The translations under genes were made by a program, and so were the position numbers. The notes under the pieces were generated by a model, which saw nothing but the letters and a program-made list of their open reading frames with translations, was not told the DNA's origin and did not search any database. From IMG/VR virus record IMGVR_UViG_3300027749_002876, positions 62,001 to 126,000 of that record: a DNA stretch of 64,000 nt; one strand, 5' to 3'. Below, piece by piece: positions 1 through 64,000 of the stretch (positions are counted from its first letter, which is position 1; the number at the start of each line of letters is the position of its first letter).

Positions 1-505
1 ACATAAGTTTGGTGTAGATACAAATCGTAATCCTTTTATTGAAATAGGATTTGTATTTCATTGGAATTATAATTATATTGAATCATTAAATGAAGCACTA
101 TCTTTGTTAGAAGATGGTAGTAACGGATTGTTTAAAACAAGCCCGGGCAATGTGATAGTTATGGCCAAAGATCCAAAAGATTATGTCTTTGGAAAAAAGA
201 ATCATTATAAATTTAATGATGTATTGACAATGCATACCATTATTGATAGATTTAACAATCACATGCCTAATATACAATTGGTCATATACAATCAGAATAA
301 TACAGTTTTTTATAAACAATGCTACACACCAGAGTCATTTACAGGTAGAAAGCCTGGATTATATTCTATAGGGGATACCCTTATACTCTATGGTAATCAA
401 ACAGAAAACAATATAATAAGAATTCATCTATCAAACATCGGGGATGCATTGAAATTTATAGAACGAATTGAACTTAGTGTTGCCGGTCACGAAAGTTGTA
501 AGTGA
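1..505 (+). CDS. Hypothetical protein, 5'-truncated (frame open from the window start)
   Basis: Frame 2 has no stop from position 2 to TGA at 503-505. Confidence 0.6.
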   Translation, partial: HKFGVDTNRNPFIEIGFVFHWNYNYIESLNEALSLLEDGSNGLFKTSPGNVIVMAKDPKDYVFGKKNHYKFNDVLTMHTIIDRFNNHMPNIQLVIYNQNNTVFYKQCYTPESFTGRKPGLYSIGDTLILYGNQTENNIIRIHLSNIGDALKFIERIELSVAGHESCK

Positions 506-529
506 ATAATAAAACAGATAAGTAAAACT

Positions 530-1732
530 ATGTCAACAGAAACAAAACTAAACCATTGCACATTTTGTGGTGCCCATAAAGAAAAAGTTAAAAAACTCAT
601 TGTCAGTGAAGAGGTGGCAATTTGCAGTGATTGCGTAGACCTATGCAATAAATTGATGATGGATGATAGCCATGAAAAAATAGAACCAACGGAACACAAT
701 GTATCCTACGATCCAGAGTCTATCAAAGAATTTTTAGACCAACACATCATAGGACAAGATAGTGCTAAGGGTGTGTTAAGTGTAGCAATTGCTAACCACT
801 ATAAACGAATCAACAAGCCACCAAAAGATTTAGAAATCTCTAAGGGTAATGTTTTGTTAGTAGGACCCACTGGATCAGGTAAAACATTGCTTGCTAAAAC
901 AGTAGCAAAATACTTAGAAGTCCCCTTTATTATAGCAGATGCTACAAGTATTACTGAAGCAGGTTATGTAGGTGATGATGTTGAATCAATGATTAGTATG
1001 CTAGTCAATGCCGCCGGCGGCGATCCTAGACTAGCAGAACGCGGTATTGTGTTTGTTGATGAGATTGACAAGATTGCTCGCAGAGGTGAGTCAGCAAGTG
1101 TTACACGTGATGTATCCGGTGAGGGTGTGCAACAAGCATTACTTAAATTAGTTGAAGGTACTATATGTCGTATTCCAGCAAGTGGTGGACGCAAACACCC
1201 CGGTGGTGATATGCTTGAGATTAATACAAAAGACATTCTGTTTATTGCAGGTGGTGCGTTTGTAGGATTAAAAGAAATTATCAACAACCGCGAGAATGGA
1301 ACAAGTATTGGCTTTGGTGCAGAGATTAAAGATAATCGCAAAGAGTCAGAATTGACAAATGTGTCGCCTGATGACTTAGTTAAATTTGGAATGATTCCTG
1401 AGTTTATTGGTCGTTTTACTACTACAGTAAGTGTGAGTGATTTAAATAAAGAAGAATTGATTAAGGTTCTTAAGGAAGTTAAGAACAACTATATCGACCA
1501 ATACAAATATTTGCTCAGTTTAGACAACATTGCAATAGACTTTAATGAAGATGCATTGGATCAACTAGCAGAGAATTGCTTAAAATTAAAGACAGGTGCT
1601 CGTGGATTACATACTGAAATTGAACGCACATTAATGCCACATATGTTTAACACTAAAAAGTACCGTGAAAACAATGTTACCGAGATAAATATAGACAGAG
1701 ATTTAGTTTTGGAGCCAAAATCATTAGCATGA
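530..1732 (+). CDS. clpX: ATP-dependent Clp protease ATP-binding subunit ClpX
   Basis: N-terminal C4 zinc finger (CTFCG...CSDC), Walker A GPTGSGKT, Walker B FVDEIDK, RDVSGEGVQQALLK, RKHP, IGF loop, TGARGL. Confidence 0.97.
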   Translation: MSTETKLNHCTFCGAHKEKVKKLIVSEEVAICSDCVDLCNKLMMDDSHEKIEPTEHNVSYDPESIKEFLDQHIIGQDSAKGVLSVAIANHYKRINKPPKDLEISKGNVLLVGPTGSGKTLLAKTVAKYLEVPFIIADATSITEAGYVGDDVESMISMLVNAAGGDPRLAERGIVFVDEIDKIARRGESASVTRDVSGEGVQQALLKLVEGTICRIPASGGRKHPGGDMLEINTKDILFIAGGAFVGLKEIINNRENGTSIGFGAEIKDNRKESELTNVSPDDLVKFGMIPEFIGRFTTTVSVSDLNKEELIKVLKEVKNNYIDQYKYLLSLDNIAIDFNEDALDQLAENCLKLKTGARGLHTEIERTLMPHMFNTKKYRENNVTEINIDRDLVLEPKSLA

Positions 1733-1944
1733 GTGGAAGAAAAGTATTAGTGCAAGACGGCAACACAGAAAAAGCATTACGGAAATTCAAAAAGAAGATT
1801 ACTGATTCTGGGTTACTGCAGGAAGTTAGGGATAGACAAGAATTTGTCAAGCCCACTATCCGTCGTAAACTTGCAAAAAGTCAGGCAAAAAGACGCTGGC
1901 AGAAATACTTGCGTGACCAAAGTCTTCCTAAGAAAGAATTTTAA
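1729..1944 (+). CDS. rpsU: 30S ribosomal protein bS21
   Basis: EKALRKFKKK...GLLQEVRDRQEFVKPT signature, basic 71 aa. Confidence 0.9.
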   Translation: MSGRKVLVQDGNTEKALRKFKKKITDSGLLQEVRDRQEFVKPTIRRKLAKSQAKRRWQKYLRDQSLPKKEF

Positions 1945-1983
1945 GTTCCAAAATAGTAGATTTTTTACGTGTTTTTAGTTATA

Positions 1984-2055
1984 ATAAATACGTGTGTAGA
2001 TGCTCATGGTGAGGTCTACTTATACAGTCATCTTGCTTAATAGGAGAAAAATATG
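1984..2055 (+). promoter_or_regulatory. Late-type promoter (ATAAATA) plus ROSE-like RNA thermometer 5'UTR of hsp20
   Basis: Hairpin 1995-2018, then UCUUGCU-uaau-AGGAGA pairing over the SD with a bulged G. Confidence 0.65.
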
Positions 2056-2502
2056 ACAAAAACTTTAACCCTTCGTTCCCTCGACATTCCACAACTTCAC
2101 AAATTTGGCATCGGTTTTGATAACATGTTTGATGAAATTTTACGTGTGAATGCACAACAATCCAACAACAACTATCCACCATATAACATCGTTCAAATTA
2201 ATGAAGATGAATATACGATTAGTATTGCTGTTGCAGGCTTCAGCCAAGACGAGCTATCTATTACTAAAGAGAAAAATATCTTAGTAATTGAGGGCAAACA
2301 TGCTGATACTATTGAGGAAGAAGAAATTAACTATCTACATAAAGGTATTAGCGAACGCAATTTCCGTCGTGAGTTTCGACTTGCCGAACATGTGGTGGGA
2401 ATCTATTCTACATTAGAATTGGGTATTCTAAACATTCATTTAAAACGTGAGGTTCCTGAAGAACAAAAACCCATGACTATTGCTATTAATTACATTAAGT
2501 AA
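2053..2502 (+). CDS. Small heat-shock protein Hsp20 (IbpA-like)
   Basis: IGFD, YPPYNI, IAVAGF, YLHKGI..RNF.REF, GILNI.L. Confidence 0.95.
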   Translation: MTKTLTLRSLDIPQLHKFGIGFDNMFDEILRVNAQQSNNNYPPYNIVQINEDEYTISIAVAGFSQDELSITKEKNILVIEGKHADTIEEEEINYLHKGISERNFRREFRLAEHVVGIYSTLELGILNIHLKREVPEEQKPMTIAINYIK

Positions 2503-2567
2503 TATAATAGAAGTTAGTTAAATACAAGTGTGCGGGGTAACTCGCACACATTTAAAAAAGAAAAATT

Positions 2568-2873
2568 ATGTCCAAATCAGATACAAAAGTCAAGATTAAA
2601 CCAATAGTTAACTTGGTAGAACCTCCTCTTTATAAAATCATTTATATCAATGACACGGTTACAAGCATGAACTTTGTGGTTAACAGCCTGATTGGCTATT
2701 TTAATTACAATGAAGATACAGCTACTTCATTGACTCACAATATACATAACGAGGGTAGTGCAGTCGTTGCAGTTCTTCCATATGAAATTGCTGAACAAAA
2801 GGGAATTGAGGTTACACTAGATGCACGAAGCCAAGGATTTCCACTACAAGTCAAAGTAGAAGCAGAGGCTTAA
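2568..2873 (+). CDS. clpS: Clp protease adaptor ClpS
   Basis: EPPLYKIIYIND.T.M.FV...IH.EGSAVV...YEIAEQK...GFPL. Confidence 0.9.
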   Translation: MSKSDTKVKIKPIVNLVEPPLYKIIYINDTVTSMNFVVNSLIGYFNYNEDTATSLTHNIHNEGSAVVAVLPYEIAEQKGIEVTLDARSQGFPLQVKVEAEA

Positions 2874-3571
2874 ACCTCTATATCTATTCGTTTGGGCCAA
2901 TAAGGTTCTTTACCAAAACAAGAATTGTTGACATAATTAATATTATCTATTGTTGTGTCAACACTCTTATCATAACTCCCGTATACCCAATTACTTACTT
3001 TGCTTTCAGTATCGCTAAGTAGTGTATCTTTTAGCGCAAAATATTCTGTTATATTATGCGGTTCTTCTCCAAAAAATAATTCTGGACTTGGGGCTGAATG
3101 TGTTACTACTAAAATCTTTTTCACATCCAAATGTAGTTGAAGTTTTGCTAAACTAAGTCCTAAATACTGAATATCTTCTAGGTGCTGGGCATGTAGATGC
3201 ATTTTTTCTAAGTCTGAAGTTAATTCTATCTTATTTACATACCATCCATTACAACCTAGTATTGCAACACCATTAATGATAACCACATATTTATGCAGGA
3301 AAGAAACTTTAGGGATAGTTTTGCACAATCTAGTTAATTCATCATTTCGGTGTTTTACAAAGTGCATAGATTCGTATTCAGACGATCCTGCAATGTAGAA
3401 CACACCTTGATAGAATCTACTAAGATGAAGTAGCGTTTGATGTATGATCCTCAATTCGTTGCTGATATTGCCGGCTATCACTAGATATAAACTGGTAGCC
3501 TTACCTTCCCAATCAAAGTGGTCCTCAGCGTCCAAATTAAGGTCGCTGATTACATCAAACCCTATATTCAT
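2870..3571 (-). CDS. Calcineurin-like metallophosphoesterase (degenerate metal ligands)
   Basis: ISDL, IAGN, YIAGS.EY, VVTHSAP, WVYG; several canonical His/Asp residues replaced. Confidence 0.7.
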   Translation of the reverse strand: MNIGFDVISDLNLDAEDHFDWEGKATSLYLVIAGNISNELRIIHQTLLHLSRFYQGVFYIAGSSEYESMHFVKHRNDELTRLCKTIPKVSFLHKYVVIINGVAILGCNGWYVNKIELTSDLEKMHLHAQHLEDIQYLGLSLAKLQLHLDVKKILVVTHSAPSPELFFGEEPHNITEYFALKDTLLSDTESKVSNWVYGSYDKSVDTTIDNINYVNNSCFGKEPYWPKRIDIEV

Positions 3572-3885
3572 TAAGCTTGTGGCTTAGCTTTTGGCTTAGC
3601 CGGAGCTTTTGCTTTAGCCGGAGCTTTTGCTTTAGCCGGAGCTTTTGCTTTAGCTGAAGTTTTTGTAGCTATTGTGGCTTCTGTTCCCAATGGGATCACT
3701 TCTACTACAGGAGCAACTTCTTCCACTTTTACAGGCTCAGCGACTACGGGTGTTGTTGAAACAGGTAATTCAACTTTGTACGGAACTTCTTCAATTGTTG
3801 ATTCTGCTTGTTTACGTTTTTGATTAACGCTATAGATCCAATAACCTACTAAACCTAAAATGATTGCTACTAAAATAATTTCCAT
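3571..3885 (-). CDS. Membrane-anchored protein with Lys/Ala/Pro-rich C-terminal repeats
   Basis: N-terminal hydrophobic helix; (AKAKAP)n tail. Confidence 0.7.
   Translation of the reverse strand: MEIILVAIILGLVGYWIYSVNQKRKQAESTIEEVPYKVELPVSTTPVVAEPVKVEEVAPVVEVIPLGTEATIATKTSAKAKAPAKAKAPAKAKAPAKPKAKPQA
3599..3654. repeat. 18-bp tandem repeat x3 (GCCGGAGCTTTTGCTTTA)
   Basis: Seen directly; encodes the KAKAPA repeats. Confidence 0.9.
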
Positions 3886-3966
3886 TTTTATCTCCTAAAC
3901 ATATATTTAATCGGGTAAGATACCTAAAGTTTTTTTCCTGAAAAGTGTGTAGTTTCCATAATAACA

Positions 3967-4476
3967 ATGTATCATAAATACATGATGTTCAGAACCACTA
4001 CTATCGCCAATCTTATGCTTGAGGAATTGCCACCAATTACCTATCAAAAACGGCTTTATTATAGGACCGATCATGGTGAGGTAGTAGTATTATACAAGAT
4101 GTTAAATAAATTAATTTTCAACAATAAATTAATAATGCCCGAGATTGAAGTAATGCCTCGTTGTAGAAAGTATTGGGGAATGTGTTTTGCAACCATAAAC
4201 ATGCCCACCAAGACTGAGAGTTTTTGCAAGATCAGGTTGATGGATAAATGGTATTGCAAACAATGGCTCATCACAGTGTTAGCACATGAAATGTGTCATC
4301 AATATCAATGGGATGTACAAGGGGTGCAAAGACTTAATGAGGGTAAACAACCTATTATGAGTCATGGCCCTAGTTTCTTTGTGTTTAGAGATAAGTTAGC
4401 AAAGCATGGTATTTCACTAAAAAGCGCACATAGTCGTAGACGCTGGTTCAAACATCAAAACTTATTTAAGTGTTAA
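3967..4476 (+). CDS. SprT-like zinc metalloprotease (true start probably 3981/3984)
   Basis: LNKLIFNN.L, LAHEMCHQYQ (HExxH), SHGPSF. Confidence 0.85.
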   Translation: MYHKYMMFRTTTIANLMLEELPPITYQKRLYYRTDHGEVVVLYKMLNKLIFNNKLIMPEIEVMPRCRKYWGMCFATINMPTKTESFCKIRLMDKWYCKQWLITVLAHEMCHQYQWDVQGVQRLNEGKQPIMSHGPSFFVFRDKLAKHGISLKSAHSRRRWFKHQNLFKC

Positions 4477-4505
4477 TTCTGATAAATACTATATAGGTAT
4501 ATATT

Positions 4506-5930
4506 ATGAGAGCACACCAATTTTTAACTGAAGCACCACTTACCCCCGGAAGTTTGTTTGACCCCCGTCACTTAAAGTGGAGACCACAAAACTTTCTTAA
4601 AAAGTTAGAAGCAGGTACGCCATTTGTTGACAAAGATGGTGTTAAGTATTATCCGGACGATGGAGAATTTTCAAGAATTACTCCTATTGTTACTCAAACA
4701 CTAAAACAACTTGCAACACAACCCAACGCACCTTTACCAAGCATTGTAATCAATACTACTGATGCAGGACCGGTGCCAGTAAGTAAATTTCAAAAGGCTG
4801 ACTTAGAAACAGAAAAGGGTAAAAAGTCAAGTGAGGTTAATGTTCAACCATTGGGCATTGGCATTGCGGCTGATCCTATCAACAAACCGGGTACAAAGCC
4901 AAAAGACAAAATAACAATGACAACTGACGAAGAAATTAAAACTGCGTTGGACAAACATCAAGAAATTAAAGCAGGTAACTTGTATGATGTTATCATGTCA
5001 AATAAAACACTTGACTCTGCAGGTTTATTAGGCAAAGCAATTAAACAGGCTGCAACTGAAATGAATAATAGCCAAGTACCTGTTATTAAACAATACGATG
5101 AAGCTATGCAAAGAAAGATTGCTATTGATGCCGGTGAGTATTTAGGTGTGCTGGCAATGGTTAAAGATGTTGCTGAATTCCCTAAGAAGGCCGCCTTCTT
5201 AAATTTTTTGCGCTCACCTGATTTTGGTAATTTATCTCTTATTTTCCCCGGTGAACAGAATTCACCACTAGGCGATAGTTACGGAGTTCAAAATGCAGAA
5301 ACTGGCCACAACATTATTATCAGTAGTAAAGGTGGTAAAGGTAGTACTGCTTCAGGTGCGGCACCTAGTCTAGGTGGATTGCGTACATCTGTTGACAAGC
5401 GTAAAACAAAAATTAAAAAAGGCAATGCACTTGATTTCATAAATCACATTATTCAAGTTAGCCCAACATCGGCACAAGGTTTTGCTGGTATGAATTGGAT
5501 TGCAAATAATTATCCAGAAGCTGTACCAGAAAAGTATAGAAAATTAATTCCCTTTTACAGTGAAGATATTAAGGCAGTTTTGAAAAATATTCGTACTAAG
5601 AATGCAGAACCAATGCCCAAAAAATTCTTACCATTAATACAAGCACCAAGTATCCAAGCAAGTAAAGGTACTGATGGTGGTAAATTGGTATATGTAGTAA
5701 CCAAAGATTTGGTAGACGCTATTAATACCGGTATCATTAAAAACTTTAGAACAACTGTATTAGAATTACTAGATGAAAACTTTGTACAAATATTCTCACG
5801 CATTGTAGGTGGCAAACTAACTACCAAGGTATTGTGGCCTGGTAAAGTAGACGGCAATGTAGTATTACATACAAAAATTGCACCCGGTGAACCCGGTAAA
5901 GCTGGCTTGAGTTTTAAGGTTACCGATTAA
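4506..5930 (+). CDS. Late hypothetical protein, possibly head-packaged
   Basis: 474-aa ORF after GATAAATA; MRAHQFLTE N-terminus. Confidence 0.7.
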   Translation: MRAHQFLTEAPLTPGSLFDPRHLKWRPQNFLKKLEAGTPFVDKDGVKYYPDDGEFSRITPIVTQTLKQLATQPNAPLPSIVINTTDAGPVPVSKFQKADLETEKGKKSSEVNVQPLGIGIAADPINKPGTKPKDKITMTTDEEIKTALDKHQEIKAGNLYDVIMSNKTLDSAGLLGKAIKQAATEMNNSQVPVIKQYDEAMQRKIAIDAGEYLGVLAMVKDVAEFPKKAAFLNFLRSPDFGNLSLIFPGEQNSPLGDSYGVQNAETGHNIIISSKGGKGSTASGAAPSLGGLRTSVDKRKTKIKKGNALDFINHIIQVSPTSAQGFAGMNWIANNYPEAVPEKYRKLIPFYSEDIKAVLKNIRTKNAEPMPKKFLPLIQAPSIQASKGTDGGKLVYVVTKDLVDAINTGIIKNFRTTVLELLDENFVQIFSRIVGGKLTTKVLWPGKVDGNVVLHTKIAPGEPGKAGLSFKVTD

Positions 5931-5942
5931 TACCAAAATCAT

Positions 5943-5971
5943 TTGACTTCAACACAGACTTCTGATATAAT
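5943..5971 (+). promoter_or_regulatory. Sigma70-type promoter for clpP
   Basis: TTGACT-17-TATAAT. Confidence 0.75.
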
Positions 5972-5999
5972 AGTGTAAACATTTTTATAAAGGAAGTTT

Positions 6000-6587
6000 A
6001 TGAGTCTAGTCCCAATGGTAATCGAGCAAACCGCTAAAGGTGAGCGTAGTTACGATATATACAGCCGTCTATTGCGCGACCGTGTTATTTTGCTAGAAGG
6101 CGAAGTACATGATCAAATGGCCAATCTTATTGTTGCCCAACTCTTGTTCTTAGAGTCTGAAGGTGACAAAGATATATCAATGTACATCAATAGTCCCGGT
6201 GGTTCAGTTACAGCAGGTATGGCAATCTATGATTGTATGCAGTTCATTGCTCCCGACATTCACACTATTGTTATGGGTCAAGCATGTTCAATGGGTAGCT
6301 TACTTGCACAAGCAGGTGCTAAAGATAAACGATTTATGTTGCCAAACGCACGACATATGATTCATCAACCTTCTGGTGGCGCCCGTGGTCAAGCAACTGA
6401 TATGTTGATTCAAGTGGAAGAAATGCTGGCAATGAAAAAGAACCTCACACAAATCTATGTTAACCACAACAGTGCAGGCAAGACATTCGAACAACTAACT
6501 GCTGATATGGAACGTGATAACTTTATGTCTGCACAACAAGCATTAGCATATGGTCTAATCGACAAAATCATCGATAAACGCAGTTAA
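6000..6587 (+). CDS. clpP: ATP-dependent Clp protease proteolytic subunit
   Basis: LVPMVIEQ...[18 protein letters not shown], catalytic ACSMG / MIHQP / ERDNF. Confidence 0.98.
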
Positions 6588-6659
6588 ATACGCTTTACCC
6601 ATCTTGTAGTCAGTAATTTACTAATCATAAATACAATATGACTAACAGATGGGTAACCC

Positions 6660-9563
6660 ATGGATGAATTAGATCCGCGTAAATTATACGAACTTTCGGA
6701 ATCTCTCAACGAACTTACCGGTACAGTAAAATATACCGGCACAGCCATGCAGTCCATGTTGGGACCTCAGGCTGAAGCAAACAAGAAATTAAAAAACTCA
6801 GGTAAAAAACGTGCCAAGGTTGAAGAACAGGCGGCTGAACAACAAGCAAAGCAGTTAACCAAACAGGAAGAATCTCAAGCAAAACAGAAAAAAATGCTTG
6901 ATGATGAGTTACGATATCGCGGCTACGCAATAGATGCAACAGGTAACTTAACTAAAACAACCACATCACTAAGTGGTGCTCAAAAGCAAGCACTAGAATC
7001 ATTGGATAAGCGTATTGCCAAAGAGCGTGAACTTGCTGAAGTAATTAAAGATCCAGTCAAATCATTTAGAAGCATATCAAGCAGTATAAACAGCCTCGAC
7101 GGTGTTATGGGCCAGATGCAGGAGAAGATGTTTGAGATGACTGGTAAGAGCGTGCCAATGGCAGCAGGTCTTATCGCAGCCACAGCAGTTGTCGGTGGAG
7201 TAGTTAAAGCCGCAACCGGAATGGCTGACTCACTATATAAAGGTGAACGTGGTGCTAAAGTTGGTGCTAAAGCAGTTAAAGATTTAAATGATTCAGTAAC
7301 TAAAGCCGCATATGGTATCAGTGCGGCACTGATGTTTATGCCCGGATTGGGAATTGTTGCTAAAGTATTAGGAGCCGCAATTGGGCTGTTTTCTTTGGCA
7401 ATGGAGGGTTCCACAAAACTAATAGAAATGGGTGCAGAGTATAACGATAAGGTATACGATTCATTCAATAAATTAAGCGAGACGGGGTTAATAACAGCTA
7501 AGGGCATGAGTGGTGTTAGTAACACCATGGAAAAGCTAGGAGTAACAAGTGCTGAAATAGAGAAGATGAATTCTCTATTAGCAAGCAACTCAAAAGACTT
7601 AGCATTATTTGGTGGGACTGCGGCAGGTGGATTAGAAAAATTCACAGAAGTTGCCGGAACTATTTCACATCCAGCAAGTGAATTAAACAAAAAATTAATG
7701 TTGCTTGGTATATCAAGTGACGAACAAAGAGAACATACATTAAAGTACATGGCTTTGCAAACACGCATGGGCATGACGCAAGGCAAGACACAAGCTGACC
7801 TAGTTAAAGGTTCTGTTGCCTACATGGAAGAACTAGATAGAATTGCTTCTATCACTGGAATAGGTCGTAAAGAACAAGAAGAAGCACAGAAGCAGGTAAT
7901 GGCTATTGAAGAATTACGTGCGGCAATGTTCCAAGCTGAACGTAGTAGTGATACTAAACGACAAAAAGAATTAGAAACAGCATTTAAATACTCTAGCCGA
8001 TTGATGGCTGAGGGTAGAAAGAAAGAAGCGGCCGGTGTTGCTAAGTATTATGCCGCAGGTAAAAATGTTGTTGACAGTGATTCGGCAATGGCAGCACAGA
8101 ATAGTGCAGGTGCTATTAAAGCTATTGGTGAAGGTAAAGAAGGCGAAGATGTTTATCAAGAAGGCATCAAGAGTGCTAAAGAATCTGCTATACGTACAGC
8201 AGGCACTAAGCGAATTGGCGGTGATGTGTCTAATCAAATTGGAGACTTCAATGCTACACTAGATGCTATTAAACGTAGTGAGAAGTCGCAAGAGGAAATG
8301 AAGAAACTGGGTCTAAGTCCAGAAGCATATGCTAAAAAACTTCAAAAAGAAAAAGAAGAAAAGCCTGATCCAAATTTAGCAAAGAATGTTGATGCTATGC
8401 AGATACAGCAGAAGGCTGGTTTGACAATGGATCAAGCGGCAAAGGCAATGGATGGTGCAGGTCTTGCAATGGCATCATCAGTTAAGGCATTTAATGAGGC
8501 AGTGAAATTATTTAATCAAGCTTCTGGTACTGGCCCAGCACAAGGAGCCGCAGTAGAGAAAGCTAAACAAGCAGATACAGCGGCATTGAATAAACAACAA
8601 GCCGCAATGGATGCTAATAAGAAAACGCAAAATGATCCAACTGCAACAAAAGCACAAAAAGAATCTGCACAAAAATCAGAGGATGATGCTAATAAAGAGT
8701 CAATGAAGGCAATGGCGGCTAAGAGAGAAGCCTTCCTAAAAGAACAAAATGAATTACGTGAACTAAACAAAAAACAACGTGGTTCCGGCAAAGAAGTATT
8801 CAAGACCATGGAAGATGCACGAAAGGCTGGAGCCGCACCAAAAGCTGAAACAGCTCCGACGGCGGCTGCACCAAAAGCTGAAACAGCTCCGACGCAGGCT
8901 GCTAAGCCGGCATCATCACCTACGCCATCACCCGGTGCACCTTCAGAAGGTCACAGTGAAGGGGGTACAGAAAAATCAGCACCACCGGCTGCGCCAACAT
9001 CGGCTCCACCAGTTTCATTAAAATCAAGCTCAACCAAAACTGATTTATTAATAGCAAATGAACCAGTCACTGCTGATAAGCCATTAAGTAAAACACAAAT
9101 GTCAATAATTGAGCTTGGTATTAGTCAAGGAAATAAATTCTCTGACATGGTAATGCAAAAGTTCAATTCTCAAATGTTTGGTGCCAAACCAGTAGCTCCA
9201 AATTCTAAACCTGTGGGTGATGTTGAAATTCCAATTGACAAGGCTGCGACCGGGGGAGTATTTGACGGGCCGGGTAAGAATTCAGTAATGCTAAACAATA
9301 GCACTATGGCTGCAAATGATATATTAGCTTCACTCAGAGAATCATTTGGTAGTGTTCAAAAGAAATCAGTTGAGAGTGAATTACCAAAATTAACTAAATT
9401 TAATACAATGACTTCTTCAAGTAGAGGTATTTCAACAAATAGTTCAATGGACATACTAGAAAAATTTACTGACATTATGGAACAGAAACTATCCGACGTT
9501 ATAGATGCTATATCGGATAACAATAACATTAAAGAAGAAATCTTACTTTACAGTAAAGCATAA
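6660..9563 (+). CDS. Long alpha-helical virion protein (tape-measure/baseplate-hub-like)
   Basis: 967 aa, Ala/Lys/Glu-rich coiled coil, hydrophobic Gly/Ala segment, Pro-rich linker, late promoter upstream. Confidence 0.5.
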   Translation: MDELDPRKLYELSESLNELTGTVKYTGTAMQSMLGPQAEANKKLKNSGKKRAKVEEQAAEQQAKQLTKQEESQAKQKKMLDDELRYRGYAIDATGNLTKTTTSLSGAQKQALESLDKRIAKERELAEVIKDPVKSFRSISSSINSLDGVMGQMQEKMFEMTGKSVPMAAGLIAATAVVGGVVKAATGMADSLYKGERGAKVGAKAVKDLNDSVTKAAYGISAALMFMPGLGIVAKVLGAAIGLFSLAMEGSTKLIEMGAEYNDKVYDSFNKLSETGLITAKGMSGVSNTMEKLGVTSAEIEKMNSLLASNSKDLALFGGTAAGGLEKFTEVAGTISHPASELNKKLMLLGISSDEQREHTLKYMALQTRMGMTQGKTQADLVKGSVAYMEELDRIASITGIGRKEQEEAQKQVMAIEELRAAMFQAERSSDTKRQKELETAFKYSSRLMAEGRKKEAAGVAKYYAAGKNVVDSDSAMAAQNSAGAIKAIGEGKEGEDVYQEGIKSAKESAIRTAGTKRIGGDVSNQIGDFNATLDAIKRSEKSQEEMKKLGLSPEAYAKKLQKEKEEKPDPNLAKNVDAMQIQQKAGLTMDQAAKAMDGAGLAMASSVKAFNEAVKLFNQASGTGPAQGAAVEKAKQADTAALNKQQAAMDANKKTQNDPTATKAQKESAQKSEDDANKESMKAMAAKREAFLKEQNELRELNKKQRGSGKEVFKTMEDARKAGAAPKAETAPTAAAPKAETAPTQAAKPASSPTPSPGAPSEGHSEGGTEKSAPPAAPTSAPPVSLKSSSTKTDLLIANEPVTADKPLSKTQMSIIELGISQGNKFSDMVMQKFNSQMFGAKPVAPNSKPVGDVEIPIDKAATGGVFDGPGKNSVMLNNSTMAANDILASLRESFGSVQKKSVESELPKLTKFNTMTSSSRGISTNSSMDILEKFTDIMEQKLSDVIDAISDNNNIKEEILLYSKA

Positions 9564-9581
9564 TTCAAAGGTCGTATCAAA

Positions 9582-10232
9582 ATGGAAAAAACAATAGCAC
9601 TATTCATTAATCATCCCGAATGCTCTCAAGATTGTTGCGACGGTATGATACAGTCACTTGGACAAGACTATAATATCAAACTATTTAGGGTCAATGAATG
9701 TAATAGTGAAACATTATCATCAGTTGATATGGTCGCATTTCCAGGTGGTATTGGTGATGCCAGTTCATATGATAAATTTTTTAGAAGAAAAGCACAAAAT
9801 GCTGTAGCAGATTATGTGCAACAAGGTGGACGATATTTAGGAATATGTATGGGTGCGTATTGGGCTGGAAGTTATTACTTTGACATACTTGATAATGTTG
9901 ATGCTGTGCAGTACATACGACAACCAACTAGTGATATCAAACGATCCTATAGCACTATTGCGTCAATTAACTGGAACAACCAATCTGAAGATATGTTTTT
10001 TTATGACGGGTGTGCATTAGTTGGTGACACTAGTAAATTTAAAACTATTGCAACTTATGCAAACGGTGATGCGATGGCTATCATACAAAACAGAATAGGC
10101 TTGATAGGATGTCATCCTGAAAGCCAAGAGTACTGGTACAAAGAACCCAGGCAATATATTAATCAATACTGGCATCAAGGCAAACATCATTCGTTACTAT
10201 TAGAATTTGTCAATCAGTTGATGACACAATAG
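9582..10232 (+). CDS. Class I glutamine amidotransferase-like (BPL_N-type) protein
   Basis: FPGG, GGRYLGICMGAY nucleophile elbow, GCHPE. Confidence 0.8.
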   Translation: MEKTIALFINHPECSQDCCDGMIQSLGQDYNIKLFRVNECNSETLSSVDMVAFPGGIGDASSYDKFFRRKAQNAVADYVQQGGRYLGICMGAYWAGSYYFDILDNVDAVQYIRQPTSDIKRSYSTIASINWNNQSEDMFFYDGCALVGDTSKFKTIATYANGDAMAIIQNRIGLIGCHPESQEYWYKEPRQYINQYWHQGKHHSLLLEFVNQLMTQ

Positions 10233-10252
10233 TTAGAGTATAGAAATCAATA

Positions 10253-10274
10253 GAGCCCCAAAAGGGGCTTTTTT
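10253..10274 (+). terminator. Rho-independent terminator
   Basis: AGCCCC-AAAA-GGGGCT followed by a T-tract. Confidence 0.85.
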
Positions 10275-10282
10275 AATGGCTA

Positions 10283-10437
10283 AAAATGAGTACTTTTGTA
10301 TCTCAAAAAGGTAAACTTTAGTACTCATTTTCACCTCCCAGGTGCTTCAAAATCGCTAGAGGTTTTAGGGACGCATACTGACACACTTCTATCGGAATTC
10401 GCCAAAACTTGACAATAAATTGTTTTGGGTGTATGAT
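10283..10437 (+). repeat. Non-coding element, copy A (inverted copy at 41916-42060), ending in an early promoter
   Basis: 19-nt exact core GCTTCAAAATCGCTAGAGG; about 78% identity over ~118 nt by manual alignment. Confidence 0.9.
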
Positions 10438-10467
10438 GCAGTTTTACACACACATGGAGTTAGTTAA

Positions 10468-10983
10468 ATGAGCAAAGTACTAATTGGCTTAGCAACTATA
10501 TCAGCGGTTGCAATTCTAGGAGTTCAACAATATCAACTTGCTACCATCTCAGAAGATGTAGCCGAAATCAAACAAGCCTTCATTGCACAAACCACCGAAC
10601 GTGTTTCATATAGTGAAAGTGATGAAGCATGTCTTGCTAAAAATATTTACTACGAAGCCGGTATTGAAAGTGACCATGGTAAGTATGCTGTAGCACAAGT
10701 TACACTAAACCGATTGAAGACAGGTCGTTGGGGTGATACAATTTGTAGCGTGGTCTATTCCAAAGCACAGTTTAGTTGGACATTAAAAAAGAAACTAGAA
10801 AAACCCAATGGTCAAGCATGGGCTGATAGTCAATGGATTGCTCATAGAGTATTGGGAGGTGAGCGTGTGCCTCCTCTCAGTGAAGCCATTTTTTACCATG
10901 CTGATTATGTAAGTCCGTATTGGAAGAGTAGTGTTGTAAAAATACAACAAGTTGGCCAGCATATCTTCTATACCAAAATTTGA
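10468..10983 (+). CDS. Cell-wall hydrolase (SleB/Hydrolase_2 family)
   Basis: CLAKNIYYEA, AVAQVTLNR, TICSVVY..AQFSW, FYHADYVSP.W, GQHIFY; N-terminal anchor. Confidence 0.92.
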   Translation: MSKVLIGLATISAVAILGVQQYQLATISEDVAEIKQAFIAQTTERVSYSESDEACLAKNIYYEAGIESDHGKYAVAQVTLNRLKTGRWGDTICSVVYSKAQFSWTLKKKLEKPNGQAWADSQWIAHRVLGGERVPPLSEAIFYHADYVSPYWKSSVVKIQQVGQHIFYTKI

Positions 10984-11035
10984 CAATAAATCGTTTTGGG
11001 CTTATAATAGAATCTTAAACAGTAAAGAAAAGGAC
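10980..11035 (+). promoter_or_regulatory. Early promoter cassette
   Basis: TTGACAATAAAT...TATAATAGAATCTTAAACAGTAAAGAAAAGGA. Confidence 0.9.
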
Positions 11036-11040
11036 TAGAA

Positions 11041-11313
11041 ATGACACAAGTTTATGATCGTTTGACAGAGCAGGAAAAACGTGAAGTTCGTATGTATGGC
11101 GTTACCGAAGCAGGTATGCGTGAATCTATAGAACAAAGTATTACTTTTAAATTCTCAGGTCCTGCAATGATCGCCGCTAGCCTGATGAGTGACGCCCAGG
11201 AAATGATTAATCCTGAATACGGTGATGTTGACTATATGCGAGCCGAGGATGCCCGTCAATGTCTGAATCGTGCCAAATGGGTTCTCTTTGAATATGTCAT
11301 GTCCAAAACTTGA
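11041..11313 (+). CDS. Early hypothetical protein
   Basis: Promoter and SD upstream; stop codon lies in the next -35. Confidence 0.75.
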   Translation: MTQVYDRLTEQEKREVRMYGVTEAGMRESIEQSITFKFSGPAMIAASLMSDAQEMINPEYGDVDYMRAEDARQCLNRAKWVLFEYVMSKT

Positions 11314-11365
11314 CAATAAATAGGTATTCTGCTATAATAGAATCTTAGACAGTCAAACAAAGGAT
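11310..11365 (+). promoter_or_regulatory. Early promoter cassette
   Basis: TTGACAATAAAT...TATAATAGAATCTTAGACAG...AAGGA. Confidence 0.9.
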
Positions 11366-11370
11366 ACAAA

Positions 11371-11538
11371 ATGCAAATCGCAACAGCAATCAAAGTAATA
11401 CAAAAAGATGCAGAATTCTTGGGTATGGGTTTCTTGGAAATGATGCAGTTTATTCAAAAAGACCCATTAGCACAAACACACAAAACATTAGAAGCATACA
11501 ATGTAATTAAGTTTGCAGGTGCTAAGTTTTTTGCCTAA
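11371..11538 (+). CDS. Early hypothetical protein, 55 aa (MQIATAIKVIQKDAEFLG...), not in the ORF track
   Basis: AAGGA SD; fills the gap between two promoters. Confidence 0.75.
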   Translation: MQIATAIKVIQKDAEFLGMGFLEMMQFIQKDPLAQTHKTLEAYNVIKFAGAKFFA

Positions 11539-11540
11539 AT

Positions 11541-11593
11541 TTGACAATAAATCAAATTGGGTATATAATAGAGTCTTATTCAATCAAAAGGAA
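11541..11593 (+). promoter_or_regulatory. Early promoter cassette
   Basis: TTGACAATAAAT...TATAATAGAGTCTT. Confidence 0.9.
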
Positions 11594-11598
11594 ACAAA

Positions 11599-11946
11599 AT
11601 GTTAGTAGTCCATAAATTTCTCAAAACCGATGGCAAGGGTTACTGGTCACAAGTTGTTAGATCCGTTAAAGTTACAGGTTTTGACCTGGACTACGTGAAT
11701 GAAGAAGGTGACTTTGGTGAGTTGCGTGTATACTTTGATACTAAGTATTGGGACGTTAACAGTATGGGCCTGATCTATACTGACAAACAATTCCTGAAAG
11801 AATTGAAAACACTGTTGGCCGAACAACATCTCGGTACTGACGTTTCATATTCCGAGCAAGGTATGCAAGGTGATACTTTTGTATCACTGGATTGCGGATC
11901 CGAATTCATCAAATCTTTCCAAAATTTGCTTACAGTGGAACTGTGA
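11599..11946 (+). CDS. Early hypothetical protein
   Basis: SD and promoter upstream. Confidence 0.75.
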   Translation: MLVVHKFLKTDGKGYWSQVVRSVKVTGFDLDYVNEEGDFGELRVYFDTKYWDVNSMGLIYTDKQFLKELKTLLAEQHLGTDVSYSEQGMQGDTFVSLDCGSEFIKSFQNLLTVEL

Positions 11947-11959
11947 AAGGTAATACTAA

Positions 11960-12181
11960 ATGACTAAATTTGAAAACCTCCAGGAACTATTGTCTTTGCT
12001 CAACGAAGCGCAGGATTTGATTGAAGAAATTTACGGTGATGCAGACGAGGCTTTTGACATGTCCATCAACCTTAGTAATGTCATCTCCGATGTAGAGGTT
12101 GAGATAGATTTTGAGGACATTAAACTTGACCAAAATTTGACAATAAATGGTGTTCCTGTTATAATAGAATCTAGACAATAA
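11960..12181 (+). CDS. Acidic hypothetical protein whose 3' end reads through the next promoter
   Basis: AAGGT SD; Asp/Glu-rich. Confidence 0.65.
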   Translation: MTKFENLQELLSLLNEAQDLIEEIYGDADEAFDMSINLSNVISDVEVEIDFEDIKLDQNLTINGVPVIIESRQ

Positions 12182-12190
12182 AGAAAAGGA
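12137..12190 (+). promoter_or_regulatory. Early promoter cassette
   Basis: TTGACAATAAAT...TATAATAGAATCT. Confidence 0.88.
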
Positions 12191-12196
12191 CTCAAA

Positions 12197-12469
12197 ATGC
12201 GTACAAAAACTATCATTGACGGCTTCAATAACTCACAAAAATTCCGTGTAATTTTTAAGGGTGACGGAAGCGAAAACGATATCGGTATGTACTTGACTAT
12301 CAAGCAAATGTCCGAGCAATTTGCTACAGTTAACGCCCGCACACTTTGCTGGGATGCTATGCTTAAATTGTCTTATTTGCGTTATGAAGCCAAGCGCAAA
12401 AATGAGACAGTTCCGACAGGTCTCGGTGACACATTTAGGGGCAAACAAGTCCAAGTTGACTTGGTATAA
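12197..12469 (+). CDS. Early hypothetical protein
   Basis: AAGGA SD. Confidence 0.75.
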   Translation: MRTKTIIDGFNNSQKFRVIFKGDGSENDIGMYLTIKQMSEQFATVNARTLCWDAMLKLSYLRYEAKRKNETVPTGLGDTFRGKQVQVDLV

Positions 12470-12528
12470 AAGGTTGACAATAAATCACTTTGGGTATATA
12501 ATAGAATCTTAAACAGTAAAGAAACGGA
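12468..12528 (+). repeat. ~60-bp promoter direct repeat, identical to 12814-12874
   Basis: AAAAGGTTGACAATAAATCACTTTGGGTATATAATAGAATCTTAAACAGTAAAGAAACGGA present twice. Confidence 0.95.
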
Positions 12529-12534
12529 GTTAAT

Positions 12535-12810
12535 ATGAAAAAATCACTAATTGCAACATTGTTATTAGTATCAGGAATTGCTCATGCTGGAATTGAGCAG
12601 CCGCTTCAACAAGCAATTAACCAAGTAGGATCATCATGTGATAAGGTAACTCAAGTTTTTCAGAGTAGCGGGACATATAATATGTACAGTGTTGCATGTT
12701 CCGGTGGACAAACATATATGGTTCTAGTTAAACCTGAAACTAATTCAGCTAAGGTTATGACATGCCGAGAAATGGCAATGATTGGTACAAAGTGTTTTGT
12801 CAAATTGTAA
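12535..12810 (+). CDS. Small secreted protein with four Cys
   Basis: Signal peptide ending in AHA; flanked by the identical repeats. Confidence 0.75.
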   Translation: MKKSLIATLLLVSGIAHAGIEQPLQQAINQVGSSCDKVTQVFQSSGTYNMYSVACSGGQTYMVLVKPETNSAKVMTCREMAMIGTKCFVKL

Positions 12811-12813
12811 TTT

Positions 12814-12874
12814 AAAAGGTTGACAATAAATCACTTTGGGTATATAATAGAATCTTAAACAGTAAAGAAACGGA
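12814..12874 (+). repeat. Second copy of the ~60-bp promoter repeat
   Basis: Identical to 12468-12528. Confidence 0.95.
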
Positions 12875-12881
12875 ACACAAA

Positions 12882-13364
12882 ATGGCAACTCGCTCAACAA
12901 TCGCTCTCGAATTCGCTGATGGTACTATTGGTCAAGTATATTGTCACTGGGATGGTTACTTGGCTCACAACGGTAAAATGTTGCAGGAGTATTATTCTAA
13001 CCCCTTTGTTTTGCGTGACTTGATTGACCTCGGTGGGTTGTCTGGCTTGCGCCCAACAATCGGTACAAAACATCCCTTCAGTATGTACGAAGCAAACATG
13101 ACACAGGATGAATACGCTAACCTGTATCGTGACATGTGTACATTCTATGGCCGTGATCGTGGCGAAGGCGAATCTGATGCAAATTACTTCAAGGACTTTG
13201 CAGACTTCAAAGACAATGGTCAAGCTGAAGAATACGATTACATCCTGCGTAACGTGAATGGCGTTGCTACTTGGTTCGTATCCGATCATGGTGGAGACTA
13301 CATGTTGTTGACTGAGGCATTTGCTAAAGAAGCCGAAGCAGAAAAAGAAGAATTGCCCTTATAA
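12882..13364 (+). CDS. Conserved phage hypothetical protein
   Basis: MATRS.I...VYCHWDGY, YGRDRGE, EEYDY motifs. Confidence 0.8.
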   Translation: MATRSTIALEFADGTIGQVYCHWDGYLAHNGKMLQEYYSNPFVLRDLIDLGGLSGLRPTIGTKHPFSMYEANMTQDEYANLYRDMCTFYGRDRGEGESDANYFKDFADFKDNGQAEEYDYILRNVNGVATWFVSDHGGDYMLLTEAFAKEAEAEKEELPL

Positions 13365-13373
13365 GGAATAATA

Positions 13374-13703
13374 ATGGAAGCAGTAGTAGAAACAACAGTT
13401 TGGAATGATAGCAACCTTGCTAATCATACATACTTATTTGACGGAATGAAAATGGTTGCGTACATCAAGGTTGGTTCTACTACACCATTCTATTTCAAAA
13501 AGCCTATCACAATCGACAAGCGCGGCCGTAAGTTTACACCAGTTAAGCCAAATCCCTTCAAGGAAGTGAAAGAAAAGAGTACAATCATCAAAGTGTCCGG
13601 TAGTAAAGGCAATGTCTATTCTATTGACACTGAAGCTAACACCTGCTCTTGTATGGGGTTTCAGTTTAGGGCAACCTGTAAACACATAATGGAGTTAGTA
13701 TGA
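13374..13703 (+). CDS. SWIM zinc-finger protein
   Basis: GSKGNVY...CSCMGFQFRATCKH. Confidence 0.8.
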   Translation: MEAVVETTVWNDSNLANHTYLFDGMKMVAYIKVGSTTPFYFKKPITIDKRGRKFTPVKPNPFKEVKEKSTIIKVSGSKGNVYSIDTEANTCSCMGFQFRATCKHIMELV

Positions 13704-13861
13704 ATTACAAAACAAATTGGACACAGAATTACAGTACATGGCAAGTGCCATCCAATAGTAAATCTATTGAAGAAACACAGGAACAAATTGTTGAAGCTTT
13801 TGTAGAAGCTAGTGAGCTCCGTGAAGCAAACAGTGTAATTGATTATATTAAGTCACTATGA
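13700..13861 (+). CDS. Hypothetical protein, 53 aa (not in the ORF track)
   Basis: ATGA overlaps on both sides; GGAG SD. Confidence 0.6.
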   Translation: MNYKTNWTQNYSTWQVPSNSKSIEETQEQIVEAFVEASELREANSVIDYIKSL

Positions 13862-14169
13862 TACCCGACAAGTTTAGGCCACAGTCAATCGGTAAACGCT
13901 ACCTCATGCGTGAACGATTGAAGGGGCAAAAAGGTAGTTTTATGTACAATTGGCAAAGCCGTGTTATGTGGAGACCAGTTGTCTACAAACTAAATAAATT
14001 AACACTTAGTAGACAATTTGGTATACTTCATTATCTTGCTTGTCATGCACCAATTCCAATTCAAAAAAAGTGGAAGAATGCATATAGTGTTTTTCACGAT
14101 AAACATTTTGGATCAGTTAAGGCAAGTATGCGTTATTTGAACCAATGGAGTTGTCACAATTGGTTATGA
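13858..14169 (+). CDS. Hypothetical protein
   Basis: Translationally coupled ORF. Confidence 0.6.
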   Translation: MIPDKFRPQSIGKRYLMRERLKGQKGSFMYNWQSRVMWRPVVYKLNKLTLSRQFGILHYLACHAPIPIQKKWKNAYSVFHDKHFGSVKASMRYLNQWSCHNWL

Positions 14170-14351
14170 AAAATTCTTTACCCGTAATTGCACTTGTGTT
14201 AATTGCAGTACTCATTCTGTCTTATACAGGGCTTCCCCGTAATTCAGAAAGGGTGTATAATTGTAGTTTAGTAGAGATAAGCCCTGACTTCCCATTAGAA
14301 GTCAAACAAAAATGTAGAGAATTAAAATATGAAAATCGCACTATGCAGTGA
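14166..14351 (+). CDS. Small membrane protein
   Basis: Hydrophobic N-terminus; YNC...SPDFP..V..KC. Confidence 0.6.
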   Translation: MKNSLPVIALVLIAVLILSYTGLPRNSERVYNCSLVEISPDFPLEVKQKCRELKYENRTMQ

Positions 14352-15177
14352 CCTGCACTTAGAGTTTCAGGACATCAACCTCAAAAACACAGAAAATGCT
14401 GAGGTACTCATCCTATCGGGTGATATTATGGTTGCAGAAGACCTGCACAATCATCCAGAGATGGATTATGGAATGTATAGTAATGTCAATATTGCTGACC
14501 TAGGTCGTAGACAACAAGTAGCATTACGATTCCGTGACTTCCTCAAGCGTTGCAGTTTTCAGTTTCCGCATGTTATCTACATTGCAGGCAATCACGAATT
14601 CTATCATGGAAGATGGAAGGCTAGCTTAGATCACCTTCGTGAAGAATGTGCAAAGTTTCCTAATGTTTACTTTTTGGAAAATGATATTAAGGTTATCAAT
14701 CAAGTGTCCTTTATTGGTGCTACATTGTGGACTGATTGCAACAAGGGTGATCCATTAACATTGCATGCCTTGACTGACATGATGAATGACTTTAGAATCA
14801 TTCGTAATGATGAGCATGGGTACACCAAGTTGCGACCAGCACATATAATGCATCGCCATCAACAAACACTATCATATTTGAAAGCAGTATTGCCTGATAT
14901 GAAGGACAAAAAAGTTGTGTTCGTAGGACATCATGGTCCTTCTGCAATGAGTACACATCCTAGGTATATAAATGAATACTTAATGAATGGTGGTTATCGT
15001 AGTGAATTGAGTGAGATGATTTTGGATAATCCTCAGATTGTTCTTTGGACTCACGGTCACATGCACGACCCATTTGACTACATGATTGGTACTACCAGAG
15101 TGGTATGCAATCCTCGTGGTTATGCGGGCCATGATCCTCAAGCAGATGTGTTTGAGTTAAAGTTTTTGGAAATCTAA
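14329..15177 (+). CDS. Calcineurin-like metallophosphoesterase
   Basis: SDLH, GD, GNHE, GHH.P, HGHMH, NPRGY. Confidence 0.9.
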   Translation: MKIALCSDLHLEFQDINLKNTENAEVLILSGDIMVAEDLHNHPEMDYGMYSNVNIADLGRRQQVALRFRDFLKRCSFQFPHVIYIAGNHEFYHGRWKASLDHLREECAKFPNVYFLENDIKVINQVSFIGATLWTDCNKGDPLTLHALTDMMNDFRIIRNDEHGYTKLRPAHIMHRHQQTLSYLKAVLPDMKDKKVVFVGHHGPSAMSTHPRYINEYLMNGGYRSELSEMILDNPQIVLWTHGHMHDPFDYMIGTTRVVCNPRGYAGHDPQADVFELKFLEI

Positions 15178-15272
15178 TTAAAACAAGGTGTCCAGAATAT
15201 GTTGTATGATATAAGAAAGTATCGTATAATCATAACACGCTGTGAAAATAGCGAATTTTTAAGGAAAACAAA

Positions 15273-15533
15273 ATGAATGTAACTAAGCAAACAGCCTTAC
15301 TCAAGGCACTAAAGAACGGTGAAGAACTCACCGCAAAGCAAATCACCAGCCGTTTTGGTATTGCTAATCCAACAGCAACCGTGAGCGACCTTCGCATCCG
15401 CGGTGGTTTTGCTGTTTACGCTAACAAGCGTACAAACAAGCGTGGTGAGACCTTCACCAAGTATCGTTTGGGTACACCAACTCGTGCAGTTGTAGCCGCA
15501 GGTTACAAGGCTATGAGTATGGGTCTAGTTTAA
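15273..15533 (+). CDS. Winged-HTH DNA-binding protein
   Basis: LL.AL..G..LTAKQI..RFG...PTA.VS.LR. Confidence 0.65.
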   Translation: MNVTKQTALLKALKNGEELTAKQITSRFGIANPTATVSDLRIRGGFAVYANKRTNKRGETFTKYRLGTPTRAVVAAGYKAMSMGLV

Positions 15534-15552
15534 TCTCTTTTTGAGGTAAAAC

Positions 15553-15574
15553 AAAAGGGCATTCGTGCCCTTTT
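15553..15574. terminator. Bidirectional terminator
   Basis: AAAAGGGCA-TTCG-TGCCCTTTT. Confidence 0.85.
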
Positions 15575-15648
15575 CCTGCATGTATTACTTGCAATTAATT
15601 CAAAAGTATGTTATAATAGTGCATACGTAATTTCTACAGGAGCAATCA

Positions 15649-16164
15649 ATGAGTTTCTTTCACAGAGTAATGAATAAATTAGGACGATATCGTTTGATTC
15701 CTGATCGTAGAACAGGTCTTGATTATATGCATCGCTACTATTTGTTTTTGAAAGATCGCAAATGGTTCCCCTTCAATGTTACATTGCACAAAATTGTACG
15801 CAGTGATGATCCTATCATGCATGATCATCCCTGGCCTTATTTGACTATTGTGCTTAAAGGTGGTTACTGGGAACATACCCCTGTTTTTGATAATGACGGC
15901 AAAATGCTCACTGAGTTTCAAACATGGCGTGGTCCTGGTAGTTTTATCAAGCGTGGTGCTGGGGAATTTCATTGGCTTGAACTTGAAGAAGGTGCAACAG
16001 CAACTACTCTTTTCTTTATGGGCTCACAACAGCGAGAATGGGGATTCTTAACTAGTACAAAATCAGGAAAAAATCGCTGGGTAAAACATGATTACTACTT
16101 AACTGATTGGAAACCATATCACGAAAAATATGTAATGTCTAGGGGTAGCAGGAAACAAAAATGA
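15649..16164 (+). CDS. Cupin-fold hypothetical protein
   Basis: HDHPW...GGYWE...FHWLEL; sigma70 promoter at 15589-15617. Confidence 0.7.
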   Translation: MSFFHRVMNKLGRYRLIPDRRTGLDYMHRYYLFLKDRKWFPFNVTLHKIVRSDDPIMHDHPWPYLTIVLKGGYWEHTPVFDNDGKMLTEFQTWRGPGSFIKRGAGEFHWLELEEGATATTLFFMGSQQREWGFLTSTKSGKNRWVKHDYYLTDWKPYHEKYVMSRGSRKQK

Positions 16165-16319
16165 TAGTAAATATTTTGGTCACAGTATTTTTTGGTTATT
16201 TATTAGTGACTAACGATTACACCATTAGACCTAAATGGATATATTACATAGATGGAACTATTTTTGCAATTAACTTTGCAACTGTAGTTAAGTACTTAAC
16301 AGAAATGTTTGGATATTAA
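16161..16319 (+). CDS. Small membrane protein, 52 aa (not in the ORF track)
   Basis: ATGA overlap; hydrophobic. Confidence 0.5.
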   Translation: MIVNILVTVFFGYLLVTNDYTIRPKWIYYIDGTIFAINFATVVKYLTEMFGY

Positions 16320-16320
16320 T

Positions 16321-16602
16321 ATGAATGAAGATACCAGAGAAATTTTAATTATTCTGCAAGAAGAATGTGCTGAAGTTATTGTAGAGGTTAGTAAGTGTTT
16401 TAGATTTGGACCTGACCAAATGATGGAAGGTGTCGATGTTACCAATATACAACGACTACAAAAAGAATTAGGTGACCTCCAAGCAATGATTGAATTATTA
16501 GTTGATAACAAAGTAGGCGTCACTACACAGGGACTCAAAGAAGCTAAGAAAGCTAAATTTGAGAAATTAAAACAATGGTCTAGTATCATTATTAATAAAT
16601 AA
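16321..16602 (+). CDS. MazG-like NTP pyrophosphohydrolase
   Basis: LQEECAEV...LQKELGDL. Confidence 0.75.
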   Translation: MNEDTREILIILQEECAEVIVEVSKCFRFGPDQMMEGVDVTNIQRLQKELGDLQAMIELLVDNKVGVTTQGLKEAKKAKFEKLKQWSSIIINK

Positions 16603-16608
16603 GCTATT

Positions 16609-16974
16609 ATGTTTGAATCTCTTATCCTCGTAATAGTAGCTGTTATTGGTTATAATATTGGACTGTCGGTGACTGCTTATCGTTTACGATATTTAATTCA
16701 CAAAGAAGCCAAACGATTGGGTTTAGATAAAAGTGATGGCATTAATGTGTTTGAAGAAGCAGACCCAGAAGTATCTCAATTGGTTGTTGAAAAAACAAAT
16801 GACACACTATATCTTTACGATATAAATCACTCATTTATTTGTCAAGGTAAAACAATTGGTGAGTTAGCTATACTAGCAAAACAATACAAGAACATTAAAT
16901 ACGCCGCTGTCTTGTACGATGAAAATGCATATGGATTTATTGATGGTGTAGTTAAAACAGAAAAGAAGCAATAA
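16609..16974 (+). CDS. Membrane-anchored hypothetical protein
   Basis: N-terminal TM segment. Confidence 0.65.
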   Translation: MFESLILVIVAVIGYNIGLSVTAYRLRYLIHKEAKRLGLDKSDGINVFEEADPEVSQLVVEKTNDTLYLYDINHSFICQGKTIGELAILAKQYKNIKYAAVLYDENAYGFIDGVVKTEKKQ

Positions 16975-16975
16975 A

Positions 16976-17515
16976 GTGAAAGTTAAAATAGGTCCCTTTC
17001 CTAAAAAGGGCAGTCGCAGAAAAATTAATGTGCAGATAGATGATTTCGATACGTGGAGCTTTGACCACACACTTGCAAACATTATCTATCCTGCATTATT
17101 ACAACTCAAAGCAACCAAGCATGGAGTACCCGGTGGACTAGTAGAAGATGTAGGCGGGGAAGATTGGACCGATCAAACCAGCTTTGACTTCTATAAAGAA
17201 ACACATGATGAATCTTGGGAGATAGCAAGCAAACAATGGGACGAGATACTAGACAAAATGATCTGGTCATTCCATCAACTTGTAGTAGATGATTACAATG
17301 AAAAATACCATCATGGTAGTAGTGAGTATGATTGGGTTAAGAGCGACAAAACATTCCCTAATCCTATTACAGGTAAGATAGAACCAACATATCAAATGGT
17401 AGATAAAAATCCCGGTCAACACTTCTTTGACGCAACCGGATTATTCTTGCATGAAGAACGAATCCAAGAAGGTCTAGAATTGTTTGGTAAATATTATAGA
17501 AGTTTGTGGGATTAA
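16976..17515 (+). CDS. Conserved phage hypothetical protein
   Basis: DTWS.DHTLA.II.P.L..LK, GL.LFGKYY..LWD. Confidence 0.75.
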   Translation: MKVKIGPFPKKGSRRKINVQIDDFDTWSFDHTLANIIYPALLQLKATKHGVPGGLVEDVGGEDWTDQTSFDFYKETHDESWEIASKQWDEILDKMIWSFHQLVVDDYNEKYHHGSSEYDWVKSDKTFPNPITGKIEPTYQMVDKNPGQHFFDATGLFLHEERIQEGLELFGKYYRSLWD

Positions 17516-17516
17516 T

Positions 17517-17756
17517 ATGTTTGATAAAATGACACAGCAATTAAACATACAGACACTGGGTAGGGGTAAAAAGAATTTTACTATCTCTAAACAAGAATTT
17601 GAAGATTTTTGCAAAGAGTTTCTATTTGAACAAATTAAAGGTGACTATAATATAGGTGAAGCCTTTTGTCAAAAGTATGACGAACCAAATTATGTACTAA
17701 GTATATTACCCAATCATAGTGCAAAAGCACACATTAAAAAGTTTTACGTAAAATGA
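17517..17756 (+). CDS. Hypothetical protein
   Basis: In-operon ORF. Confidence 0.6.
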
Positions 17757-18073
17757 CACACTTAGTTACAGAAAATTGCATTAAATGCAAGCACACAGAC
17801 TGTGTGGACGTTTGCCCGGTAGATTGTTTTTATGAGGGGCCTAACTTTCTTGTCATCAATCCCGATGAGTGTATCGATTGTGCAGTATGCATTCCTGAAT
17901 GTCCTGTAGGAGCAATTAGTGCCCAAGAAGATGTGCCCAATGCTACTATTTGGTTTGACATTAATATGAGGTTAAGTAAGAAATGGCCCGTCATCACTAA
18001 GAAAAAATCTGCATTGCCTGATGCGGAAGAGTGGAAAGATAAACCTAACAAAATTAATTTACTAGAAGAATGA
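17753..18073 (+). CDS. fdxA: 7Fe ferredoxin (FdxA-type)
   Basis: [22 protein letters not shown]...[12 protein letters not shown]. Confidence 0.93.
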
Positions 18074-18591
18074 AACAAAAATTTATTGACTACTACATGG
18101 ATGTAGCAGAACGAACAAGCAAACTATCAAGTGCTATTCGTAGACAAGTGGGAGCAGTTATTGTGAAAGATAATCGTATTCTCAGTTATGGTTACAATGG
18201 TATGCCAACTGGATGGGATAACACTTGTGAATACAAAGACTATATGAGCGGTGATGCCGGGGGTTGGCTTGACGCAAACGAGATTGAAGAACGATGGCCC
18301 TTTGAAGAATATAGTGAACAATATGAATCTAATCGCAGATATCGGTTAGTCACTAAGGACGAAGTACTCCACGCTGAAAGTAATTCAATTGCTAAAGTGT
18401 CCGGGTCAAATGAATCTAGCGAAGATGCTACACTATTCGTAACAACTGCACCCTGCATTCATTGTGCTAAGATGATTTTTCAATCTGGTATCAAAACTGT
18501 ATTCTATCGTGATACTTACCGCGATGAAACAGGGATAGAATTTTTAACAAAAGGCGGCGTTAGTGTCACCAGATACCCAGTACAAGACTGA
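18070..18591 (+). CDS. dCMP deaminase
   Basis: GYNG, HAE, PCIHC. Confidence 0.92.
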
Positions 18592-18763
18592 AATCTCAAT
18601 TGGCTATGGTCAATTGAAGCCAGTCATTGACTGGTGTCAGAGAAACAGCGTCTATGATTGGGGATATGATTGTAAATTCCCTGCAGGACGTGATGCAGGA
18701 CTATATGATTTTTACTTTGAAACTGAGTCAGACTATTTAAACTTTATACTGTGGAAAAAATGA
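18563..18763 (+). CDS. Hypothetical protein
   Basis: In-operon ORF. Confidence 0.55.
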   Translation: MSPDTQYKTEISIGYGQLKPVIDWCQRNSVYDWGYDCKFPAGRDAGLYDFYFETESDYLNFILWKK

Positions 18764-19035
18764 AATACTATACCTTTTACCGTGAGAATAATAATTTTGA
18801 TGATATCTTAAACGATGCTATGCTCAAAAAATCTATCGATGAGATCATACGATGGTCTCAATATCTAATTATTGGGTTACATGAAACTACAAAGAATAAT
18901 CAAAATAATAGTTACATCACATTAAAATATGGTGATGAAATGAAAAATAATTTAGTTAAAGATTATAGTCCTATACCCGGGGTCGATTATATCCCTAAGG
19001 AAGATTTATCTAGATATAAACAAGTAGTTGAATAA
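18760..19035 (+). CDS. Hypothetical protein
   Basis: In-operon ORF. Confidence 0.55.
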   Translation: MKYYTFYRENNNFDDILNDAMLKKSIDEIIRWSQYLIIGLHETTKNNQNNSYITLKYGDEMKNNLVKDYSPIPGVDYIPKEDLSRYKQVVE

Positions 19036-19037
19036 AC

Positions 19038-19784
19038 TCAATAAGCTAATGCAATCATTTTAGCTTCAGGAATACGAGTTTTTGTATTCTTGCTACCCAA
19101 TAAGACCACTGTTCGTATACCGCGTTCAGTGGTCAACATCATTACAATACATCCACCACTCTTAGTAATCCATCCGGTCTTACTAACAATAAACTCATAA
19201 CCATGACCGACTAAAGTGTTGGTATTGTTAAAGAATGCAGTTTTCTTTTTATTGATTGCCATTTTCATAGAATCTTTATTACTATCTTCATTGATGGTTT
19301 GATACTTGCTTGCGGCAATAACAAGCTTAACTAAATCTTCTGCGGTACTTACATTGAATACACTTAATCCAGTAGGCTCAAGATATTTTGTGTCATTCAT
19401 TTCTAATGACTTAGCCTTCTCATTCATTGCCTGTATACAGGCAAATGAGCCCATTGGGTATTTTTGACAAAGTAATGTTGCGGCTTGATTGTCTGATTTG
19501 ATGATGGCAAGACTAATTAAGTCACGCCTAGATAGTTTTTTATTATAGAGTTTTGTAGAGATAATCTCATCTAAATCTTGCTGTGCATCTAACACAACCA
19601 TAACAGTCATAAGTTTAGTAATGCTTGCAACACTACGAATATCTTTGGTGTGATTGCCATCTAATATTTTGCCATTACCGTCAGCTACTAGCCAGGACTG
19701 TGCTGTTAATGGTACTACTTGTGCATGTGCTCCAAAATGCAAGAGGCACAACAATATAAAAATTCTAAGCATTCTTTTATCCAA
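19038..19784 (-). CDS. D-Ala-D-Ala endo/carboxypeptidase (peptidase S11, PbpG-like)
   Basis: Signal peptide; ASITK (SxxK), SDN (SxN), KTG. Confidence 0.92.
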   Translation of the reverse strand: MDKRMLRIFILLCLLHFGAHAQVVPLTAQSWLVADGNGKILDGNHTKDIRSVASITKLMTVMVVLDAQQDLDEIISTKLYNKKLSRRDLISLAIIKSDNQAATLLCQKYPMGSFACIQAMNEKAKSLEMNDTKYLEPTGLSVFNVSTAEDLVKLVIAASKYQTINEDSNKDSMKMAINKKKTAFFNNTNTLVGHGYEFIVSKTGWITKSGGCIVMMLTTERGIRTVVLLGSKNTKTRIPEAKMIALAY

Positions 19785-19791
19785 TCATTCA

Positions 19792-20115
19792 TTATAGGCT
19801 CAAAGATTTCTTATTTGGCATAACTTTAAAATGTGTGCCTGTACCAACCACACAACTTAAATCACCCTTAGTAGCAATTATAGTCCAATTACCATCTATA
19901 GGGTTGACCCAAAGAGACATCGTAGATTTGGCAACATCGTCTGCTTTGCCTATTAAAATCGGAGACTCTTTATAATTTTTCTTTAGTGTATTAAATAATA
20001 CAATAGTATTGTAACATGGCAATTCAATATTTACAATCTCTTCGGACACAATAGATTCTTCAGCGTATGCTAATGAAACTAAAAGTGCCATTAGTAGGGT
20101 AATAATTGTTTTCAT
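19792..20115 (-). CDS. Secreted hypothetical protein
   Basis: Signal peptide; WTII...SCVVGTG. Confidence 0.7.
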   Translation of the reverse strand: MKTIITLLMALLVSLAYAEESIVSEEIVNIELPCYNTIVLFNTLKKNYKESPILIGKADDVAKSTMSLWVNPIDGNWTIIATKGDLSCVVGTGTHFKVMPNKKSLSL

Positions 20116-20179
20116 TAGTTATTTATATTATGGAATTTATCTACATAGTTTTACACCCATATTTCTAAATAAATACCAT

Positions 20180-20950
20180 ATGAAAACATATCGTTCTATT
20201 TTTGTGAGTGATGTACATTTGGGTACCAAAGATAGTCAGGCTGATAAGTTAAATAATTTTTTAAAACACAATAGTTGTGACACACTGTATTTGGTAGGTG
20301 ATATTATAGATGCGTGGCGTATACAACAAAACAGGTGGCGATGGAAACAAAGCCATACCAATGTGGTTCGTAGAGTATTAGGTCATGCCAAACGTGGCAC
20401 TAGAGTTGTTTATATAGCAGGTAATCATGATGAGTTTCTTAGGCCAATGATTCCATATGGATTCAGTTTTGGTCTAGTAGAGATTCATAATCAAATAGAA
20501 CACATAGGTGCAGATGGCAAACATTATCTAGTAACCCACGGGGACTTGTTTGATGGTATCACAAGACTAGCACCGTGGATAGCATTTTTAGGAGACAAAG
20601 CATATGATATCATTTTATCGCTCAATAGTAGGTTCAATTGGATACGTCATCGTTTTGGTTTTGGGTACTTTAGTCTTAGTAAATATCTTAAATCAAAAGT
20701 AAAAAAAGCAGTAGATTTTATTTTTCATTTTGAAAAGAACCTAGCTGCCTATTGTAAAAAGCGAGGGTTTGATGGTGTAATATGTGGTCACATACACCAA
20801 GCAGAAATCAAATACATTGATGGGATTCGATATATGAACGACGGTGATTGGGTAGAATCCTGTACGGCACTAGTAGAACATCATGATGGCAAGTGGGAAA
20901 TAATTACATGGACTAAACAAAATGACAAAAACGATATTGATAATCACTGA
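20180..20950 (+). CDS. PlcP-like phospholipase C (LpxH/COG2908 metallophosphoesterase family)
   Basis: YRSIFVSDVHLG, YLVGDIID.W, GNHDEFLR, THGD.FD, ICGHIH, NDGDWVESCTALVE. Confidence 0.85.
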   Translation: MKTYRSIFVSDVHLGTKDSQADKLNNFLKHNSCDTLYLVGDIIDAWRIQQNRWRWKQSHTNVVRRVLGHAKRGTRVVYIAGNHDEFLRPMIPYGFSFGLVEIHNQIEHIGADGKHYLVTHGDLFDGITRLAPWIAFLGDKAYDIILSLNSRFNWIRHRFGFGYFSLSKYLKSKVKKAVDFIFHFEKNLAAYCKKRGFDGVICGHIHQAEIKYIDGIRYMNDGDWVESCTALVEHHDGKWEIITWTKQNDKNDIDNH

Positions 20951-21941
20951 TAACTTACCGGAGCAAATAAATGGCGTGGTCACGACCTACACGAATATTG
21001 AGACATGTGCGGTTTTGGATGGTTATAAGTTTGTGGTGTTGCATCCCGGGTGGTTCAGCTACATTGATTGTCCTAGCTACAACGAAGTCAAGATTGCCTA
21101 TCCAAGGAACTTGGGCCAGAAGGTTAAGGAGATCGATCCGGATTATATCCATATCGCCACAGAAGGTCCTCTTGGTCTGTGGGGTAGAAAGTATCTGTCA
21201 CTATGTAATATTAGGCACAATACCGCTTATCATACTAAATTTCCTGAGGGTTTAAAGAAACTATTTGGCATACCTGAAAGTCTCACTTGGGTATTTGTTC
21301 GTTGGTTTCATAAGCACAGCGGTAAAGTATTGACTACTACAGACTCAATGGTTCAAGAATTACGTAAGCATGGATTCACCGGTGAAGTTGTTTCTTGGAC
21401 TAGAGGTGTTGACAGAACAATATTTGATCCATCTCTTAGAGAAGAATTACCTAGCAAGTATTTGCTATGTGTTAGTCGTGTTAGCAAAGAAAAAAACCTA
21501 GAAGATTTTTTTAAATTAGATTATTTCGGGTATCAAAAGATCATGGTAGGTGATGGCCCCATGTTAGAGACCTACAAAAAGAAATACCCAGATGTACACT
21601 TTACTGGATTTAAAACAGGAGTAGATTTAGCTAGGTATTATGCTAATGCTGATGTGTTTGTGTTTCCTAGTCGTTGGGAAACATTTGGTTTAGTAATGAT
21701 TGAATCAATGGCGTGTGGTACCCCTGTCGCGGCTTATCCTTGTCAAGGCCCCGTAGATGTTATAGATGAAGGTGTTACTGGTTGTATGAACAATAATTTA
21801 AAACAGGCTGTGACTGATGCATTAGCGTTAAAAAGAGAAGTAGTACTGAGTGGGAGCAACAGATGGACTTGGCAAAAGGCATGGGAAATATTTAGAGATA
21901 ATCTAGTCCCTGTCACATCATTGTCACATAATATGCGTTAA
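20922..21941 (+). CDS. GT4 glycosyltransferase (Agt-like diacylglycerol glycosyltransferase)
   Basis: TD..P.Q.NGVV.T, HIATEGPLG, YHTKFPE, RVSKEKN, FPS..ETFGLV..ESMACGTPV. Confidence 0.85.
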   Translation: MTKTILIITDNLPEQINGVVTTYTNIETCAVLDGYKFVVLHPGWFSYIDCPSYNEVKIAYPRNLGQKVKEIDPDYIHIATEGPLGLWGRKYLSLCNIRHNTAYHTKFPEGLKKLFGIPESLTWVFVRWFHKHSGKVLTTTDSMVQELRKHGFTGEVVSWTRGVDRTIFDPSLREELPSKYLLCVSRVSKEKNLEDFFKLDYFGYQKIMVGDGPMLETYKKKYPDVHFTGFKTGVDLARYYANADVFVFPSRWETFGLVMIESMACGTPVAAYPCQGPVDVIDEGVTGCMNNNLKQAVTDALALKREVVLSGSNRWTWQKAWEIFRDNLVPVTSLSHNMR

Positions 21942-21991
21942 ATAATTATGTGCCATGGTGGCACACAATTAACACCCACAAGGAGAAACAC

Positions 21992-22645
21992 ATGAGATTA
22001 GATGACTTAGCCGTAAGATTAGTAGCAGTAGAAGCCAAATTAGCATCACTAACTGGAACATCAGTTAACACAGACAATGCAAAAAACATTGATGAACTAG
22101 ACGCAAGACTATCAGTAGTTGAAGCACAAATCGATCAGTTAGTAGCTGTAAAAACTCAAGAGCATGTTGACGCTATTGTTGCCGCAGCCGCACAAGCAGT
22201 TGAAAGCATACAAGCCGCAGTTGCAGAAGTAGTTGCACTTTCTCCAAGTGCTGACCACGCAGAAGCCGCTGACATCGTTACTGACGTTGTTACAGCACAA
22301 GCAGAAGCAGATGCAGTTGATCACCCAGAAGTTGCTGACATTATTTCAGCCGCAGTTCAAGCAGTTGTTGCCGCAGAGCCAGAAGTTGTTACAGATCCAG
22401 TAGCAATCACAGCCGCTATCATGGAAGCAGTTGCTGAAATGCCAGCTCCGGCCCCAGAAGTTGCAGAAGAAGTTGCAGCCGCAGTTGCTGAAGTTATTGC
22501 AGCCGCAACAGGTGAAGAAGTTGCTCCAGAAATACACGCTGACATCGTTGAAGCAGTTGCAGCTCCTTCAAATCAAGCACTAGATGATATCGAAGCACGT
22601 TTGGAAGTTGCAGAAGCTAAAGTTGATACATTATTAGGAAAATAA
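21992..22645 (+). CDS. Very acidic Ala/Val/Glu-rich protein with three coiled-coil motifs
   Basis: AGGAG SD before ATG at 21992; LD(D/E)(L/I)..RL...EA repeats. Confidence 0.75.
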   Translation: MRLDDLAVRLVAVEAKLASLTGTSVNTDNAKNIDELDARLSVVEAQIDQLVAVKTQEHVDAIVAAAAQAVESIQAAVAEVVALSPSADHAEAADIVTDVVTAQAEADAVDHPEVADIISAAVQAVVAAEPEVVTDPVAITAAIMEAVAEMPAPAPEVAEEVAAAVAEVIAAATGEEVAPEIHADIVEAVAAPSNQALDDIEARLEVAEAKVDTLLGK

Positions 22646-22685
22646 TAGCTAGCATTTGATGTTGGTTTTCAACCTTTTTTAAATC

Positions 22686-22752
22686 GGGCACAAGATAGAG
22701 TGCCGCTGGATTCTCGTAACCAGTACTAAGGGTTCGGTAGGGCTCTTTTTTA
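22686..22752 (+). ncRNA. Candidate structured RNA: two hairpins plus a terminator
   Basis: GGCAC/GTGCC, GCTGG/CCAGT, then AGGGTTC-GGTA-GGGCTCT and a T-tract. Confidence 0.5.
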
Positions 22753-22802
22753 TTGGATAGTAGTAAGACAATTTACCTACTACCTAGCATAAATACAATA
22801 CT

Positions 22803-23621
22803 ATGAAAAAACTACTACTATTATTATTTGTATTTATTAGTTCAGTTGTCAACGCACAATTACCAACTAGTAATGTACCGCTACCCGCTGATATTGCCGC
22901 AATTAAGAAAGCAAACGTTCTTATTGTAGCAATGACCAAAAAAGATAACCCTCCCTTCTTCAGTGGTAGCGAGGATGATATCCATGGTCTTGACGTTGAA
23001 ATTGCACGAAGAATTGGAGTAATGCTTGGAGTTCCTGTACAGTTTAGACGAGATGCAGAAAGTTTTGCAGAAGTTGTAGAACAAGTTCGAGACGGGCGTG
23101 CCGATGTTGCAGTTAGCAAATTATCTGTAACCGGCCCTAGATTGCAAGTAGTTAGATTCAGTGATCCTTACATCAAACTAAGACAAAGTTTAGTTATCAA
23201 TCGATTATGGCTAAGCCAAAATAGTCAAGGTCGTGAAGTATATCAAGTCATTAGAAATTTCAATGGTAAAATAAGTTTCATTCGCAACTCAAGCTATGAC
23301 ACATTTGCACGTACTAATTTCCCTAATGCCACGTTTCTTCCGGAAGATAAATGGGATGTGATTATTGACAAAGTTACACGTGGTGATATTGCAGCCGCTT
23401 ATCGTGATGAATTTGAGATTAAGAAAATTGCTTTTGAAAAACCAGAAGCCGCAATCAGTACAAAGAGTATCACAATCAGTGACAGCGTGGATAACATTGC
23501 TGTTGCGGTAAATCCTAAATCATTACAATTGTTAAGTATTATTAATTATGTTATTAAAAATGAATACAACAATATTGACACTAAGAAGTTGATGGACCGC
23601 TACAAAGCTGAAAAGAAATAA
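22803..23621 (+). CDS. Amino-acid ABC-type periplasmic binding protein (SBP family 3)
   Basis: Signal peptide; PPF, GLDVEIA..I...LGV, D.A.S.LS.T..R...V.FS.PY. Confidence 0.9.
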   Translation: MKKLLLLLFVFISSVVNAQLPTSNVPLPADIAAIKKANVLIVAMTKKDNPPFFSGSEDDIHGLDVEIARRIGVMLGVPVQFRRDAESFAEVVEQVRDGRADVAVSKLSVTGPRLQVVRFSDPYIKLRQSLVINRLWLSQNSQGREVYQVIRNFNGKISFIRNSSYDTFARTNFPNATFLPEDKWDVIIDKVTRGDIAAAYRDEFEIKKIAFEKPEAAISTKSITISDSVDNIAVAVNPKSLQLLSIINYVIKNEYNNIDTKKLMDRYKAEKK

Positions 23622-23630
23622 GGATATAAA

Positions 23631-24905
23631 ATGAAATTTAATTTAAAAAACTTCTTATCTAGTCCGTGGACTATTTTAGGATCAATTATACTTGGAGTAC
23701 TGGCAGGAATATATGCTCCTGCACAAAGTATGAACTTTGAAAGTGTTGGAGGAATTTACATTAGCTTGCTTAAAGTTGTGGTAATACCTTTCTTACTTGC
23801 AACTATTTTGGTTGGTGTTATCAGCCTACTACAAAAAGAAGGCAGTGCCGCAATGATACGCAAAATTATCATTGGCTTTGTTGGCAGTATGTTCTTGGCC
23901 GCAGTTATTGGTGTTGGTACTGTTGCACTGACCGGCAGCGAAATGACTCCTGCAAAACAAGCACAACTTGGTGCTATTGTCAACGATAAAGAATCTGGTA
24001 GTGATCTTAACATAACACTAAAAGAACCAATGCCTGCCGCACCGCACGTTGACCCAATGCAAATGGCACAGAAGTTTATTCCAGAAAATATTTTTAATAC
24101 ACTAGCCGCTGGCGAGAGTTTAAAGATTGTTATCTTTTGTTTAATCTTTGGTATTGCATTAGGTAACTTAAAAACTACTGGTCAAGAAATGCTAGTGGAT
24201 ATATTAAAGAGCGTACAACAGGCCAGTATCAGTATTTTTAAATTCTTAAACTACTTTCTACCGTTTGCACTATTGGCAATGATTAGCAGCCAAGTTGGTA
24301 AGGTTGGAGTTGGTATTTTCTTGACCATGGTTGAGTTTATCATGCAACAGGCCATTGGTGGATTGCTTGTTGTTATTGCTGGTACTATTGTTATTTGGCA
24401 ACGTTCAGGACTAAGCTTAATGACTGTTATTAAAGAAACTAAGGAAACATTAATTGTGGCTGTTAGTTCACGCAGTAGTTTAGCATGTATTCCTTATGCA
24501 CAAGAAGCACTGCACAAATTACATTTTGATAGAACTGGTGTAGAATTAACCGTGCCATTAAGTTTTACAGTTAACCGTATTGGTAGTATTGTTTATTACG
24601 CAATTGCCACAGTATTTATTGCCAACATCTACGGTGCACCTATGGGAGTAACTGGTTTGCTGGTTGTATTGTTTGGTAGTATTTTAGCTGGATTAGCAAG
24701 TGCTGGTACAACAGGTATCTTAACAGTTGCTACAGTAGCAGTCGTTTGTGATTTATTAAAACTACCAAGTGAAGCGGTATTAGTATTATTAATTGCAGTT
24801 GATCCGTTAATGGACATGATTCGCACAGCAAGTCATGTACACGGCAATGTGGCAGTAACAGCATTTGTCTGCGACAAAGAGATAACAGATAATGGACAAA
24901 CTTAA
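23631..24905 (+). CDS. Dicarboxylate/amino-acid:cation symporter (GltP/SDF family)
   Basis: LLK..VIP, IPENIF, SSRSS, PL..TVN, AVDPLMDM.RT..HV.GN. Confidence 0.92.
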   Translation: MKFNLKNFLSSPWTILGSIILGVLAGIYAPAQSMNFESVGGIYISLLKVVVIPFLLATILVGVISLLQKEGSAAMIRKIIIGFVGSMFLAAVIGVGTVALTGSEMTPAKQAQLGAIVNDKESGSDLNITLKEPMPAAPHVDPMQMAQKFIPENIFNTLAAGESLKIVIFCLIFGIALGNLKTTGQEMLVDILKSVQQASISIFKFLNYFLPFALLAMISSQVGKVGVGIFLTMVEFIMQQAIGGLLVVIAGTIVIWQRSGLSLMTVIKETKETLIVAVSSRSSLACIPYAQEALHKLHFDRTGVELTVPLSFTVNRIGSIVYYAIATVFIANIYGAPMGVTGLLVVLFGSILAGLASAGTTGILTVATVAVVCDLLKLPSEAVLVLLIAVDPLMDMIRTASHVHGNVAVTAFVCDKEITDNGQT

Positions 24906-25506
24906 AGATTTTCTTTTAAGTTTATTAACCTATATAGGCGAGAGTCCATTTCGTTTATTCACAGTTGTATTCCTTTGCATAATTGGATTTGGCGGCTGGA
25001 TTGTCTATTCAGAAAAAGATGCCTTTATGGCCAGCTATCGTGCCCAACAAGCACTGCCTCGAATGAATGGTGAGTATGAAAAAGCCACTAACTTTATACT
25101 TAAAAACAGCCAAGCAGAATTAATAGCCATATTTGAAGTCAATACTTTATTAAACACTAGAAAATTGGTATACTTTGCCACACGCAAAGGCGGACAAGAA
25201 AAGGGGATGTATGGCACTGATGTTGGCTTGTTGACCAAAAACTACGACAACAATAACGATGTGATTTCCATGATGTCAGGCAAGATACCTTGCCAAACTT
25301 ACGAGAAACCTCAAAGTATGATGGGATTCATTTATGTTGAAAAAGGCGTCAAGTGGATGTGTCGTATCAGCGTTCCAGCAGAACCTGGCATATTTATTGG
25401 ACAAATATCAGTAGGTTGGACTGAGGTACCTATAGATAAAATGCCCGTCGATACACAACAAACTGTAATGATTGTGGCTAGCGGCTTACTGTATAACAAG
25501 AAATGA
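24892..25506 (+). CDS. Putative T4-t/T5-type holin (one TM plus periplasmic GAF-like domain)
   Basis: Single TM near residues 22-39; C-terminal C...P....IGQISVGW resembles T5 holin C.P....AGYIGIAW. Confidence 0.5.
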   Translation: MDKLKDFLLSLLTYIGESPFRLFTVVFLCIIGFGGWIVYSEKDAFMASYRAQQALPRMNGEYEKATNFILKNSQAELIAIFEVNTLLNTRKLVYFATRKGGQEKGMYGTDVGLLTKNYDNNNDVISMMSGKIPCQTYEKPQSMMGFIYVEKGVKWMCRISVPAEPGIFIGQISVGWTEVPIDKMPVDTQQTVMIVASGLLYNKK

Positions 25507-25564
25507 GACTTCCCTCTGTCATGGCTGGTTTCATTTTTTTAATTATTTTAATAATTATATTTTT

Positions 25565-26290
25565 ATGAAAAAATTAGGTGTATTGGGCGGAATGGGTCCT
25601 GCAGCCAGTGCTGAATTTATAGTTAGACTAATTCAACAAACACCTGCTAGCAAAGACCAAGATCATATTCCGTTTGTTCTTTGGAACAATCCACAAATCC
25701 CCGACCGTAGCACCAGCATGAGAAACGGTGATGACAAACCATTACCTTACTTGATAGAAGGTATACAGGCATTAAAATATTCAGGTTGCGATTTAATTGT
25801 TATACCTTGCAATACAGCACACTTTTGGTATCATGAATTAAGTAGATTGAATGTGAAAATTATTCACATTGTGGATAGTGTTGCTGACGCATTAAGTGAA
25901 ATAGATGTTACTAATACTACTATAGGGGTAATGGGTACACAAGCTACAGTTGAGTTTGGATTATATCAATACATGTTGAACAAGTCAGGATGGAATTGTA
26001 TCACCCCTACAAAAGAGGAAATGGATACATTAGTACAACCAGCTATTGATTTAATTAAAAGTGGCAATATTTCACAAGCACAACTCATGTTAATGACAGT
26101 AATAAACAGTTTGATTGATAGAGGTGCCAAAGCAGTGGTATTGGGTTGTACAGAAATACCATTGGCAATAAAGCAGACTGAAGAAAATGGTATACCTATC
26201 ATCAATAGTATTGATAGTTTGGTTAAGATAGCAATCAGGAATTTTAACCCAATGTATTTGAATAGTCATGTCGATTGTGATATAATCTAG
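25565..26290 (+). CDS. Aspartate/glutamate racemase
   Basis: LGVLGGMGP.AS, PDR, PCNTAH, LGCTEIP (two catalytic Cys). Confidence 0.93.
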   Translation: MKKLGVLGGMGPAASAEFIVRLIQQTPASKDQDHIPFVLWNNPQIPDRSTSMRNGDDKPLPYLIEGIQALKYSGCDLIVIPCNTAHFWYHELSRLNVKIIHIVDSVADALSEIDVTNTTIGVMGTQATVEFGLYQYMLNKSGWNCITPTKEEMDTLVQPAIDLIKSGNISQAQLMLMTVINSLIDRGAKAVVLGCTEIPLAIKQTEENGIPIINSIDSLVKIAIRNFNPMYLNSHVDCDII

Positions 26291-26292
26291 GA

Positions 26293-26838
26293 ATGAAGAT
26301 AAAAGAAATCAAATCAAAAATGCCCCATCTATATCTAGATATGGATGGCGTACAAGCCGACTTCTTTGGAGCTTGGGCCGCAATGCATAATGTTGGTAAT
26401 TACAAAGAAATCCCTGATACTGAAACATCTATTAATCAATTAGCCTCAAGTAGCCCTCTAGAAGTTTATAATTTTTTTAGAGAACTAAAACCTCTAGAAG
26501 GTGGAAATAGAGTGGTACAATGGTTGAATCAGAATAACATTCCATATACTGTGTTAAGTGCTCCTTTACGAGGCCCATATGCTAGTGCTAGCGTAGAGGC
26601 TAAAAAAGATTGGTTAGACGAACATAATCCTAGTGCTACTCAAAACGCTATCTTTACACAACACAAACACAAATATGCACTAAAAAATGGTGAGCCAAAT
26701 GTCTTAGTAGATGATTATGGCAAGTATTTAAATCTTTGGAGTAATGCAGGTGGTATTGCTGTAAAACATGAAGATAGTAATACACAATATACTATCGATG
26801 AGTTAGAAAAGATTTACTCACCTTACATAAACAGATAA
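26293..26838 (+). CDS. HAD-family 5'(3')-deoxyribonucleotidase
   Basis: DMDGVQADF, LSAP, K..W, LVDD. Confidence 0.85.
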   Translation: MKIKEIKSKMPHLYLDMDGVQADFFGAWAAMHNVGNYKEIPDTETSINQLASSSPLEVYNFFRELKPLEGGNRVVQWLNQNNIPYTVLSAPLRGPYASASVEAKKDWLDEHNPSATQNAIFTQHKHKYALKNGEPNVLVDDYGKYLNLWSNAGGIAVKHEDSNTQYTIDELEKIYSPYINR

Positions 26839-26845
26839 GTAATAT

Positions 26846-27031
26846 ATGGCTAAAAAGAATCCAGCACAAGAAAATGTGAGATATGAAGTTATCACCCAAG
26901 AAGATCCTGAAAACGGTGATATGATTATTCCATTACCCCCACAACTCTTACGAGAGTTAGGTTGGAAAGAAGGAGATAATATTGATTTTCAGATTGATGA
27001 CAAGGGCAGAGTAATCATTAAAAAACTATGA
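26846..27031 (+). CDS. AbrB/MazE/SpoVT-like DNA-binding protein
   Basis: IPLP..LLRELGWKEGD. Confidence 0.75.
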   Translation: MAKKNPAQENVRYEVITQEDPENGDMIIPLPPQLLRELGWKEGDNIDFQIDDKGRVIIKKL

Positions 27032-27429
27032 CATATTCAATAAACACTACAATGAATAATACCTATATAGGTGACCCACTAACTACAGGTAGTAACGGAC
27101 AGGTTTATACAACATCTAGTACAGGCAATATTAACTGGGGTAATTTAAATGGTACATCTACCTCTTGGGCTACCCTTAGTCAAGACCCAAACTTGAGTGG
27201 TCATAGTCTTACAGTAAAAGGTACCGCTGACTTTGAAGGTGAAGTAACTATCAAGGGCAAGAGCCTAACTGGTATGATTGAAAAAATTGAAGAAAGATTG
27301 GCAATTCTTCATCCAAATGAAAAGTTAGAAGAAAAATGGGATGAGTTAAAAGAATTGGGCAAACGCTATAAAGAACTTGAAGCCGAAATAATAGAAAAAG
27401 AAAAAGTTTGGGCTATTCTTAAAAAGTAA
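27028..27429 (+). CDS. Hypothetical protein
   Basis: IEERLAIL.PN..LEEKW..LKEL. Confidence 0.7.
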   Translation: MTYSINTTMNNTYIGDPLTTGSNGQVYTTSSTGNINWGNLNGTSTSWATLSQDPNLSGHSLTVKGTADFEGEVTIKGKSLTGMIEKIEERLAILHPNEKLEEKWDELKELGKRYKELEAEIIEKEKVWAILKK

Positions 27430-27443
27430 TACTATAGTAATAC

Positions 27444-27472
27444 TTGACAAATAATCTATACCCTGCTATAAT
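27444..27472 (+). promoter_or_regulatory. Sigma70-type promoter
   Basis: TTGACA-17-TATAAT. Confidence 0.85.
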
Positions 27473-27504
27473 AGAAACTGTTTAACAACTATGACACACA
27501 CAAT

Positions 27505-27903
27505 ATGACCATGCATTTAGAAGGACCCTGGTTAAGTACCGATGGTAAACGTAAGGGCAAAATTAAATTTCGCAATGCTGACGAGGCACGTAAGGCACGT
27601 GAACTCGACCAATCTTGGAAAGACTTGCAAAAAAAGTGGGGAGTTGAAGCTGACGAGAAAAAGCGCAAACGTGCCATGTCTCAACCTACCCTTGACTATA
27701 AACTGTCTGCACCTCCGGGTCGTTCAACTTCTAACCATATTCACAGCCGTAATACAGGCGAAGCAGGGGCGGTCACATACAAAGCAAGTCCTCAATATAC
27801 AGGTACAAAAATTAAGGGCATTGGAACAATGCACAAGAGTAATGCAGTACCAGTGTTCAGTGACGAAGAAGCACACGATATCGCAACCATGCGCCGTGGA
27901 TAA
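27505..27903 (+). CDS. Conserved T4-like phage hypothetical protein
   Basis: YTGT...GI.TMHKSNAVP motif. Confidence 0.75.
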   Translation: MTMHLEGPWLSTDGKRKGKIKFRNADEARKARELDQSWKDLQKKWGVEADEKKRKRAMSQPTLDYKLSAPPGRSTSNHIHSRNTGEAGAVTYKASPQYTGTKIKGIGTMHKSNAVPVFSDEEAHDIATMRRG

Positions 27904-27924
27904 TAGGAGAAAATAGAAACACAT

Positions 27925-28140
27925 ATGGCTAAAGAAGAAGGTATTAAGATGGACGGTAAGGTAATAGATGTATTACCTAATGCTGTTTTTAGGGTAACGT
28001 TACATAGTGGTCAAACTGTCAACGGTTACATCTCGGGTAAAATGCGGCAACATGATATTAAAATTCTATTAGGTGACACAGTAGAAGTTGAATTTAGTCC
28101 ATATGATTTGACAAAAGGTCGTATTGTTAGGAGACGATAA
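27925..28140 (+). CDS. infA: Translation initiation factor IF-1
   Basis: MAKEE.I..DG.V.DVLPNA.FRV.L...ISGKMR...[22 protein letters not shown]. Confidence 0.97.
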
Positions 28141-28907
28141 TGTTATCATTTAATAATGATTTTTTAGGGTATCATCCACTAGCACATAATGTAGATTTTT
28201 CAGGCAATGATAGTGAGGAATTGTACCAAAAAAATTTAAAGATACAATCAAATGACTGGTATTATAGAAATAATAAAGTTTCCTATGTCCGTAATAGTAA
28301 TGGACATAGATGCAAAGACCTAGAAGATATTGACCTAAACAACTACATATTGTTTACGGGGTGTAGTCATACTGAAGGTATCGGGTTAGAATTAGAAAAA
28401 ACTTATCCTTACTTAGTAAGTAAAGAATTAAATTGCGACTATTATAATCTTGCCATTGGTGGTAGTGGTATTGATACATTAAGTTATAATTTAATTACAT
28501 GGTTTTCTACTATAAAGAAAAAACCAAAATTTTTAGTATTACAATGGACTCATCATAATAGATTTATAACAGTCAAAGATAAAAACAAAAATACCTATGA
28601 GGTTTGTGGACCATGGTCAACTGATGATGACAAAAAAAACATGTTAATATACGGTGCCGAAAACGGTTTTTTTGAAACCAAAAGAAATATGACACATACC
28701 TTATTAAAAAATCTTATTGATTGTCCTATAATTGAAATAGCAAATTTAAATGCAAAATTCAATGATGATACAATAATATTAGATCCTATTAAAGAAGATT
28801 ATGCAAGAGATAAACTACATTTTGGAATTCTTTCTAATCTAAAATATGCAAGTATTATAACTGCTAGAATAAAAGATAAATATAATCATGAACTTAACTA
28901 TAACTGA
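28140..28907 (+). CDS. SGNH-like hypothetical protein
   Basis: GCSHTEG, NLA.GGSG, ARD..H.G. Confidence 0.65.
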   Translation: MLSFNNDFLGYHPLAHNVDFSGNDSEELYQKNLKIQSNDWYYRNNKVSYVRNSNGHRCKDLEDIDLNNYILFTGCSHTEGIGLELEKTYPYLVSKELNCDYYNLAIGGSGIDTLSYNLITWFSTIKKKPKFLVLQWTHHNRFITVKDKNKNTYEVCGPWSTDDDKKNMLIYGAENGFFETKRNMTHTLLKNLIDCPIIEIANLNAKFNDDTIILDPIKEDYARDKLHFGILSNLKYASIITARIKDKYNHELNYN

Positions 28908-29220
28908 AAACGCACAGACAAAATTACAAGAAATCCTATCACAAGAAGCACAAGGCTCTAAAACCAAAGTTAGAGTTTTTGTTCAAGGTGGCGGATGCAG
29001 TGGTATGGAGTATGGCTTTACTATGGATGATGAACAAAATGAAGATGACTGGGAAATTCCAGCCGGTTCTCAGAGTGTTTTAGTTGATAGCATGTCTGCA
29101 CAGTACTTGATGAATGCAGAAATTGACTATGTTGATGATTTAAACGGTTCAAGATTTAAAATAAGCAACCCTCAAGCACAAACAACGTGCGGATGCGGTA
29201 GCTCTTTCAACCCATACTGA
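28888..29220 (+). CDS. A-type Fe-S carrier (ErpA/IscA/HesB)
   Basis: GGGCSG..YGF, TCGCGSSF. Confidence 0.95.
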   Translation: MNLTITENAQTKLQEILSQEAQGSKTKVRVFVQGGGCSGMEYGFTMDDEQNEDDWEIPAGSQSVLVDSMSAQYLMNAEIDYVDDLNGSRFKISNPQAQTTCGCGSSFNPY

Positions 29221-29230
29221 CAATATAGCA

Positions 29231-29268
29231 TTTAGTCCTTTTCTGATAAATACAGAATAAGGACTAAA
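29231..29268 (+). promoter_or_regulatory. Late promoter in the loop of an SD-sequestering hairpin
   Basis: TTTAGTCCTTTTCTG-ATAAATA-CAGAA(T)AAGGACTAAA. Confidence 0.8.
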
Positions 29269-29269
29269 A

Positions 29270-30397
29270 ATGACTATAGGAAACTTAGAAGTAATCGATA
29301 TTGGCTTAGCCAACGAGTCTACGGGCAGTGATTCACTTTACTTAGCATTTAACAAAACAAAAAACAACTTTGCAGTATTAGCAAATACCGCCAGTCAGTA
29401 CGTCAATTTTACAGGAAATACTGGTATAGGAGTAAATGCTAACGCCACAACGGGCACAGTTTACATAACAAATACTGGTGTTAACAGTTTAACTGCAGGA
29501 GATAGCAGTATTATTTTAACAGAACCTACCCCGGGTAATATATCAATTGTTGCTTCAGGTGTGGGTAACGGCGGTAGTGGTACAGTAACTAGTGTAGGAG
29601 TTACTTCGTCTACACTGACTATTAGTAATAGCCCTATTGTTAGTTCCGGAAATATTACATTAAATCTAACATCAATAAGTCCCACACTTGCAGGGACATA
29701 TACATACCCAACCGTAACAGTTGATCAATTTGGTAGGGTTACTACAATAGCAAACGCCGCTAGTGTAGGTACTGTAACTAGCGTAGGCATTGCCCCAGGG
29801 GCAGGTATTTCTGTTACAAATAGCCCTATTACTGCATCCGGAGACATTACAGTAATTAATACGGGTGTCACAAGAGTTAGTGCAGGATCAGGAATTCAAG
29901 TAAGTAGTGGTAATGGCAATGTTACTATTTCAACAACCCCGGTGGCGGCTGTTACTTCAGTGTCACTAGCAAGTTCGTCATTAACAGTAACCGGTAGTCC
30001 AATTACAGGATCGGGAACAATCACAGTTGAGTTACCTAGTGCAATAACTATTGCAGGTAATCTAACTGCAGGTAATATTTTATCAAATGGTAGAATGGTA
30101 CTCAATGGTAGTGAAGATTTGGCAGCATCGGCAGCGGCAAATCTATTAGTTACAGCAAGTTATTTCACAACAGTATCCGCTGAGACAGCTACATTGGCAG
30201 CCGGAGTTGACGGTCAAATTAAAACTTTTATGATGGTTGCTGACGGTGGTGATATGGTTATCACTGTCGCTAATGCAGGTTGGAAAAGTTCGGGTACAGG
30301 AACTATAACATTCAATGACATGGGTGATGGTTGCACTCTACAATATATTACAAACAAATGGTTTTGCGTTGGCAACAATGGAGTAACTTTTGCATAA
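29270..30397 (+). CDS. Virion structural/fibre-like protein
   Basis: IDIG.....GSDSL..AF.K.. N-terminus; repeated GTVTSV...SPI..SG.I; TVDQFGRVT. Confidence 0.7.
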   Translation: MTIGNLEVIDIGLANESTGSDSLYLAFNKTKNNFAVLANTASQYVNFTGNTGIGVNANATTGTVYITNTGVNSLTAGDSSIILTEPTPGNISIVASGVGNGGSGTVTSVGVTSSTLTISNSPIVSSGNITLNLTSISPTLAGTYTYPTVTVDQFGRVTTIANAASVGTVTSVGIAPGAGISVTNSPITASGDITVINTGVTRVSAGSGIQVSSGNGNVTISTTPVAAVTSVSLASSSLTVTGSPITGSGTITVELPSAITIAGNLTAGNILSNGRMVLNGSEDLAASAAANLLVTASYFTTVSAETATLAAGVDGQIKTFMMVADGGDMVITVANAGWKSSGTGTITFNDMGDGCTLQYITNKWFCVGNNGVTFA

Positions 30398-30415
30398 AGA
30401 ATTTAGGAAATAGAT

Positions 30416-33400
30416 ATGACAATAACAGTTAAAATTACAGAATTATCAGACATAGGCGCAAACTTAGCAAGTTCTACAGTCGTGCCGGTAGTCAATATGG
30501 CGGGTATACCAATCACACAAAAAACAAATATAGGCAATATTGCTAATATTATATTAGAAGGTGCCGGTGTTGATTATCCAGAAGCTACAGTAGCATTACT
30601 TGCACAAACAGTTAGCAATGCGGCTCAACCAAACATTACAAGTGTTGGTACATTAACTAGTTTAAGTGTCACTGGTAATACTGCATTGGGCGCTGTAGGT
30701 AATGTTAAAATTACCGGTGGTAGTAGTGGACAAATATTATCTACCGACGGCGCGGGTAATTTAAGTTGGACAAACGATACAACAACATACGGTAATAGCA
30801 ATGTTGCAACATTACTAAGTGCATTTGGTTCTAATATAATTAGTACGACAGGTAATATTACCGGTGGCAATTTAGTAACCGGTGGACAAGTCGTAGCAAG
30901 CGGTAACGTATCATCGGGAACTGGACTCAGTACCGGTGGCTTTTTAAGTGTAGATGGCACTGCTGATCTGCATGATACCTCAGTGACTGGTAACTTATCG
31001 GCTACAGGTAATGTCACTGCTAATGCGTTTATCGGTGATGGTAGTCAACTTACCAATATACCATCAGCCGGAACTTCAGGAGAAGTACAAGTAAACTGGC
31101 TGGGTAGTTTTAGTAATCAAGGTGGTACTCCCGGTGATACCTATAGTACACTACAGTTTGACAGCAATGGTATGCCAACATTGAACGGCACTAATGCATA
31201 TCAGCAACGGGTTGATTACTCACCTTATTTACAAGTTCTTGCACCTAGAGTAGAGAGTACTGACTTTGGAATTGTTGCTGGGCCCGCTATTCAAATAACT
31301 GGATATGCAGACAACGTTTTTTATAACACACCCTGTAGTGCTTACTTGTCAGTACAAGATCAGGCCAATGCTACACAGCAATGGGACTTTGGTATCCTGG
31401 GCAATGGCAGCAACAATTTTAGCATACAAGACAGAACTGGCAATCAGGTCTGGAGTTTTGGCACCGACGGCAACATAAACATACCTGGACTGGCATTCAA
31501 CATCAACTATGCCAATAGCGAATCAGCCACACTGAGCCCATCAGTGGGAAACTCAGGCGCAGTACAGTTTAATTGGCAAGGATCGTTAAGCAACCAGGGT
31601 GGTACTCCAGGCGATACCTACAGTACTCTACAGTTTGACAGCAACGGAATGCCCACTCTGGATGGCACCACAGCATATCAACAGCGTATTGACTACTCAC
31701 CCTATCTGCAGGTACTGGCTCCTAGAGTAGAAAGCACAGACTTTGGTATTGTAGCTGGTCCTGGACTAACAGTAGTTGGATATGATGACAACTACAACAT
31801 ACCTCGCAGTGCTTACTTGTCAGTACAAGATCAAGCCAATGCTACACAACAATGGGACTTTGGTATTCTTGGTAACGGTAATAATAATTTTGTTGTTAGT
31901 GATAGAACTAACAGCAATCAATGGACATTTGGTACAGATGGTAACACAACATTTCCCGATGGTACTGTAATACAAGGTGATGGCAGTGGTATATACTACC
32001 CAACAAACGACGGATGGAATTTACATCGCCCTGACAATTTAGTATGGATTGGTTCAGGAACCAATGTTGCCTATATTGATACATATAGTCCTAATGTTAG
32101 TGTTAGAATAAGAACTCTCGGTGATCCAGAAGAGGGCCCAGGATATGATTGGATTTTTGATCCTACTGGTAACTTAACACTACCAACAAATACATTTAGC
32201 ATTAATTATGCTAACGGACAACAAGTTCAGTTAGGTGGTGGCGCCAATTTAGGTAATTTTGTATTCCCTAATCCAACTAGCAACACAAGTACAATAACTG
32301 TTAATGACGGTAGTGATATTGTTATTAATCCAACATACGGTGGTACTAGTCCAGCATACATCAATGTTCCGGGTAATATCAATGGCCCAACTACTGAGCC
32401 ACTACAAATTTATAATGGTTATTTTGCGGGTAATGCTAATGCAGCCGCAGTATCAATAGGTGCTGATGTACTTAAAGGTATTACTATATTTGGTGATGGT
32501 AGTGTTGTAGCATCTAATACTGTAACTGTCCCAGCTAGTGATAGTGGTAGTATCATATTCAGCAGTGACGGTACATCAAATAATGGTAGTCTAAAAGTTG
32601 ATAGTGGTTATAACATGACTGTTAGTGCCAATAGCAACTTCTATGTTAAACAAAATGGTAGTGATAGACTTGGTATAACAAATACTAATACTGATTTGAT
32701 GGCAGCTAGTAATGTTGTTATTCATGCAAACAAAGCAGGCACAGAAAAGAATTGGATATTCAGTAGTGATGGTAATTTAAGCACACCGGGAGAACTTATC
32801 ATATACGGTGGTACTACTATTGATTTCCATCAACAAGTTGGTAATATCACTTGGGGTACAAATTACATGGCATTCAGTCAGTATGGTAGAGTTGAAACCA
32901 ATATTGATTTCTTTGCTAATGCTAATACTATCGGCGCACAATACCTTAAAGGTGATGGTAGTAACATCAGCAATATCAATGCTAGTAATATCACCAATGC
33001 ATATAACGATTCAAATGTAATTAGTTTATTGAGTGATTTAGGTGGTAATGGAATTGGTAATGTAGGTAATATAGATATATCAGGCAACATCAATTTTACT
33101 AACAACTCAGCAGTACAACAAAGTTCAATTGTAGTAAACCCATTCCGTACAATAGAGACTGTAACATTATCTGCAAATTCACAGAACAATGCTACTTTAC
33201 TAACACTAGAAGATACTGGCAATGCAAATTTAAGAGCATGGCAAGATATCAATCTTAATACATATACACAAACAACCAACAACAATTTTAAATTTGATGC
33301 TAGCGGTAACTTAACTATTCCTGGCAATATCAGTGGTAGTGGTGCTAACGGGTTAATGATAAGTTCAAACGGTAATGTAACTCTTAATAGCAAAGGTGCT

Positions 33401-34039
33401 CAGTTTATATTTGATGCCCCGGCAGGTAATTTCTATCTTCCTAACCCAGGTGGTGCAATTGTTTTTGCTGATAGTTCAGTGCAAAATACAGCATACACCG
33501 GTAGTATTGCTGGTGCAAATGTAACTGGTCAAGTAGGTAATGCCTTAGTAGCAGGTACTGTATATACTAATGCACAACCAAACATCACAAGTGTTGGCAC
33601 ACTATCAAGCCTATCAGTTACTGGTAATGTCTCAGCTAACAACTTTACTGGTAACGGTAGCCAACTTACTGGCATTCCCACACAAACAACAGGTAATTGG
33701 GAACTTGTACCCGGAGTTAACACAGTGAATATTAGCGTACCTATAAACGGCACGTACTCTATATGGGTTAAAGGGAATATTCCAAATGGTATTGTTACAT
33801 ATACTGCTACCGCGGTTGTGACTAATACCAATGTACCGGTACTAGGTACTAGTTATGGTTGGTATTATGCAGCCGGCAATGCATTAGTACTTACATCGAT
33901 ACCTACACAATTTGTTGGCACATTAAACAATATCAGTAATGCTGTAGTTGCAACTACAACTGCCAATGTGTTTACATTTGGTATTACTAACAATAGCGGT
34001 GCCAACGCAGTTGTAAATTGGGGTTACACTAAATTATAA
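30416..34039 (+). CDS. Tail fibre/adhesin-like protein
   Basis: 1207 aa, Gly/Asn/Thr-rich; AQPNITSVGTL and W.FG.DGN repeats; internal duplication. Confidence 0.75.
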   Translation: MTITVKITELSDIGANLASSTVVPVVNMAGIPITQKTNIGNIANIILEGAGVDYPEATVALLAQTVSNAAQPNITSVGTLTSLSVTGNTALGAVGNVKITGGSSGQILSTDGAGNLSWTNDTTTYGNSNVATLLSAFGSNIISTTGNITGGNLVTGGQVVASGNVSSGTGLSTGGFLSVDGTADLHDTSVTGNLSATGNVTANAFIGDGSQLTNIPSAGTSGEVQVNWLGSFSNQGGTPGDTYSTLQFDSNGMPTLNGTNAYQQRVDYSPYLQVLAPRVESTDFGIVAGPAIQITGYADNVFYNTPCSAYLSVQDQANATQQWDFGILGNGSNNFSIQDRTGNQVWSFGTDGNINIPGLAFNINYANSESATLSPSVGNSGAVQFNWQGSLSNQGGTPGDTYSTLQFDSNGMPTLDGTTAYQQRIDYSPYLQVLAPRVESTDFGIVAGPGLTVVGYDDNYNIPRSAYLSVQDQANATQQWDFGILGNGNNNFVVSDRTNSNQWTFGTDGNTTFPDGTVIQGDGSGIYYPTNDGWNLHRPDNLVWIGSGTNVAYIDTYSPNVSVRIRTLGDPEEGPGYDWIFDPTGNLTLPTNTFSINYANGQQVQLGGGANLGNFVFPNPTSNTSTITVNDGSDIVINPTYGGTSPAYINVPGNINGPTTEPLQIYNGYFAGNANAAAVSIGADVLKGITIFGDGSVVASNTVTVPASDSGSIIFSSDGTSNNGSLKVDSGYNMTVSANSNFYVKQNGSDRLGITNTNTDLMAASNVVIHANKAGTEKNWIFSSDGNLSTPGELIIYGGTTIDFHQQVGNITWGTNYMAFSQYGRVETNIDFFANANTIGAQYLKGDGSNISNINASNITNAYNDSNVISLLSDLGGNGIGNVGNIDISGNINFTNNSAVQQSSIVVNPFRTIETVTLSANSQNNATLLTLEDTGNANLRAWQDINLNTYTQTTNNNFKFDASGNLTIPGNISGSGANGLMISSNGNVTLNSKGAQFIFDAPAGNFYLPNPGGAIVFADSSVQNTAYTGSIAGANVTGQVGNALVAGTVYTNAQPNITSVGTLSSLSVTGNVSANNFTGNGSQLTGIPTQTTGNWELVPGVNTVNISVPINGTYSIWVKGNIPNGIVTYTATAVVTNTNVPVLGTSYGWYYAAGNALVLTSIPTQFVGTLNNISNAVVATTTANVFTFGITNNSGANAVVNWGYTKL

Positions 34040-34053
34040 ATAAAGGATGACTA

Positions 34054-34899
34054 ATGGCATTGAAACAAGATCCACGAACAATAATAGATACAAGTCAGGA
34101 TCATACCTTCAACCCACCTGTCACCAAAAAAGTAATATCTAGGACACTTGACGACAAATTTAATTTAGTGTGGAAGGCTGATAAACTAGATACTAGAGAT
34201 TACAGATATCAATTAACACAAAAAATTAATCCTGATATAGTTGACCTAAGAAGTTATTGTAGTCCAATTGAAAATCAAGGTAATCTAGGTAGCTGTACCG
34301 GACAATCTATTGCCGGTGCAATAGAACTACTAAACAAACGCAATGGTAAACCAACTGATGTTAGTAGATTGTTTATATACTATTATGAACGAGTATTGCT
34401 AGGAACAGTTAACTATGATAGTGGTGCATACATTCGTGATGGCATTAAAGCAACTAATAAGTATGGGGTAAGTTTAGAATCATACTGGCCATATGATATT
34501 AGAAAATTTAAACAAGAACCAATCAATGAAGCAAAGAGTGACGCATTAAATCGTAAGGTAACACGATACGAAAGAGTGGAAGACTTTAATGGATGTATTG
34601 ACGCATTAAGTAATGGTTATTCAGTTATCATAGGCTTCAGTGTGTATGATAGCTTTATGTCAATGAATGTTGCCAAGACCGGTATGATGCCTTATCCAAA
34701 CACAAAGCGTGAAAAACTATTAGGTGGACATGCAGTGTTACTTGTTGGATACGACAAAAACAAAAAAGTATTCATTGCAAGAAACAGTTGGGGAACAGGT
34801 TGGGGCGACAGAGGTTACTTCTATATGCCGTTTCAAGTTATTCAGAATACAAATATGAGTAGCGACTTCTGGATTATAAAGTCAGTTTCAAACCCATAA
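34054..34899 (+). CDS. Papain-like C1 cysteine peptidase
   Basis: NQG.LGSCT, GGHAVLLVGY, RNSWG..WG..GYF. Confidence 0.92.
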   Translation: MALKQDPRTIIDTSQDHTFNPPVTKKVISRTLDDKFNLVWKADKLDTRDYRYQLTQKINPDIVDLRSYCSPIENQGNLGSCTGQSIAGAIELLNKRNGKPTDVSRLFIYYYERVLLGTVNYDSGAYIRDGIKATNKYGVSLESYWPYDIRKFKQEPINEAKSDALNRKVTRYERVEDFNGCIDALSNGYSVIIGFSVYDSFMSMNVAKTGMMPYPNTKREKLLGGHAVLLVGYDKNKKVFIARNSWGTGWGDRGYFYMPFQVIQNTNMSSDFWIIKSVSNP

Positions 34900-34922
34900 A
34901 AAAGCCCCTTAAGGGGCTTTTT
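34897..34922. terminator. Bidirectional terminator where the + and - gene blocks converge
   Basis: AAAAAAGCCCC-TTAA-GGGGCTTTTT. Confidence 0.9.
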
Positions 34923-35134
34923 TATTTCATCTTCTCTAGCATGTAAGTTGTGAATTTGTTTTCACACATTGCCGGAATCTCAACGAACGGATCCTCTAGA
35001 AAGAATGGACAACCTGTTTTCCATTTACCATTCTTTTTAAAGAATTGTAATTCTAACAAATCTTTTTTATCTGCTGGATTGAATTCTCTACGAGGATTAA
35101 ATGATCGGCGAAAGGTAGATAGATTCATGTTCAT
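34922..35134 (-). CDS. Hypothetical protein
   Basis: FNP....DL...F.....W..GCPF.LE.P. Confidence 0.65.
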   Translation of the reverse strand: MNMNLSTFRRSFNPRREFNPADKKDLLELQFFKKNGKWKTGCPFFLEDPFVEIPAMCENKFTTYMLEKMK

Positions 35135-35159
35135 AGTAAGAGGGCCTAAGCCCTATTAA

Positions 35160-35537
35160 TTATTCAGCAATAGCAGACAATACATCTTCTGCGGACACTT
35201 CTTTGCTTTTTTTGCCACGTGCTTTGATAGCATCAAGACTAGGCTTAGATGCTTTAACTTTAACTGTGCCTTTGTTTGCTTCTTTTGTCTTATCCTCAAG
35301 GGTATCAGCAATAGTTGCTTGGTCACTTGCACTAGCGAACTCAGGAAGTGTAGCGAGATATTTCAATGCATCAACCTTAGTCATCTCACTGGGCAACTCA
35401 ACAAATTCTACACGCGAAGCTCCACCCTTAGTGAATTGCTTGATACGGCGAACCATGTCATCTGTGAAACGAACCTTAGCATTACCATTGTGAATAGTGA
35501 TACCGGCGACTTTGAAAGTTTGATTAGAATTAGCCAT
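35160..35537 (-). CDS. Hypothetical protein
   Basis: AAGGA SD; promoter at 35602-35630. Confidence 0.75.
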   Translation of the reverse strand: MANSNQTFKVAGITIHNGNAKVRFTDDMVRRIKQFTKGGASRVEFVELPSEMTKVDALKYLATLPEFASASDQATIADTLEDKTKEANKGTVKVKASKPSLDAIKARGKKSKEVSAEDVLSAIAE

Positions 35538-35652
35538 TGTGTTTCCTTTAAATAAAAGCTAAGTTTAAAAAATGTGCCGCTAAATTCACAGCACTGTTAT
35601 AATGATAACACAGATTGGCATTATTGTCAATCATTGTGTTACCCATTATTCG

Positions 35653-36090
35653 TTAAACGGTAACTGCTTCCCATGAACCTGTCAGTTCATAGGGCTTGTC
35701 CCATTTGCCAATATTAACGTCTACATAGTAGGCGGTGTTAAAATAATCTGTCATTGCGTCAGATTCATCATACCAATCCGCAGCCTTAAGAGCCTTGAAT
35801 GCTTCGGTCATGAATTCCTTAGCAACGCCATCATAATGATCCTGAAACCAATATGGGTTAACTTGATCGTAGCCATTAGTGTTAGGCTTGAAGCCGCGAG
35901 CCACTTGATAAAAGTCATTGCCGCAAACACGATTGCTATTGCCAATAAAGTCAATAGTGCCAGATTTGAGTGTCAACACGATGGACATGTGATTACGGAC
36001 ACTCAGTGAACCTTTGACCTTGTACTTAGCCAATATTGGCTTTAGTGCTTGGGCAATTTTTTGTTTGCGTTCTTGATTCATGTAAGCCAT
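35653..36090 (-). CDS. Conserved early phage protein
   Basis: SDAMTDYF..AYY....IG.WDKPY. Confidence 0.8.
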   Translation of the reverse strand: MAYMNQERKQKIAQALKPILAKYKVKGSLSVRNHMSIVLTLKSGTIDFIGNSNRVCGNDFYQVARGFKPNTNGYDQVNPYWFQDHYDGVAKEFMTEAFKALKAADWYDESDAMTDYFNTAYYVDVNIGKWDKPYELTGSWEAVTV

Positions 36091-36096
36091 TTTGTT

Positions 36097-36151
36097 TCCT
36101 TTTCTTTACTGTCTAAGATTCTATTATAGCACCAAACCGATTTATTGTCAA
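36097..36151 (-). promoter_or_regulatory. Early promoter cassette
   Basis: Reverse complement TTGACAATAAAT...TATAATAGAATCTTAGACAGTAAAGAAAAGGA. Confidence 0.9.
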
Positions 36152-36156
36152 CCTTT

Positions 36157-36330
36157 TTACGAATTGACTGTCCTAAAAGGGCTCAATTCCTCAGCATCAG
36201 AATGAATACTTTCTACTACATCATAGACAAAGAACACCGGAACATCAAGGACCGCGGAGATAGTTGCCGGATGTGTGCCTTTTTCAAGCATGTCCTCAAT
36301 CTCCATATATAAGTCTGCCATTTTACTCAT
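36157..36330 (-). CDS. Hypothetical protein, 57 aa (MSKMADLYMEIEDML...), not in the ORF track
   Basis: Coupled to the upstream ORF. Confidence 0.65.
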   Translation of the reverse strand: MSKMADLYMEIEDMLEKGTHPATISAVLDVPVFFVYDVVESIHSDAEELSPFRTVNS

Positions 36331-36542
36331 TTTGTATTACTCACATTAGATTTAAACAAAAAACCACACAATACTGTCAAGCCCCAGGCTTGGAGCCAAG
36401 TAACCTGAGAGACACCTTGAACAGCGCCAACCAAACAACCATTCCATAGCATGTAGACAGGCCAACTCAATAGAAAACTGAGGGCTAGAATACCTACAAT
36501 ACTAACAACGATTGTACCAATAGCAAGAGAGATTGCTTTCAT
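36327..36542 (-). CDS. Small membrane protein
   Basis: AAGGA SD; LWN......I.WLQA.GL. Confidence 0.7.
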   Translation of the reverse strand: MKAISLAIGTIVVSIVGILALSFLLSWPVYMLWNGCLVGAVQGVSQVTWLQAWGLTVLCGFLFKSNVSNTK

Positions 36543-36552
36543 AATTGTTCCT

Positions 36553-36768
36553 TTAACTAATAGCATGTTCAACCGGAACCGAAGTGACCTCATGCCAAAA
36601 CTGATCCCAGTAAGTGTTACTGACATTTTCAAAACGAATAAACATAGATTTTTCTGCCATGTTAACTGAAGTTCCCTTCAGCAATTCCCTTAACAATTGA
36701 CGCCTGCATTTACTTACAGTGGGTTCCCAATTGTCTCTGTTCGGACGAACATAGAAATATTGTGCCAT
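36553..36768 (-). CDS. Hypothetical protein
   Basis: AAGGA SD. Confidence 0.6.
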   Translation of the reverse strand: MAQYFYVRPNRDNWEPTVSKCRRQLLRELLKGTSVNMAEKSMFIRFENVSNTYWDQFWHEVTSVPVEHAIS

Positions 36769-36778
36769 TTTAAATTCC

Positions 36779-37066
36779 TTAAATAACAGTTAACATACTA
36801 GCAGGGACGCGCCAGTTTGTAGCAATGAATCCGGGGTTGTTCTCACGTACAATTACGAACTTACGATTTACCTTTTCAACATTACCAATCACAGTCACAC
36901 CTGAGCGTGAATTAGTGAATTTTACTTTGGAACCTTTACCCATGGCCATTTTGTTTTGGGCCGCAAGTTGTGCTCGGGCAAATTTAATCGCATCACCAAT
37001 ACTATTCAATTCTTCACTAGTGAAACGACCGTGAATGATAGCAGTATTAACTTCTTTGATGTTCAT
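36779..37066 (-). CDS. SH3-like hypothetical protein
   Basis: G.KVKF...G.VEKVNRK...WRVPASML; promoter at 37096-37124. Confidence 0.7.
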   Translation of the reverse strand: MNIKEVNTAIIHGRFTSEELNSIGDAIKFARAQLAAQNKMAMGKGSKVKFTNSRSGVTVIGNVEKVNRKFVIVRENNPGFIATNWRVPASMLTVI

Positions 37067-37128
37067 GTGAACTCCTTTTGATTGAATAAGACTCTATTAT
37101 AGACCCAAACTGATTTATTGTCAACCTT

Positions 37129-37302
37129 TTAGTAGGTTTCTTTAATGATTTGGAATTTATCTTCTGGATACTTTTCCACAAACTCCGGTGTTTTGATGTA
37201 GTCATTCAATTCTTTTGCATTGAAAAACATTTTGGTGAAAACACTGGTATGTGATCCTTTTGGACAAACCGTGAGATACATTGATTTTGCTTTACCTGCC
37301 AT
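37129..37302 (-). CDS. Hypothetical protein, 57 aa (MAGKAKSMYLTV...), not in the ORF track
   Basis: Promoter at 37336-37364 and AAGGA SD. Confidence 0.7.
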   Translation of the reverse strand: MAGKAKSMYLTVCPKGSHTSVFTKMFFNAKELNDYIKTPEFVEKYPEDKFQIIKETY

Positions 37303-37360
37303 TTTGTAGTCCTTTAGTTAACTGTCTAAGATTGTATTATATACCCAAATTAATTTATTG

Positions 37361-37516
37361 TCAAATTTCGGTGCGATTTGGATGTTTAGATTTACGTTGA
37401 TAGCCCGTTTTGGGCTTAGCAACCTTAGGTTTAAACGGGGTGTTCTCACAGAAAAGAACACGGTGAGCCCTGTGTTTGGGTTCTTTAACAGTGAAGGATA
37501 GTATTTCTCTTTTCAT
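37361..37516 (-). CDS. Small basic protein, probably leaderless
   Basis: PFKPKV..K..YQRK.KH; ATG 7 nt after TATAAT. Confidence 0.6.
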   Translation of the reverse strand: MKREILSFTVKEPKHRAHRVLFCENTPFKPKVAKPKTGYQRKSKHPNRTEI

Positions 37517-37548
37517 AACCCATATTATAGCATGAGTCTTATTTATTG

Positions 37549-38877
37549 TCAACCTAAATTTTTAAGTTCTGTACTGATGGATTCTAGCACATTGTCCCAT
37601 GTTCCATTTGTCTGACGGAATAGTCTCATGCAATCATAGAATGGGCTATCGTTACGATTCATAAACCAACGCCAATCACACCCGTAATCAGTTAACATCA
37701 CCCAAGTGGGAACTCCCATTGCACCACTCAGGTGAGGGATAACTGTATCAATTGATATCACCAAATCTAGTTGGCTAATTAATCCTGCTGTATTGTAAAA
37801 GCCAGTTAAGTTTTCATGGAATGTTTTGACATTATACTTTGCTAATGTCTCCAATATTTGTTCATCCACTTCATATGATAGACTAATAAATTCATAATCA
37901 TCATTTGTTATTGATAATAATTGTTCTAATTCAATTCTACGGAAGCGTGATATGAATGCAATCTTATTTGGACTAGACAATAATCCAATTCGTTTTTTAG
38001 TCTTGGGGCCTAACAATTGTTTCCACAACTGTTTCATACCTTCATCTACATCTAAATAAGGAGTAGAATAAGGGATCGTATCAATGGTTGTACTAAAACA
38101 TTTTGGTATATCCATCAATGCAACATGATAGTGATATGGTGGTATCTGTGCGTCAGCATTTAGTACAGTCAAGTCAGGCAAGTTATATTTAAACAAATCA
38201 TACAATTGTGGTTTGGTTATAACTGTTACTTCTGCACCCTTGTCTTTTAATTGTTTTGCAAAACGAATAAATTGAACACTATCACCAAATCCCTGTTCAT
38301 AGTATACGAGAACTTTCTTACCTATAATATCTTGTGATCCATCATATTCTGGCCCGGGCAAGTTAGGCTTAAGGCTTATGTCGCTTTGATAATACCAACG
38401 TGCTTCATACTTCTTCCAACCTTCAATCAAATCACCTTTCATTAAATGACTAACTGATTCGTTTAACTCATAGTTAACATTATTAGGAGTGAGACCTTGT
38501 GCTATTTGTAAAAAAGGAATAGCAAGTTCAGGTAATCCAAACTCACGCAAGGTGTTGCCGTAATTACTGTATGCTGTTGAATGTTTGGGGTCGAGAGCAA
38601 AGGTGTGTGCAAATGTAATTAATGCTTCCCTATAATGTCCCAAACTGCGTAATGCTGTTCCTCTACTTAGCCAACTTTCAACATAGTTATGACTGCATGG
38701 TAATTCAAAGCATTCTAATGCTTCTACATCTCTACCTAACTGTGATAGTGTAATGCCAAGATTATGCCACACTATATAATTCTGTGGCTCTTGTTCTAAA
38801 AATCTTCTGTAACATTCACTGGCTTCGTGATACTCTTTAGCCATGTAGTGAATGTTACCTTGTTCAAAGTCGTTCAT
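37549..38877 (-). CDS. TPR-repeat glycosyltransferase (GT9-like C-terminus)
   Basis: TPRs; EGW..YE.RW, EQGFGD..QF.RF, TA.LI..LDLVISIDT...HL.GA.G.PTW, W.W..R.DSP.Y..RLFRQ. Confidence 0.9.
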   Translation of the reverse strand: MNDFEQGNIHYMAKEYHEASECYRRFLEQEPQNYIVWHNLGITLSQLGRDVEALECFELPCSHNYVESWLSRGTALRSLGHYREALITFAHTFALDPKHSTAYSNYGNTLREFGLPELAIPFLQIAQGLTPNNVNYELNESVSHLMKGDLIEGWKKYEARWYYQSDISLKPNLPGPEYDGSQDIIGKKVLVYYEQGFGDSVQFIRFAKQLKDKGAEVTVITKPQLYDLFKYNLPDLTVLNADAQIPPYHYHVALMDIPKCFSTTIDTIPYSTPYLDVDEGMKQLWKQLLGPKTKKRIGLLSSPNKIAFISRFRRIELEQLLSITNDDYEFISLSYEVDEQILETLAKYNVKTFHENLTGFYNTAGLISQLDLVISIDTVIPHLSGAMGVPTWVMLTDYGCDWRWFMNRNDSPFYDCMRLFRQTNGTWDNVLESISTELKNLG

Positions 38878-39164
38878 TCTATCGTAAAATTAACTTGTTT
38901 AACTTTCTTGATAGTGAAGCTACGCCACTCTTTTTTCTCTAAATCAAATACACGCATACTTGTAGCTGATTCTTTGCGTGGTTTTGCATCCTCTTTGATT
39001 TCAACCTTAGGTAATTGGTTTGGCACTAGAGTACATTTCATTACACGCTCAGTACCATCTGATTTGGTGAATGTCACTGTACCTTCACTTACTCGCAACA
39101 TACCACTTAACCATTCAGTAAACTTGTCCCAATCTTTATCGGTCCATTCTGTGGTGATGTTCAT
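38874..39164 (-). CDS. WYL-like SH3-fold phage protein
   Basis: VTFTK.DGTERVMKCTL...VFDL.K.EWRSF. Confidence 0.75.
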   Translation of the reverse strand: MNITTEWTDKDWDKFTEWLSGMLRVSEGTVTFTKSDGTERVMKCTLVPNQLPKVEIKEDAKPRKESATSMRVFDLEKKEWRSFTIKKVKQVNFTIE

Positions 39165-39484
39165 TTTGTCATTCCTAAAATAGTTTTTGCTCTAGCAACG
39201 AGTTCATCATCACTATCATCAAAAGTGTAACCTTCTTCAATTAACTTAAGAGTGTAGTATTTGTTGAAGAACAATCCAAATACTACTGCGGTGATAATCC
39301 AAAAGGGCAAAGTTAACACATGAATGATTAAACATATTAGTGTGATTAGCAATTCACCTCGATATAGAGGAACTAACCATCCCATATTAAAGATACCTAA
39401 TAAAAAGTAGCTGTAACTAAAACCTATGTATCCATCTTTAGTGATACCGGTTTTCTTGTTTATCATTTTAATTGCAGTTGTCAT
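39161..39484 (-). CDS. Membrane protein
   Basis: GFS...F...W.VPL.RG...N..Y...L...GY. Confidence 0.65.
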   Translation of the reverse strand: MTTAIKMINKKTGITKDGYIGFSYSYFLLGIFNMGWLVPLYRGELLITLICLIIHVLTLPFWIITAVVFGLFFNKYYTLKLIEEGYTFDDSDDELVARAKTILGMTK

Positions 39485-39771
39485 TATGTCATCATCCTTA
39501 TTAATCCTATACTATCAATGGACACTAGCAGTAGATAGTTAGCCAGCATGCCAAAAGATTTCCTAGTCCAACTAGCCCAAGCATACAAAGCACAACCAGT
39601 AATCCAAATGGGATAAAGAGCAAGAAGCGGAGGAGTGGGGACTGTAACCGCCATAGTAATACTGCATCCAATACTAATAGCCCATGCAAGAAGCTCAATA
39701 GCAAAGCGAATTCTGTTAGACTTAAAGTCATCTTTTATCCACGAAAAAATACCATAAAAAATATCGTTCAT
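39484..39771 (-). CDS. Membrane protein, probably leaderless
   Basis: Three hydrophobic segments; ATG 6 nt after TATAAT. Confidence 0.7.
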   Translation of the reverse strand: MNDIFYGIFSWIKDDFKSNRIRFAIELLAWAISIGCSITMAVTVPTPPLLALYPIWITGCALYAWASWTRKSFGMLANYLLLVSIDSIGLIRMMT

Positions 39772-39816
39772 ACGTGTATTATAACATAATGAACGATATT
39801 GTACAAGTTACTTTGG

Positions 39817-40134
39817 TCACTGATTACAGGTTCGTGTACGAGTAATAGTGCCATCTGAGTTTTGTGTTTCAGTCCATGGGGTACAGTTTTGATTTTGTTG
39901 AACTATAACAGGCTGTTGTTGCTGTACAACTACTGGAGGTTGCTGAACAACTACTGGTCGATTATAGATATCATAAATTACTGCTCCAGCTAGTGCGCCG
40001 CCGAGTACAGGTCCCCAGCCCCAACCACCGCCACGATAACCACCGTGACCATAATGTCCGTGATGACCATAATGCTGTGCTGATGCTGAACCAGCTAGTA
40101 AAATCAATGATATTGCTAATATAACTTTTTTCAT
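39817..40134 (-). CDS. Secreted Gly/His/Gln-rich protein
   Basis: Signal peptide; AGGAG SD. Confidence 0.7.
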   Translation of the reverse strand: MKKVILAISLILLAGSASAQHYGHHGHYGHGGYRGGGWGWGPVLGGALAGAVIYDIYNRPVVVQQPPVVVQQQQPVIVQQNQNCTPWTETQNSDGTITRTRTCNQ

Positions 40135-40166
40135 AACTATCTCCTGTGTTATACTTATATAACGTG

Positions 40167-40700
40167 TCAGACCAATGATTCGTTGACACGGTGACTGTCG
40201 ATTGCCTCTTGTAAAACAAACTCTATCATCTTATTTAGTGTAATGTCACGCTTGTGCGCTTCCTTGGCTAAATGAAGTATTAGGTCATCATCCAAATCAA
40301 CTTCTATTTGTACACGGGTATCCCAATACTCACCGTTGAACATTGCTTTTGCTTTTTCTAGGAAATCTTCTTCTACATCCAGATCAATCCACTTAACATC
40401 ATCCCATGCCTGATCGGGATCGACATTGCGTTCTGTTGCTTCATTAAGGTAAGCATCTTTAAACAAAGCATTTGTCCAACGATAGGGCTTATCATAGCGT
40501 TCGTCATTGGGCCAAGCATCACGTTTAAGTGAGGCGTCAGCCTGGTATACAGTTTGATCTACAGTACTATACAATACACTAACGTGACCATAGTCACTTT
40601 CATAGTCTAAGAATCGTGCATCAGGAAAGCATTGCCATTGATATTCAGAACCACCGGTGATTTGGTGATTCATTGCTTCGTTAATCTGGTTCAATTTCAT
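40167..40700 (-). CDS. Hypothetical protein with C-terminal ribbon-helix-helix-like segment
   Basis: EAHKRDITLNKMIE..L. Confidence 0.7.
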   Translation of the reverse strand: MKLNQINEAMNHQITGGSEYQWQCFPDARFLDYESDYGHVSVLYSTVDQTVYQADASLKRDAWPNDERYDKPYRWTNALFKDAYLNEATERNVDPDQAWDDVKWIDLDVEEDFLEKAKAMFNGEYWDTRVQIEVDLDDDLILHLAKEAHKRDITLNKMIEFVLQEAIDSHRVNESLV

Positions 40701-40908
40701 GTGTGTCTTTCAAAATTTTAATACATTGTTTTTTGATATGTTCCGGAATAGAATGTAACCGTAATAATATCTCACATTTATAACTAACAGTAATAGTTGG
40801 TTCTTCGATTTCAGGTTCTTCTAAAATCATCCAACCAAAGATCACTATTGCTATGATTATAGCAAGAATTCTCTTAACTGTCAACTCATATTTTTCCCAA
40901 AGACTCAT
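40681..40908 (-). CDS. Small membrane protein
   Basis: TM segment; ATAAATA-5-ATG. Confidence 0.55.
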   Translation of the reverse strand: MSLWEKYELTVKRILAIIIAIVIFGWMILEEPEIEEPTITVSYKCEILLRLHSIPEHIKKQCIKILKDTHEIEPD

Positions 40909-40942
40909 ATCGTTATTTATGAGTCCTCTGAGATATTGCTAA

Positions 40943-41236
40943 TTAATCACCCGAATCAATTTGATATCTGTCACCGCAATGTTTACAAGTGTAGCCGGTC
41001 AAGCATCTGCCGTCTGATTTGGTTGTGTAATGATGGTTGCACGGTGCACCTTCGGCATTCAATCGTACTTCACCCTTAGGGGATCCATACATATACTGTC
41101 CACCGCAGTTATGACAACCACGTTGTGTCTTATCTTTATTCCAAGAATAAGCTTTTTCTTGTTCCGTCAAATTGACATAACAAGTCCCGTTACATACAGG
41201 ACATACTCCATATCCATCTCTCATACTAAAATCCAT
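40943..41236 (-). CDS. Zinc-finger protein
   Basis: CPVCNG, CHNCGG, C.H, CKHCG. Confidence 0.7.
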   Translation of the reverse strand: MDFSMRDGYGVCPVCNGTCYVNLTEQEKAYSWNKDKTQRGCHNCGGQYMYGSPKGEVRLNAEGAPCNHHYTTKSDGRCLTGYTCKHCGDRYQIDSGD

Positions 41237-41308
41237 CCTTTAAAATTATTGCCAGACCCATCACAATGACGGGTAACATTACGATAATCAAGTTAGTAAT
41301 TGCTTGCA

Positions 41309-41647
41309 TTATTTTACTCCAAATGTGTTCAATGCTGGTTGCAATGTGTTAATCAATAGTGTTTCACGCTCATGAGCAGGGCGCTTGCCACGCACAACTT
41401 CCAACTTACCGAACACAAAACGCTCGGCACCACGCTCACGCAAAGCACGAGACAGGCCCCAGTTTTTGTTCTCAGTCATAGCCCGTTGCATATGTTTTTG
41501 CATACGACGGCGTAGTGTCAAAAACACATTGCCTTTGTATGAAAGAGCAGTCAAACCAATGTAGTACTCAAGTGTTACAGTATCTTGGATAAAGTAGATA
41601 ACTTGATTTCTATCAGTTCTACGCTTGCGGACGATTTTCGAGTTCAT
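41309..41647 (-). CDS. GIY-YIG-like nuclease domain protein, probably leaderless
   Basis: VIY.I......YYIG.T...R...H...E...I....P.LN; promoter at 41654-41682. Confidence 0.7.
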   Translation of the reverse strand: MNSKIVRKRRTDRNQVIYFIQDTVTLEYYIGLTALSYKGNVFLTLRRRMQKHMQRAMTENKNWGLSRALRERGAERFVFGKLEVVRGKRPAHERETLLINTLQPALNTFGVK

Positions 41648-41684
41648 AAGTGTATTATATACCCAAATTGATTTATTGTCAACC

Positions 41685-41909
41685 TCAGAATGCTCGGTAC
41701 AATCCAAGCATACAAATAACAACTGATACGATATTCACTACCATTTGTGCATTGTTGCGAACCCGGTAAGCCCATGTAAGAAAGAATACAGTTCCAAAAC
41801 TGAATGCTATAATGTTATATGGATCCATATTGCCCATCGAGTTCAGGATATGACCTGCTATGATGAAAACTACCCCTGTCCACTGAATGATGTCATTTGT
41901 TTTATTCAT
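41685..41909 (-). CDS. Small membrane protein, probably leaderless
   Basis: ATG 6 nt after TATAAT. Confidence 0.65.
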   Translation of the reverse strand: MNKTNDIIQWTGVVFIIAGHILNSMGNMDPYNIIAFSFGTVFFLTWAYRVRNNAQMVVNIVSVVICMLGLYRAF

Positions 41910-41915
41910 AGATGA

Positions 41916-42060
41916 ATTATACACTAAAGCCCATTTATTGTCAACTGTTGGTAAAATCGCTAGAAGTGTATCAGAGTGCGTTCCTGAATCCTCTAGCGAT
42001 TTTGAAGCCCCTGAGGGGGCAAAAGTAGTACTTTTGTTTCTTAAATATGTAGTACTAAAG
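41916..42060 (-). repeat. Non-coding element, copy B (inverted relative to copy A), ending in an early promoter
   Basis: AAAATCGCTAGA...TCTAGCGATTTT 12-bp inverted repeat at 41953-42003; GCCCC-TGA-GGGGGC. Confidence 0.9.
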
Positions 42061-42062
42061 TA

Positions 42063-42341
42063 TTAGTGTACTACTTCACCTACCGAAGTATTCATATAAG
42101 TTCTAATTTCTTTATATAAATCCTTTTGAGTATATCCTAAATCGGCTAATTCTTGTATTAATGCTACAAATAATCCATGAGTAGCAATACCGGGAATATA
42201 TTCAGGATCATCATTATTATTTTCAAATTCTTCTAATAATGGTAATAAATTATCATATATAAAATCACACGCTAATAATGCACTATTTTCTATTTGTTCT
42301 ACTTCTTCACTAGTACTAACCATTTTAACTTCTTTTACCAT
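42063..42341 (-). CDS. Acidic hypothetical protein
   Basis: Coupled ORF, very AT-rich. Confidence 0.6.
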   Translation of the reverse strand: MVKEVKMVSTSEEVEQIENSALLACDFIYDNLLPLLEEFENNNDDPEYIPGIATHGLFVALIQELADLGYTQKDLYKEIRTYMNTSVGEVVH

Positions 42342-42345
42342 AATA

Positions 42346-42795
42346 TTACTCACTAATTGTTTTAGTATATTCATAGTTAATGGTTTCTATATTCTCACGG
42401 AATATAATAGCACCATTTTTTAAATGAAATCTTCTAGCCATTTCTGTTTTAGGACTTAATGTCACAAATCTATTTACACTAGGATATTGTTCCTGAATAC
42501 CTTTTACCGCTTGTATTAATAAATCACGACCTTTACCGGCTTTATAACTCCATATGGTATAGAATACTGCTGTAGTTGGGACCTCAGATACATGTGATAA
42601 ATCATCTACACCGGCTGGAACAAAATCATGAAAACTAACACATACCATTGCATCCGGATCATCATCATTACTAGATAATGCCGCAACCATTCTTCCATTA
42701 GTTACTCTGAAATCAGTAGATATTTCTGGTCGTACAGGATCGTCTTTAATAAATGATAATAGTTTGTGTGTTAGGTCTGTGATAAAATGTAGCAT
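42346..42795 (-). CDS. GNAT-fold protein resembling the malonyl-CoA decarboxylase catalytic core
   Basis: TAVFYTIWS...G.G..L....V......P...RFVTLSP. Confidence 0.55.
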   Translation of the reverse strand: MLHFITDLTHKLLSFIKDDPVRPEISTDFRVTNGRMVAALSSNDDDPDAMVCVSFHDFVPAGVDDLSHVSEVPTTAVFYTIWSYKAGKGRDLLIQAVKGIQEQYPSVNRFVTLSPKTEMARRFHLKNGAIIFRENIETINYEYTKTISE

Positions 42796-42860
42796 GGTGT
42801 TCTCTTTTGTGTATTTATACTATATCGTAAATATACGAGTATTTAGTTTACCCACTAAAT

Positions 42861-43754
42861 ATGAGTATGTCAGAAATATTGCAATGGTCTACTGGATTAA
42901 ATGGGTACAAAAAACATACCCTGCATGATAATCATTTTACTACAGAATTAACAGAATGTCAATTTGAACCGGGTAGAAGTGTGGATGATATATTCTATGA
43001 CCATTTAGTAGATTGCCCAAATAGTCCAATTGAGTTACTCTATAGCGGCGGATTGGATAGTGAACTGGTTCTTATGTCTTTATTAAAAAATAAGATACCA
43101 GTAGAAGCAATGACTATGGTTATTACTATTAAAGGTGCAATATTGAATGTAGTGGATCTGTATTACTCAGAAAAGTTTTGTAGGGAAAATAATGTCAAAC
43201 AGAATTTATTCTACTTTGATGCTATTGACTTTTATGAGAGCGGTAAGTATTTAGAGTATGCTCTGCCATTTAAAATAACAGAACCGCATGTTCCTAGTCA
43301 TTTTTGGTTAATAGAACAATGTCATAACTACCCAATCGTTGGTGGTGATTGGCCCTGGCTACAAGCAGAGAAAAATGTGTTGAGTCCATTTAAATTGGCA
43401 TTCAGTAGTTATGAACGATTCATGCAATCAAAGAGTATACCCGGTATAGGCAACATGATAAGTCACAGCTTTGAATCTAGTTATCATTTCATTGAACAGC
43501 ATTTAAAAGAACATAAGAGGGGTAATGATAAATTTCATACAGTGCCTTTCTTAAAGTACAAGATGTATGGTACAAAGGAACCTAGAATAAAAAGTTATGG
43601 TTGGGAACAATGTCCTAGAGAACTTTTTAACATTACTAAATATCAAATTGAATTATTAAAAAAACTTGGTGTCCCAAAGTCTAATATAGTTTGGGGCAAT
43701 CAAGTTGCAACTTTAATTAACTCAACTGTAACATCTAATAATCTTTTTATATGA
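42861..43754 (+). CDS. PP-loop (adenine nucleotide alpha-hydrolase-like) protein
   Basis: LLYSGGLDSE. Confidence 0.7.
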   Translation: MSMSEILQWSTGLNGYKKHTLHDNHFTTELTECQFEPGRSVDDIFYDHLVDCPNSPIELLYSGGLDSELVLMSLLKNKIPVEAMTMVITIKGAILNVVDLYYSEKFCRENNVKQNLFYFDAIDFYESGKYLEYALPFKITEPHVPSHFWLIEQCHNYPIVGGDWPWLQAEKNVLSPFKLAFSSYERFMQSKSIPGIGNMISHSFESSYHFIEQHLKEHKRGNDKFHTVPFLKYKMYGTKEPRIKSYGWEQCPRELFNITKYQIELLKKLGVPKSNIVWGNQVATLINSTVTSNNLFI

Positions 43755-44326
43755 ATATCCACGAATCATTCTCACATAGTTTAGTACAAAGCAAGTTATG
43801 GTTATGTGAAAGAATAGAACAGGTTATTGATAATGAAGGTATCAAGAATCCTGCAGTCAACATATTAGCCAGTTGGGATAGCTTATTAGCTTTTATGATG
43901 CTAACAAGACGCCCTAGATTTTATGGTATTGTTAATGCGTATGACATTGATCCAATTGCAACAGAAAATGCAAACAAGTTATGCGACCATTGGCAATTTG
44001 AATATCCTAAGGTTTACAACCACACAAGAGACATAAACACCCTTGACTTTAGTAACACCGGAAGTGAATCTATCTTTATCAATTGTAGTGTTGACCAATT
44101 AGATAACACAAGTTGGTATGATGTTATACCTGACAACAGATTGGTATGTTTTCAAAGCACAAACTTACCTATTAATACAATTGATTGGGATATAAAGCAA
44201 AGTTATGCTGATATGTCATTGTTCACTGAAACATATAAAGTTCAAAAACTAATTTACTGTGACTCAATTAACATCAACTATGAGCATTTAAGATTCAAAC
44301 GCCACATGATGATTGGTGTCAAGTAA
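43751..44326 (+). CDS. SAM-dependent methyltransferase-like protein
   Basis: SK.WL, AYDIDP, INCS, RHM.IG.K. Confidence 0.6.
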   Translation: MNIHESFSHSLVQSKLWLCERIEQVIDNEGIKNPAVNILASWDSLLAFMMLTRRPRFYGIVNAYDIDPIATENANKLCDHWQFEYPKVYNHTRDINTLDFSNTGSESIFINCSVDQLDNTSWYDVIPDNRLVCFQSTNLPINTIDWDIKQSYADMSLFTETYKVQKLIYCDSININYEHLRFKRHMMIGVK

Positions 44327-45509
44327 CATCTTTCATGTAGTACATTTTAGAATAGCATCCTAACGTGCCTTGATACGGATCTTCTTTGTTAAAGATATTA
44401 GCATAGTGTGTTTTCAAATAAGTCATAGCGTCACTAAAGTTGTGTGCTGACTTCCATTTATCATCTGTGGCATTTTTTAGTAGTCGCTGAAATACTTGTT
44501 CACGACCCTCAGTCTTATACTTACTCTTACCATTCTGAATACTTAGATTAATATTCCATGCCGCGCCCCTACCAGATGCAATACAAAAATCATCATAGTA
44601 TTCACTGTGACTGTTGCCGCAATAATCTTTTAAAAATTCACTTGTAATTTTATTTGATTTAATTACTTTTTCAGGTCTAGTGATAGAAAAACTCGTAGGA
44701 GCGGAGCCTAATTTAGTATTAATTAATGGATCAATTTGCTCTGGTTTGTATATTACAGTAGTACCATACATTCTCTCAATATGATTTAATGTCATCCATG
44801 ATTGTTTCAGATGAAGTTTAGGCATGTCCGGAGCATAATAAAACAACTCAATGTTTAGAATGTCAGTCATATACGTTTCCATAGTCTTATCAATGACTGT
44901 AGAATAATACTTACCATCTTCTAATACAATACGTGGTTTATCAACACCTAAGATAACACCGTGATTAGGTTCATCGGCATGCATGATGCTTTTAACATAG
45001 AAGCTAAAATTAGTTGGTTGAAAGTAACCATGTGTCAATGCACTAGCCGGTTTCTCTAGCCAATCATCTAAGAAATAATTATCAAAATCTTCTGGACCTA
45101 CATCAACTGTGGTAATCTTTGTATTTGGGTATGCTTTCAAAAACTCTTGTACTTGCGGATATATTAAACGAATCAATTCATCTTGTCGTACAGGGTTTGT
45201 TCGTAGGTTTAACAATACAATTTCATCTAATGGTATATTAAAATGATAAAAACATCTTAGAATGTGATGACTATCACGGCCTGCGCTATAGAACAAACTT
45301 AGCTTGTTATAACGCTGACGCAATTGTGTACATCTATCATAACACAATTGATCCCATGTTTCTGTTGGTTCAACTGTCCAGTCTAATGTGTCATATGCTT
45401 CTTCATAAAAGTAGAAGTGTGGTTTAGTTTTTAATTTGTATGCGGCTCTCCACGCATCAATTTGACTTGATGTTCTGTTTCCGTCTACGATCCAATGTGG
45501 TAAATACAT
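44319..45509 (-). CDS. PP-loop protein
   Basis: LFYSAGRDSH.IL..F, G.DKP. Confidence 0.65.
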   Translation of the reverse strand: MYLPHWIVDGNRTSSQIDAWRAAYKLKTKPHFYFYEEAYDTLDWTVEPTETWDQLCYDRCTQLRQRYNKLSLFYSAGRDSHHILRCFYHFNIPLDEIVLLNLRTNPVRQDELIRLIYPQVQEFLKAYPNTKITTVDVGPEDFDNYFLDDWLEKPASALTHGYFQPTNFSFYVKSIMHADEPNHGVILGVDKPRIVLEDGKYYSTVIDKTMETYMTDILNIELFYYAPDMPKLHLKQSWMTLNHIERMYGTTVIYKPEQIDPLINTKLGSAPTSFSITRPEKVIKSNKITSEFLKDYCGNSHSEYYDDFCIASGRGAAWNINLSIQNGKSKYKTEGREQVFQRLLKNATDDKWKSAHNFSDAMTYLKTHYANIFNKEDPYQGTLGCYSKMYYMKDVT

Positions 45510-45510
45510 A

Positions 45511-46392
45511 TTATTTCTTCGCTACTGATTTTACAATGTTTCTAATTTCTTCTGTTGTATAAAACATAGGGCCCGATGACATTGATTCTAATCTGTTCAA
45601 TACATCAATATCCTTGTTGCATTCGTATATTGAATTTACTAACATACTTCTTGCTTCTTTACTAGCAGAAGGGTTTACACTTAACAGAATACCCAAAGGC
45701 ATTTTACTCAATTTTTTACTAAAAGTTTGTACGCTTTCGTGATTGTACTTGTTTGCTGTTCGTTTGTCAAACGTACTGGCAATGATTTTGACCTTTCCTG
45801 ATTCAATCATTGGCTTCGCTCCAATGTATGTGTCTAGTAGGATATCCAAACTACCATTCACTGTATCAGTTAACATGTTGACATTGTTTTTATAAGGTAT
45901 AACTTGATACGGGATGTTCAACTCAGTAAACAATGTCTCAATCATAAAGTTACCTAACACTGTGCTTGAACCTGCATTGATTGGTCTAGTCTTTGATAGT
46001 GTTCTCAACTCATCAATTGTATCAGTCTTGCCTGTCTTACCTACAAACACCATTGCAATTTGATTCATGTATACAGTTGGATTAATATCTTCTAGTAAGT
46101 CAATATTAGGAAAGCTACCCAACATGTTCAGCCCAAAATTTCCCACTAACAAGTTAGTAACCTTGTCAGTATCTTTTGCTTGCTGTAATGTGTTGATTGC
46201 TATTAAACCATTTGCACCCGGTTTGAATTCTTTTAATACATTAATCTTTTGACGTTCTAAACAACCAGTATAGGTATCCACAACTATATCAGATCCTGAT
46301 CCGGGTCCAGAACTTAGTATGAATTTATACGTGTGTATTTGAGCGTGTGCAATACCAAATAATAGTAAAAATAATGCTAATAGTTTTTTCAT
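45511..46392 (-). CDS. Bug/TctC-family periplasmic binding protein
   Basis: Signal peptide; PGSGSD, KPGANG.IA, IPYK, G.VK.IA. Confidence 0.75.
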   Translation of the reverse strand: MKKLLALFLLLFGIAHAQIHTYKFILSSGPGSGSDIVVDTYTGCLERQKINVLKEFKPGANGLIAINTLQQAKDTDKVTNLLVGNFGLNMLGSFPNIDLLEDINPTVYMNQIAMVFVGKTGKTDTIDELRTLSKTRPINAGSSTVLGNFMIETLFTELNIPYQVIPYKNNVNMLTDTVNGSLDILLDTYIGAKPMIESGKVKIIASTFDKRTANKYNHESVQTFSKKLSKMPLGILLSVNPSASKEARSMLVNSIYECNKDIDVLNRLESMSSGPMFYTTEEIRNIVKSVAKK

Positions 46393-46406
46393 TCAACTAT
46401 TTATAT

Positions 46407-46505
46407 AGAGATAAAGCTCACTTTAGATTTCCTAGTAGCGAATTAGTACGTCAAGCCAGCAGCCGGCTACACCACGGTAACGAGTACCGGTCCTAAGGTG
46501 ATTTC
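46407..46505 (-). ncRNA. Candidate multi-stem structured RNA
   Basis: GC-rich intergenic island; stems UCACCUUAG/CUAAAGUGA, CGGUA/UACCG, AGCCG/UGGCU. Confidence 0.5.
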
Positions 46506-47307
46506 ATTTTAAACCTAAGCTTTTACGTATATTTGTAGCACTGATATTATGTATTGCTTCGTCAAAGGTTTCTTGTTCTATTTTATAACCAACATCACGG
46601 CCATATGTAATATTCACAATGTTTGGTACTACTTGAATTTCATATTGACCTTGATAAAGCATGTCCAAATCACGCTTGATGAATGATTTTACTTTGTCAA
46701 TTTCAAAAGGATTAGAACCCTGCCAACCTTGACAATCTCTAATCTGTATAACAACTTGCCCGGTTTTTGCAATAGCACGTTCGAATAATGCACGATGTCC
46801 AGCATGCCAGGGTTGCCAACGACCCAACATCTGAACTGTAGGTTTTTGCCAATCAAACACAAGGCGCAATCTATTGTCTAGTATATGTGCGGCAATAAAC
46901 TCGCCCCACTTAACAGCATTCTGTTCAGTAATTCTAAAATCATATTGTTCGGGTGGAATAAAGGCTTTGTTGGTATCTTCGTATCTTCCTTTGTCAATTG
47001 TGTCGACCCATACAGTCCAATCTGCTTTAAAGTTGTTACGCATTTCAACTAGTGGTGCAACAAAATCACAAATAACATAATCTACATCTGTCATGCTATC
47101 AGCCAGTTCTCGCATACGTAGACTTTGACGAACTCGACCTTCTGTACTAAAGTCCCAGTCATTGTATTTTTTACGCACATCATCGGCGTTTAACCAACCT
47201 ACACGTTTTTTATCTGCTTGTAAGTGGTCTACTATATATTGTGCTAAGTAAGTTTTACCCGCTCCAGGTAGACCCATTACTAATATTCTTTTAGAACCAT
47301 GATTCAT
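46504..47307 (-). CDS. APS-kinase-like domain fused to an HxGH nucleotidyltransferase domain
   Basis: GLPGAGKT, NAD.VR...DWDFS.EGR, DFVAP; then GRWQPWHAGH. Confidence 0.85.
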   Translation of the reverse strand: MNHGSKRILVMGLPGAGKTYLAQYIVDHLQADKKRVGWLNADDVRKKYNDWDFSTEGRVRQSLRMRELADSMTDVDYVICDFVAPLVEMRNNFKADWTVWVDTIDKGRYEDTNKAFIPPEQYDFRITEQNAVKWGEFIAAHILDNRLRLVFDWQKPTVQMLGRWQPWHAGHRALFERAIAKTGQVVIQIRDCQGWQGSNPFEIDKVKSFIKRDLDMLYQGQYEIQVVPNIVNITYGRDVGYKIEQETFDEAIHNISATNIRKSLGLK

Positions 47308-47983
47308 TTTTTAACTCCAATTGGTGACTGTCAAATCTCTTTAGTCTGTTTATAAATGCAGTAGTTTTCTCTGTCATAACACCTGTCAATTGAAATGTTA
47401 GTCTAGGATTATGTCCTGCATTTGCTGTACAATGAGGTATATTTTGCCAGTCAAATGTTGTTACATCGCCGGCACGCCATTGTTGATATTGATAATTACC
47501 ATATGACCAAAAGTGACCAGGCTCCCAATCATTCAATGCAATCATAACACGCATTATTTTCCATGGTTCTTCTGGTGCCCATTTTTGTAACTTATCAATA
47601 TGTAAGTTCCATACTTCGCCGGGCATTTGTACATGTATACGTTCCATACAATCATCCAATGCAAACAGTTCGCTGACTTTTTGCAATGCAGGGGTCAATT
47701 TCCAATTCAAATGAGTAATAACTATTTTTGGATCTACCCCTGCACGTGTCAGATCATATTCTTCTGCTAGCAAATCTTCTTTAGGTGGTAGTACACCTTC
47801 ACCTTTATAACCGCGTGTTTCCCATGTTGCCGGTTTTACATCTTTGATGATTTCGGCTACATCATTTTTCCAGTCGTGTGTGATTCTACCTAACTTAGTT
47901 ACTTTATCAACTTGTGAATCGTTCTTAAAATTATCAAAGTGATAATTACTTTTTGCTTTTGTTGTGTCCCAACTACTAATCAT
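47291..47983 (-). CDS. Fe(II)/2OG-dependent oxygenase-like protein
   Basis: PG....LHID...W..G...W.AGD......PH.TANAG..PR. Confidence 0.75.
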   Translation of the reverse strand: MISSWDTTKAKSNYHFDNFKNDSQVDKVTKLGRITHDWKNDVAEIIKDVKPATWETRGYKGEGVLPPKEDLLAEEYDLTRAGVDPKIVITHLNWKLTPALQKVSELFALDDCMERIHVQMPGEVWNLHIDKLQKWAPEEPWKIMRVMIALNDWEPGHFWSYGNYQYQQWRAGDVTTFDWQNIPHCTANAGHNPRLTFQLTGVMTEKTTAFINRLKRFDSHQLELKNESWF

Positions 47984-48612
47984 AGTGTGTCCTTTATTCC
48001 ACTTACTTTTCTTACAAGACTATCTAACTCTTGTCTTTCGATACTTTTAAAATATTTGCTATTTGCATCTTCTTCTAATATGATATTTATTCTAGGATCG
48101 TCATACGCTATAGGAAAGTCTAACTGCTTAGATAAGCTTTGTAGATATTTACCCTTATACAAATACAGTAGTTCTTGGCTTATGAATACTGAATCTAATG
48201 TCATTAGATACTCAAGTGGTTCATCAAAGTCAGATAGACTAACTCTATCTCTTACTCTATGTTGTTGATGCTTTAAAATATTTTGGTCTCTGCCAATGAT
48301 TGCTATTTTAACTTTGATACCAAATTTCTCTAGTGTCTCAACAAACAGTTTGTATTTGGGTATAGTAACAACCCCGTTATTTGCATAAGGGCAACTGATG
48401 CTGGTTACATAATTATCACATTTTGACCAGTCAATACTATGAACAAGACTAGGTGTATTCCAGCATTCACTAAAAGGTTCATGGTCATGTGCTATCCAAT
48501 AATCAATAAGCAATTCTTTCCAACCAGATACATCTTGGTGTAGTGCTAATACTTTACTGAACACATGATTACCGGATCCTTGTGGTCCGGTAATAATTAA
48601 CAGTTGTTTCAT
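47980..48612 (-). CDS. Sulfotransferase-like P-loop protein
   Basis: IITGPQGSGN, I.RD. Confidence 0.5.
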   Translation of the reverse strand: MKQLLIITGPQGSGNHVFSKVLALHQDVSGWKELLIDYWIAHDHEPFSECWNTPSLVHSIDWSKCDNYVTSISCPYANNGVVTIPKYKLFVETLEKFGIKVKIAIIGRDQNILKHQQHRVRDRVSLSDFDEPLEYLMTLDSVFISQELLYLYKGKYLQSLSKQLDFPIAYDDPRINIILEEDANSKYFKSIERQELDSLVRKVSGIKDTL

Positions 48613-49229
48613 ATCACTGTAACTCTTACATCTGATGCACCGTAGTCTTGATAATAATCATTAGGAGGCAATTGTATTTTTAACATCTTGCAGAGCATGT
48701 GATTAGTTAATGGAACTTTACCGGGATATTTGTAGTTTGCTTTAACTATGCCCTGATTCTGTTGTTTAATCTTCTCTGCCATGACTTTCAAGTTCTGATA
48801 GTATTCACTGTAGTCAGGGTATGTAATGTCAAAGTGACCGCACTTGACCCACCACCCTAAACACGCATCATCAGGACGATGTACTAACACGATAGGACAA
48901 TCAGGCCATGTTTCTTTGATGTAATCAATATGATTGCTGAACACATGACTTTTAATGATACGTACACCTTCACCGGTAAATGCTTCATCAAAGTCACGCT
49001 CTAATGTTTCTCTATCATACATTGGTAATCGATGAAATAGTTTACCAAACTCCATGCCAGGGTCGTAGTATGCACCTAAATGCATCAATTCCATTTTGCC
49101 ACTGGCGTCATGGTAATATGTTCTAGTATCACTGTAATCTGATTGGTCAACGCTAGGACTATAGTAGATGTTCTTTACAACACTAGACCATTTACTGCCC
49201 GGTGCTCCTGCGACAAATATGTATTTCAT
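48609..49229 (-). CDS. Sulfotransferase-like protein
   Basis: IFVAGAPGSKWS, IIKSH, WP...IVLVHR. Confidence 0.6.
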   Translation of the reverse strand: MKYIFVAGAPGSKWSSVVKNIYYSPSVDQSDYSDTRTYYHDASGKMELMHLGAYYDPGMEFGKLFHRLPMYDRETLERDFDEAFTGEGVRIIKSHVFSNHIDYIKETWPDCPIVLVHRPDDACLGWWVKCGHFDITYPDYSEYYQNLKVMAEKIKQQNQGIVKANYKYPGKVPLTNHMLCKMLKIQLPPNDYYQDYGASDVRVTVI

Positions 49230-50207
49230 TTAATCCTTAGATAGGTCAATCTTACTTAGCACAGGCAAGAATGCCGCGCGTAAATCGTCCATATGTTTTT
49301 TCAATCCTGCAGGCGTAAGTTCATCTTCTGCATAGAATATAACATTAGCATCAATGTATTCCTTGTATTCAGTGCTACGGACTGCTTTACTAAACTGTTG
49401 TTGATACCATGCAACAATATCTTTATCTGTGCCAGGTGGTAATTCAATACTCCATGCGGCATACACGTTAATGCCCGGGGCTACTGTGTTTAGTAAGGGA
49501 ACATCAGGAAACTGAGGCATCTTACGTGTGCCAGTAAACCCAATTGGTTTAACTTTGCCACCTTCAATCAATGGTTTAGCAACTGCAATTGGCATGATAC
49601 CAAACTCTGTGCCAGTTTTACCATCATAACTTGCTACGCTAGTAACTGCCGGTAACGGTCCGTTGAATTTAATACTTTTGACAGCATCTTTGTTTCCATT
49701 ACCCTTGTCTAGTAGATATTCAAATGCTGTTCTATGTGCTCCGCCACCAATAGCAACGTTAATGTTTCTACCTGATTGAATGTATTTGATAAACTCTTGC
49801 GGGGTGTTGATGCCACTCTTTACACTAGCAACTAATACTAGAGGGCTCTTTCCCATTGTCAATACGTCAATGAAGCTGTCGTAGTTATACTTCTTAATAT
49901 TCTTTTCCCAGATATCATTCGTTACATATGAACTCATGTGACTTGGTAAGTTGATAGTGTGTCCATCATTAGGAGCTTCTAAAAACTTGTTGTTGGCAAT
50001 GACTGAATCAGCACCAGGAATATTCTGAACTACATATGTGAACTTTGGATTAGATTTCTGTACAATCTCTGCTAGTTTACGAAATGCCATTTCGTTACCA
50101 GCACCGGGAGTGTTACCAATATAAACTTGTACTGGTTTGGTTGGTTCCCATGCAAATGATAACATAGGTAATACTGCTAATGTAAGTGTTGCTAAAATTT
50201 TTTTCAT
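49230..50207 (-). CDS. Bug/TctC-family periplasmic binding protein
   Basis: W.P.KPV......PG.G.E...R.LA, V.NIPGA...IA, DGHT, GKVKPI..TG..R...PDVP, PPGT. Confidence 0.88.
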   Translation of the reverse strand: MKKILATLTLAVLPMLSFAWEPTKPVQVYIGNTPGAGNEMAFRKLAEIVQKSNPKFTYVVQNIPGADSVIANNKFLEAPNDGHTINLPSHMSSYVTNDIWEKNIKKYNYDSFIDVLTMGKSPLVLVASVKSGINTPQEFIKYIQSGRNINVAIGGGAHRTAFEYLLDKGNGNKDAVKSIKFNGPLPAVTSVASYDGKTGTEFGIMPIAVAKPLIEGGKVKPIGFTGTRKMPQFPDVPLLNTVAPGINVYAAWSIELPPGTDKDIVAWYQQQFSKAVRSTEYKEYIDANVIFYAEDELTPAGLKKHMDDLRAAFLPVLSKIDLSKD

Positions 50208-50286
50208 CGTTCCTCCTAATATAAATATGATGACAATATATTTATGCCATTCAGCATAAAAATTTACTAAATATAGAAAAAATCAG

Positions 50287-51015
50287 ATGAATACTAAAAT
50301 TTTTAAGCTATTACAAGAAAATTTACAGCTTGCGTTCAATTTACCCAAGTACAGTAAAATTTCTATAGACGAACAAACTATTGTGCAAGACTTACCTTGG
50401 ACGCCCGCACGATATAGCAAATTCAAAGATAGTGTAGAAGCTGAATTGCATTTGCCCTGCGATTATGTAGGGACACTAGGTGCTATTACTAATGACTTGT
50501 CAGAACGCTATATCCTAAGATTCTTTAGTGAGATATGGAAGCCTAGAACAGGTGACTATGAGCATACTGGATGGGAACTTGCTGATGAAATCAACAAACT
50601 AAACCCGGAGAAAGTACTTGATGTTGGTTGTGGGTATCACCCATTTAAGGGTCGTATTCAGAATATTATTGGCATTGATCCATATAACAATCAAGCTGAC
50701 TATGAGGTTGACATCTTAGAATATAAAGTAAAGCCAGAAAGTCACGATGTTATAATGGCTCTTGGATCTATTAATTTTAATTCACGTGATGAGATTGAAT
50801 CACGGTTCAGTCATTGCATCAATCTATTGAAGAAGGGTGGAAAATTCTATCTACGTGCTAACCCAGGGATCACTCACAAGACAGGGCCGTATGTTGAAAT
50901 ATTTCCTTGGACATTTGAAGTTGTAAATGAATTTGCTGAAAAATATAATCTCAAGTTAGATACTTTTAAGAAAGATAATAATGATAGATTATATTTTGTT
51001 TATACTAAATTATAG
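50287..51015 (+). CDS. Class I SAM methyltransferase with ACP-like N-terminal domain
   Basis: VLDVGCG, GIDPY, ALGSINF, LKKGG. Confidence 0.8.
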   Translation: MNTKIFKLLQENLQLAFNLPKYSKISIDEQTIVQDLPWTPARYSKFKDSVEAELHLPCDYVGTLGAITNDLSERYILRFFSEIWKPRTGDYEHTGWELADEINKLNPEKVLDVGCGYHPFKGRIQNIIGIDPYNNQADYEVDILEYKVKPESHDVIMALGSINFNSRDEIESRFSHCINLLKKGGKFYLRANPGITHKTGPYVEIFPWTFEVVNEFAEKYNLKLDTFKKDNNDRLYFVYTKL

Positions 51016-51021
51016 CCAAAA

Positions 51022-51046
51022 AAATAGACCCCGAAAGGTCTATTTT
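51022..51046. terminator. Bidirectional terminator
   Basis: AAAATAGACC-CCGAAA-GGTCTATTTT. Confidence 0.8.
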
Positions 51047-51647
51047 ACATTGTGGGGCCGTTCCCACTTTTGAATCCAACTGAACCGCCTTCTGCCTCGA
51101 TACGTTTGATAACGTCTTCAAACAGGATAGGTGTAAAATCTGTTTGTTCAACACATACACAATGATAACGAACATCGTTTTCATCACTGTATAATGTTAC
51201 ACCTGTCTTAGCGTCAATACCTCTAGCTTTTTTCACTCTATTAGAATGTAAGTGGCCATGAATGTTGACACCAAAACGTCCTAATGATGCCTCATGTAAC
51301 GGGATGTGACTTAAAATCATACCGTTCATTACATGATACGCACGTAATTCACGGAAGTATAATCTATACTCATCATCACGAAAGATATCGTGGTTACCAC
51401 GAATCAATACCTTGTCACCGTTTAAGCGACTCAACGTAATTAATGACTTGCGGTTAATAACTACGTCACCTAAGTGATATACTTTGTCATTTGGACGAAC
51501 TCGGTCGTTCCAACGCTTAATCATTTCCTCATCCATCTCATGTGGATCAGTCCATGGACGAATCTTTGTAACACCGTCTGCTTCGGTGAATCTGCACACG
51601 CCGGCATGACCAAAGTGGGTGTCACTCGTTAAAAATACTGCTGGCAT
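51045..51647 (-). CDS. Calcineurin-like phosphoesterase
   Basis: SDTHFGH, HLGD, GNHD, SH.P, HGHLH. Confidence 0.9.
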   Translation of the reverse strand: MPAVFLTSDTHFGHAGVCRFTEADGVTKIRPWTDPHEMDEEMIKRWNDRVRPNDKVYHLGDVVINRKSLITLSRLNGDKVLIRGNHDIFRDDEYRLYFRELRAYHVMNGMILSHIPLHEASLGRFGVNIHGHLHSNRVKKARGIDAKTGVTLYSDENDVRYHCVCVEQTDFTPILFEDVIKRIEAEGGSVGFKSGNGPTM

Positions 51648-51862
51648 TATACCCTCTCTTTCTTTACTCGTCCGATGCGTGACGTTTTGTTCCAATCATA
51701 AGCGATGCCATCCGGACACTTACCATCACGCACACTGTCTACACCAAACATACCGCATACTTCGAATCCGTCTCCTATGATAGAAATGAATTCGTTTAAT
51801 GACTTAGCATAATCCATTGCTGAATTTAAGTCTACAAATTCTAATTCTTTTACTTTAAACAT
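51647..51862 (-). CDS. Hypothetical protein
   Basis: AAGGA SD. Confidence 0.65.
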   Translation of the reverse strand: MFKVKELEFVDLNSAMDYAKSLNEFISIIGDGFEVCGMFGVDSVRDGKCPDGIAYDWNKTSRIGRVKKERV

Positions 51863-51871
51863 TTTATTCCT

Positions 51872-52180
51872 TTACGCAACCATCCAGTGGTCGCTTTCTT
51901 TGTATTCGATGGATTCGGCACCATCATATTCATTTATTTTGAATTCTGTTCCTACCGGCATCCATTCTACTTCTAAATCTTTCATACCACCGGTGTAGAT
52001 ATCTGGATACTTCAATGCTACATATGTTGCCAATTCATCCCATTTTTCCTTTTCAACAAACTTTACGATTGCTGGATCAAAAAGAATTTCAGGACATTCA
52101 TAGTTCCATGTGTACCATCCTGCACCGAAGCCAGGACTATACAACACTGCCACCTTACCATCTTCATTTAACTTGTTCAT
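51872..52180 (-). CDS. Conserved phage hypothetical protein
   Basis: VAVLYSPGFGAGW.TWN, F.I.EYDG.E. Confidence 0.75.
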   Translation of the reverse strand: MNKLNEDGKVAVLYSPGFGAGWYTWNYECPEILFDPAIVKFVEKEKWDELATYVALKYPDIYTGGMKDLEVEWMPVGTEFKINEYDGAESIEYKESDHWMVA

Positions 52181-52641
52181 TCTATTCTCTTAAAAGATCG
52201 CCAATCATCAATGTTTGGCTTTTCATCTTCATCATATGTCCAACCTAATGCCTTCATCATACGATGTTTGACAAGTAAGTTAGGGCTACGCCATCTTCCT
52301 ACGTCTTCAAACCCCATCATAACACCAACTTCGCATACTGCACCACTACGGCATACACCTGCAAAACAATGAACAACCACGTTCATTCTATTTTCTTTGG
52401 CATGTTGCAATAGTCTAACCAATTCGTTTGCTTGTTCTTGACTGCAACGCATTGCTTCATCTAAAGCAAAATCATTCTTCTCAATGTCCAAGAATTCAAA
52501 ATTGTGAATCTCTTTGAATTTGTGAGCAGGTGTTGGTCTCCAACTCGCAGGGTCTGTGATGCTAATCAGCATACTATTCTCTCCGGCTTCATGATGAAAT
52601 CTAGTAGGTATATCAGCGGCTGCTACATTTTCAATCCACAT
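52177..52641 (-). CDS. Protein-tyrosine/dual-specificity phosphatase-like protein
   Basis: VVHCFAGVCRS (CX5R). Confidence 0.85.
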   Translation of the reverse strand: MWIENVAAADIPTRFHHEAGENSMLISITDPASWRPTPAHKFKEIHNFEFLDIEKNDFALDEAMRCSQEQANELVRLLQHAKENRMNVVVHCFAGVCRSGAVCEVGVMMGFEDVGRWRSPNLLVKHRMMKALGWTYDEDEKPNIDDWRSFKRIE

Positions 52642-52682
52642 ATCTAACTCCTTAATAATGTATTATACTACACCTTGGATTA

Positions 52683-53249
52683 TTAGTCAACCTTGGGCAA
52701 GGGTGCTATAATTTTATGTAACCAGTGATTGTATATATTGACGTTTAATGGAGTGTCTATCCATTGCTGTAATTTTTCTATTAGATTACCTTCTAATATA
52801 TCTTTAAAGAGTATGACTTTACGAATATGGCCATATTTTTTAGCAAATTTAACTCTTTGAATTCGTCTAGCGAGTTCTGTTTCATTAAATGGAGGATGAG
52901 ATTTAGGAAGAATTATATGACTCCGTTCCATACACCATTTGGCATATTTATAATCAGAGTCATCAATTAAAATAGTATCTATTATATGTTGTAATCCAAA
53001 ATCAAAATAATGACTACAGGTAATTGCTGTGTATTTTTTTTCTATTTCTTCTAAATATGGAGTTTTTCTAGAACCAGAATATAATACATTTTCTGCACCA
53101 TTATTTTTAATAATAGCCAACTTAAAGTGTAATCTTAATGTATTAGGCCTAGCCCGCACATCAATATTGGTTAAATCATAATCTTTACTATCTATTACTG
53201 CGGCTAACATATCTCCTGCCGCACCAGGATTATATAATACTTGATACAT
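52683..53249 (-). CDS. Hypothetical protein (P-loop/sulfotransferase-like N-terminus)
   Basis: VLYNPGAAGD; ATAAATA-4-ATG. Confidence 0.6.
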   Translation of the reverse strand: MYQVLYNPGAAGDMLAAVIDSKDYDLTNIDVRARPNTLRLHFKLAIIKNNGAENVLYSGSRKTPYLEEIEKKYTAITCSHYFDFGLQHIIDTILIDDSDYKYAKWCMERSHIILPKSHPPFNETELARRIQRVKFAKKYGHIRKVILFKDILEGNLIEKLQQWIDTPLNVNIYNHWLHKIIAPLPKVD

Positions 53250-53265
53250 AATGTATTTATCTAGG

Positions 53266-53287
53266 AAAAGGTCGTTAACGACCTTTT
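53266..53287. terminator. Terminator at the distal end of the tRNA array
   Basis: AAAAGGTCG-TTAA-CGACCTTTT. Confidence 0.8.
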
Positions 53288-53292
53288 GTTTT

Positions 53293-53368
53293 TGGCATCC
53301 CGGGTAAGCCTCGAACTTACAACCCCTGGTTTTGGAGACCAGTGCTCTGCCAATTGAGCTACCGAGAT
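53293..53368 (-). tRNA. tRNA-Trp(CCA)
   Basis: Cloverleaf, encoded CCA end. Confidence 0.93.
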
Positions 53369-53375
53369 ATATTCT

Positions 53376-53597
53376 TTATGCGTTTTTTCTAATACGCTTG
53401 AGGTATTCTCTACCCACAAGTCCTGCTTCAATTTCTTGAAGTGCAGTCACAATAGGACCTGCTTTAGAGACTAGTGTAGAACGATGTCCACGCTTTAACT
53501 CTCTTACTCTATGTGAAGCGATAAGAACTAAATCAAATCGATTACCAACCATATTAACGGCGTCTTCACTTGTATATCTTGCTCTGCTTTCAGTCAT
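53376..53597 (-). CDS. rpoZ: RNA polymerase omega subunit
   Basis: AR.T.EDA...VGNRFDLVLIAS.R.REL...TAL.EI..G. Confidence 0.9.
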   Translation of the reverse strand: MTESRARYTSEDAVNMVGNRFDLVLIASHRVRELKRGHRSTLVSKAGPIVTALQEIEAGLVGREYLKRIRKNA

Positions 53598-53608
53598 TTT
53601 CTTCCTTT

Positions 53609-54208
53609 TTAAAATTCAAACATTAATCTTTTCATTGTCTCAAAATAAATTTTAGGTCTTAATGCTAATGCAGGCCTTAATGTTAATACAACTCTTTCAT
53701 TATCTGATTGTGAATTATCCCAATCGTGAAATATTTCGGTATTAAACAATATTGCTTCATTGGGCTGAGCCACCATTGATTTAACCGGGGAGTGTTTAGT
53801 TTTATCAAATCCAACACATTCCCTTGATCCATTATGTTTAGGATCGATTTCATACATAGATAAATCTTCATCACTATACCAGCTGGTCACACACTTATCA
53901 TCTAATATTTTAGAAGTATAATTTATACTAACATGGTCAAATGATCCGTCTTTATGAGCCCTATATGTCATATGCGGCTTTGATATGAATAACGATACCC
54001 GATCAATTTCTAATGGTGGAAATTTTAAGGGAATCATACTCAGCATTTTTTTAGATTCATCTGGCTGTAATTTATAATGAGTAAAATCTTCATTTATCTT
54101 ATAAATATCCGGGGTGATTACATTGCAATAATCTATTATAGACTGTATACCGGCGTGAGTATATCTAATATAATAAGGACTACAATCTTCAATGATTTCG
54201 TATTTCAT
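53609..54208 (-). CDS. Fe(II)/2OG oxygenase- or cupin-like protein
   Basis: AHKD...LFNT...H...N...R..L..R. Confidence 0.6.
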   Translation of the reverse strand: MKYEIIEDCSPYYIRYTHAGIQSIIDYCNVITPDIYKINEDFTHYKLQPDESKKMLSMIPLKFPPLEIDRVSLFISKPHMTYRAHKDGSFDHVSINYTSKILDDKCVTSWYSDEDLSMYEIDPKHNGSRECVGFDKTKHSPVKSMVAQPNEAILFNTEIFHDWDNSQSDNERVVLTLRPALALRPKIYFETMKRLMFEF

Positions 54209-54210
54209 GC

Positions 54211-54864
54211 TTACTCTAAAAATAATAGGTTGTTATTTTTAAATACATCTCTCCAGTATCCTGTGTTAGGTATCAGAGCCCATAATTTAGTATTTTCAAA
54301 AACTATCAATGTTCTATTTTTTTTTGTTTGATTTAATGCGACCGCAACCCCATTAAACCAGGGATGAAAATCATCTCCTAGTAATAATCCGGTATCGGAT
54401 TCATACTTTTCAATATCATGTTTAACATCCAATAATGTATGTGAAGCATCAATAAAGGTAAGATCGTAATGTTTTACTTTCTCAAAATCTTTGCTAGAAG
54501 TAGGGTGTACATTTATATTAGCATACATTTCTTCACCTATACAAAATCTAAATGCATCATGCCATCCTGTAGCTTTTGCAATTTCTCTTGCATCAGCATA
54601 CATAATAGGATCGCCTAGTGCAAATTGCAAATTTTCAAACTCAATATTTAATAATGATTGGCTAGAAACAATTCTAAAATTATCAACTATATCCATGCTT
54701 ACAGAAGAATTTTTACCTCTATAGAGGGCAGTAGTAGAACTACCCAAAAAACAACCTATTTCTAAAATAGAACCATTATCAGGAACATAACCAGCCAATG
54801 TTGAAAGAATTATTAATTCTTTTTCGAGCATCCAACCCGGAATGTTTACATTGTATTTTTGCAT
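54211..54864 (-). CDS. Class I SAM methyltransferase
   Basis: PGWM, LEIGC..GSST, FIDASH, GDD. Confidence 0.85.
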   Translation of the reverse strand: MQKYNVNIPGWMLEKELIILSTLAGYVPDNGSILEIGCFLGSSTTALYRGKNSSVSMDIVDNFRIVSSQSLLNIEFENLQFALGDPIMYADAREIAKATGWHDAFRFCIGEEMYANINVHPTSSKDFEKVKHYDLTFIDASHTLLDVKHDIEKYESDTGLLLGDDFHPWFNGVAVALNQTKKNRTLIVFENTKLWALIPNTGYWRDVFKNNNLLFLE

Positions 54865-54884
54865 ATTGTATTTATGTTTATATT

Positions 54885-54960
54885 TGGAGCGGGAAATCGG
54901 GTTCGAACCGACGACATTCACGTTGGCAACGTGATGCTCTACCAACTGAGCTATTCCCGC
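54885..54960 (-). tRNA. tRNA-Gly(GCC)
   Basis: Cloverleaf. Confidence 0.95.
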
Positions 54961-54967
54961 ATATTCT

Positions 54968-55042
54968 TGGTACATCGACACGGTTTCGAACCGCGGACCC
55001 TCTCCGTGTAAAGGAGACGCTCTACCCCTGAGCTATCGATGC
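54968..55042 (-). tRNA. tRNA-Val(TAC)
   Basis: Cloverleaf. Confidence 0.95.
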
Positions 55043-55052
55043 ATATTTTTAT

Positions 55053-55232
55053 TTAACCCCCTTGAGAGCTGTCTTTAACTTCTGTTTCTCTAGCAATTTT
55101 TTCAAACGCTTCATCTTCATTCTTTTGATCCTCAATCATTCTTGGATCAGGCTTACGAAAGATTTTGTCATAGTTGTTTGCATATTCTTGTTGACTGACA
55201 CTGTATGGTCTTGGACTAGAACCTTTGCTCAC
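55053..55232 (-). CDS. Small protein, 59 aa (MSKGSSPRPYSVSQQEY...DKIF), GTG start, not in the ORF track
   Basis: GTGA overlap with the upstream ORF. Confidence 0.6.
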   Translation of the reverse strand: MSKGSSPRPYSVSQQEYANNYDKIFRKPDPRMIEDQKNEDEAFEKIARETEVKDSSQGG

Positions 55233-55399
55233 TTCTTGTCCCCTTTACCCCCACTGTATGATCGCAAACCTTCTTGTGCAATCTTAGCATAGCTACGCAA
55301 AAATGAACCACGTACATGTGGATCAAGAATTTGAGCGGCTGCAATCTTTACTAGCTTACCGATTTTAACGGCTTTTGGGTCATAACCTCTGCATGTCAT
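55229..55399 (-). CDS. Small hypothetical protein
   Basis: AGGA SD before MTCRGYD. Confidence 0.6.
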   Translation of the reverse strand: MTCRGYDPKAVKIGKLVKIAAAQILDPHVRGSFLRSYAKIAQEGLRSYSGGKGDKK

Positions 55400-55422
55400 A
55401 CTATCTTCCTTTGTTAAAAACT

Positions 55423-55499
55423 TGGTCGGAATAGTAGGATTCGAACCTACGACCTCTTGCTCCCAAAGCAAGCGCACTACCAGGCTGTGCTACACTCCG
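55423..55499 (-). tRNA. tRNA-Pro(TGG)
   Basis: Cloverleaf. Confidence 0.95.
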
Positions 55500-55503
55500 T
55501 AAT

Positions 55504-55577
55504 TGGATGCGGGTGACAGATTCGAACTGCCGATGCACCTGGCTTATGAGACCGGTGTGGTGACCACCCAACCCGCG
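55504..55577 (-). tRNA. Atypical initiator-like tRNA(CAT)
   Basis: CGCGGG 5' end, C1:A72 mismatch, truncated D-arm. Confidence 0.7.
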
Positions 55578-55581
55578 TATT

Positions 55582-56268
55582 TCACAATTCTGCATAATTA
55601 GTAATACTTGGTGGTTTAGCAAACGCATCCACATACATAATCTTACTGTTATCTTTTATTGTTAATTTATTAATGTAATTATACACTACTTCAAAAGTTT
55701 GTTTGTATATTTCGGGATTATCGTATGTAAAATGCGGAGCTATAGCTGTTGCTATTGCACCTTTGTCATTGTGTTCGGCAAATGCCCTCATCATGTGAGC
55801 TTGCATTGCTTTGCTTCCTGCATACCCCGCATAACTTGTCCATTCATTACGATTGAACTTTACTGCCATATATGATATAATAAAAATAATTTTACTATTT
55901 TCATTCATTCGTTTTAATGCTTCTACACCCAAAACATGAGGTATATGGCATGCAAGTCTTATATTCTCTTCCCATCTTTTTAAGTCAACTACACTAGTAG
56001 AAGTAAAGCAATTTTCATCATTTGGATAAGAACCTGAATTGGAATTAAAAAGAATCATATCAACAGTATCAACATCTTTGGTCACTTCATTAAATGCTTC
56101 TACTACACATTGAACACTATCAAAGTTTGCTTTGATATCATGTGGATGTCCTGTATTGTAATTCTTGTGAGATACAATATAAACGTTATGACCATCAGTA
56201 CGCATACGCAATACTAGGTCATTACCAAACTTACCGGGTTCACCTCCCCCTATTATCACTATGTTCAT
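55582..56268 (-). CDS. Short-chain dehydrogenase/reductase-like protein
   Basis: IGG...G.FG, YAGSK (YxxxK). Confidence 0.75.
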   Translation of the reverse strand: MNIVIIGGGEPGKFGNDLVLRMRTDGHNVYIVSHKNYNTGHPHDIKANFDSVQCVVEAFNEVTKDVDTVDMILFNSNSGSYPNDENCFTSTSVVDLKRWEENIRLACHIPHVLGVEALKRMNENSKIIFIISYMAVKFNRNEWTSYAGYAGSKAMQAHMMRAFAEHNDKGAIATAIAPHFTYDNPEIYKQTFEVVYNYINKLTIKDNSKIMYVDAFAKPPSITNYAEL

Positions 56269-56288
56269 ATTATGAGTCCTCAAGTATT

Positions 56289-56364
56289 TGGTGGAGGATA
56301 CCAGGATCGAACTGGTCACCTACTGCTTGCAAAGCAGCCGCTCTCCCAAATGAGCTAATCCCCC
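56289..56364 (-). tRNA. tRNA-Ala(TGC)
   Basis: Cloverleaf with G3:U70. Confidence 0.95.
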
Positions 56365-56438
56365 ATGTAGAAACACACTTGATATAGTAGCAAAAGCTAT
56401 CACGGATGAACCCGAGTTTAGTCAAATATGTTTTTATA
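56365..56438 (-). ncRNA. Candidate small RNA with a long closing stem
   Basis: AUAUAAAAACAUAUUUGA/UCAAGUGUGUUUCUACAU. Confidence 0.5.
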
Positions 56439-56515
56439 TGGTGCCCCAGAGGAGACTCGAACTCCTAAAATTTGGCTTCTAAGACCAACACGTATACCAA
56501 TTCCGTCACCAGGGC
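56439..56515 (-). tRNA. tRNA-Leu(TAG) with short variable region
   Basis: Leu-type D-arm, 77 nt. Confidence 0.88.
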
Positions 56516-56516
56516 A

Positions 56517-56605
56517 GTTATAATATAACACACTACGAATCTCCTTCTAAGTTATGGACCTAGCGAGTACTCCAGTTGTGTTCATGTAATGTGTTATATT
56601 ATAAC
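56517..56605 (-). ncRNA. Candidate small RNA / 16-bp inverted repeat overlapping a promoter -10
   Basis: GTTATAATATAACACA/TGTGTTATATTATAAC; TTGACA-17-TATAAT at 56598-56626. Confidence 0.5.
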
Positions 56606-56690
56606 ATATATCTATTTATATGTCAACTATCTTTGGATAAGAAGAACTCAGACGTATGATAACCATTTACCGGTTAGTTATTACAGAGGT

Positions 56691-57227
56691 CTAAGCCGTG
56701 TTATATATTGCTAGATCACCATAGCGTTTTAAACTACACTCTATCAATTGTTTATGTTTTTCTACATCCAAGAAACCTTTAATATAAAGTGTTTCTCTCA
56801 TAAAATCTTCCTTTACTCTATGCAAACATGCGGTAAGATTAAGCAGGTATGCTATGGGCACTTGAGGCAATATAGGAGTTATCCATTCTTTGCCATTAAA
56901 TATTTCAAGCGAGTCGCATTTACCTTTTAATACTACATGATACCCAGCCGGTTCAGCTTGTGCAATGTGTTTATATTCATTAGATAAATTATCACCGGGA
57001 TAATAATCATGGTGAGGATTAACTACTATTTGTTGAAACTTATGCGTAAATGTTGTGATATCTATTATTGGTATTTGATCTAATAAACTTCTATATTGTT
57101 GATAGTTATTTTCTTTACCAAGAACTTCTTTTGTTTCCCAAAAATTTTGATGATAGGTATGTTGATCACCTAACTCAAAACTAGTTTCAGTAACGTCTAT
57201 ATCTAGTGGAACAAATAATAATTTCAT
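56691..57227 (-). CDS. Oxygenase/cupin-like hypothetical protein
   Basis: PHHD, EP.GY, H.V...R; TTAAATA-4-ATG. Confidence 0.6.
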   Translation of the reverse strand: MKLLFVPLDIDVTETSFELGDQHTYHQNFWETKEVLGKENNYQQYRSLLDQIPIIDITTFTHKFQQIVVNPHHDYYPGDNLSNEYKHIAQAEPAGYHVVLKGKCDSLEIFNGKEWITPILPQVPIAYLLNLTACLHRVKEDFMRETLYIKGFLDVEKHKQLIECSLKRYGDLAIYNTA

Positions 57228-57244
57228 CTAGTATTTAATAACAT

Positions 57245-57318
57245 TGGAGCGGGGTAACAGAATCGAACTGTCAGCATTAGCTTGGAAGGCTAAGGTATTA
57301 CCACTATACGAACCCCGC
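57245..57318 (-). tRNA. tRNA-Gly(TCC)
   Basis: Cloverleaf. Confidence 0.95.
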
Positions 57319-57330
57319 ATAAATATATTT

Positions 57331-57495
57331 ATGTACATATATGACGCTATCACAAAAACAGGACTTGTTATACACTTATCAATGAGTGCTGAACATACAT
57401 TTTACATTATGGTATTTGATATTGACAACTTCACATTGACCATGAAATTCTTCAACAACATCGAAACAGCACTTGCTTTTATACAAGCACTTTAG
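57331..57495 (+). CDS. Small protein antisense to the tRNA array
   Basis: CATAAATA just upstream of ATG. Confidence 0.5.
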   Translation: MYIYDAITKTGLVIHLSMSAEHTFYIMVFDIDNFTLTMKFFNNIETALAFIQAL

Positions 57496-57500
57496 TTAAC

Positions 57501-57578
57501 TGGAGCAACGGGTCAGATTTGAACTGACGGTTTTACGGATTTGCAATCCGTTGCATTGGGCCGCTCTGCCACCGTTGC
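57501..57578 (-). tRNA. tRNA-Cys(GCA)
   Basis: Cloverleaf, U73. Confidence 0.92.
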
Positions 57579-57582
57579 ATAT

Positions 57583-57792
57583 TGCTCCTGCATCCCCCGG
57601 CGGTAATTATACTGCATCAATCATCGGACTAGACGAATAATCCACGACAACATCACACACAGCTTCCACCCGCTTCCCGACAGGGACCGCTCTCGTGTTG
57701 CTAACGGCCTTTCGGTTCGAAGACTACCACCCGTAGTTGTCACACTACTTCTCATCCTGTGGGTCACAGTATCCGGAGACACCCGGAACGTT
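57583..57792 (-). ncRNA. Candidate ~210-nt structured RNA
   Basis: GC-rich; several hairpins; long-range GGUGGUAGU/AUUACCGCC pairing. Confidence 0.65.
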
Positions 57793-57793
57793 C

Positions 57794-57881
57794 TGGCGGA
57801 GTATGTAGGAATCGAACCTACCCACCGGTTGCCCAGTGACAGATTAGCAATCTGTTGCCTTAACCGCTCGGCCAATACTCC
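57794..57881 (-). tRNA. tRNA-Ser(GCT)
   Basis: Long variable arm. Confidence 0.95.
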
Positions 57882-57888
57882 TGATACT

Positions 57889-57965
57889 TGGTGCCTCGAA
57901 CTGGACTCGAACCAGTAACCTAACGATTATGAGTCGTGTGCTCTAACCAATTGAGCTATCAAGGC
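57889..57965 (-). tRNA. tRNA-Ile2(CAT), lysidine-type
   Basis: CGACUCAUAAUCG anticodon arm as in ileX. Confidence 0.8.
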
Positions 57966-57971
57966 ATTGTT

Positions 57972-58056
57972 TGGTACGACTGGCCGGAATCGAACCGGCA
58001 CGCTGTTGGGCGAGAGATTTTAAGTCTCTTGTGTCTACCTATTTCACCACAGTCGC
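57972..58056 (-). tRNA. tRNA-Leu(TAA)
   Basis: Long variable arm. Confidence 0.95.
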
Positions 58057-58102
58057 AAATCTTGTTACTATTATATATCATAATAGATTTGTTGTCAATG
58101 AA

Positions 58103-58319
58103 TTTGTAAGTAGTATCACCATCGTTATTGATACCATTCACCCGTGTAATAAAGTCGACCGGGACTCGGTACGCTACTTGGGATTCATCCAGCTGATACG
58201 CCATCATGTATGCCGATCCCACTCAAGCGATCAGCCGGGCATCGAACCCGCAACCTTCTACTAACTCAGTCCTTCGAAGAAACCTCATTAGCGTGACTTC
58301 ACTTGCTAACACTTACAAA
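58103..58319 (-). ncRNA. Candidate ~215-nt structured RNA
   Basis: 9-bp closing stem TTTGTAAGT/ACTTACAAA; internal T-arm-like CGGG-UUCGAUG-CCCG. Confidence 0.6.
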
Positions 58320-58320
58320 A

Positions 58321-58860
58321 CTATTTTTTCCACCACCAAACCAATCGTTCAACTGTTGGAAAATTTTTATTGATATCTAAAACAATTGGTTTACAAACTG
58401 ATAAGTTCAACTTATTAGTCCATTCATAAAATGTTTTATAACTTAATCTATGTTTAGTACCAAAATTAGATATATGATCTTCATTATGACCTATATAATC
58501 TAAAAATGGTTGCATTCTTACTACAATATATCCACCGGGCTTGATCCAACTTACAATTTTTTCTACATCATAGAATTGATTTTCTACGGGTTTATATTGT
58601 ATGGAACCTAAACAAAGTGCGATATCTATTGATTCTTTTTCAAAGACGACATCATTTACTGAAGCCTGCATATCACTATTTGGATATGGATCAGCGTCAA
58701 AGCCAATCAAATTATGTATTTTGTCCTTGAAAAGATTTTCCCCACATCCCACATCAATTACTTTTTGCGGAAATAAGGAATTTACCTCTTCAATTAAATT
58801 GTAACCTGAATATGTGAATCCACGCATTCTAGTATCATTGTAAATATAAGCTTCATTCAT
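58321..58860 (-). CDS. Class I SAM methyltransferase (paralogue of the C-terminal part of 50287-51015)
   Basis: SG..L.EEVN...P.KVIDVGCG.N.FK..I.NLIG.D, CLGSI. Confidence 0.8.
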   Translation of the reverse strand: MNEAYIYNDTRMRGFTYSGYNLIEEVNSLFPQKVIDVGCGENLFKDKIHNLIGFDADPYPNSDMQASVNDVVFEKESIDIALCLGSIQYKPVENQFYDVEKIVSWIKPGGYIVVRMQPFLDYIGHNEDHISNFGTKHRLSYKTFYEWTNKLNLSVCKPIVLDINKNFPTVERLVWWWKK

Positions 58861-58875
58861 GAAGATATTTATCGA

Positions 58876-58950
58876 TGGCGACTCGTGGGAGAATCGAACT
58901 CCCGTAATCGGATAGACAATCCGAAGTAATGACCATTATACGAACGAGCC
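58876..58950 (-). tRNA. tRNA-Asp(GTC)
   Basis: Cloverleaf. Confidence 0.93.
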
Positions 58951-59034
58951 TAAATTAGTAGTAGTTTCTATATCACCCATTGAAACTAATAAACATTGAG
59001 AAAGAGCTTGCGTAGCAAGATTTCTATTTGTTCT

Positions 59035-59118
59035 TGGTGGAGACGGTTGGAGTTGAACCAACAGTGCCGAAGCGGAAGATTTACAGTCTCCTGGGGTTAC
59101 CAATTTTCCTACATCTCC
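59035..59118 (-). tRNA. tRNA-Tyr(GTA)
   Basis: Cloverleaf with variable arm. Confidence 0.93.
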
Positions 59119-59119
59119 A

Positions 59120-59325
59120 AATTAGGATAAGCTACTTGTTTCCACACAAGCCCTTAATTGAGCGGTTACTCTGTCCATCTCTTTTATTCTATATGTCTGT
59201 GTGCAGAGAGATACTGCCTATCAGAGTCTGCCGGGGTAGTTTCCATCCCTGCTTTTACGGTTTTCTGCCACCGGATCTCTATCGCTAATCAAACGCTACT
59301 TTGACGAAAGTAGTAACGGGATTCT
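59120..59325 (-). ncRNA. Candidate ~200-nt structured RNA between tRNA-Glu and tRNA-Tyr
   Basis: Hairpins CUACUUU-CGUC-AAAGUAG and CUUGU-GUGGAA-ACAAG; no credible ORF. Confidence 0.55.
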
Positions 59326-59326
59326 T

Positions 59327-59401
59327 TGGAAGAGCTACGGGGAATCGAACCCCGCTTGCCTGGATGAAAACCAGATGTCCTAACCGATAGACGATAGCTC
59401 C
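59327..59401 (-). tRNA. tRNA-Glu(TTC)
   Basis: Cloverleaf. Confidence 0.93.
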
Positions 59402-59402
59402 A

Positions 59403-59530
59403 TGTTATTAGTTTTGCTGACGCACTGTTTGCTATGCTCAACGGAATTGCCAGCTGGACGTACCGTTTATATACATAGTTACTCAGGGTTGACGTTTCCC
59501 CCATGGCTTACATCAGCAAAACTAATAACA
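59403..59530 (-). ncRNA. Candidate ~128-nt RNA closed by a perfect 18-bp stem
   Basis: TGTTATTAGTTTTGCTGA/TCAGCAAAACTAATAACA. Confidence 0.65.
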
Positions 59531-59767
59531 CTCTATATGAAAACACATTATGGGAACTACATTCGTCTGTCCAGGACCGTCTCCTGTACCCCGGCTTGTA
59601 CACCGGGAACTCTGAACTTCGTCATTACTGCCTAACTGCCCGTCACGTTCATAACTTTCGTTATCATACGCTTCATGATGTATGTCTTGGCGTGTATCCG
59701 TCGATACCCTTATAACCTTCGTACACCCTAACGGATCAGGTAACCCTTAATATGTTTACATATAGAG
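59531..59767 (-). ncRNA. Candidate ~237-nt RNA with a ~20-bp closing stem
   Basis: CUCUAUAUGUAAACAUAUUA/UAAUGUGUUUUCAUAUAGAG; internal CCCGG..CCGGG. Confidence 0.6.
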
Positions 59768-59800
59768 CCCTGAACTTAACAGGGATATATGAATTCTAAA

Positions 59801-59957
59801 TTTTAAAGAACTCTTGCAACTACTCTATCGTTTGTTGCTATGTGTCTATTATAACACCTTTACCATTTATTGTCAAATTCTTTTTTGTGTCTCTGTGTCC
59901 GAGAACTTGTTCAATCAATCTAAGTATCTATTATAGCACCAACTTGATTTATTGTCA
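59801..59957 (-). promoter_or_regulatory. Tandem sigma70 promoters plus boxA-like antitermination site
   Basis: Two TTGACAATAAAT..TATAAT promoters ~80 bp apart; AGTTCTTTAAAA at 59812-59801. Confidence 0.7.
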
Positions 59958-59993
59958 AACTTTGTGTTGTTGTATTTTTACAACACCTGTTAT

Positions 59994-60068
59994 TGGTCCG
60001 GCGTAAGGGAATCGAACCCCTATAAACACTTTAGAAGAATGTTGTCCTATCCGTTGAACGAACGCCAG
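59994..60068 (-). tRNA. tRNA-Arg(TCT)
   Basis: Cloverleaf. Confidence 0.92.
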
Positions 60069-60139
60069 ATATATTTCTTACTTGTCTCTATTATAGAGGA
60101 TTGTTGATTTGTTGTCAAGTTTGACAACAACTATTTGAA

Positions 60140-60215
60140 TGGCTCCTCAAGATGGGATCGAACCACCGACATTCTGATTAACAGTCAGACGCAACTACCG
60201 CTGTGCTATTGAGGA
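60140..60215 (-). tRNA. tRNA-Asn(GTT)
   Basis: Cloverleaf. Confidence 0.95.
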
Positions 60216-60222
60216 ATATTTT

Positions 60223-60298
60223 TGGTGCCCACACCATGATTCGAACACGGCACCTACGCATTACAAGTGCGTTGCTCTACCAAATGAGCTATGTGGGC
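60223..60298 (-). tRNA. tRNA-Thr(TGT)
   Basis: Cloverleaf. Confidence 0.95.
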
Positions 60299-60359
60299 TT
60301 GTGTCTTACGACATGTTTATTTAACAGCTATTGTATCATAGGAAAACTTTTATGTCAAC

Positions 60360-60920
60360 CTATGATAGCAATATTCTGCTGTGTTTGGGAACACCTGCAA
60401 GCAAGTATTCCATTTGGTCAGCAAGAATTGTTCTATGTTGTAGAATCATATTTTCGTAGTGGTTTGGGATATACGGAGTGTATAATAATTCCATACGGGA
60501 ATCTTTCAATGTCTTATGACCTTTTTTGCTGTTACAATCTTTACATGCCGTAACAACGTTCATCCAGGTGTTTTCGCCACCTTTACTTTTTGGATGAATA
60601 TGGTCTCTACTTAACGCATGGTAGTTAGCAAAGTATTCTCCGCAATATGCACAAACGTGTCTGTCACGACCAAACAATGTTTTATTAGTTAGTGCCACAC
60701 ATGAATGTTTATATGGATTGAATCCATGACCTTTGATAGCAATAATGCTATTAGCTTCCAAGTAACTTAATGTACCGTCATTTTGCATACCACCACGATA
60801 TTTAGCCACAATATTGCCCATACTCCATGCAATGGCATCTTTTGCTTTATAGGTAATTGCGTCATCATTTGATATCCATTGCCGGGGAACTCCCGAGATA
60901 TCTAGTGCTAGAACAGCCAT
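60360..60920 (-). CDS. HNH endonuclease
   Basis: LFGRDRHVCAYCG...SRDHIHP.SKGG...W.NVVTAC..CN..KG. Confidence 0.92.
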   Translation of the reverse strand: MAVLALDISGVPRQWISNDDAITYKAKDAIAWSMGNIVAKYRGGMQNDGTLSYLEANSIIAIKGHGFNPYKHSCVALTNKTLFGRDRHVCAYCGEYFANYHALSRDHIHPKSKGGENTWMNVVTACKDCNSKKGHKTLKDSRMELLYTPYIPNHYENMILQHRTILADQMEYLLAGVPKHSRILLS

Positions 60921-60968
60921 GTAGTACTCCTTTTCTGTTATTATCACTATATGTATTTAATATTATAT

Positions 60969-61043
60969 TGGCGGGTCCTGCAGGAATCGAACCCACATCT
61001 CCAAGTTCGAAGCATGGCATTCTATCCATTGAACTAAGGACCC
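60969..61043 (-). tRNA. tRNA-Arg(TCG)
   Basis: Cloverleaf with one anticodon-stem mismatch. Confidence 0.88.
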
Positions 61044-62030
61044 TTATTGAGATTGTACTCCCTTTACGATTTCTTGTAAAGATTGATCTAACCAATCTGT
61101 GTTAGTTAGTTTTGGGAGTAATTCCATTACTACATATGCTTGTATTAATGGATCTGAACACAAATAATCTGTTAGTTGTTTGGTTCTATTAAATTCCGTT
61201 ATCTCATTTAAAAAATTTAAATGAGGTTGTGCTTTTATATATGTTGGGTGATAATTTTTTGCATAAGAAAAATCAAATATTCCTGCATCTGATTCACTAC
61301 ATATAGATTCTAATAAATCTATAAAGTTTGATTCATATATTTTCAATAAATTAATTGAATAATAATTTTTTGGTATGTGATATGGTTCTACATACATATC
61401 ACTATTGACCTCATGAGGATTATTTGCATGTCTAATGTCATACCAATGTTTATATAAATCTAGATGATGTCTATAATCGTATTGTTTCATACTAGGACTA
61501 ATATAATCCAAAGGATAAGATGATGAAAATATATCATCATATGATACAACAAATTTATTACGATTTTCTATTGTGTTTTCGCAAGGAAAAGTTAAATTAT
61601 ATTTTGTAGTTGTTCCAACAAAATCAAAGTATAATGGCCATTTGGTAATACAATTTAAATTTCCTACTGCTTGTGAATTTAAATCAGTTGCTGTTATTTG
61701 AATAATTATTGGATCTCGGTCAAACGTAAGTATCCATGCAACCGTCTCTTGGAATTTTAAATCATTTCTAGCATTTAATAAAAATATTTTGTTTTCTGTT
61801 GGTTTGTTTAATATTAACCACATTATCAATTCTTTGATTCCACAATGTGTTGGAATTCTATGGTGCAAATGACTGGTACCGATACCACCGTATTTAAGAC
61901 TAGCTGATGTATTAAGAGGGTCATCTATTGTTAGATGTGATAAATCTATTTCACTCTTACTAATACACCAATTTATATAACTTCCAGAGTAACCCGGTGG
62001 ATATAAAATATAAATGTTTTTACGGAGCAT
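61044..62030 (-). CDS. Hypothetical protein (P-loop/sulfotransferase-like N-terminus)
   Basis: IYILYPPGYSGSYI; very AT-rich. Confidence 0.6.
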   Translation of the reverse strand: MLRKNIYILYPPGYSGSYINWCISKSEIDLSHLTIDDPLNTSASLKYGGIGTSHLHHRIPTHCGIKELIMWLILNKPTENKIFLLNARNDLKFQETVAWILTFDRDPIIIQITATDLNSQAVGNLNCITKWPLYFDFVGTTTKYNLTFPCENTIENRNKFVVSYDDIFSSSYPLDYISPSMKQYDYRHHLDLYKHWYDIRHANNPHEVNSDMYVEPYHIPKNYYSINLLKIYESNFIDLLESICSESDAGIFDFSYAKNYHPTYIKAQPHLNFLNEITEFNRTKQLTDYLCSDPLIQAYVVMELLPKLTNTDWLDQSLQEIVKGVQSQ

Positions 62031-62289
62031 CTAGTATTTGAGTACTAACAATATTACAATTATATTGAGTTGCTTTCTGCATAATAAAATCAATATATTC
62101 TTGTGCAGCCGATTGATCTATCCAATATCTATCACAGGTAACATCATCAACCATTATTCCAATTCCGTCTGTTTTGTTTGCCGCAGTCATTTCTTGAATT
62201 TTAATTTCTCTATCACTATCAAGTGCCTCATGTCCTGCCCAATCTGCAACCGTTAGCCATTTAATTTTAGTAATTTTAGTTAGTGCCAT
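62020..62289 (-). CDS. Hypothetical protein
   Basis: AGGAG SD; late promoter upstream. Confidence 0.7.
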   Translation of the reverse strand: MALTKITKIKWLTVADWAGHEALDSDREIKIQEMTAANKTDGIGIMVDDVTCDRYWIDQSAAQEYIDFIMQKATQYNCNIVSTQILDAP

Positions 62290-62352
62290 TTATGTTCTCC
62301 TGTATACTCTATTTATCTAAAAATAACATTAATTATTACAAATGTACTTATT

Positions 62353-62428
62353 TGGTGCCAACAGCTGGACTTGAACCAGCAACACAAGAATTTTCAATCC
62401 TCTGCTCTACCATTGGAGCTATGTCGGC
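62353..62428 (-). tRNA. tRNA-Phe(GAA)
   Basis: Cloverleaf. Confidence 0.95.
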
Positions 62429-62433
62429 TTGTT

Positions 62434-62508
62434 TGGTGGATGATAGTGGGGTCGAACCACTGACCTCTTTCTTGTCACGAAAGTATTCTACCGCTGAAAT
62501 AATCATCC
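62434..62508 (-). tRNA. tRNA-Val(GAC)
   Basis: Cloverleaf; unusual G32. Confidence 0.85.
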
Positions 62509-62584
62509 TGGTGCTCCTAGATGGATTCGAACCATCGACTTCTCCATACCAAAGAGATATTTTACCATTGCAAACTATGGGAGC
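62509..62584 (-). tRNA. tRNA-Thr(GGT)
   Basis: Cloverleaf. Confidence 0.88.
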
Positions 62585-62745
62585 ATATAAAAGTGGGAGC
62601 CTAGCTATCTTATTGTTAATAAACCTCACTAGATTGTCTCGTATAGGCAAGTTTATACACCCATCAATCATACTATAGTGTCATCACAGTTAACCCCACC
62701 GTGACTAGATTGACAGGGACTCAAACCTATCGTCTATCCCTAAAC

Positions 62746-62819
62746 TGGCACCCGGGGTAGGAATCGAACCTACAATAGCAGAGTCAAAGTCTGTTGTGTT
62801 ACCACTACACTACCCGGGA
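62746..62819 (-). tRNA. tRNA-Gln(TTG)
   Basis: Cloverleaf; U1:U72 mismatch. Confidence 0.92.
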
Positions 62820-62826
62820 ATAAATT

Positions 62827-62903
62827 TGGTAGCCTCACCCTGACTCGAACAGGGGACCTTCCGCTTATCAAGCGGATGCTCTAACCAACTGAGCTATGAG
62901 GCT
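62827..62903 (-). tRNA. tRNA-Ile(GAT)
   Basis: Cloverleaf. Confidence 0.95.
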
Positions 62904-62911
62904 AAACTGTT

Positions 62912-62986
62912 TGGTGGATGTAAGTAGATTTGAACTACTGACCTATTCCGTATGAAGGAATTGCACTACCGCTGTGCTATACATCC
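62912..62986 (-). tRNA. tRNA(CAT), probably elongator Met
   Basis: Cloverleaf; loop UUCAUAC. Confidence 0.85.
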
Positions 62987-62988
62987 AT

Positions 62989-63064
62989 TGGGGTGAAGGA
63001 CGAGACTTGAACTCGCAACAACTGGAATCACAATCCAGGGCTCTACCATTGAGCTACCGACACC
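62989..63064 (-). tRNA. tRNA-His(GTG)
   Basis: G-1:C73; two acceptor-stem mismatches. Confidence 0.85.
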
Positions 63065-63070
63065 ATATGT

Positions 63071-63157
63071 TGGAGGAAGATAACAGAATCGAACTGTCAC
63101 CGTGTAAACAGTGGGACGGTTTTCAAGACCGTGTCCGCGCCATGCAGCCTATCTTCC
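63071..63157 (-). tRNA. Atypical tRNA-Ser(TGA), possible 8/4 fold
   Basis: GGAAGAUA/UAUCUUCC acceptor, long variable arm, no U8. Confidence 0.8.
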
Positions 63158-63159
63158 TA

Positions 63160-63345
63160 TTATGCTTTTTTATCTACTTGATGATTACTATGTGTAGGTT
63201 CTAATTTACCTACTTTATCATATAGATACTGTACAACTTCTAAGTATTGTTTATTAGTTGCAGGATCTTGTAATGTTTTATAAACTGTTGTACGATATTG
63301 ATGATTGGTAATATCGTTTACCGCTGATATAGTTTGAATTATCAT
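63160..63345 (-). CDS. Small hypothetical protein
   Basis: ATAAATA upstream. Confidence 0.55.
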   Translation of the reverse strand: MIIQTISAVNDITNHQYRTTVYKTLQDPATNKQYLEVVQYLYDKVGKLEPTHSNHQVDKKA

Positions 63346-63373
63346 AATGTATGTATTTATTAATAAATACAGT

Positions 63374-63925
63374 ATGATACTCACAACAACTCCAATTAAG
63401 CAACATACTCAGTTAGTACATTTAGATATGCCATACACATATGAAGAAGTTTTAAATGAGCTAAACACATATGAGTTTAATGAAATTCATCCTTATCGTT
63501 ATAATTCTGCAATAACCACCAAAATTCTTAGTGAAATAAGACAACTAATAGTTGACTACTCTTTTATAGATAAATTTTATGAAATAAAAGATTTTCAAAA
63601 GTTGTGGAATAATGTATCTAAGGAAGAACTTAAAAAAAAATGTAAGTTCGATTGTTCTTTACATCTTGATAAACCTAAATTTTCTCTTACACCCCACCTT
63701 GATAGTAGACAAATTGTAATAGTTGGGATGATTTTCTTGAACCCAGTGAATGATATTAAACAAAACTCTGTACTATATGATACAGAAAATATGCTGAATC
63801 CACAATATGTACCTTCATCATTTGGAGAAGGATGGGTTATGGCTAATGCACATAACACATGGCACTCAGGTGGAAACTCATCTGACTATGATAGATATAG
63901 TATATTGTTCACCTATACCATATAG
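63374..63925 (+). CDS. Fe(II)/2OG oxygenase-like protein
   Basis: PHLD...WHSG...R; ATAAATA-4-ATG. Confidence 0.7.
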   Translation: MILTTTPIKQHTQLVHLDMPYTYEEVLNELNTYEFNEIHPYRYNSAITTKILSEIRQLIVDYSFIDKFYEIKDFQKLWNNVSKEELKKKCKFDCSLHLDKPKFSLTPHLDSRQIVIVGMIFLNPVNDIKQNSVLYDTENMLNPQYVPSSFGEGWVMANAHNTWHSGGNSSDYDRYSILFTYTI

Positions 63926-64000
63926 ATATTTATACTATCATGATTACAATGTAAATTGGATTTGAACCAACATTTCCAGGACAAGACGCCGGGTTTCCTA

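What the first reader, a model, noticed from the sequence alone, without database searches (positions are those of the whole stretch)
22803..26290. Amino-acid binding protein, Asp/Glu-type symporter, holin-like protein and racemase in one run
Seen: a family-3 binding protein with no ABC permease or ATPase next to a secondary SDF symporter. The symporter overlaps a single-TM protein resembling T4/T5 holins, followed by a two-Cys Asp/Glu racemase. The symporter has TVNRIG in place of the usual NMDG motif. Established: T4-type holins time lysis through a periplasmic GAF-like domain. Inference: either D/L-acidic amino-acid scavenging, or a circuit that makes, imports and senses a D-amino acid and couples it to lysis timing. 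The second would be a new kind of phage signalling.
Basis: partly seen in the sequence, partly recalled or inferred. Interest (0 to 1): 0.75.

Follow-up and report, generated by a model that had tools for sequence, protein, structure and literature searches.

The report
Holin-like gene inside phage transporter operon
A family of very large freshwater phages carries a tightly packed operon in which a distant relative of the phage T4 lysis-timing protein (holin T) sits between an unusual amino-acid transporter with its binding protein and a racemase. This pairing has not been described and could be either plain nutrient scavenging next to a lysis gene or a nutrient-sensing lysis switch.

Summary
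All four genes are at the stated coordinates. They are a secreted family-3 binding protein (22803-23621), an SDF transporter (23631-24905), a 204-aa single-TM protein X (24892-25506, overlapping SDF by 14 nt) and a two-Cys racemase (true start 25565, end 26290). In the SDF, NMDGT is replaced by NRIGS.

X has no Pfam hit, but it is a remote homologue of T4 holin T:
- The profile-profile match is 92.7% probable over the full length.
- In an AlphaFold model (pLDDT 95), the T4 T periplasmic domain gives the top three structural matches (Z 12.5-13).

In some relatives, X-family genes sit beside endolysins and a 3TM holin-like gene.

The racemase passes NCBI's cysteate-racemase (CuyB) model. Bacteria often have SDF directly followed by such a racemase, without X.

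Linkage is strong. X follows SDF in 73 of 73 informative phage loci. SDF precedes X in 44 of 48. The racemase is present in 58 of 68. X occurs alone three independent times.

The most likely reading is a T-type lysis protein embedded in an acidic-amino-acid or cysteate uptake and racemisation operon of bS21-type jumbo phages. A ligand-to-lysis link remains possible but has no positive evidence.

The 524-kb record itself looks like a join of two related phages.

The parts
22728..22747 (+). Terminator-like hairpin followed by a T-run, between the upstream 231-aa ORF and the binding-protein gene. It is a possible 5' boundary of the operon.
   Evidence: Consensus scan and sequence. This is weak evidence: the number of such sites is about what shuffles give.
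22803..23621 (+). Secreted family-3 (amino-acid type) solute-binding protein, 272 aa, with a signal peptide cleaved before Q.
   Evidence: Pfam SBP_bac_3 E 8e-18. The nearest solved relatives are amino-acid ABC binding proteins. It is 67-96% identical in 22 related loci, all with an ...A|Q signal end.
23631..24905 (+). SDF/DAACS-family secondary transporter, 424 aa, with NRIGS in place of NMDGT and DMIRTASHVHGN in TM8.
   Evidence: Pfam SDF E 5e-65. Alignment to aspartate transporter 9bgz. The motifs are conserved in 43 loci.
24892..25506 (+). X: a 204-aa type II membrane protein with a short N-terminus, one TM helix (about residues 19-40) and a GAF-like C-terminal domain. C134 is invariant and C157 nearly so. 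It is a remote homologue of T4 holin T.
   Evidence: hhalign of A1 against the T family gives 92.7%, E 4e-7, over 195 columns. The AF2 model has pLDDT 95.4. Foldseek and VIA-align place T4 T chains 6px4_B, 6psk_T and 6pxe_B at the top, Z 12.5-13.0. BFVD hits include annotated T-type and class III holins.
25565..26290 (+). PLP-independent two-Cys racemase of the aspartate-racemase family, CuyB-like, 241 aa.
   Evidence: NCBIfam CuyB scores 226.7 bits against a cut-off of 190, and TIGR00035 scores 171 bits. The nearest solved structures are aspartate racemases 3s7z and 1jfl. C82 and C195 are invariant.

Best explanation
The run is one conserved, translationally coupled operon of freshwater bS21-type jumbo phages (about 330-350 kb, hosts predicted to be Bacteroidota). 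It joins two things.

(a) An uptake-and-racemisation set for an acidic amino acid or its sulfonate analogue (aspartate, glutamate or cysteate). It comprises a secreted binding protein, an SDF-family carrier that keeps the substrate-binding Asp/Arg/Thr of TM8 but has lost the conserved cation-site Asp of NMDGT, and a cytoplasmic CuyB-like racemase.

(b) X, a distant member of the T4 holin-T (class III holin) superfamily. X is anchored N-in by one TM helix and has a GAF-like periplasmic domain.

Shown: gene identities, homology and fold of X, motif changes, and conservation of order and overlap.

Inferred:
- X acts in lysis, as a holin or holin-type regulator.
- The transporter set is an auxiliary metabolic module that feeds the infected cell. 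It has the same logic as bacterial SDF-CuyB operons and phage-borne binding proteins such as PstS.
- The two are kept together because they are co-transcribed, because SDF and X overlap, and because X cannot be lost.
For: X is T-like:
- hhalign 92.7% over the full length, with shared C..P...G.I...W positions.
- AF2 model with pLDDT 95.
- T4 T periplasmic domain gives the top three VIA-align matches and is among the top Foldseek hits.
- Annotated T-type and class III holins appear among BFVD hits.
- An atlas neighbour cluster carries PF11031.

Lysis context in relatives:
- L052 has a GH19 endolysin (phrog_181, E 1e-79), then X, then a GTA_holin_3TM-like gene.
- A GH19 endolysin lies within 7 kb of X in 12 loci.
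- Distant X homologues lie upstream of GH19 or lysozyme genes.
- Cronobacter phage S13 (Straboviridae) has an X homologue but no PF11031 match, while the T4 control scores 394 bits.

X is the indispensable member: lone X is nested three times among module X in the tree, and SDF is never found without X (0 of 73).

Transport set:
- Pfam and NCBIfam identities.
- All 26 racemase variants hit CuyB best.
- The Bilophila cuy cluster pairs an SDF transporter with CuyB (PMC11193023).
- 7 of 31 bacterial CuyB-like loci have SDF directly upstream with no X between.
- A porin gene lies close to the module in 7 loci.

Host and phage group: two bS21 genes are present, and the phages match the bS21 phage group described in PMC9723584.
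Against: - No direct test of lysis, and Pfam Phage_holin_T is not hit.
- The T4 T match stands only slightly above generic GAF domains (Z 13 against 11-12).
- In the window, no endolysin or other lysis gene lies near X. The record's GH19 and 3TM holin-like genes are far away, so another protein could be the real holin.
- The SBP-SDF-X trio is kept at deeper divergence than the racemase, and SDF and X overlap in every locus. This also fits a physical or regulatory link between X and the transporter.
- No CuyA-type lyase is in the record, so the fate of the racemised product is unknown.
- The altered cation site means the SDF may not be a normal symporter.
Confidence: 0.55

Rival explanations
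1. Ligand-controlled lysis timing. The binding protein and the cation-uncoupled SDF report the periplasmic level of an acidic amino acid to the T-type protein X, through its TM helix or its GAF-like domain. Lysis is then delayed or advanced according to nutrient or lysate signals. This would be the functional analogue of RI acting on T in T4 lysis inhibition.
For: - SBP-SDF-X is an invariant trio in 73 of 73 loci, down to 65% SDF identity, whereas the racemase is dispensable.
- SDF and X overlap everywhere.
- The module moves as a unit between genome positions.
- The SDF has lost cation-site residues yet is strongly conserved.
- In T4, T is controlled through this same periplasmic domain by a secreted protein (PDB 6psk; PMC11413866).
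Against: - There is no positive evidence of contact.
- The asymmetry (X alone occurs, SDF alone never) is equally explained by X being essential and overlapping SDF.
- The X periplasmic domain diverges quickly (64-69% nt identity between the two copies) while SBP and SDF stay at 90-97%. That is not what tight co-adaptation predicts.
- Lone X works without the other genes in three lineages.
Confidence: 0.2
2. X is not lytic here. It is an accessory subunit of a new binding-protein-dependent SDF transporter, a membrane-anchored periplasmic dock for the binding protein. This would be comparable in logic to the small subunits of TRAP and TTT transporters.
For: - A family-3 binding protein has no ABC partner anywhere in the record.
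- Translational coupling of SDF and X is invariant.
- Between the two copies, the TM end of X is co-conserved with SDF (83-85% nt).
- These phages carry another holin-type gene (3TM).
Against: - X-family proteins occur without any transporter in lysis cassettes and in unrelated phages.
- Lone X is nested within module X at short distances.
- Bacterial SDF-racemase operons need no such subunit.
- No SDF family member is known to use a binding protein (own knowledge).
Confidence: 0.15
3. The racemase makes a D-amino acid, the uncoupled SDF moves it across the membrane, the binding protein and X sense it outside, and lysis timing follows the density of infected cells, as a phage-phage signal.
For: All four functions are encoded in one operon. 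The SDF lacks the coupling Asp, so facilitated efflux is conceivable.
Against: - The racemase is the least conserved member, is absent in 10 of 68 loci, and is separated from X by insertions in others.
- Racemase with an importer is the known bacterial catabolic layout.
- There is no evidence for export or sensing.
Confidence: 0.05

Closest known systems
Phage T4 holin T (gene t; Pfam PF11031 Phage_holin_T; periplasmic domain in PDB 6PSK/6PX4/6PXE with antiholin RI)
   Same: About 200-220 aa, a short N-terminus, one TM helix and a GAF-like C-terminal domain of about 150 aa. The profile-profile match covers the whole length, and T4 T gives the best structural matches. As in T4, the gene need not sit next to the endolysin.
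   Different: Identity is only 12-13% and there is no Pfam hit. The conserved Cys pair is at different positions (C134/C157 against T4 C175/C207). No RI-like partner was identified. The gene is embedded in, and overlaps, a transporter operon.
Bacterial cysteate (cuy) cluster of Bilophila wadsworthia: SDF transporter + CuyB racemase + CuyA lyase + RidA (PMC11193023)
   Same: An SDF carrier is paired with a PF01177 racemase that passes the CuyB model. SDF directly upstream of the racemase recurs in sampled Pseudomonadota.
   Different: The phage version adds a binding protein, has X between SDF and the racemase, lacks CuyA, and its SDF has NRIGS where the two bacterial neighbour carriers whose motif was recovered have NLDGS.
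Phage-borne periplasmic binding proteins used as auxiliary metabolic genes (cyanophage PstS; own knowledge)
   Same: A secreted binding protein is encoded without its own ABC permease or ATPase, presumably to raise nutrient capture during infection.
   Different: Here it is amino-acid type and is always paired with a phage-encoded secondary carrier and a holin-like gene.
Binding-protein-dependent secondary transporters (TRAP DctPQM, TTT TctABC; own knowledge)
   Same: A binding protein, an elevator-type secondary carrier and a small extra membrane protein lie in one operon.
   Different: The carrier family is different (SDF), the third component is holin-T-like with a large periplasmic domain, and no functional evidence exists.

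Membership tests
T4-type (class III) holin, Pfam PF11031 Phage_holin_T | Match to the family HMM above the gathering score | tested here: not met
   No hit for P0001 even at E 10. No hit in a six-frame search of the whole record. None of the 50 family members hit it. The T4 positive control scored 394 bits.
T4-type (class III) holin, Pfam PF11031 Phage_holin_T | Remote homology by profile-profile comparison over the full length | tested here: met
   hhalign of A1 (50 sequences) against A2 (25 T-family sequences): probability 92.7%, E 4.3e-7, 195 aligned columns.
T4-type (class III) holin, Pfam PF11031 Phage_holin_T | Architecture: N-in, a single TM helix, a large periplasmic C-terminal domain | tested here: met
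   The AF2 model shows helix 19-40 followed by a globular alpha/beta domain at 57-204. The Lys/Arg-rich N-terminal extensions in homologues and the conserved Cys pair argue for N-in/C-out. Topology is inferred.
T4-type (class III) holin, Pfam PF11031 Phage_holin_T | Periplasmic domain with the fold of T (PDB 6PSK) | tested here: met
   VIA-align Z 12.5-13.0, 133-135 residues, rmsd 3.2-3.3, top three of 1000 chains. Generic GAF domains follow at Z 11-12.4. Foldseek TM 0.66-0.70.
T4-type (class III) holin, Pfam PF11031 Phage_holin_T | Genetic association with lysis genes | tested here: inconclusive
   Met in relatives: L052 has endolysin, X and a 3TM holin-like gene in a row; L063 and MW202825 have X upstream of GH19 or lysozyme genes; GH19 lies within 7 kb of X in 12 loci. 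Not met in the window, where the record's GH19 and 3TM holin-like genes are far away.
T4-type (class III) holin, Pfam PF11031 Phage_holin_T | Forms lethal membrane holes that release endolysin; controlled by an antiholin | not testable with these tools
   Needs expression and complementation assays.
SDF / DAACS transporters (Pfam PF00375) | Match to the family HMM | tested here: met
   220 bits, E 5e-65, covering 13-413. The nearest solved structures are aspartate and glutamate transporters.
SDF / DAACS transporters (Pfam PF00375) | NMDG(T) motif of TM7 with the cation-site Asp | tested here: not met
   NRIGS is aligned to NMDGT, and in TM8 the sequence TTVNVTGD is replaced by TASHVHGN. This is conserved in 43 loci. 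The two bacterial neighbour SDFs in which the motif was recovered have NLDGS.
SDF / DAACS transporters (Pfam PF00375) | TM8 Asp-x-x-Arg-Thr that binds an amino acid with an acidic side chain | tested here: met
   DMIRT is aligned to DMART of the aspartate transporter. The assignment of residue roles is from own knowledge of GltPh.
Cysteate racemase CuyB (NCBIfam NF052483) / aspartate-racemase family | Score above the curated equivalog cut-off | tested here: met
   226.7 bits against a cut-off of 190. CuyB is the best-scoring family in all 26 variants.
Cysteate racemase CuyB (NCBIfam NF052483) / aspartate-racemase family | Two catalytic cysteines | tested here: met
   C82 (IPCNTAH) and C195 (GCTE) are invariant in A4. 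The protein aligns end to end with aspartate racemases 1jfl and 3s7z.
Cysteate racemase CuyB (NCBIfam NF052483) / aspartate-racemase family | Partner D-cysteate sulfo-lyase CuyA (PALP family) in the same genome | tested here: not met
   No PF00291 match in the record. A host enzyme could serve.
Cysteate racemase CuyB (NCBIfam NF052483) / aspartate-racemase family | Racemase activity on cysteate rather than Asp or Glu | not testable with these tools
   Needs an enzyme assay.
Family-3 solute-binding protein of an ABC importer | SBP_bac_3 domain and a secretion signal | tested here: met
   Pfam E 8e-18. A signal peptide is present in all 23 aligned members.
Family-3 solute-binding protein of an ABC importer | Cognate ABC permease and ATPase | tested here: not met
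   No BPD_transp_1 match in the whole record and none among the neighbours. Host components cannot be excluded.

The most novel reading that the evidence does not exclude
The binding protein and the cation-uncoupled SDF are not, or not only, a feeding device. They are the input of a lysis switch. Occupancy by an acidic amino acid or sulfonate in the periplasm would be passed to the T-type holin homologue encoded in overlap with the carrier, so that these jumbo phages set their lysis time by a small-molecule cue. This would be a metabolite-sensing counterpart of T4 lysis inhibition.
Probability: 0.2. Interest if true: 0.85.

Novelty: new variant of a known kind. Interest (0 to 1): 0.6.

Why it matters
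Holin T is the textbook case of a phage timing its lysis through a periplasmic sensor domain, but it is known only from T-even-like and T5-like phages, and its only known input is a protein, RI.

This work finds a divergent branch of that superfamily that Pfam does not see. It is common in uncultured freshwater jumbo phages (about 600 metagenomic proteins). In more than 70 contigs it is fused into an operon with a binding protein and an atypical SDF carrier.

If the link is only co-expression, the locus is a clear new example of a phage-borne uptake route: binding protein, carrier, racemase and sometimes a porin. It also gives a useful annotation for a large orphan family.

If the link is functional, it would be the first metabolite-gated holin system. 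It would give a handle on how environmental phages decide when to lyse. The SDF variant without the conserved cation-site Asp is also of interest for transporter mechanism.

Tried and rejected
- Direct family searches of X gave nothing useful: Pfam, NCBIfam, PDB by sequence, and Pfam on all 50 family members. PHROGs gave only an unnamed family.
- Megablast of the region against phage records gave no match.
The single protein was used instead.
- Complex prediction of the mature binding protein with the X periplasmic domain scored 0.00, with the verdict 'no answer'. This is not evidence either way.
- I suspected that the multi-copy proteins of about 310 aa near module copy 2 were TctC-type binding proteins. 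Pfam gave no hit.
- Phage_lysozyme and SLT were not found in the record. CuyA/PALP was not found.
- A search of bacterial genomes for the SDF found only a 2,980-bp contig binned with an alphaproteobacterial MAG from Lac Pavin at 94% identity, most likely a mis-binned phage fragment.
- Metatranscriptome contigs lie on SBP, SDF and the racemase at 90-99% identity. They are short, and DNA carry-over cannot be excluded, so they do not show co-transcription.
- Literature searches for this gene combination, or for a GAF description of T4 holin, found nothing.
- The idea that the record is a 524-kb megaphage was rejected.
- The sigma-70 promoter scan was uninformative: 25 sites against 18 expected.
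Full report
**What is there.** Between 22803 and 26290 the + strand carries four close-packed genes.

- P0003 (22803-23621) is a family-3 solute-binding protein (Pfam SBP_bac_3, E 8e-18). It has a signal peptide ending VVNA|Q.
- P0002 (23631-24905) is an SDF-family carrier (220 bits).
- P0001, here called X (24892-25506), starts 14 nt before the SDF stop.
- The racemase ORF opens at a TTG at 25472. Homologues all begin MK(K/R)LG(V/I)LGGMGP, which puts the start at the ATG at 25565.
- A terminator-like hairpin (22728-22747) precedes the first gene.
- The next gene, an NT5C-type nucleotidase, starts 3 nt after the racemase stop.

**The carrier.** I aligned it to solved aspartate transporters.
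- The TM7 motif NMDGT reads NRIGS.
- TM8 reads DMIRTASHVHGN against DMARTTVNVTGD.
- From my own knowledge of GltPh, the Asp, Arg and Thr that hold an acidic amino acid are kept. The Asp of NMDG and the Asn of TM8, which help bind the coupling cation, are replaced, and an Arg sits beside the lost Asp.
- These motifs are the same in 43 related loci, and the protein is the most conserved of the four (mean pairwise distance 0.14). This is a working protein with a changed coupling site, not a decaying gene.
- That it is cation-independent is inference.

**The racemase.**
- It passes NCBI's equivalog model for cysteate racemase CuyB (226.7 bits, cut-off 190) and the aspartate-racemase subfamily model. 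All 26 variants tested hit CuyB best.
- Both catalytic-type cysteines are invariant.
- The nearest solved structures are aspartate racemases.
- In Bilophila wadsworthia, CuyB sits with an SDF transporter, the lyase CuyA and RidA. The published pathway is import by the SDF, racemisation, then cleavage (PMC11193023).
- In a sample of 401 Pseudomonadota genomes, 25 have a CuyB-like gene above the cut-off. In 7 of 31 loci an SDF gene lies directly upstream on the same strand, with nothing between.
- The two of those carriers whose TM7 motif was recovered have NLDGS, so NRIGS was not seen in them.
- The phage record has no CuyA-type enzyme and no ABC permease.

**Protein X.**
- X has no Pfam, NCBIfam or PDB sequence match.
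- It has about 600 metagenomic relatives. Representative-level relatives go down to 20% identity.
- The family shares an N-terminal TM helix, an invariant Cys134, a nearly invariant Cys157 and Gly170, and a S-x-P-P...G-x-I...G-W stretch.
- A profile of 50 members matches a profile of 25 T4 holin-T family members at 92.7% probability (E 4e-7) over 195 columns, from the N-terminus to the C-terminal helix.
- The AlphaFold model is very confident (pLDDT 95.4). It shows a TM helix, a linker helix and a GAF-like domain.
- Foldseek places the T4 T periplasmic domain (6psk_T, 6px4_B) among its best PDB hits.
- VIA-align ranks three T4 T chains first (Z 12.5-13.0, 133-135 residues), just above ordinary GAF domains (Z 11-12.4).
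- In the viral structure library, the hits after close relatives include proteins annotated as holin, class III holin or T holin of Proteus and Serratia phages. They also include single-TM GAF proteins of Tenacibaculum, Polaribacter and jumbo enterobacterial phages.
- The language-model atlas gives a neighbour cluster in which 12% of members carry PF11031.
- X is therefore a remote member of the holin-T superfamily. It is not a member of the Pfam family as defined.

**Is X a lysis protein?** The evidence is contextual only.
- In relative L052 the order is a GH19 endolysin (phrog_181, E 1e-79), X, then a GTA_holin_3TM-like protein.
- The same endolysin cluster lies within 7 kb of X in 12 of the related loci, and the 3TM protein in 4. 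These loci are not independent.
- More distant X homologues lie upstream of a GH19 gene (L063), upstream of a lysozyme (MW202825), behind a weak LysC-like gene, or at the end of a tail-fibre block.
- Cronobacter phage S13, a T4 relative, has an X homologue but no PF11031 match, while the same search finds T in T4 at 394 bits.
- Against this, the window has no lysis gene near X. The record's GH19 and 3TM holin-like genes lie elsewhere, so X need not be the hole-former.

**Linkage.**
- Loci were first fetched with X as the query. 44 of 48 informative loci have SBP-SDF-X in this order and 4 have X alone. The flanks differ widely.
- Loci were then fetched with the SDF. All 73 informative loci have X right behind it, and SBP is seen upstream wherever that flank is available. 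The racemase is present in 58 of 68 and missing mainly in the more distant relatives.
- In three loci other genes are inserted between X and the racemase. In two loci a second, 22-31% identical X paralogue follows the racemase.
- In a tree of X rooted with more distant homologues, the three lone-X types are each sister to a module X. Support is 100/99, 100/99 and 88/89.
- X has therefore been kept at least three times when the other genes were lost or left behind. The reverse was never seen.
- This fits an indispensable X and a dispensable transport set. Because SDF and X overlap, the same pattern cannot tell whether the transport set needs X.

**Two copies and a chimeric record.**
- The window lies at 62001-126000 of a 524,565-bp virus record. 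That record holds a second module at 282732-279391.
- Between the copies, the binding protein and carrier are 96.6% and 97.9% identical, but X only 72% and the racemase 68%.
- DNA identity is 90-97% across SBP and SDF. It drops inside X, just after the TM part, to 64-69%. Recombination therefore cuts within the module.
- The second copy sits in a different neighbourhood, three genes from a porin gene.
- About half of all ORFs in the record have a partner. The stretch 15-170 kb is collinear in reverse with 514-362 kb at 50-98% identity. A 100% identical direct repeat lies 347.5 kb apart.
- There are two bS21 genes.
- The simplest reading is a complete genome of about 347.5 kb joined to 174 kb of a related phage. 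Relatives measure 331-353 kb.
- These are the freshwater bS21 jumbo phages predicted to infect Bacteroidetes (PMC9723584). The runs that hold the sequence are lake and freshwater metagenomes.

**How it most likely works.**
- The binding protein, carrier and racemase form an uptake route for aspartate, glutamate or cysteate-like compounds. It copies a bacterial SDF-racemase layout and adds a high-affinity periplasmic receptor.
- X is a T-type lysis protein that is transcribed and translated with them.
- I put this at 0.55.
- The main rival (0.2) is that SBP and SDF are an input to X, a metabolite version of RI acting on T (PMC11413866).
- A second rival (0.15) is that X has been recruited as a transporter subunit.
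- A complex prediction of the binding protein with the X domain gave no answer and is not counted.

**Novelty.** Each part belongs to a known kind. New here are three things: a Pfam-invisible branch of the holin-T superfamily that is abundant in lake jumbo phages, its invariant fusion into a binding-protein/SDF operon, and an SDF lineage without the NMDG Asp. Full-text searches found no description of the combination.

Noticed in passing
Whole record G000 (window = G000:62001-126000); repeat at G000 174.4-175.6 kb and 522.0-523.2 kb: The 524,565-bp 'complete' virus record looks like a join of two related phages. 15-170 kb mirrors 514-362 kb at 50-98% protein identity, and a 100% identical direct repeat lies 347.5 kb apart. 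There are also two bS21 genes and two copies of the module. The likely make-up is one genome of about 347.5 kb plus 174 kb of a second phage; the window lies in the latter.
   Followed up: partly
G000 282732-279391 (- strand); locus L059:10386-13760: A second SBP-SDF-X-racemase module. SBP and SDF are 97-98% identical to the window's, but X is 72% and the racemase 68%. The identity break lies inside X, just after its TM helix.
   Followed up: yes
L059:6364-7248 (-), and related loci L016, L026-L029, L034: A phage-encoded Gram-negative porin (Pfam Porin_4, E 5e-21) lies three genes downstream of the module in seven loci. Together with the module it would span outer membrane, periplasm, inner membrane and cytoplasm.
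   Followed up: partly
L040:4100-4852 and L042 about 8521-9069: A second, strongly diverged X paralogue (250 aa, 22-31% identity) lies directly behind the racemase, 1-2 kb from a GH19 endolysin on the other strand. It is a possible holin/antiholin-type pair.
   Followed up: no
G000, about 16 places (e.g. 218159, 269735-272600, 276400-278300, 357815-361700, 451969-454100, 512154, 518181): A family of about 16 paralogues of a protein of about 310 aa, 60-73% identical to each other, without any Pfam hit. Several flank module copy 2.
   Followed up: partly
window 53293-63157 (- strand): A block of 27 tRNA genes with small ORFs between them.
   Followed up: no
window 1744-1896 (+): A ribosomal protein bS21 gene (58 bits). 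It ties the phage to the freshwater bS21 jumbo phages predicted to infect Bacteroidetes.
   Followed up: partly
window 19038-19784 (-), 20180-20950 (+), 20922-21941 (+), 34054-34899 (+): Envelope-related and other accessory genes lie near the module: a Peptidase_S11 D-Ala-D-Ala carboxypeptidase, an LpxH-like metallophosphoesterase, a GT4 glycosyltransferase and a papain-family protease.
   Followed up: no
G000 191957-192190 (-) and 514605-515081 (-): The record's GTA_holin_3TM-like gene and GH19 endolysin-like gene are far from each other and from both X copies. The lysis genes are scattered.
   Followed up: partly
L057 (JAPLOJ010000301.1, 2,980 bp, Lac Pavin alphaproteobacterial MAG): The only hit for the SDF in the bacterial genome collection is a short contig 94% identical to the phage gene. 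It is probably a phage fragment binned into a MAG.
   Followed up: no
window 22874-22946, 23781-24434, 25857-26056: Short contigs of a freshwater RNA-Seq run lie on the binding protein, carrier and racemase genes, one with a single mismatch. This hints at expression in nature but is not proof.
   Followed up: partly

What the first reader, a model, noticed from the sequence alone, without database searches (positions are those of the whole stretch)
44319..51015. Biosynthesis-like sulfation cluster wrapped by two orphan Bug receptors
Seen: a tightly coupled minus-strand run of Bug, sulfotransferase-like, sulfotransferase-like, Fe/2OG oxygenase and APS-kinase/nucleotidyltransferase, then a structured RNA, a second Bug and a PP-loop protein, with a divergent methyltransferase. 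No TctA/TctB is in the window. Established: APS kinase makes PAPS for sulfotransferases, and Bug proteins bind small carboxylates in Betaproteobacteria. Inference: the phage makes a hydroxylated, sulfated or methylated product (small molecule, glycan or virion modification) and encodes periplasmic receptors for its precursor or for the product itself. That would be a candidate small-molecule communication or surface-modification system.
Basis: partly seen in the sequence, partly recalled or inferred. Interest (0 to 1): 0.8.

Follow-up and report, generated by a model that had tools for sequence, protein, structure and literature searches.

The report
Phage solute-uptake and sulfotransferase-like cassette
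A large freshwater phage carries a tightly packed gene set (two exported solute receptors, two sulfotransferase-like proteins, a methyltransferase, a probable oxygenase and an APS-kinase-like enzyme). It is one version of a cassette shared by hundreds of uncultured aquatic phages, most likely used to take up an organic acid and chemically tailor it, but the compound is unknown.

Summary
The genes are real, in the order described and tightly coupled. Both Bug proteins are true TTT-family solute receptors with export signals. The kinase is APS-kinase-like, fused to a small NMNAT-like nucleotidyltransferase. The two "sulfotransferase-like" proteins are divergent members of the sulfotransferase/P-loop-kinase fold, neither has a kinase Walker-A lysine, and PAPS binding is not shown. 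The oxygenase call rests on an invariant HxD..H..R motif, and the PP-loop call on a motif only.

The new result is comparative. MT, receptor, ST1, Oxy, ST2 and KinNT recur in related freshwater phages. ST1 and this MT occur fused in other phages. In more than 80 viral contigs, including marine T4-like myophages, the same genes sit beside a phage TctA permease and a TctC-like receptor. In close relatives TctA plus a receptor fill the slot that Bug1 occupies here.

So the receptors are tied to the enzymes, and the tie points to uptake followed by tailoring, not to sensing of a secreted product. The substrate and actual sulfation remain inferred. The "structured RNA" is a highly conserved 106-nt non-coding element with no statistical evidence of structure. 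Bug2 and the PP-loop genes belong to one sublineage only.

The parts
50287..51015 (+). SAM-dependent methyltransferase (MT), divergently transcribed. Core member of the cassette.
   Evidence: It has weak Pfam class-I MT hits and an LDVGCG motif. The PDB profile finds generic small-molecule MTs. A domain 35% identical over 196 aa (E 1e-42) is fused to the C-terminus of ST1-family proteins in other phages. It is present in 39 of 40 Bug1 loci and 64 of 84 TctA loci.
49230..50207 (-). Bug1: exported TTT-family (TctC/Bug) solute-binding protein.
   Evidence: Pfam TctC 2.9e-17 at 63.5 bits. The PDB profile matches TTT receptors at 7e-27 to 4e-16. The N-terminus is signal-peptide-like. The Bug-type loops PGAGNE and GGGAH are conserved. 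The slot is exchanged between alleles (90% against about 40% identity), or filled by TctA plus BugL in relatives.
48609..49229 (-). ST1: divergent sulfotransferase-fold protein (family of at least 371 clusters at 50% identity).
   Evidence: Sulfotransfer_3 at 0.0048, below the cut-off. 17 of 100 family representatives hit Sulfotransfer_3, best 4.3e-7, and no other family recurs. A relative hits Sulfotransfer_4 at 1.4e-4. hhalign against canonical phage sulfotransferases gives probability 42%, E 2.7e-4. The model has pLDDT 92, and PDB fold hits are weak (E >= 0.026), a mix of sulfotransferases and P-loop kinases. The BFVD orthologue is named 'Sulfotransferase family'. Conserved positions are GxPGS[KR]WS, [KR]-S-H (H in 99%) and R118.
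47980..48612 (-). ST2: second sulfotransferase-fold protein, unrelated in sequence to ST1.
   Evidence: No Pfam hit. hhalign against canonical phage sulfotransferases gives probability 86%, E 5.5e-6, and aligns GPQGSGNH with GLPRSGST and R108 with the conserved Arg. The model has pLDDT 91. The best PDB fold hit is tyrosylprotein sulfotransferase-1 (E 2.9e-4, TM 0.48), followed by PSTK and SULTs. The basic residue of the 5'-phosphosulfate loop is Gly here. It is in 38 of 40 Bug1 loci and follows BugL in 7 T4-like loci.
47291..47983 (-). Oxy: probable Fe(II)/2-oxoglutarate oxygenase.
   Evidence: H128, D130, H184 and R194 are invariant in 25 homologues. There is no Pfam hit. The PDB profile gives only non-significant AtsK and DfmD matches at the C-terminal His/Arg region. 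A 30%-identical homologue in a T4-like locus hits 2OG-FeII_Oxy_3 at 0.016. No relation to TauD or to the 2OG oxygenase of L138 by hhalign.
46504..47307 (-). KinNT: APS-kinase-like P-loop kinase (residues 1-150) fused to a 118-aa NMNAT-like nucleotidyltransferase.
   Evidence: Pfam APS_kinase 4.8e-11 and phrog_10255 4e-50. For the N-domain profile, the top full-length PDB matches are APS kinases, best 1e-11; RecA repeats also score, on the P-loop only. D42, R45, F53, R58, Q61 and R64 are invariant or nearly so in A6 and align by eye to the APS-binding positions. The C-domain profile finds NadM and archaeal NMNAT at 3e-7 and 6e-6, with GRWQPWHxGH and ISATxIR motifs. It lies next to canonical sulfotransferases in 16 KinNT-seeded loci and next to ST1 or ST2 in 15 more, of 80 in all.
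46393..46503 (-). Conserved 106-nt non-coding element at the 3' end of the enzyme genes.
   Evidence: It is 91-100% identical in 16 loci, and the exact 42-nt core is in 33 viral contigs. In most contigs it starts 11-14 nt after the stop of Oxy or KinNT, and the downstream gene varies. There is no Rfam hit, no excess folding energy, no covariation and no ORF.
45511..46392 (-). Bug2: second exported TTT-family solute-binding protein. Accessory, found in one sublineage only.
   Evidence: Pfam TctC 2.4e-10 at 40.8 bits. The N-terminus is signal-peptide-like. It is in 6 of 40 Bug1 loci, and only 50-63% identical between loci whose neighbours are 70-90% identical.
44319..45509 (-). PPloopB: 396-aa protein with an invariant SAGRDS motif. 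Function unassigned.
   Evidence: No Pfam, PHROG, NCBIfam or PDB profile hit. It is found only in the sublineage that also has Bug2, the 191-aa ORF and PPloopA.
42861..44326 (+). Convergent pair co-conserved with PPloopB: a 297-aa protein with SGGLDS (42861-43754) and a 191-aa ORF (43751-44326).
   Evidence: No family hits. PPloopA and PPloopB share only the motif region (BLASTP 8e-4). Synteny is shown.
51045..51695 (-). Calcineurin-like metallophosphoesterase next to MT. Membership of the cassette is uncertain.
   Evidence: Pfam Metallophos 4.7e-6. It is adjacent in the closest relatives and in L228, but not in most Bug1 loci.

Best explanation
The region is a permease-less version of a gene cassette that is widespread in uncultured aquatic phages. 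I read it as an uptake-and-tailoring module.

Proposed mechanism:
1. During infection the phage makes TTT-family solute receptors (Bug1, and here also Bug2), which are exported to the periplasm.
2. The receptors capture an organic anion, probably one bearing a carboxylate.
3. They hand it to a TTT permease. In this phage that would be the host's TctAB, or a copy outside the window. Many relatives encode their own TctA.
4. In the cytoplasm the imported compound, or a close derivative, is tailored by the probable Fe/2OG oxygenase (hydroxylation), the SAM methyltransferase, and one or two sulfotransferase-fold enzymes.
5. The sulfotransferase-fold enzymes most likely transfer sulfate from PAPS. 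The APS-kinase-like domain of KinNT would supply PAPS from host APS.

Shown: family or fold of each protein, export signals on the receptors only, co-conservation, ST1-MT gene fusions, and linkage to TctA.

Inferred: direction of transport, PAPS use, order of the reactions, and the nature of substrate and product.
For: 1. Receptors. Both have TctC Pfam scores above the cut-off, and the PDB profile reaches 7e-27. Only the receptors have signal-peptide-like N-termini.
2. Functional linkage.
- ST1 is fused to an orthologue of this MT in at least 6 representative proteins.
- Those fusion genes lie next to TctA and a TctC-like receptor (hhalign probability 87%) in four independent contigs.
- Among 84 TctA-seeded viral loci, BugL is in 80, MT in 64, an ST1-family gene in 67, Oxy in 15, ST2 in 7 and KinNT in 2. 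The backbones are T4-like: RegA, gp44/62 and gp43.
- In freshwater relatives L221-L229, TctA plus BugL fill the slot between MT and ST1 that Bug1 fills here.
3. Co-conservation in the window's own lineage: 22 of 40 loci hold all six genes.
4. Sulfation.
- 17 of 100 ST1-family members hit Sulfotransfer_3.
- ST2 against canonical sulfotransferases gives hhalign probability 86%, and its top fold hit is TPST1.
- Neither protein has a Walker-A lysine.
- The KinNT N-domain is of the APS-kinase family and keeps the APS-contacting residues.
- 31 of 80 KinNT-seeded loci have a sulfotransferase-fold gene within the flanks. These include canonical GLPRSGST sulfotransferases that abut or overlap KinNT.
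Against: - No substrate is identified.
- PAPS binding is not shown. The fold matches of ST1 are weak (best E 0.026), and ST2 lacks the Lys/Arg of the 5'-phosphosulfate loop.
- KinNT is absent from the cassette in the closest relatives (L083, L118, L129-L135) and in almost all T4-like versions. If sulfation occurs, PAPS must usually come from elsewhere.
- The KinNT C-domain looks like NMNAT, not ATP sulfurylase. In cultured Casjensviridae the gene overlaps a NADAR gene and no sulfotransferase gene is annotated within 5 kb.
- Oxy has no significant family match.
- No TctB was recognised in any version. No TctA or TctB is in this window, so transport here depends on an unverified host or distal partner.
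Confidence: 0.45

Rival explanations
1. No sulfation. The ST-fold proteins use another donor or are only binding or scaffold proteins. KinNT is a nucleotide/NAD-type salvage enzyme (kinase plus NMNAT-like adenylyltransferase) that merely sits in the same variable island. The cassette would then be receptor plus permease plus methyltransferase, that is, uptake and methylation of a carboxylate.
For: - MT, TctA and BugL form the most constant core (64, 83 and 80 of 84 loci), while KinNT is in only 2.
- The KinNT C-domain matches NadM and archaeal NMNAT at 3e-7.
- In Casjensviridae, KinNT overlaps a NADAR gene and no sulfotransferase gene is annotated within 5 kb.
- In ST2 the catalytic basic residue of the loop is replaced by Gly.
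- ST1 fold hits include kinases as often as sulfotransferases.
Against: - Sulfotransfer_3 is the only recurrent Pfam family in the ST1 family.
- KinNT sits directly beside canonical sulfotransferases in several lineages.
- The KinNT N-domain keeps the residues that contact APS.
Confidence: 0.2
2. Nutrient scavenging. The cassette imports an organosulfur compound (a sulfonate or sulfate ester with a carboxylate) and releases or re-routes its sulfur for the infected cell. The oxygenase does the cleavage, and the ST-fold and APS-kinase-like proteins handle the sulfate.
For: - From established knowledge, TTT and TRAP systems import sulfolactate, taurine, isethionate and DHPS in some bacteria.
- The receptor slot is filled by TctC-type or DctP-type receptors.
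- There are weak AtsK (alkylsulfatase) matches at the C-terminal motif of Oxy.
- An APS-kinase-like enzyme is present.
Against: - The AtsK match is not significant (E 0.3).
- hhalign of Oxy against E. coli TauD finds nothing.
- The constant methyltransferase has no role in this scheme.
- No sulfite- or sulfate-assimilation gene was found among the proteins scanned.
Confidence: 0.15
3. The phage builds a hydroxylated, sulfated, methylated product from cell metabolites (a small molecule, glycan or virion modification). The Bug proteins are receptors for that product or its precursor, giving a communication or surface-modification system.
For: - From established knowledge, the enzyme set resembles tailoring sets of natural-product clusters (sulfotransferase, APS kinase, 2OG hydroxylase, methyltransferase).
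- KinNT-bearing relatives carry nucleotide-sugar and glycosyltransferase genes nearby.
- The receptors are exported.
Against: - Relatives encode the TctA permease in the receptor slot, which points to uptake.
- No scaffold-forming or export gene belongs to the conserved set.
- No lysis-lysogeny regulator or signalling partner was seen among the proteins scanned.
- Receptor types are swapped freely, which is hard to reconcile with sensing one fixed product.
Confidence: 0.1
4. Unlinked auxiliary genes. The genes are independent morons that lie together only because related phages inherited one variable island.
For: - The region lies between the plus-strand gene block and a 27-tRNA island, among other small accessory genes.
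- Content varies between relatives: ST2, KinNT, Bug2 and the PP-loop genes come and go.
Against: - ST1-MT fusion proteins exist.
- The same families recur around TctA in T4-like phages with a different backbone and gene order.
- Homologues stay adjacent at only 31-42% identity (L073, L054, L123, L124).
Confidence: 0.07

Closest known systems
Tripartite tricarboxylate transporters (TctABC) and the Bug family of 'orphan' receptors of Betaproteobacteria
   Same: Bug1 and Bug2 are family members by profile. They have export signals and the two glycine-rich ligand loops. As with Bug proteins, no permease gene is adjacent in this window.
   Different: The genes are phage-encoded and sit beside sulfotransferase-fold, methyltransferase and oxygenase genes rather than catabolic or regulatory genes. 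Relatives carry TctA but no recognisable TctB. The ligand is unknown.
Phage auxiliary uptake genes such as cyanophage PstS, and viral tctA reported in SUP05 viruses (PMC4164917, listed in PMC6359870)
   Same: The phage supplies a periplasmic receptor, or a permease, that would plug into host transport during infection. Viral tctA has already been noted as an auxiliary gene of unknown role.
   Different: Here the transport genes are part of a conserved multi-gene cassette with tailoring enzymes. I found no paper describing that linkage.
PAPS-dependent sulfotransferases (Sulfotransfer_3 / TPST / SULT fold) and viral sulfotransferase AMGs (PMC10580990, PMC8290583)
   Same: They share the fold class and a P-loop-like 5'-phosphosulfate loop without a kinase lysine. 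In ST1 there is a [KR]-S-H motif like the K-T-H of cytosolic SULTs, followed by an Arg after the next strand. ST2 aligns to canonical phage sulfotransferases.
   Different: Scores are below the curated cut-offs. ST2 lacks the loop Lys/Arg. In ST1 the basic residue is shifted. No donor or acceptor is known. The papers state that the function of phage sulfotransferases is unclear.
APS kinase (CysC) and bifunctional PAPS synthases
   Same: The KinNT N-domain has a Walker A motif, a DxxR motif, an FS..R motif and an FxxP motif like APS kinases. Like PAPS synthases, it is fused to a nucleotidyltransferase-superfamily domain.
   Different: The lid region is shortened, and the NCBIfam equivalog cut-offs are far from met (32.8 bits against 138.7). 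The fused domain has 118 aa and resembles NMNAT, not ATP sulfurylase.
Tailoring gene sets of sulfated natural products (for example cylindrospermopsin or saxitoxin: sulfotransferase, APS kinase, 2OG hydroxylase, methyltransferase) and Nod-factor decoration (NodH, NodPQ, NodS)
   Same: The same combination of enzyme classes is present. This comparison comes from established knowledge and was not tested here.
   Different: No scaffold synthase is present. The cassette is coupled to an importer rather than an exporter, and it is phage-borne.

Membership tests
TTT solute-binding protein (TctC/Bug, PF03401) | Profile match above the curated cut-off over most of the domain | tested here: met
   Bug1 scores 63.5 bits and Bug2 40.8 bits against a cut-off of 27. 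The Bug1 profile against solved TTT receptors gives 7e-27.
TTT solute-binding protein (TctC/Bug, PF03401) | Export signal for the periplasm | tested here: met
   Hydrophobic N-terminal 12-mers score 2.2 and 3.0 on the Kyte-Doolittle scale, follow Lys-Lys, and are followed by A-x-A-like sites. No other cluster protein shows this. This is a crude rule, not a trained predictor.
TTT solute-binding protein (TctC/Bug, PF03401) | Works with TctA/TctB membrane subunits | tested here: inconclusive
   No TctA is in the window. TctA is adjacent to the homologous cassette in relatives. TctB was not recognised anywhere.
PAPS-dependent sulfotransferase, ST1 | Profile match to a sulfotransferase family | tested here: inconclusive
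   The window protein scores 17.6 bits, below the cut-off of 27. 17 of 100 family members match Sulfotransfer_3, best 4.3e-7. hhalign to canonical phage sulfotransferases gives probability 42%.
PAPS-dependent sulfotransferase, ST1 | 5'-phosphosulfate loop, 3'-phosphate Arg/Ser motif and catalytic base | tested here: inconclusive
   GxPGS[KR]WS is conserved, but the basic residue is shifted. [KR]93-S-H95 is conserved in 97-99% of members. R118 is R or K in 79%, and the Ser position is Gly. The motif comparison to SULTs comes from memory of the family, not from a superposition.
PAPS-dependent sulfotransferase, ST1 | Sulfotransferase fold | tested here: inconclusive
   The model has pLDDT 92. The best PDB hits have E 0.026-0.1 and TM 0.34-0.45, and are a mix of sulfotransferases and P-loop kinases.
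PAPS-dependent sulfotransferase, ST2 | Profile or fold similarity to sulfotransferases | tested here: met
   hhalign probability is 86%, E 5.5e-6, against canonical phage sulfotransferases. The top fold hit is TPST1 at E 2.9e-4, and many SULT and TPST hits have TM 0.45-0.52. PSTK and other kinases also score.
PAPS-dependent sulfotransferase, ST2 | Lys/Arg in the 5'-phosphosulfate loop | tested here: not met
   The invariant GPQGSGNH aligns with GLPRSGST, and the Arg position is Gly.
   ST1 has GAPGSKWS and ST2 has GPQGSGNH. Neither has the Lys-Ser/Thr pair in register.
APS kinase (CysC), KinNT N-domain | Family profile match plus APS-contacting residues | tested here: met
   Pfam APS_kinase scores 43.3 bits against 21.1. 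The top full-length PDB matches are APS kinases, best 1e-11. D42, R45, F53, R58, Q61 and R64 are invariant or nearly so, and FVAP is conserved. The NCBIfam equivalog cut-off is not met (32.8 bits against 138.7). It is therefore a family member, not a shown orthologue.
ATP sulfurylase, KinNT C-domain | Similarity to sulfate adenylyltransferase catalytic domain | tested here: not met
   The best matches are NadM and archaeal NMNAT (3e-7, 6e-6), then pantothenate synthetase and PPAT. No ATP sulfurylase is found.
Fe(II)/2-oxoglutarate oxygenase, Oxy | HxD/E...H iron triad and a basic residue for 2OG, in a matching family profile | tested here: inconclusive
   H128, D130, H184 and R194 are invariant in 25 sequences. 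There is no Pfam hit. The PDB profile is not significant. A homologue hits 2OG-FeII_Oxy_3 at 0.016.
PP-loop ATP pyrophosphatase, PPloopB and PPloopA | SGGxDS motif within a recognisable PP-loop domain | tested here: inconclusive
   The motifs SAGRDS (invariant) and SGGLDS are present. There is no Pfam, NCBIfam, PHROG or PDB profile match.
Structured RNA / riboswitch, 46393-46503 | Known family match, excess stability or covariation | tested here: not met
   No Rfam match at E <= 1. z-scores are +0.78, +0.22 and -0.29. None of 29 pairs has a compensatory change, because the sequences are too alike. Only the strong sequence conservation is shown.

The most novel reading that the evidence does not exclude
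Aquatic phages from at least two unrelated lineages carry a portable pathway. It imports a specific dissolved organic acid through a phage-supplied TTT receptor and permease, and converts it by hydroxylation, PAPS-dependent sulfation and methylation into a sulfated metabolite that serves the infection. The highly conserved 106-nt element at the end of the enzyme genes would act as an RNA-level control or cassette-boundary signal. This would be the first uptake-coupled small-molecule tailoring pathway assigned to phages, and it would give a function to viral tctA and viral sulfotransferase genes.
Probability: 0.2. Interest if true: 0.8.

Novelty: new variant of a known kind. Interest (0 to 1): 0.62.

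Why it matters
Viral tctA genes and viral sulfotransferase genes have each been listed as auxiliary metabolic genes whose role is stated to be unknown (PMC4164917, PMC10580990).

This analysis shows that they belong together. They sit with a specific methyltransferase, and often with an oxygenase and an APS-kinase-like enzyme, in a cassette found in more than 400 TctA-bearing viral contigs. It is also found in abundant freshwater jumbo-phage relatives.

That turns several 'unknown AMG' entries into one testable hypothesis: uptake and tailoring of a dissolved organic anion during infection. It also defines a compact set of genes (five to six) that can be expressed and assayed.

If sulfation is confirmed, it would be a new way for phages to alter carbon and sulfur flow in lakes and oceans.

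Tried and rejected
- blastn of the region against cultured phages found nothing. tblastn of TctA and ST1 against cultured phages found no credible carrier. The only hits were a single-cell 'Marine virus' for ST1 and likely non-phage records for TctA.
- Sequence-profile searches of ST1, ST2, Oxy and PPloopB against solved structures gave nothing significant.
- Oxy against E. coli TauD, and against the Pfam-positive 2OG oxygenase of L138, showed no relation. The idea that Oxy is TauD/AtsK-like was therefore dropped to a weak rival.
- I looked in the window for the queuosine-type genes (FolE, QueD, radical SAM) that flank KinNT in other phages. They are absent, so a 7-deazaguanine link for the PP-loop genes was dropped.
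- The genome-contig scan for cellular relatives of Bug1 returned only phage-like contigs binned into MAGs and one distant alphaproteobacterial TctC. It gave no host and no cellular context.
- PADLOC gave no defence-system match except a weak generic MT hit.
- The first attempt to scan with a too-diverse receptor alignment failed and was repeated with a narrower one.
- The second homologue search with the family profile returned only unnamed close relatives.

Full report
**What is there.** The window has about 37% G+C. It is 100% identical in the fetched genes to two IMG/VR viral contigs, one of them 524,565 bp long. Related contigs are 340-375 kb long. No cultured phage matches at the DNA level.

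On the minus strand they run:
- Bug1, 49230-50207
- ST1, 48609-49229
- ST2, 47980-48612
- Oxy, 47291-47983
- KinNT, 46504-47307
- a 111-nt gap
- Bug2, 45511-46392
- PPloopB, 44319-45509

A methyltransferase (MT, 50287-51015) is divergently transcribed. The genes abut or overlap by 4 to 17 nt, apart from the one gap. A tRNA island with 27 tRNA genes starts 2 kb further on, at 53293-63157.

**Identity of the proteins.**
- Bug1 and Bug2. Both pass the Pfam TctC cut-off. A Bug1 profile matches solved TTT receptors at 7e-27. Only these two cluster proteins have signal-peptide-like N-termini.
- KinNT has two domains.
  - For residues 1-150, the top full-length PDB matches are APS kinases (1e-11). 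The residues that align to the APS-contacting positions are invariant.
  - Residues 150-267 are a minimal HxGH/ISxTxIR nucleotidyltransferase. It is closest to NadM and archaeal NMNAT (3e-7), not to ATP sulfurylase.
- ST1 and ST2 are unrelated to each other in sequence, and neither has a Walker-A GK[S/T].
  - ST2 aligns to canonical phage sulfotransferases with 86% hhalign probability. Its confident model (pLDDT 91) has tyrosylprotein sulfotransferase as top fold match (E 2.9e-4). It lacks the basic residue of the phosphosulfate loop.
  - ST1 is weaker on its own: Sulfotransfer_3 at 0.0048, hhalign probability 42%, fold E >= 0.026.
  - ST1 belongs to a family of 371 clusters at 50% identity. 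Of 100 members, 17 hit Sulfotransfer_3 and no other family recurs. A [KR]-S-H motif and a P-loop-like GxPGS[KR]WS are nearly invariant. A 60%-identical UniProt orthologue is auto-named 'Sulfotransferase family'.
- Oxy has an invariant HxD..H..R pattern in 25 homologues but no significant family match.
- PPloopB and the upstream PPloopA have only the SxGxDS motif.

**Co-conservation.** Among 40 loci found with Bug1, MT is in 39, ST2 in 38, Oxy in 36, ST1 in 34 and KinNT in 27. All six genes are in 22 loci.
- The trio of MT, receptor and ST1 stays adjacent even when the proteins are only 31-42% identical (L073, L054, L123, L124).
- Bug2, PPloopB, the 191-aa ORF and PPloopA occur only in the closest sublineage. 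In most of those loci KinNT is missing from the cassette.
- The receptor slot is exchanged. In L132, MT is 99% and ST1 93% identical to the window but Bug1 only 40%.

**The link to transport.**
- The ST1 family includes proteins fused to a C-terminal methyltransferase that is orthologous to the window's MT (35% identity over 196 aa, E 1e-42).
- In four independent contigs, those fusion genes lie beside a TctA permease. In three of them a 353-357-aa protein lies beside TctA and is a divergent TctC-like receptor (hhalign probability 87%, signal peptide present). The fourth has a DctP-type receptor and a Pfam-positive 2OG oxygenase instead.
- A scan with these TctA sequences found at least 420 viral loci. 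In the best 80 plus the four seeds, BugL is in 80, window-type MT in 64, an ST1-family gene in 67, window-type Oxy in 15, ST2 in 7 and KinNT in 2.
- These contigs are T4-like myophages (RegA, clamp loader, gp43 polymerase, Hsp20, NifU) with median G+C 0.36. That backbone differs from the jumbo-phage relatives of the window.
- In freshwater relatives of the window phage (L221-L229), TctA plus BugL lie exactly between MT and ST1, where the window has Bug1.
- Gene fusion, conserved neighbourhood across unrelated backbones, and slot replacement together show that the receptors and the enzymes form one functional unit. SBP-dependent TTT systems are importers (established knowledge), so the unit is best read as uptake followed by cytoplasmic tailoring.

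**Is it sulfation?**
- For:
  - The only recurrent family signal of ST1 is sulfotransferase, and ST2 resembles sulfotransferases.
  - The kinase is of the APS-kinase family.
  - KinNT lies directly next to canonical sulfotransferases (GLPRSGST loop; Sulfotransfer_3 8e-17) in several lineages. In all, 31 of 80 KinNT-seeded loci have a sulfotransferase-fold gene in the flanks.
- Against:
  - KinNT is often absent from the cassette.
  - Its second domain looks like NMNAT.
  - In cultured Casjensviridae it overlaps a NADAR gene, and no sulfotransferase gene is annotated within 5 kb.
  - ST2 lacks a catalytic loop residue.
  - No PAPS site could be checked structurally.
- I therefore hold sulfation as the most likely chemistry, but not as shown.

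**The 'structured RNA'.**
- The gap holds a 106-nt element that is 91-100% identical in 16 loci. Its 42-nt core is exact in 33 viral contigs.
- The neighbouring proteins have diverged much more: Bug2 to 50-63% and Oxy to 65-83% amino-acid identity.
- In most contigs it begins 11-14 nt after the stop of the last enzyme gene (Oxy or KinNT), whatever lies downstream.
- It has no Rfam match, no excess folding energy, no compensatory changes and no ORF.
- It is a real conserved non-coding feature at the cassette boundary. Its nature (RNA element, regulatory site or recombination junction) is open.

**Literature.**
- Viral tctA was reported in SUP05 viruses with the remark that its role is unknown (PMC4164917), and it is listed in a review (PMC6359870).
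- Phage sulfotransferases are catalogued, with the statement that their function is unclear (PMC10580990, PMC8290583).
- My searches found no description of the combined cassette.

**Verdict.**
- The evidence favours uptake and tailoring of an external solute over production and sensing of a phage-made signal.
- The PP-loop block and Bug2 are lineage-specific additions.
- The cassette is a new, widespread combination of known protein families with unknown substrate.

Noticed in passing
window 53293-63157 (minus strand): There is an array of 27 tRNA genes, including three CAT anticodons. It is interspersed with small ORFs: a dual-specificity phosphatase-like ORF (52177-52641), methyltransferase-like ORFs, a short-chain dehydrogenase (55582-56319) and an HNH endonuclease (60360-60947).
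   Followed up: partly
window 46393-46503; also L001, L083, L084, L118, L129-L136, L230-L261: A 106-nt non-coding element is far better conserved than the genes around it. In most contigs it starts 11-14 nt after the last enzyme gene of the cassette, and the downstream genes vary. No structure or family could be shown.
   Followed up: yes
L082 and L020 (both from IMGVR_UViG_3300027749_002876): The 524-kb contig that matches the window holds a second KinNT copy (89% identical) about 390 kb away, in a different gene context. This is either a paralogue or a sign that the contig joins two related genomes.
   Followed up: no
L005 8692-14550 and similar loci: In many other freshwater phage contigs, KinNT lies between GTP cyclohydrolase I, a 156-aa cytidylyltransferase-like gene, a PTPS/QueD-like gene and a radical-SAM gene. 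Nucleotide-sugar genes are nearby.
   Followed up: partly
L121 4562-5738; L122 4571-5747 (Xylella phage Bacata, Stenotrophomonas phage Bhz60): Cultured Casjensviridae phages encode a 40%-identical full-length KinNT whose start overlaps a NADAR/COG3236 gene. A gene annotated as 'cysteine dioxygenase' and a MazG gene lie a few kb upstream.
   Followed up: partly
L052 10001-11178: The KinNT match spans 1178 nt instead of about 800. This suggests an insertion inside the gene in that contig.
   Followed up: no
L123, L124, L125 (MAG contigs labelled Haliscomenobacter and Flavobacterium): Contigs that carry the phage cassette are binned into Bacteroidota MAGs. L125 has MT, Bug1, ST1, Oxy, ST2 and KinNT at 45% G+C. 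This is probably phage DNA in the bins, but it could be a hint about hosts.
   Followed up: partly
P0144 (798 aa): One ST1-family protein carries a roughly 640-aa extension rich in Ser, Thr and Gly, with no Pfam match.
   Followed up: no
L228 8474-10400; L227; L094/L095: Some relatives carry two or three tandem ST1 paralogues and two Oxy paralogues in one cassette.
   Followed up: no
window 530-1732, 20922-21941, 37549-38877: Other accessory-looking genes lie in the window: an AAA+/Clp-like ATPase (phrog_4339), a glycosyltransferase and a TPR-repeat protein.
   Followed up: no

What the first reader, a model, noticed from the sequence alone, without database searches (positions are those of the whole stretch)
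53376..53597. RNA polymerase omega subunit encoded in the tRNA region
Seen: a short 73-aa RpoZ starting MTESRARYT rather than the usual MARVT. Established: the omega N-terminus forms part of ppGpp site 1 in proteobacterial RNAP. Inference: swapping omega could blunt stringent control and keep the phage's rrn-like tRNA promoters active in starved hosts.
Basis: partly seen in the sequence, partly recalled or inferred. Interest (0 to 1): 0.6.

Follow-up and report, generated by a model that had tools for sequence, protein, structure and literature searches.

The report
Phage-encoded RNA polymerase omega subunit
A widespread group of ~350-kb freshwater phages that have no RNA polymerase of their own carry a well-conserved copy of its smallest subunit (omega), with a short extra N-terminal piece, inside a tRNA operon; this suggests the phage adds its own part to the host's transcription machine.

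Summary
Window 53376-53597 (minus strand) encodes a 73-aa protein starting MTESRARYT. It passes the curated cut-offs of Pfam PF01192 and TIGR00690 (rpoZ), and its model matches omega chains of solved RNAPs. It sits 7 nt upstream of tRNA-Trp at the end of a tRNA array.

It is not contamination. More than 400 relatives (72-100% identical) occur in freshwater metagenomes, on phage contigs of up to 348-364 kb, and 89 sampled loci share the synteny. Median dN/dS is 0.13. The extension M-[TS]-[EQ]-S-R before A-R-Y-T is conserved. The nearest cellular omega found is 55% identical, and all those extracted start MAR[VI]T.

The record has no detectable beta, beta', alpha, sigma70 region 2, Gre, DksA or RelA/SpoT gene, but it has 53 perfect sigma70 promoters (0.36 expected). 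So the phage uses host RNAP, and omega most likely joins it.

The site-1 residues are largely kept, and DksA site 2 dominates stringent control. The phage tRNA promoters are not rrn-like: they have a consensus 17-nt spacer and A/T-rich discriminators.

The 524-kb record looks chimeric, so its "two copies" are orthologs. I found no published description of a phage omega.

The parts
53376..53597 (-). rpoZ-like CDS, 73 aa plus stop: phage omega subunit homolog with the conserved N-terminal extension MTES-R ahead of A-R-Y-T
53601..53607 (-). Shine-Dalgarno-like AAGGAAG, 3 nt before the ATG. The ATG lies 11 nt after the stop of the upstream ORF
   Evidence: read directly from the sequence
53293..53368 (-). 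tRNA-Trp(cca), starting 7 nt after the rpoZ stop. It follows rpoZ within 3-7 nt in 50 of 89 related loci
53266..53287 (.). Terminator-like hairpin just after tRNA-Trp, called on the + strand (9 pairs, then a T-run). On the rpoZ strand the same hairpin is followed by only four T. Probable end of the tRNA-rpoZ transcription unit
53609..54208 (-). 199-aa ORF directly upstream of rpoZ. Virus-only hypothetical family, faint 2OG-Fe(II) oxygenase lead. Present between tRNA-Gly and rpoZ only in some relatives
54211..54870 (-). Methyltransferase-like ORF (Methyltransf_24, 24 bits, below the cut-off of 26.3). The longer ORF call to 54981 reads into tRNA-Gly
54885..55042 (-). tRNA-Gly(gcc) 54885-54960 and tRNA-Val(tac) 54968-55042. 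In 53 of 89 relatives one of these ends 14-27 nt before the rpoZ ATG
56598..56626 (-). Perfect sigma70 consensus promoter TTGACA-N17-TATAAT, 83 nt before tRNA-Leu(tag). It is the nearest strong promoter upstream of rpoZ, with no minus-strand terminator-like site in between. It is conserved in relatives
58070..60358 (-). Five further consensus promoters inside the tRNA array: 58098-58070, 59876-59848, 59958-59930 and 60118-60090 (all 12/12), and 60358-60330 (11/12)

Best explanation
This is a functional omega (RpoZ) subunit gene carried by a clade of ~350-kb freshwater tailed phages that have no RNA polymerase of their own and transcribe from dozens of perfect sigma70-type promoters.

Expression (inferred): the gene is made as a distal cistron of a tRNA operon, in the order consensus promoter, tRNA-Leu(tag) ... 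tRNA-Val, tRNA-Gly, rpoZ, tRNA-Trp, hairpin. Its mRNA would be released by tRNA processing.

Action (inferred): the protein binds the host beta' subunit at the normal omega site, supplementing or replacing host omega. Host RNAP therefore stays fully omega-loaded, meaning correctly assembled, stable and processive, while it serves phage promoters.

N-terminal extension (inferred): the conserved M-[TS]-[EQ]-S-R lies at the ppGpp site-1 pocket and probably changes how that pocket behaves. The direction of the change is unknown.

Shown: family membership, fold, conservation, purifying selection, synteny, phage context, lack of detectable phage RNAP genes, and the sigma70-type promoters.
Inferred: binding to host beta', co-transcription with the tRNAs, and any effect on RNAP.
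For: Family and fold.
Core residues shared with cellular omegas (R7, F21, L25, A27, R30, R32, G37, A52, L53, E55).
Clade-wide presence: 407 relatives on contigs up to 358,771 bp; 103 IMG/VR contigs, including 348,701, 352,012 and 364,247 bp.
Purifying selection: median dN/dS 0.131 over 59 unique CDS with dS about 1.
Extension conserved and in frame in all 89 loci.
Synteny inside the tRNA operon.
No match at E<=0.01 for beta' (PF04997), beta (PF00562), alpha (PF01000), sigma70 region 2, Gre, DksA/TraR or RelA/SpoT in the record.
53 perfect TTGACA-N17-TATAAT sites against 0.36 expected, six of them in the window's tRNA array.
Complex prediction with E. coli beta' 335-660 and 1131-1407 plus ppGpp: weak support, ipSAE 0.56, best of 3 controls 0.00. 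The mark was reached by 58 of 80 solved complexes and 2 of 110 mismatched pairs, but at 0.60 or under by only 7 of those 80 and by both mismatches that passed. Runs agree in at least 68% of contacts and partner pLDDT is at least 70. My own alignment and a riding ligand were used, so the counts hold only roughly, and the pass may come from memory of solved RNAPs.
Host hint: a betaproteobacterial-type tmRNA (RF01850, 95.4 bits, gathering 84) in the related genome of the same record, and beta-like middle and C-terminal parts of the protein.
Omega roles in E. coli: site 1 (PMC7676912); stabilising the elongating RNAP (preprint PMC13192885).
Against: There is no direct evidence that the protein is made or that it enters RNAP. 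The only runs labelled metatranscriptomic are flagged as probably DNA. The complex prediction is only a weak pass against E. coli beta' fragments, not the real host. The host is unknown: a 5-kb phage-like contig is binned in a Sediminibacterium (Bacteroidota) MAG, which conflicts with a proteobacterial host if taken at face value. Omega is dispensable in E. coli, so the benefit of an extra copy is not obvious. Whether resident omega exchanges on assembled RNAP is not known to me. Very divergent phage RNAP subunits (phiKZ-type) could escape the Pfam models used.
Confidence: 0.6

Rival explanations
1. One reading: phage omega replaces host omega and disables ppGpp site 1, making RNAP less sensitive to the stringent response so that phage tRNA and other promoters stay active in starved hosts.
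For: Omega residues 2-5 coordinate the ppGpp phosphates, and omega lacking residues 2-5 abolishes site-1 binding (PMC7676912). The phage protein buries the A-R motif behind four extra residues, so the free N-terminus is displaced. The extension is conserved under selection. Oligotrophic lakes make starved hosts likely.
Against: The A-R-Y-T equivalents are retained and an extra invariant Arg is added. Position 3 is E or Q, so an acidic 'phosphate mimic' is not conserved. Site 2 with DksA dominates, and delta-rpoZ has a modest phenotype (PMC7676912). Phage promoters are consensus with A/T-rich discriminators, a type expected to be ppGpp-insensitive anyway. No phage DksA/TraR or RelA/SpoT homolog accompanies it.
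Confidence: 0.13
2. The opposite tuning: the extra Arg-containing extension tightens or stabilises ppGpp binding at site 1. Host promoters with GC-rich discriminators (rRNA, tRNA) are then shut down more readily, and RNAP is freed for the phage's consensus promoters.
For: R5 is invariant and S4 is conserved in 58 of 59 unique sequences, next to the retained R7. The site-1 pocket binds phosphates through basic residues (PMC7676912). The phage promoter architecture would be spared by ppGpp.
Against: This is purely inferential. Residues 1-10 are modelled at low confidence (pLDDT 54). The effects of site 1 alone are modest (PMC7676912).
Confidence: 0.1
3. The extension is a docking site: phage omega marks RNAP for another phage factor (for example a late-transcription or anti-termination protein) rather than acting by itself.
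For: A conserved, probably flexible N-terminal peptide on the RNAP surface. These genomes are large and hold many unknown genes.
Against: No partner was identified. Neighbouring genes vary between relatives.
Confidence: 0.07
4. A recently captured host gene, bacterial contamination or an assembly artefact with no role in the phage.
For: rpoZ is a universal bacterial gene. The 524-kb record is itself chimeric. The rpoZ hits in the isolated-phage collection are bacterial DNA: Salmonella genome contigs, unannotated records, and an 'Acinetobacter phage' record with gmk-rpoZ-spoT beside pilus genes.
Against: The same gene and position occur in 89 loci from many samples and studies. dN/dS is 0.13 at dS about 1. 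Identity to 401 sampled Pseudomonadota genomes is at most 55%, and no close copy was found in 185,579 species' genomes except one phage-like contig. Both parts of the chimeric record are phage, and each carries the gene at the same place.
Confidence: 0.03

Closest known systems
Bacterial RNA polymerase omega subunit, RpoZ (TIGR00690 / PF01192), of beta- and gammaproteobacteria
   Same: Same family by curated cut-offs, same helical fold, same invariant core residues. The length (73 aa) and the middle and C-terminal pattern resemble the short (66-67 aa) betaproteobacterial form. The N-terminal half (..AV..VGNRFDLVLIA) resembles the gamma form. The A-R-x-T motif of ppGpp site 1 is retained.
   Different: It is encoded by a phage with no detectable beta/beta' genes. 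It is at most 55% identical to any sampled cellular omega. It carries a conserved four-residue N-terminal extension and Y in place of V/I. It lies inside a tRNA operon instead of the gmk-rpoZ-spoT neighbourhood.
Phage proteins that act on host RNAP (T4 AsiA, MotA, Alt/Mod, gp55/gp33; T7 Gp2; Xp10 P7): my knowledge, not tested here
   Same: The presumed purpose is the same: adapting host RNAP to phage transcription in a phage that depends on that enzyme.
   Different: Those proteins are unrelated to RNAP subunits. They bind, modify or replace sigma. This one is a homolog of a core subunit, so the proposed mode is subunit supplementation or replacement.
Virus-encoded multisubunit RNAPs (phiKZ/AR9-type jumbo phages; Rpb6 homologs of giant eukaryotic viruses): my knowledge plus PMC12619734
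   Same: A virus carrying an RNAP-subunit homolog.
   Different: Those viruses encode the catalytic subunits too. Here omega is the only RNAP-core homolog found in the record.
E. coli tufB operon (thrU-tyrU-glyT-thrT-tufB): my knowledge
   Same: A protein gene of the gene-expression machinery lies downstream of tRNA genes in one transcription unit, so its mRNA arises by tRNA processing.
   Different: Here a tRNA also follows the CDS within 3-7 nt, the promoters are consensus rather than stringent-type, and co-transcription is inferred rather than shown.
Translation-machinery genes in huge phages, such as ribosomal proteins, initiation and elongation factors and tRNA synthetases (PMC7162821)
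   Same: The same logic: a large phage supplies a component of a host machine.
   Different: That survey lists translation components and RNA polymerases, and a text search of it found no mention of omega or rpoZ.

Membership tests
RpoZ / RNA polymerase omega (PF01192, TIGR00690) | Score above the curated family cut-offs | tested here: met
   PF01192 47.5 bits (cut-off 26); TIGR00690 41.2 bits (cut-off 23.6)
RpoZ / RNA polymerase omega (PF01192, TIGR00690) | Omega fold (helical bundle as in solved RNAPs) | tested here: met
   AF2 pLDDT 80.4; helices 11-17, 20-35, 48-57, 64-72. The 50 listed Foldseek PDB hits are all omega chains; TM 0.7-0.78 for E. coli and Vibrio
RpoZ / RNA polymerase omega (PF01192, TIGR00690) | Conserved core residues shared with cellular omegas | tested here: met
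   R7, F21, L25, A27, R30, R32, G37, A52, L53, E55 are invariant across 17 phage and 7 cellular sequences
RpoZ / RNA polymerase omega (PF01192, TIGR00690) | Binds beta' and is part of RNAP core | tested here: inconclusive
   Complex prediction gave weak support: ipSAE 0.56, best control 0.00. The mark was reached by 58 of 80 solved complexes and 2 of 110 mismatches; at 0.60 or under by only 7 of the 80 and by both mismatches that passed. Runs agree in at least 68% of contacts; partner pLDDT at least 70. E. coli fragments were used, not the host. Needs biochemistry
RpoZ / RNA polymerase omega (PF01192, TIGR00690) | Usual proteobacterial gene neighbourhood (gmk-rpoZ-spoT) | tested here: not met
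   The gene is flanked by tRNA genes in 89 loci. No RelA/SpoT homolog in the record. Compare the true bacterial context
ppGpp site-1-competent omega (proteobacterial type) | MAR motif at the very N-terminus (PMC6912228) | tested here: not met
   The N-terminus is M-[TS]-[EQ]-S-R-[AVI]-R; A-R is internal at positions 6-7. All 20 nearest cellular omegas extracted start MAR[VI]T
ppGpp site-1-competent omega (proteobacterial type) | Residues equivalent to E. coli 2-5 that coordinate the ppGpp phosphates (PMC7676912) | tested here: inconclusive
   The equivalents A-R-Y-T are present, with R and Y invariant. Whether the extension allows, blocks or enhances binding cannot be told from sequence. Model confidence for residues 1-10 is low
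Phage-encoded multisubunit RNAP (phiKZ/AR9 type) | Phage genes for beta and beta' homologs | tested here: not met
   No match to PF04997, PF00562 or PF01000 in the 524-kb record, while all 14 control genomes matched. Very divergent subunits could escape these models

The most novel reading that the evidence does not exclude
A viral 'subunit swap'. The phage installs its own omega in host RNAP, and the conserved N-terminal extension rewires ppGpp site 1. It either blinds the site or, more in keeping with the phage's consensus promoters with A/T-rich discriminators, sensitises it. In the second case the host's own alarmone shuts host rRNA and tRNA promoters and hands RNAP to the phage. This would be the first example of a phage reprogramming the stringent response by replacing a core RNAP subunit.
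Probability: 0.2. Interest if true: 0.85.

Novelty: new variant of a known kind. Interest (0 to 1): 0.6.

Why it matters
Phages are known to redirect host RNA polymerase with sigma factors, anti-sigma factors, inhibitors and covalent modification, or to bring a complete polymerase of their own. A phage that brings only omega would be a different strategy, for three reasons: the gene has been kept under strong purifying selection across a cosmopolitan freshwater clade, it is altered exactly at the end that lines the ppGpp site-1 pocket, and it is wired into a tRNA operon driven by consensus sigma70 promoters. It gives a natural variant with which to probe what omega and site 1 really do, still an open question in E. 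coli (PMC7676912; PMC13192885). It is directly testable with existing omega-less RNAP reconstitution assays. It also adds transcription-core components to the list of host-machine parts that huge phages carry.

Tried and rejected
1. Megablast of the locus against isolated phages: no match. tblastn of the protein found 8 records, none a credible phage omega: Salmonella genome contigs, short or unannotated records, and a mislabelled 'Acinetobacter phage' contig showing gmk-rpoZ-spoT among pilus genes.

2. PHROGs: no family for the protein.

3. 'Two paralogous copies in one 524-kb genome' was rejected. The record mirrors itself at about 80% aa identity, ends in a 4,089-bp direct repeat that defines a 347.5-kb unit, and relatives are 348-364 kb. 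So the two copies are orthologs from two related phages joined in one record.

4. Expression evidence: no genuine RNA run holds the locus. Two runs labelled metatranscriptomic have contigs across rpoZ and tRNA-Trp, but they are flagged as probably DNA and cover neighbouring genes equally, so they were not used.

5. Naming the donor or host class from 401 Pseudomonadota genomes failed because the handles carry no taxonomy. Only the identity ceiling (55%) and the N-termini could be used.

6. The Sediminibacterium MAG hit is a 5-kb phage-like contig (tRNAs plus the same small conserved ORF). It is treated as a binning artefact or weak host hint only.

7. The longer 97-119-aa 'homologs' in databases are gene-caller read-through of the upstream tRNA gene, not fusions.

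8. The general sigma70 promoter scan near the gene alone showed no enrichment (15 sites against 11.8 in shuffles). The signal appeared only when perfect matches were counted.

9. Literature searches for a described phage omega found nothing.

10. The family was not in doubt, and the pattern scan of 185,579 species' genomes already covers close cellular relatives.

Full report
**Observation.** The ORF at window 53376-53597 lies on the minus strand, and its coordinates include the TAA stop. It encodes 73 residues beginning MTESRARYT.
- It scores above the curated cut-offs of Pfam PF01192 (47.5 bits against 26) and of the NCBIfam equivalog TIGR00690 rpoZ (41.2 against 23.6).
- A sequence search of PDB chains returns only omega subunits, best for Vibrio cholerae and E. 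coli (E 2.7e-12 to 5e-11, residues 6-67).
- An AlphaFold2 model built on a 24-row alignment has mean pLDDT 80.4, with helices at 11-17, 20-35, 48-57 and 64-72. The 50 listed Foldseek hits in the PDB are all omega chains within bacterial RNAP structures, with TM about 0.7-0.78 for the E. coli and Vibrio ones.
- Twenty-seven tRNA genes lie on the same strand between 53293 and 63157, and tRNA-Trp begins 7 nt after the rpoZ stop codon.
- Contigs identical to the window across the gene occur in two independent freshwater DNA runs.

**The N-terminus.** Phage A6-R7-Y8-T9 aligns with E. coli A2-R3-V4-T5.
- So the phage protein keeps the A-R-x-T motif. Residues M1-R5 stand where E. coli has only Met1, a net extension of four residues, and Tyr replaces Val.
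- Across 59 unique coding sequences from 89 loci the pattern is M-[TS]-[EQ]-S-R-[AVI]-R-Y-[TS]-S-E. R5, R7, Y8 and S10 are invariant, and S4 is conserved in 58 of 59.
- All 89 rpoZ-bearing loci keep this stretch in frame, so it is translated sequence and not leader.
- All 20 of the nearest cellular omegas that I could extract begin MAR[VI]T.

**The genome and the 'second copy'.** The window is bases 62001-126000 of a 524,565-bp IMG/VR virus record, which holds a second 73-aa RpoZ homolog that is 85% identical. The record has two tRNA arrays in mirror order, each ending rpoZ then tRNA-Trp.
- A self-comparison shows that bases 0-155 kb mirror 525-397 kb at about 75-90% nucleotide and about 80% amino-acid identity.
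- The last 4,089 bp repeat bases 172,924-177,012 at 99.6%, which defines a unit of 347,553 bp.
- Related complete-size contigs are 347.7, 348.7, 349.1, 352.0, 358.8 and 364.2 kb.
- I therefore read the record as one ~347.5-kb genome joined to a ~173-kb fragment of a related phage, and the window lies in that fragment. The two rpoZ genes are then orthologs, one per phage. This is an inference from sequence and was not checked with reads.

**Distribution and selection.**
- The word-index protein search found 407 relatives. The best 120 are 75-95% identical and mostly 70-73 aa.
- The longer 97-119-aa forms are gene-caller read-through of an upstream tRNA gene.
- IMG/VR holds at least 103 contigs with the gene.
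- The samples are freshwater lakes: a JGI lake sample that I recognise by its prefix as Lake Mendota, European lake series, and 18 studies of freshwater or lake metagenomes.
- Pairwise Nei-Gojobori dN/dS has a median of 0.131 (maximum 0.378) at a median dS of about 1.05. The two copies in the record give 0.167.
- In 50 of 89 loci tRNA-Trp(cca) follows the stop codon by 3-7 nt. In 53 of 89 a tRNA-Gly(gcc) or tRNA-Val(tac) ends 14-27 nt before the ATG. In all but two loci, where the contig starts too close to the gene, one of these tRNAs lies upstream.
- In the window, a methyltransferase-like ORF and a 199-aa ORF lie between tRNA-Gly and rpoZ. The ATG follows the 199-aa ORF's stop by 11 nt and has an AAGGAAG Shine-Dalgarno-like element.

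**Not a recent host gene, not contamination.**
- A pattern scan of one genome from each of 185,579 species found no close cellular copy. It returned only a 4,978-bp contig in a Sediminibacterium MAG, which is itself a phage-like tRNA region (69% identity), and a 40% match to an ordinary alphaproteobacterial rpoZ.
- Among 401 sampled Pseudomonadota genomes the best omega is 55% identical (54 bits).
- The protein looks like a mosaic. Its N-terminal half resembles the gamma type. Its middle and C-terminal parts resemble the short betaproteobacterial type: the G-H-x-P-K pattern, no two-residue insert, and an end near residue 70.
- Isolated phages have nothing comparable. There is no PHROG. The tblastn hits are Salmonella genome contigs, short or unannotated records, and a mislabelled 'Acinetobacter phage' record showing gmk-rpoZ-spoT.

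**The phage uses host RNAP.**
- The record gave no match at E<=0.01 to beta' (PF04997), beta (PF00562), alpha (PF01000), sigma70 region 2, GreA/B, DksA/TraR or RelA/SpoT. The control genomes did match.
- A MazG-like gene is present.
- The record contains 53 perfect TTGACA-N17-TATAAT sites against 0.36 expected from base composition. They share an extended consensus: an A-tract, TTGACAATAAAT, then TATAAT followed by A-G-A.
- Five perfect sites and one 11/12 site lie on the tRNA strand inside the window's array. Several sit 14-83 nt ahead of a tRNA.
- The nearest one upstream of rpoZ is at 56626-56598, ahead of tRNA-Leu(tag). No minus-strand terminator-like site was found between it and rpoZ, and a hairpin follows tRNA-Trp.
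- A conserved version of this promoter lies upstream of rpoZ in many relatives: 47 of 89 loci have a site of at least 11/12 within the fetched flank.
- Co-transcription of rpoZ with the tRNAs is thus likely but not shown. The runs labelled metatranscriptomic are flagged as probably DNA.

**Host.** Two hints point to a betaproteobacterial host. The related genome in the same record carries a permuted tmRNA that passes the gathering score of Rfam beta_tmRNA (RF01850, 95.4 bits against 84, full model). The omega protein also has beta-like features. In that group the MAR/site-1 type of omega is expected (PMC6912228). The Sediminibacterium bin is a conflicting but weak hint.

**Binding.** I ran a complex prediction of the phage protein with E. 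coli beta' residues 335-660 and 1131-1407, with ppGpp riding along. It gave 'weak support'.
- ipSAE was 0.56 (runs 0.52, 0.58, 0.56), and the best of 3 controls was 0.00.
- By the tool's calibration the mark was reached by 58 of 80 solved complexes and 2 of 110 mismatched pairs. At 0.60 or under it was reached by only 7 of those 80, and by both mismatches that passed.
- The runs agree in at least 68% of contacts, and partner pLDDT is at least 70.
- My own alignment and a ligand were used, so the counts hold only roughly. The pass may reflect memory of solved E. coli RNAPs. No contacts were given.
- I count this as mild support for what homology already suggests.

**Mechanism.** Published work shows that omega residues 2-5 help coordinate the ppGpp phosphates at site 1, and that omega lacking residues 2-5 abolishes site-1 binding. 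It also shows that site 2 (DksA) has the much larger effect on transcription, and that delta-rpoZ cells show only a modest downshift lag (PMC7676912). A recent preprint reports that omega stabilises the elongating enzyme and raises processivity (PMC13192885).

1. The site-1 residues are kept, and an invariant Arg is added.
2. Site 2 would remain.
3. The phage promoters are the opposite of rrn P1. They have perfect hexamers, a 17-nt spacer and A/T-rich discriminators (27% GC over 8 nt against 37% for the genome; A, G, A in the first three positions in 46, 31 and 41 of 53 sites). From established promoter kinetics (my knowledge: Haugen et al. 2006; Gourse et al. 2018) such promoters form long-lived open complexes and are little affected by ppGpp.

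My best reading is that the phage supplies omega so that the host RNAP it depends on stays fully assembled, stable and processive. The conserved extension would modify the site-1 pocket in a direction that only an experiment can tell. If anything, the promoter architecture fits a sensitising effect, which would divert RNAP from host stable-RNA promoters, at least as well as a blinding one.

**Novelty.** I found no paper describing a phage-encoded omega in five full-text searches and in the main jumbo- and huge-phage surveys. Automatic annotation at JGI already names these proteins. The protein is a clear member of the omega family, but in a new setting and with a clade-specific N-terminus. I rate it a new variant of a known kind.

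Noticed in passing
whole record G000 (window = bases 62001-126000); join near record bases 172,450-172,930: The 524,565-bp 'virus genome' looks like a chimera. Bases 0-155 kb mirror 525-397 kb at about 80% aa identity. The last 4,089 bp repeat 172,924-177,012 at 99.6%, which gives a 347.5-kb unit plus a ~173-kb fragment of a related phage. Relatives are 348-364 kb.
   Followed up: partly
window 56598-56626, 58070-58098, 59848-59876, 59930-59958, 60090-60118, 60330-60358 (minus strand); also 10980, 11310, 11541, 12137, 12474, 12820, 27444 (+) and 36151-41944 (-): The record has 53 perfect TTGACA-N17-TATAAT promoters (0.36 expected). They share an extended motif (A-tract, TTGACAATAAAT, TATAAT-AGAATCTTA) and often lie about 25-35 nt ahead of an SD and ATG. 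This looks like a phage promoter class for host sigma70 RNAP.
   Followed up: partly
G000:C1:288480-288896 (minus strand), outside the window; L127 703-1105: A phage-encoded permuted tmRNA with tag ANDSQFSIAA. It scores above gathering for Rfam beta_tmRNA (RF01850) and tmRNA_permuted (RF04321). This hints at a betaproteobacterial host.
   Followed up: partly
window 23631-24905 (+) and 22803-23621 (+): A 424-aa ORF resembling Na+/H+ dicarboxylate-glutamate symporters (about 25% identity to GltT, GltP and DctA), and its 272-aa neighbour. They are 96-98% identical between the two phage parts but sit at a different place in the other genome (280-283 kb), which suggests a recently moved cassette.
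   Followed up: no
window 55053-55232 (minus strand); L002 1011-1190; L011 3519-3707: A small conserved ORF of about 59 aa (MSKGS.PRP.SV ... IFRKPDPR.IED..NE.EAF) embedded between tRNA genes in both phage parts and in the divergent MAG contig. No Pfam match.
   Followed up: no
window 51045-52641 (minus strand): Just downstream of the tRNA-rpoZ unit lie a dual-specificity phosphatase-like ORF (52177-52641; Y_phosphatase just over its cut-off, DSPc below) and a calcineurin-like metallophosphoesterase (51045-51695). The phosphatase is also conserved next to the array in relatives.
   Followed up: no
window 53609-54208 (minus strand); L011 2067-3522: The 199-aa ORF directly upstream of rpoZ belongs to virus-only hypothetical clusters, with a faint 2OG-Fe(II) oxygenase / Asp-Arg hydroxylase lead (0.89, a lead only). 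By eye, ORFs in the MAG contig carry similar H.D...H motifs.
   Followed up: partly
L125 (G000:C1:15001-34900), just upstream of the window: A T4-type family-B DNA polymerase (phrog_262) next to a GTP cyclohydrolase / QueD / QueE module, which suggests 7-deazaguanine modification of DNA or tRNA.
   Followed up: no
public databases (P0004-P0009, P0020, P0041 and others): Many database entries for this omega are 97-119 aa because gene callers started inside the upstream tRNA gene. Length filters and N-terminal analyses on such entries would mislead.
   Followed up: yes
INPHARED records CAKLQH020000003.1 / CAKLQF020000004.1 (L128), and AFYI01000003.1, AGRM01000003.1: Records filed as phage are bacterial chromosome: gmk-rpoZ-spoT, pilus genes and transporters in the 'Acinetobacter phage' records, and Salmonella genome contigs. 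Hits to them are not phage genes.
   Followed up: yes
L011 = JBBAJX010000055.1 (Sediminibacterium sp. MAG, 4,978-bp contig): This contig is a fragment of a more divergent member of the phage clade (tRNA-Trp, Val and Gly, the small conserved ORF, and a 69%-identical omega with a two-residue insert). It is probably mis-binned, or else a weak host hint.
   Followed up: partly
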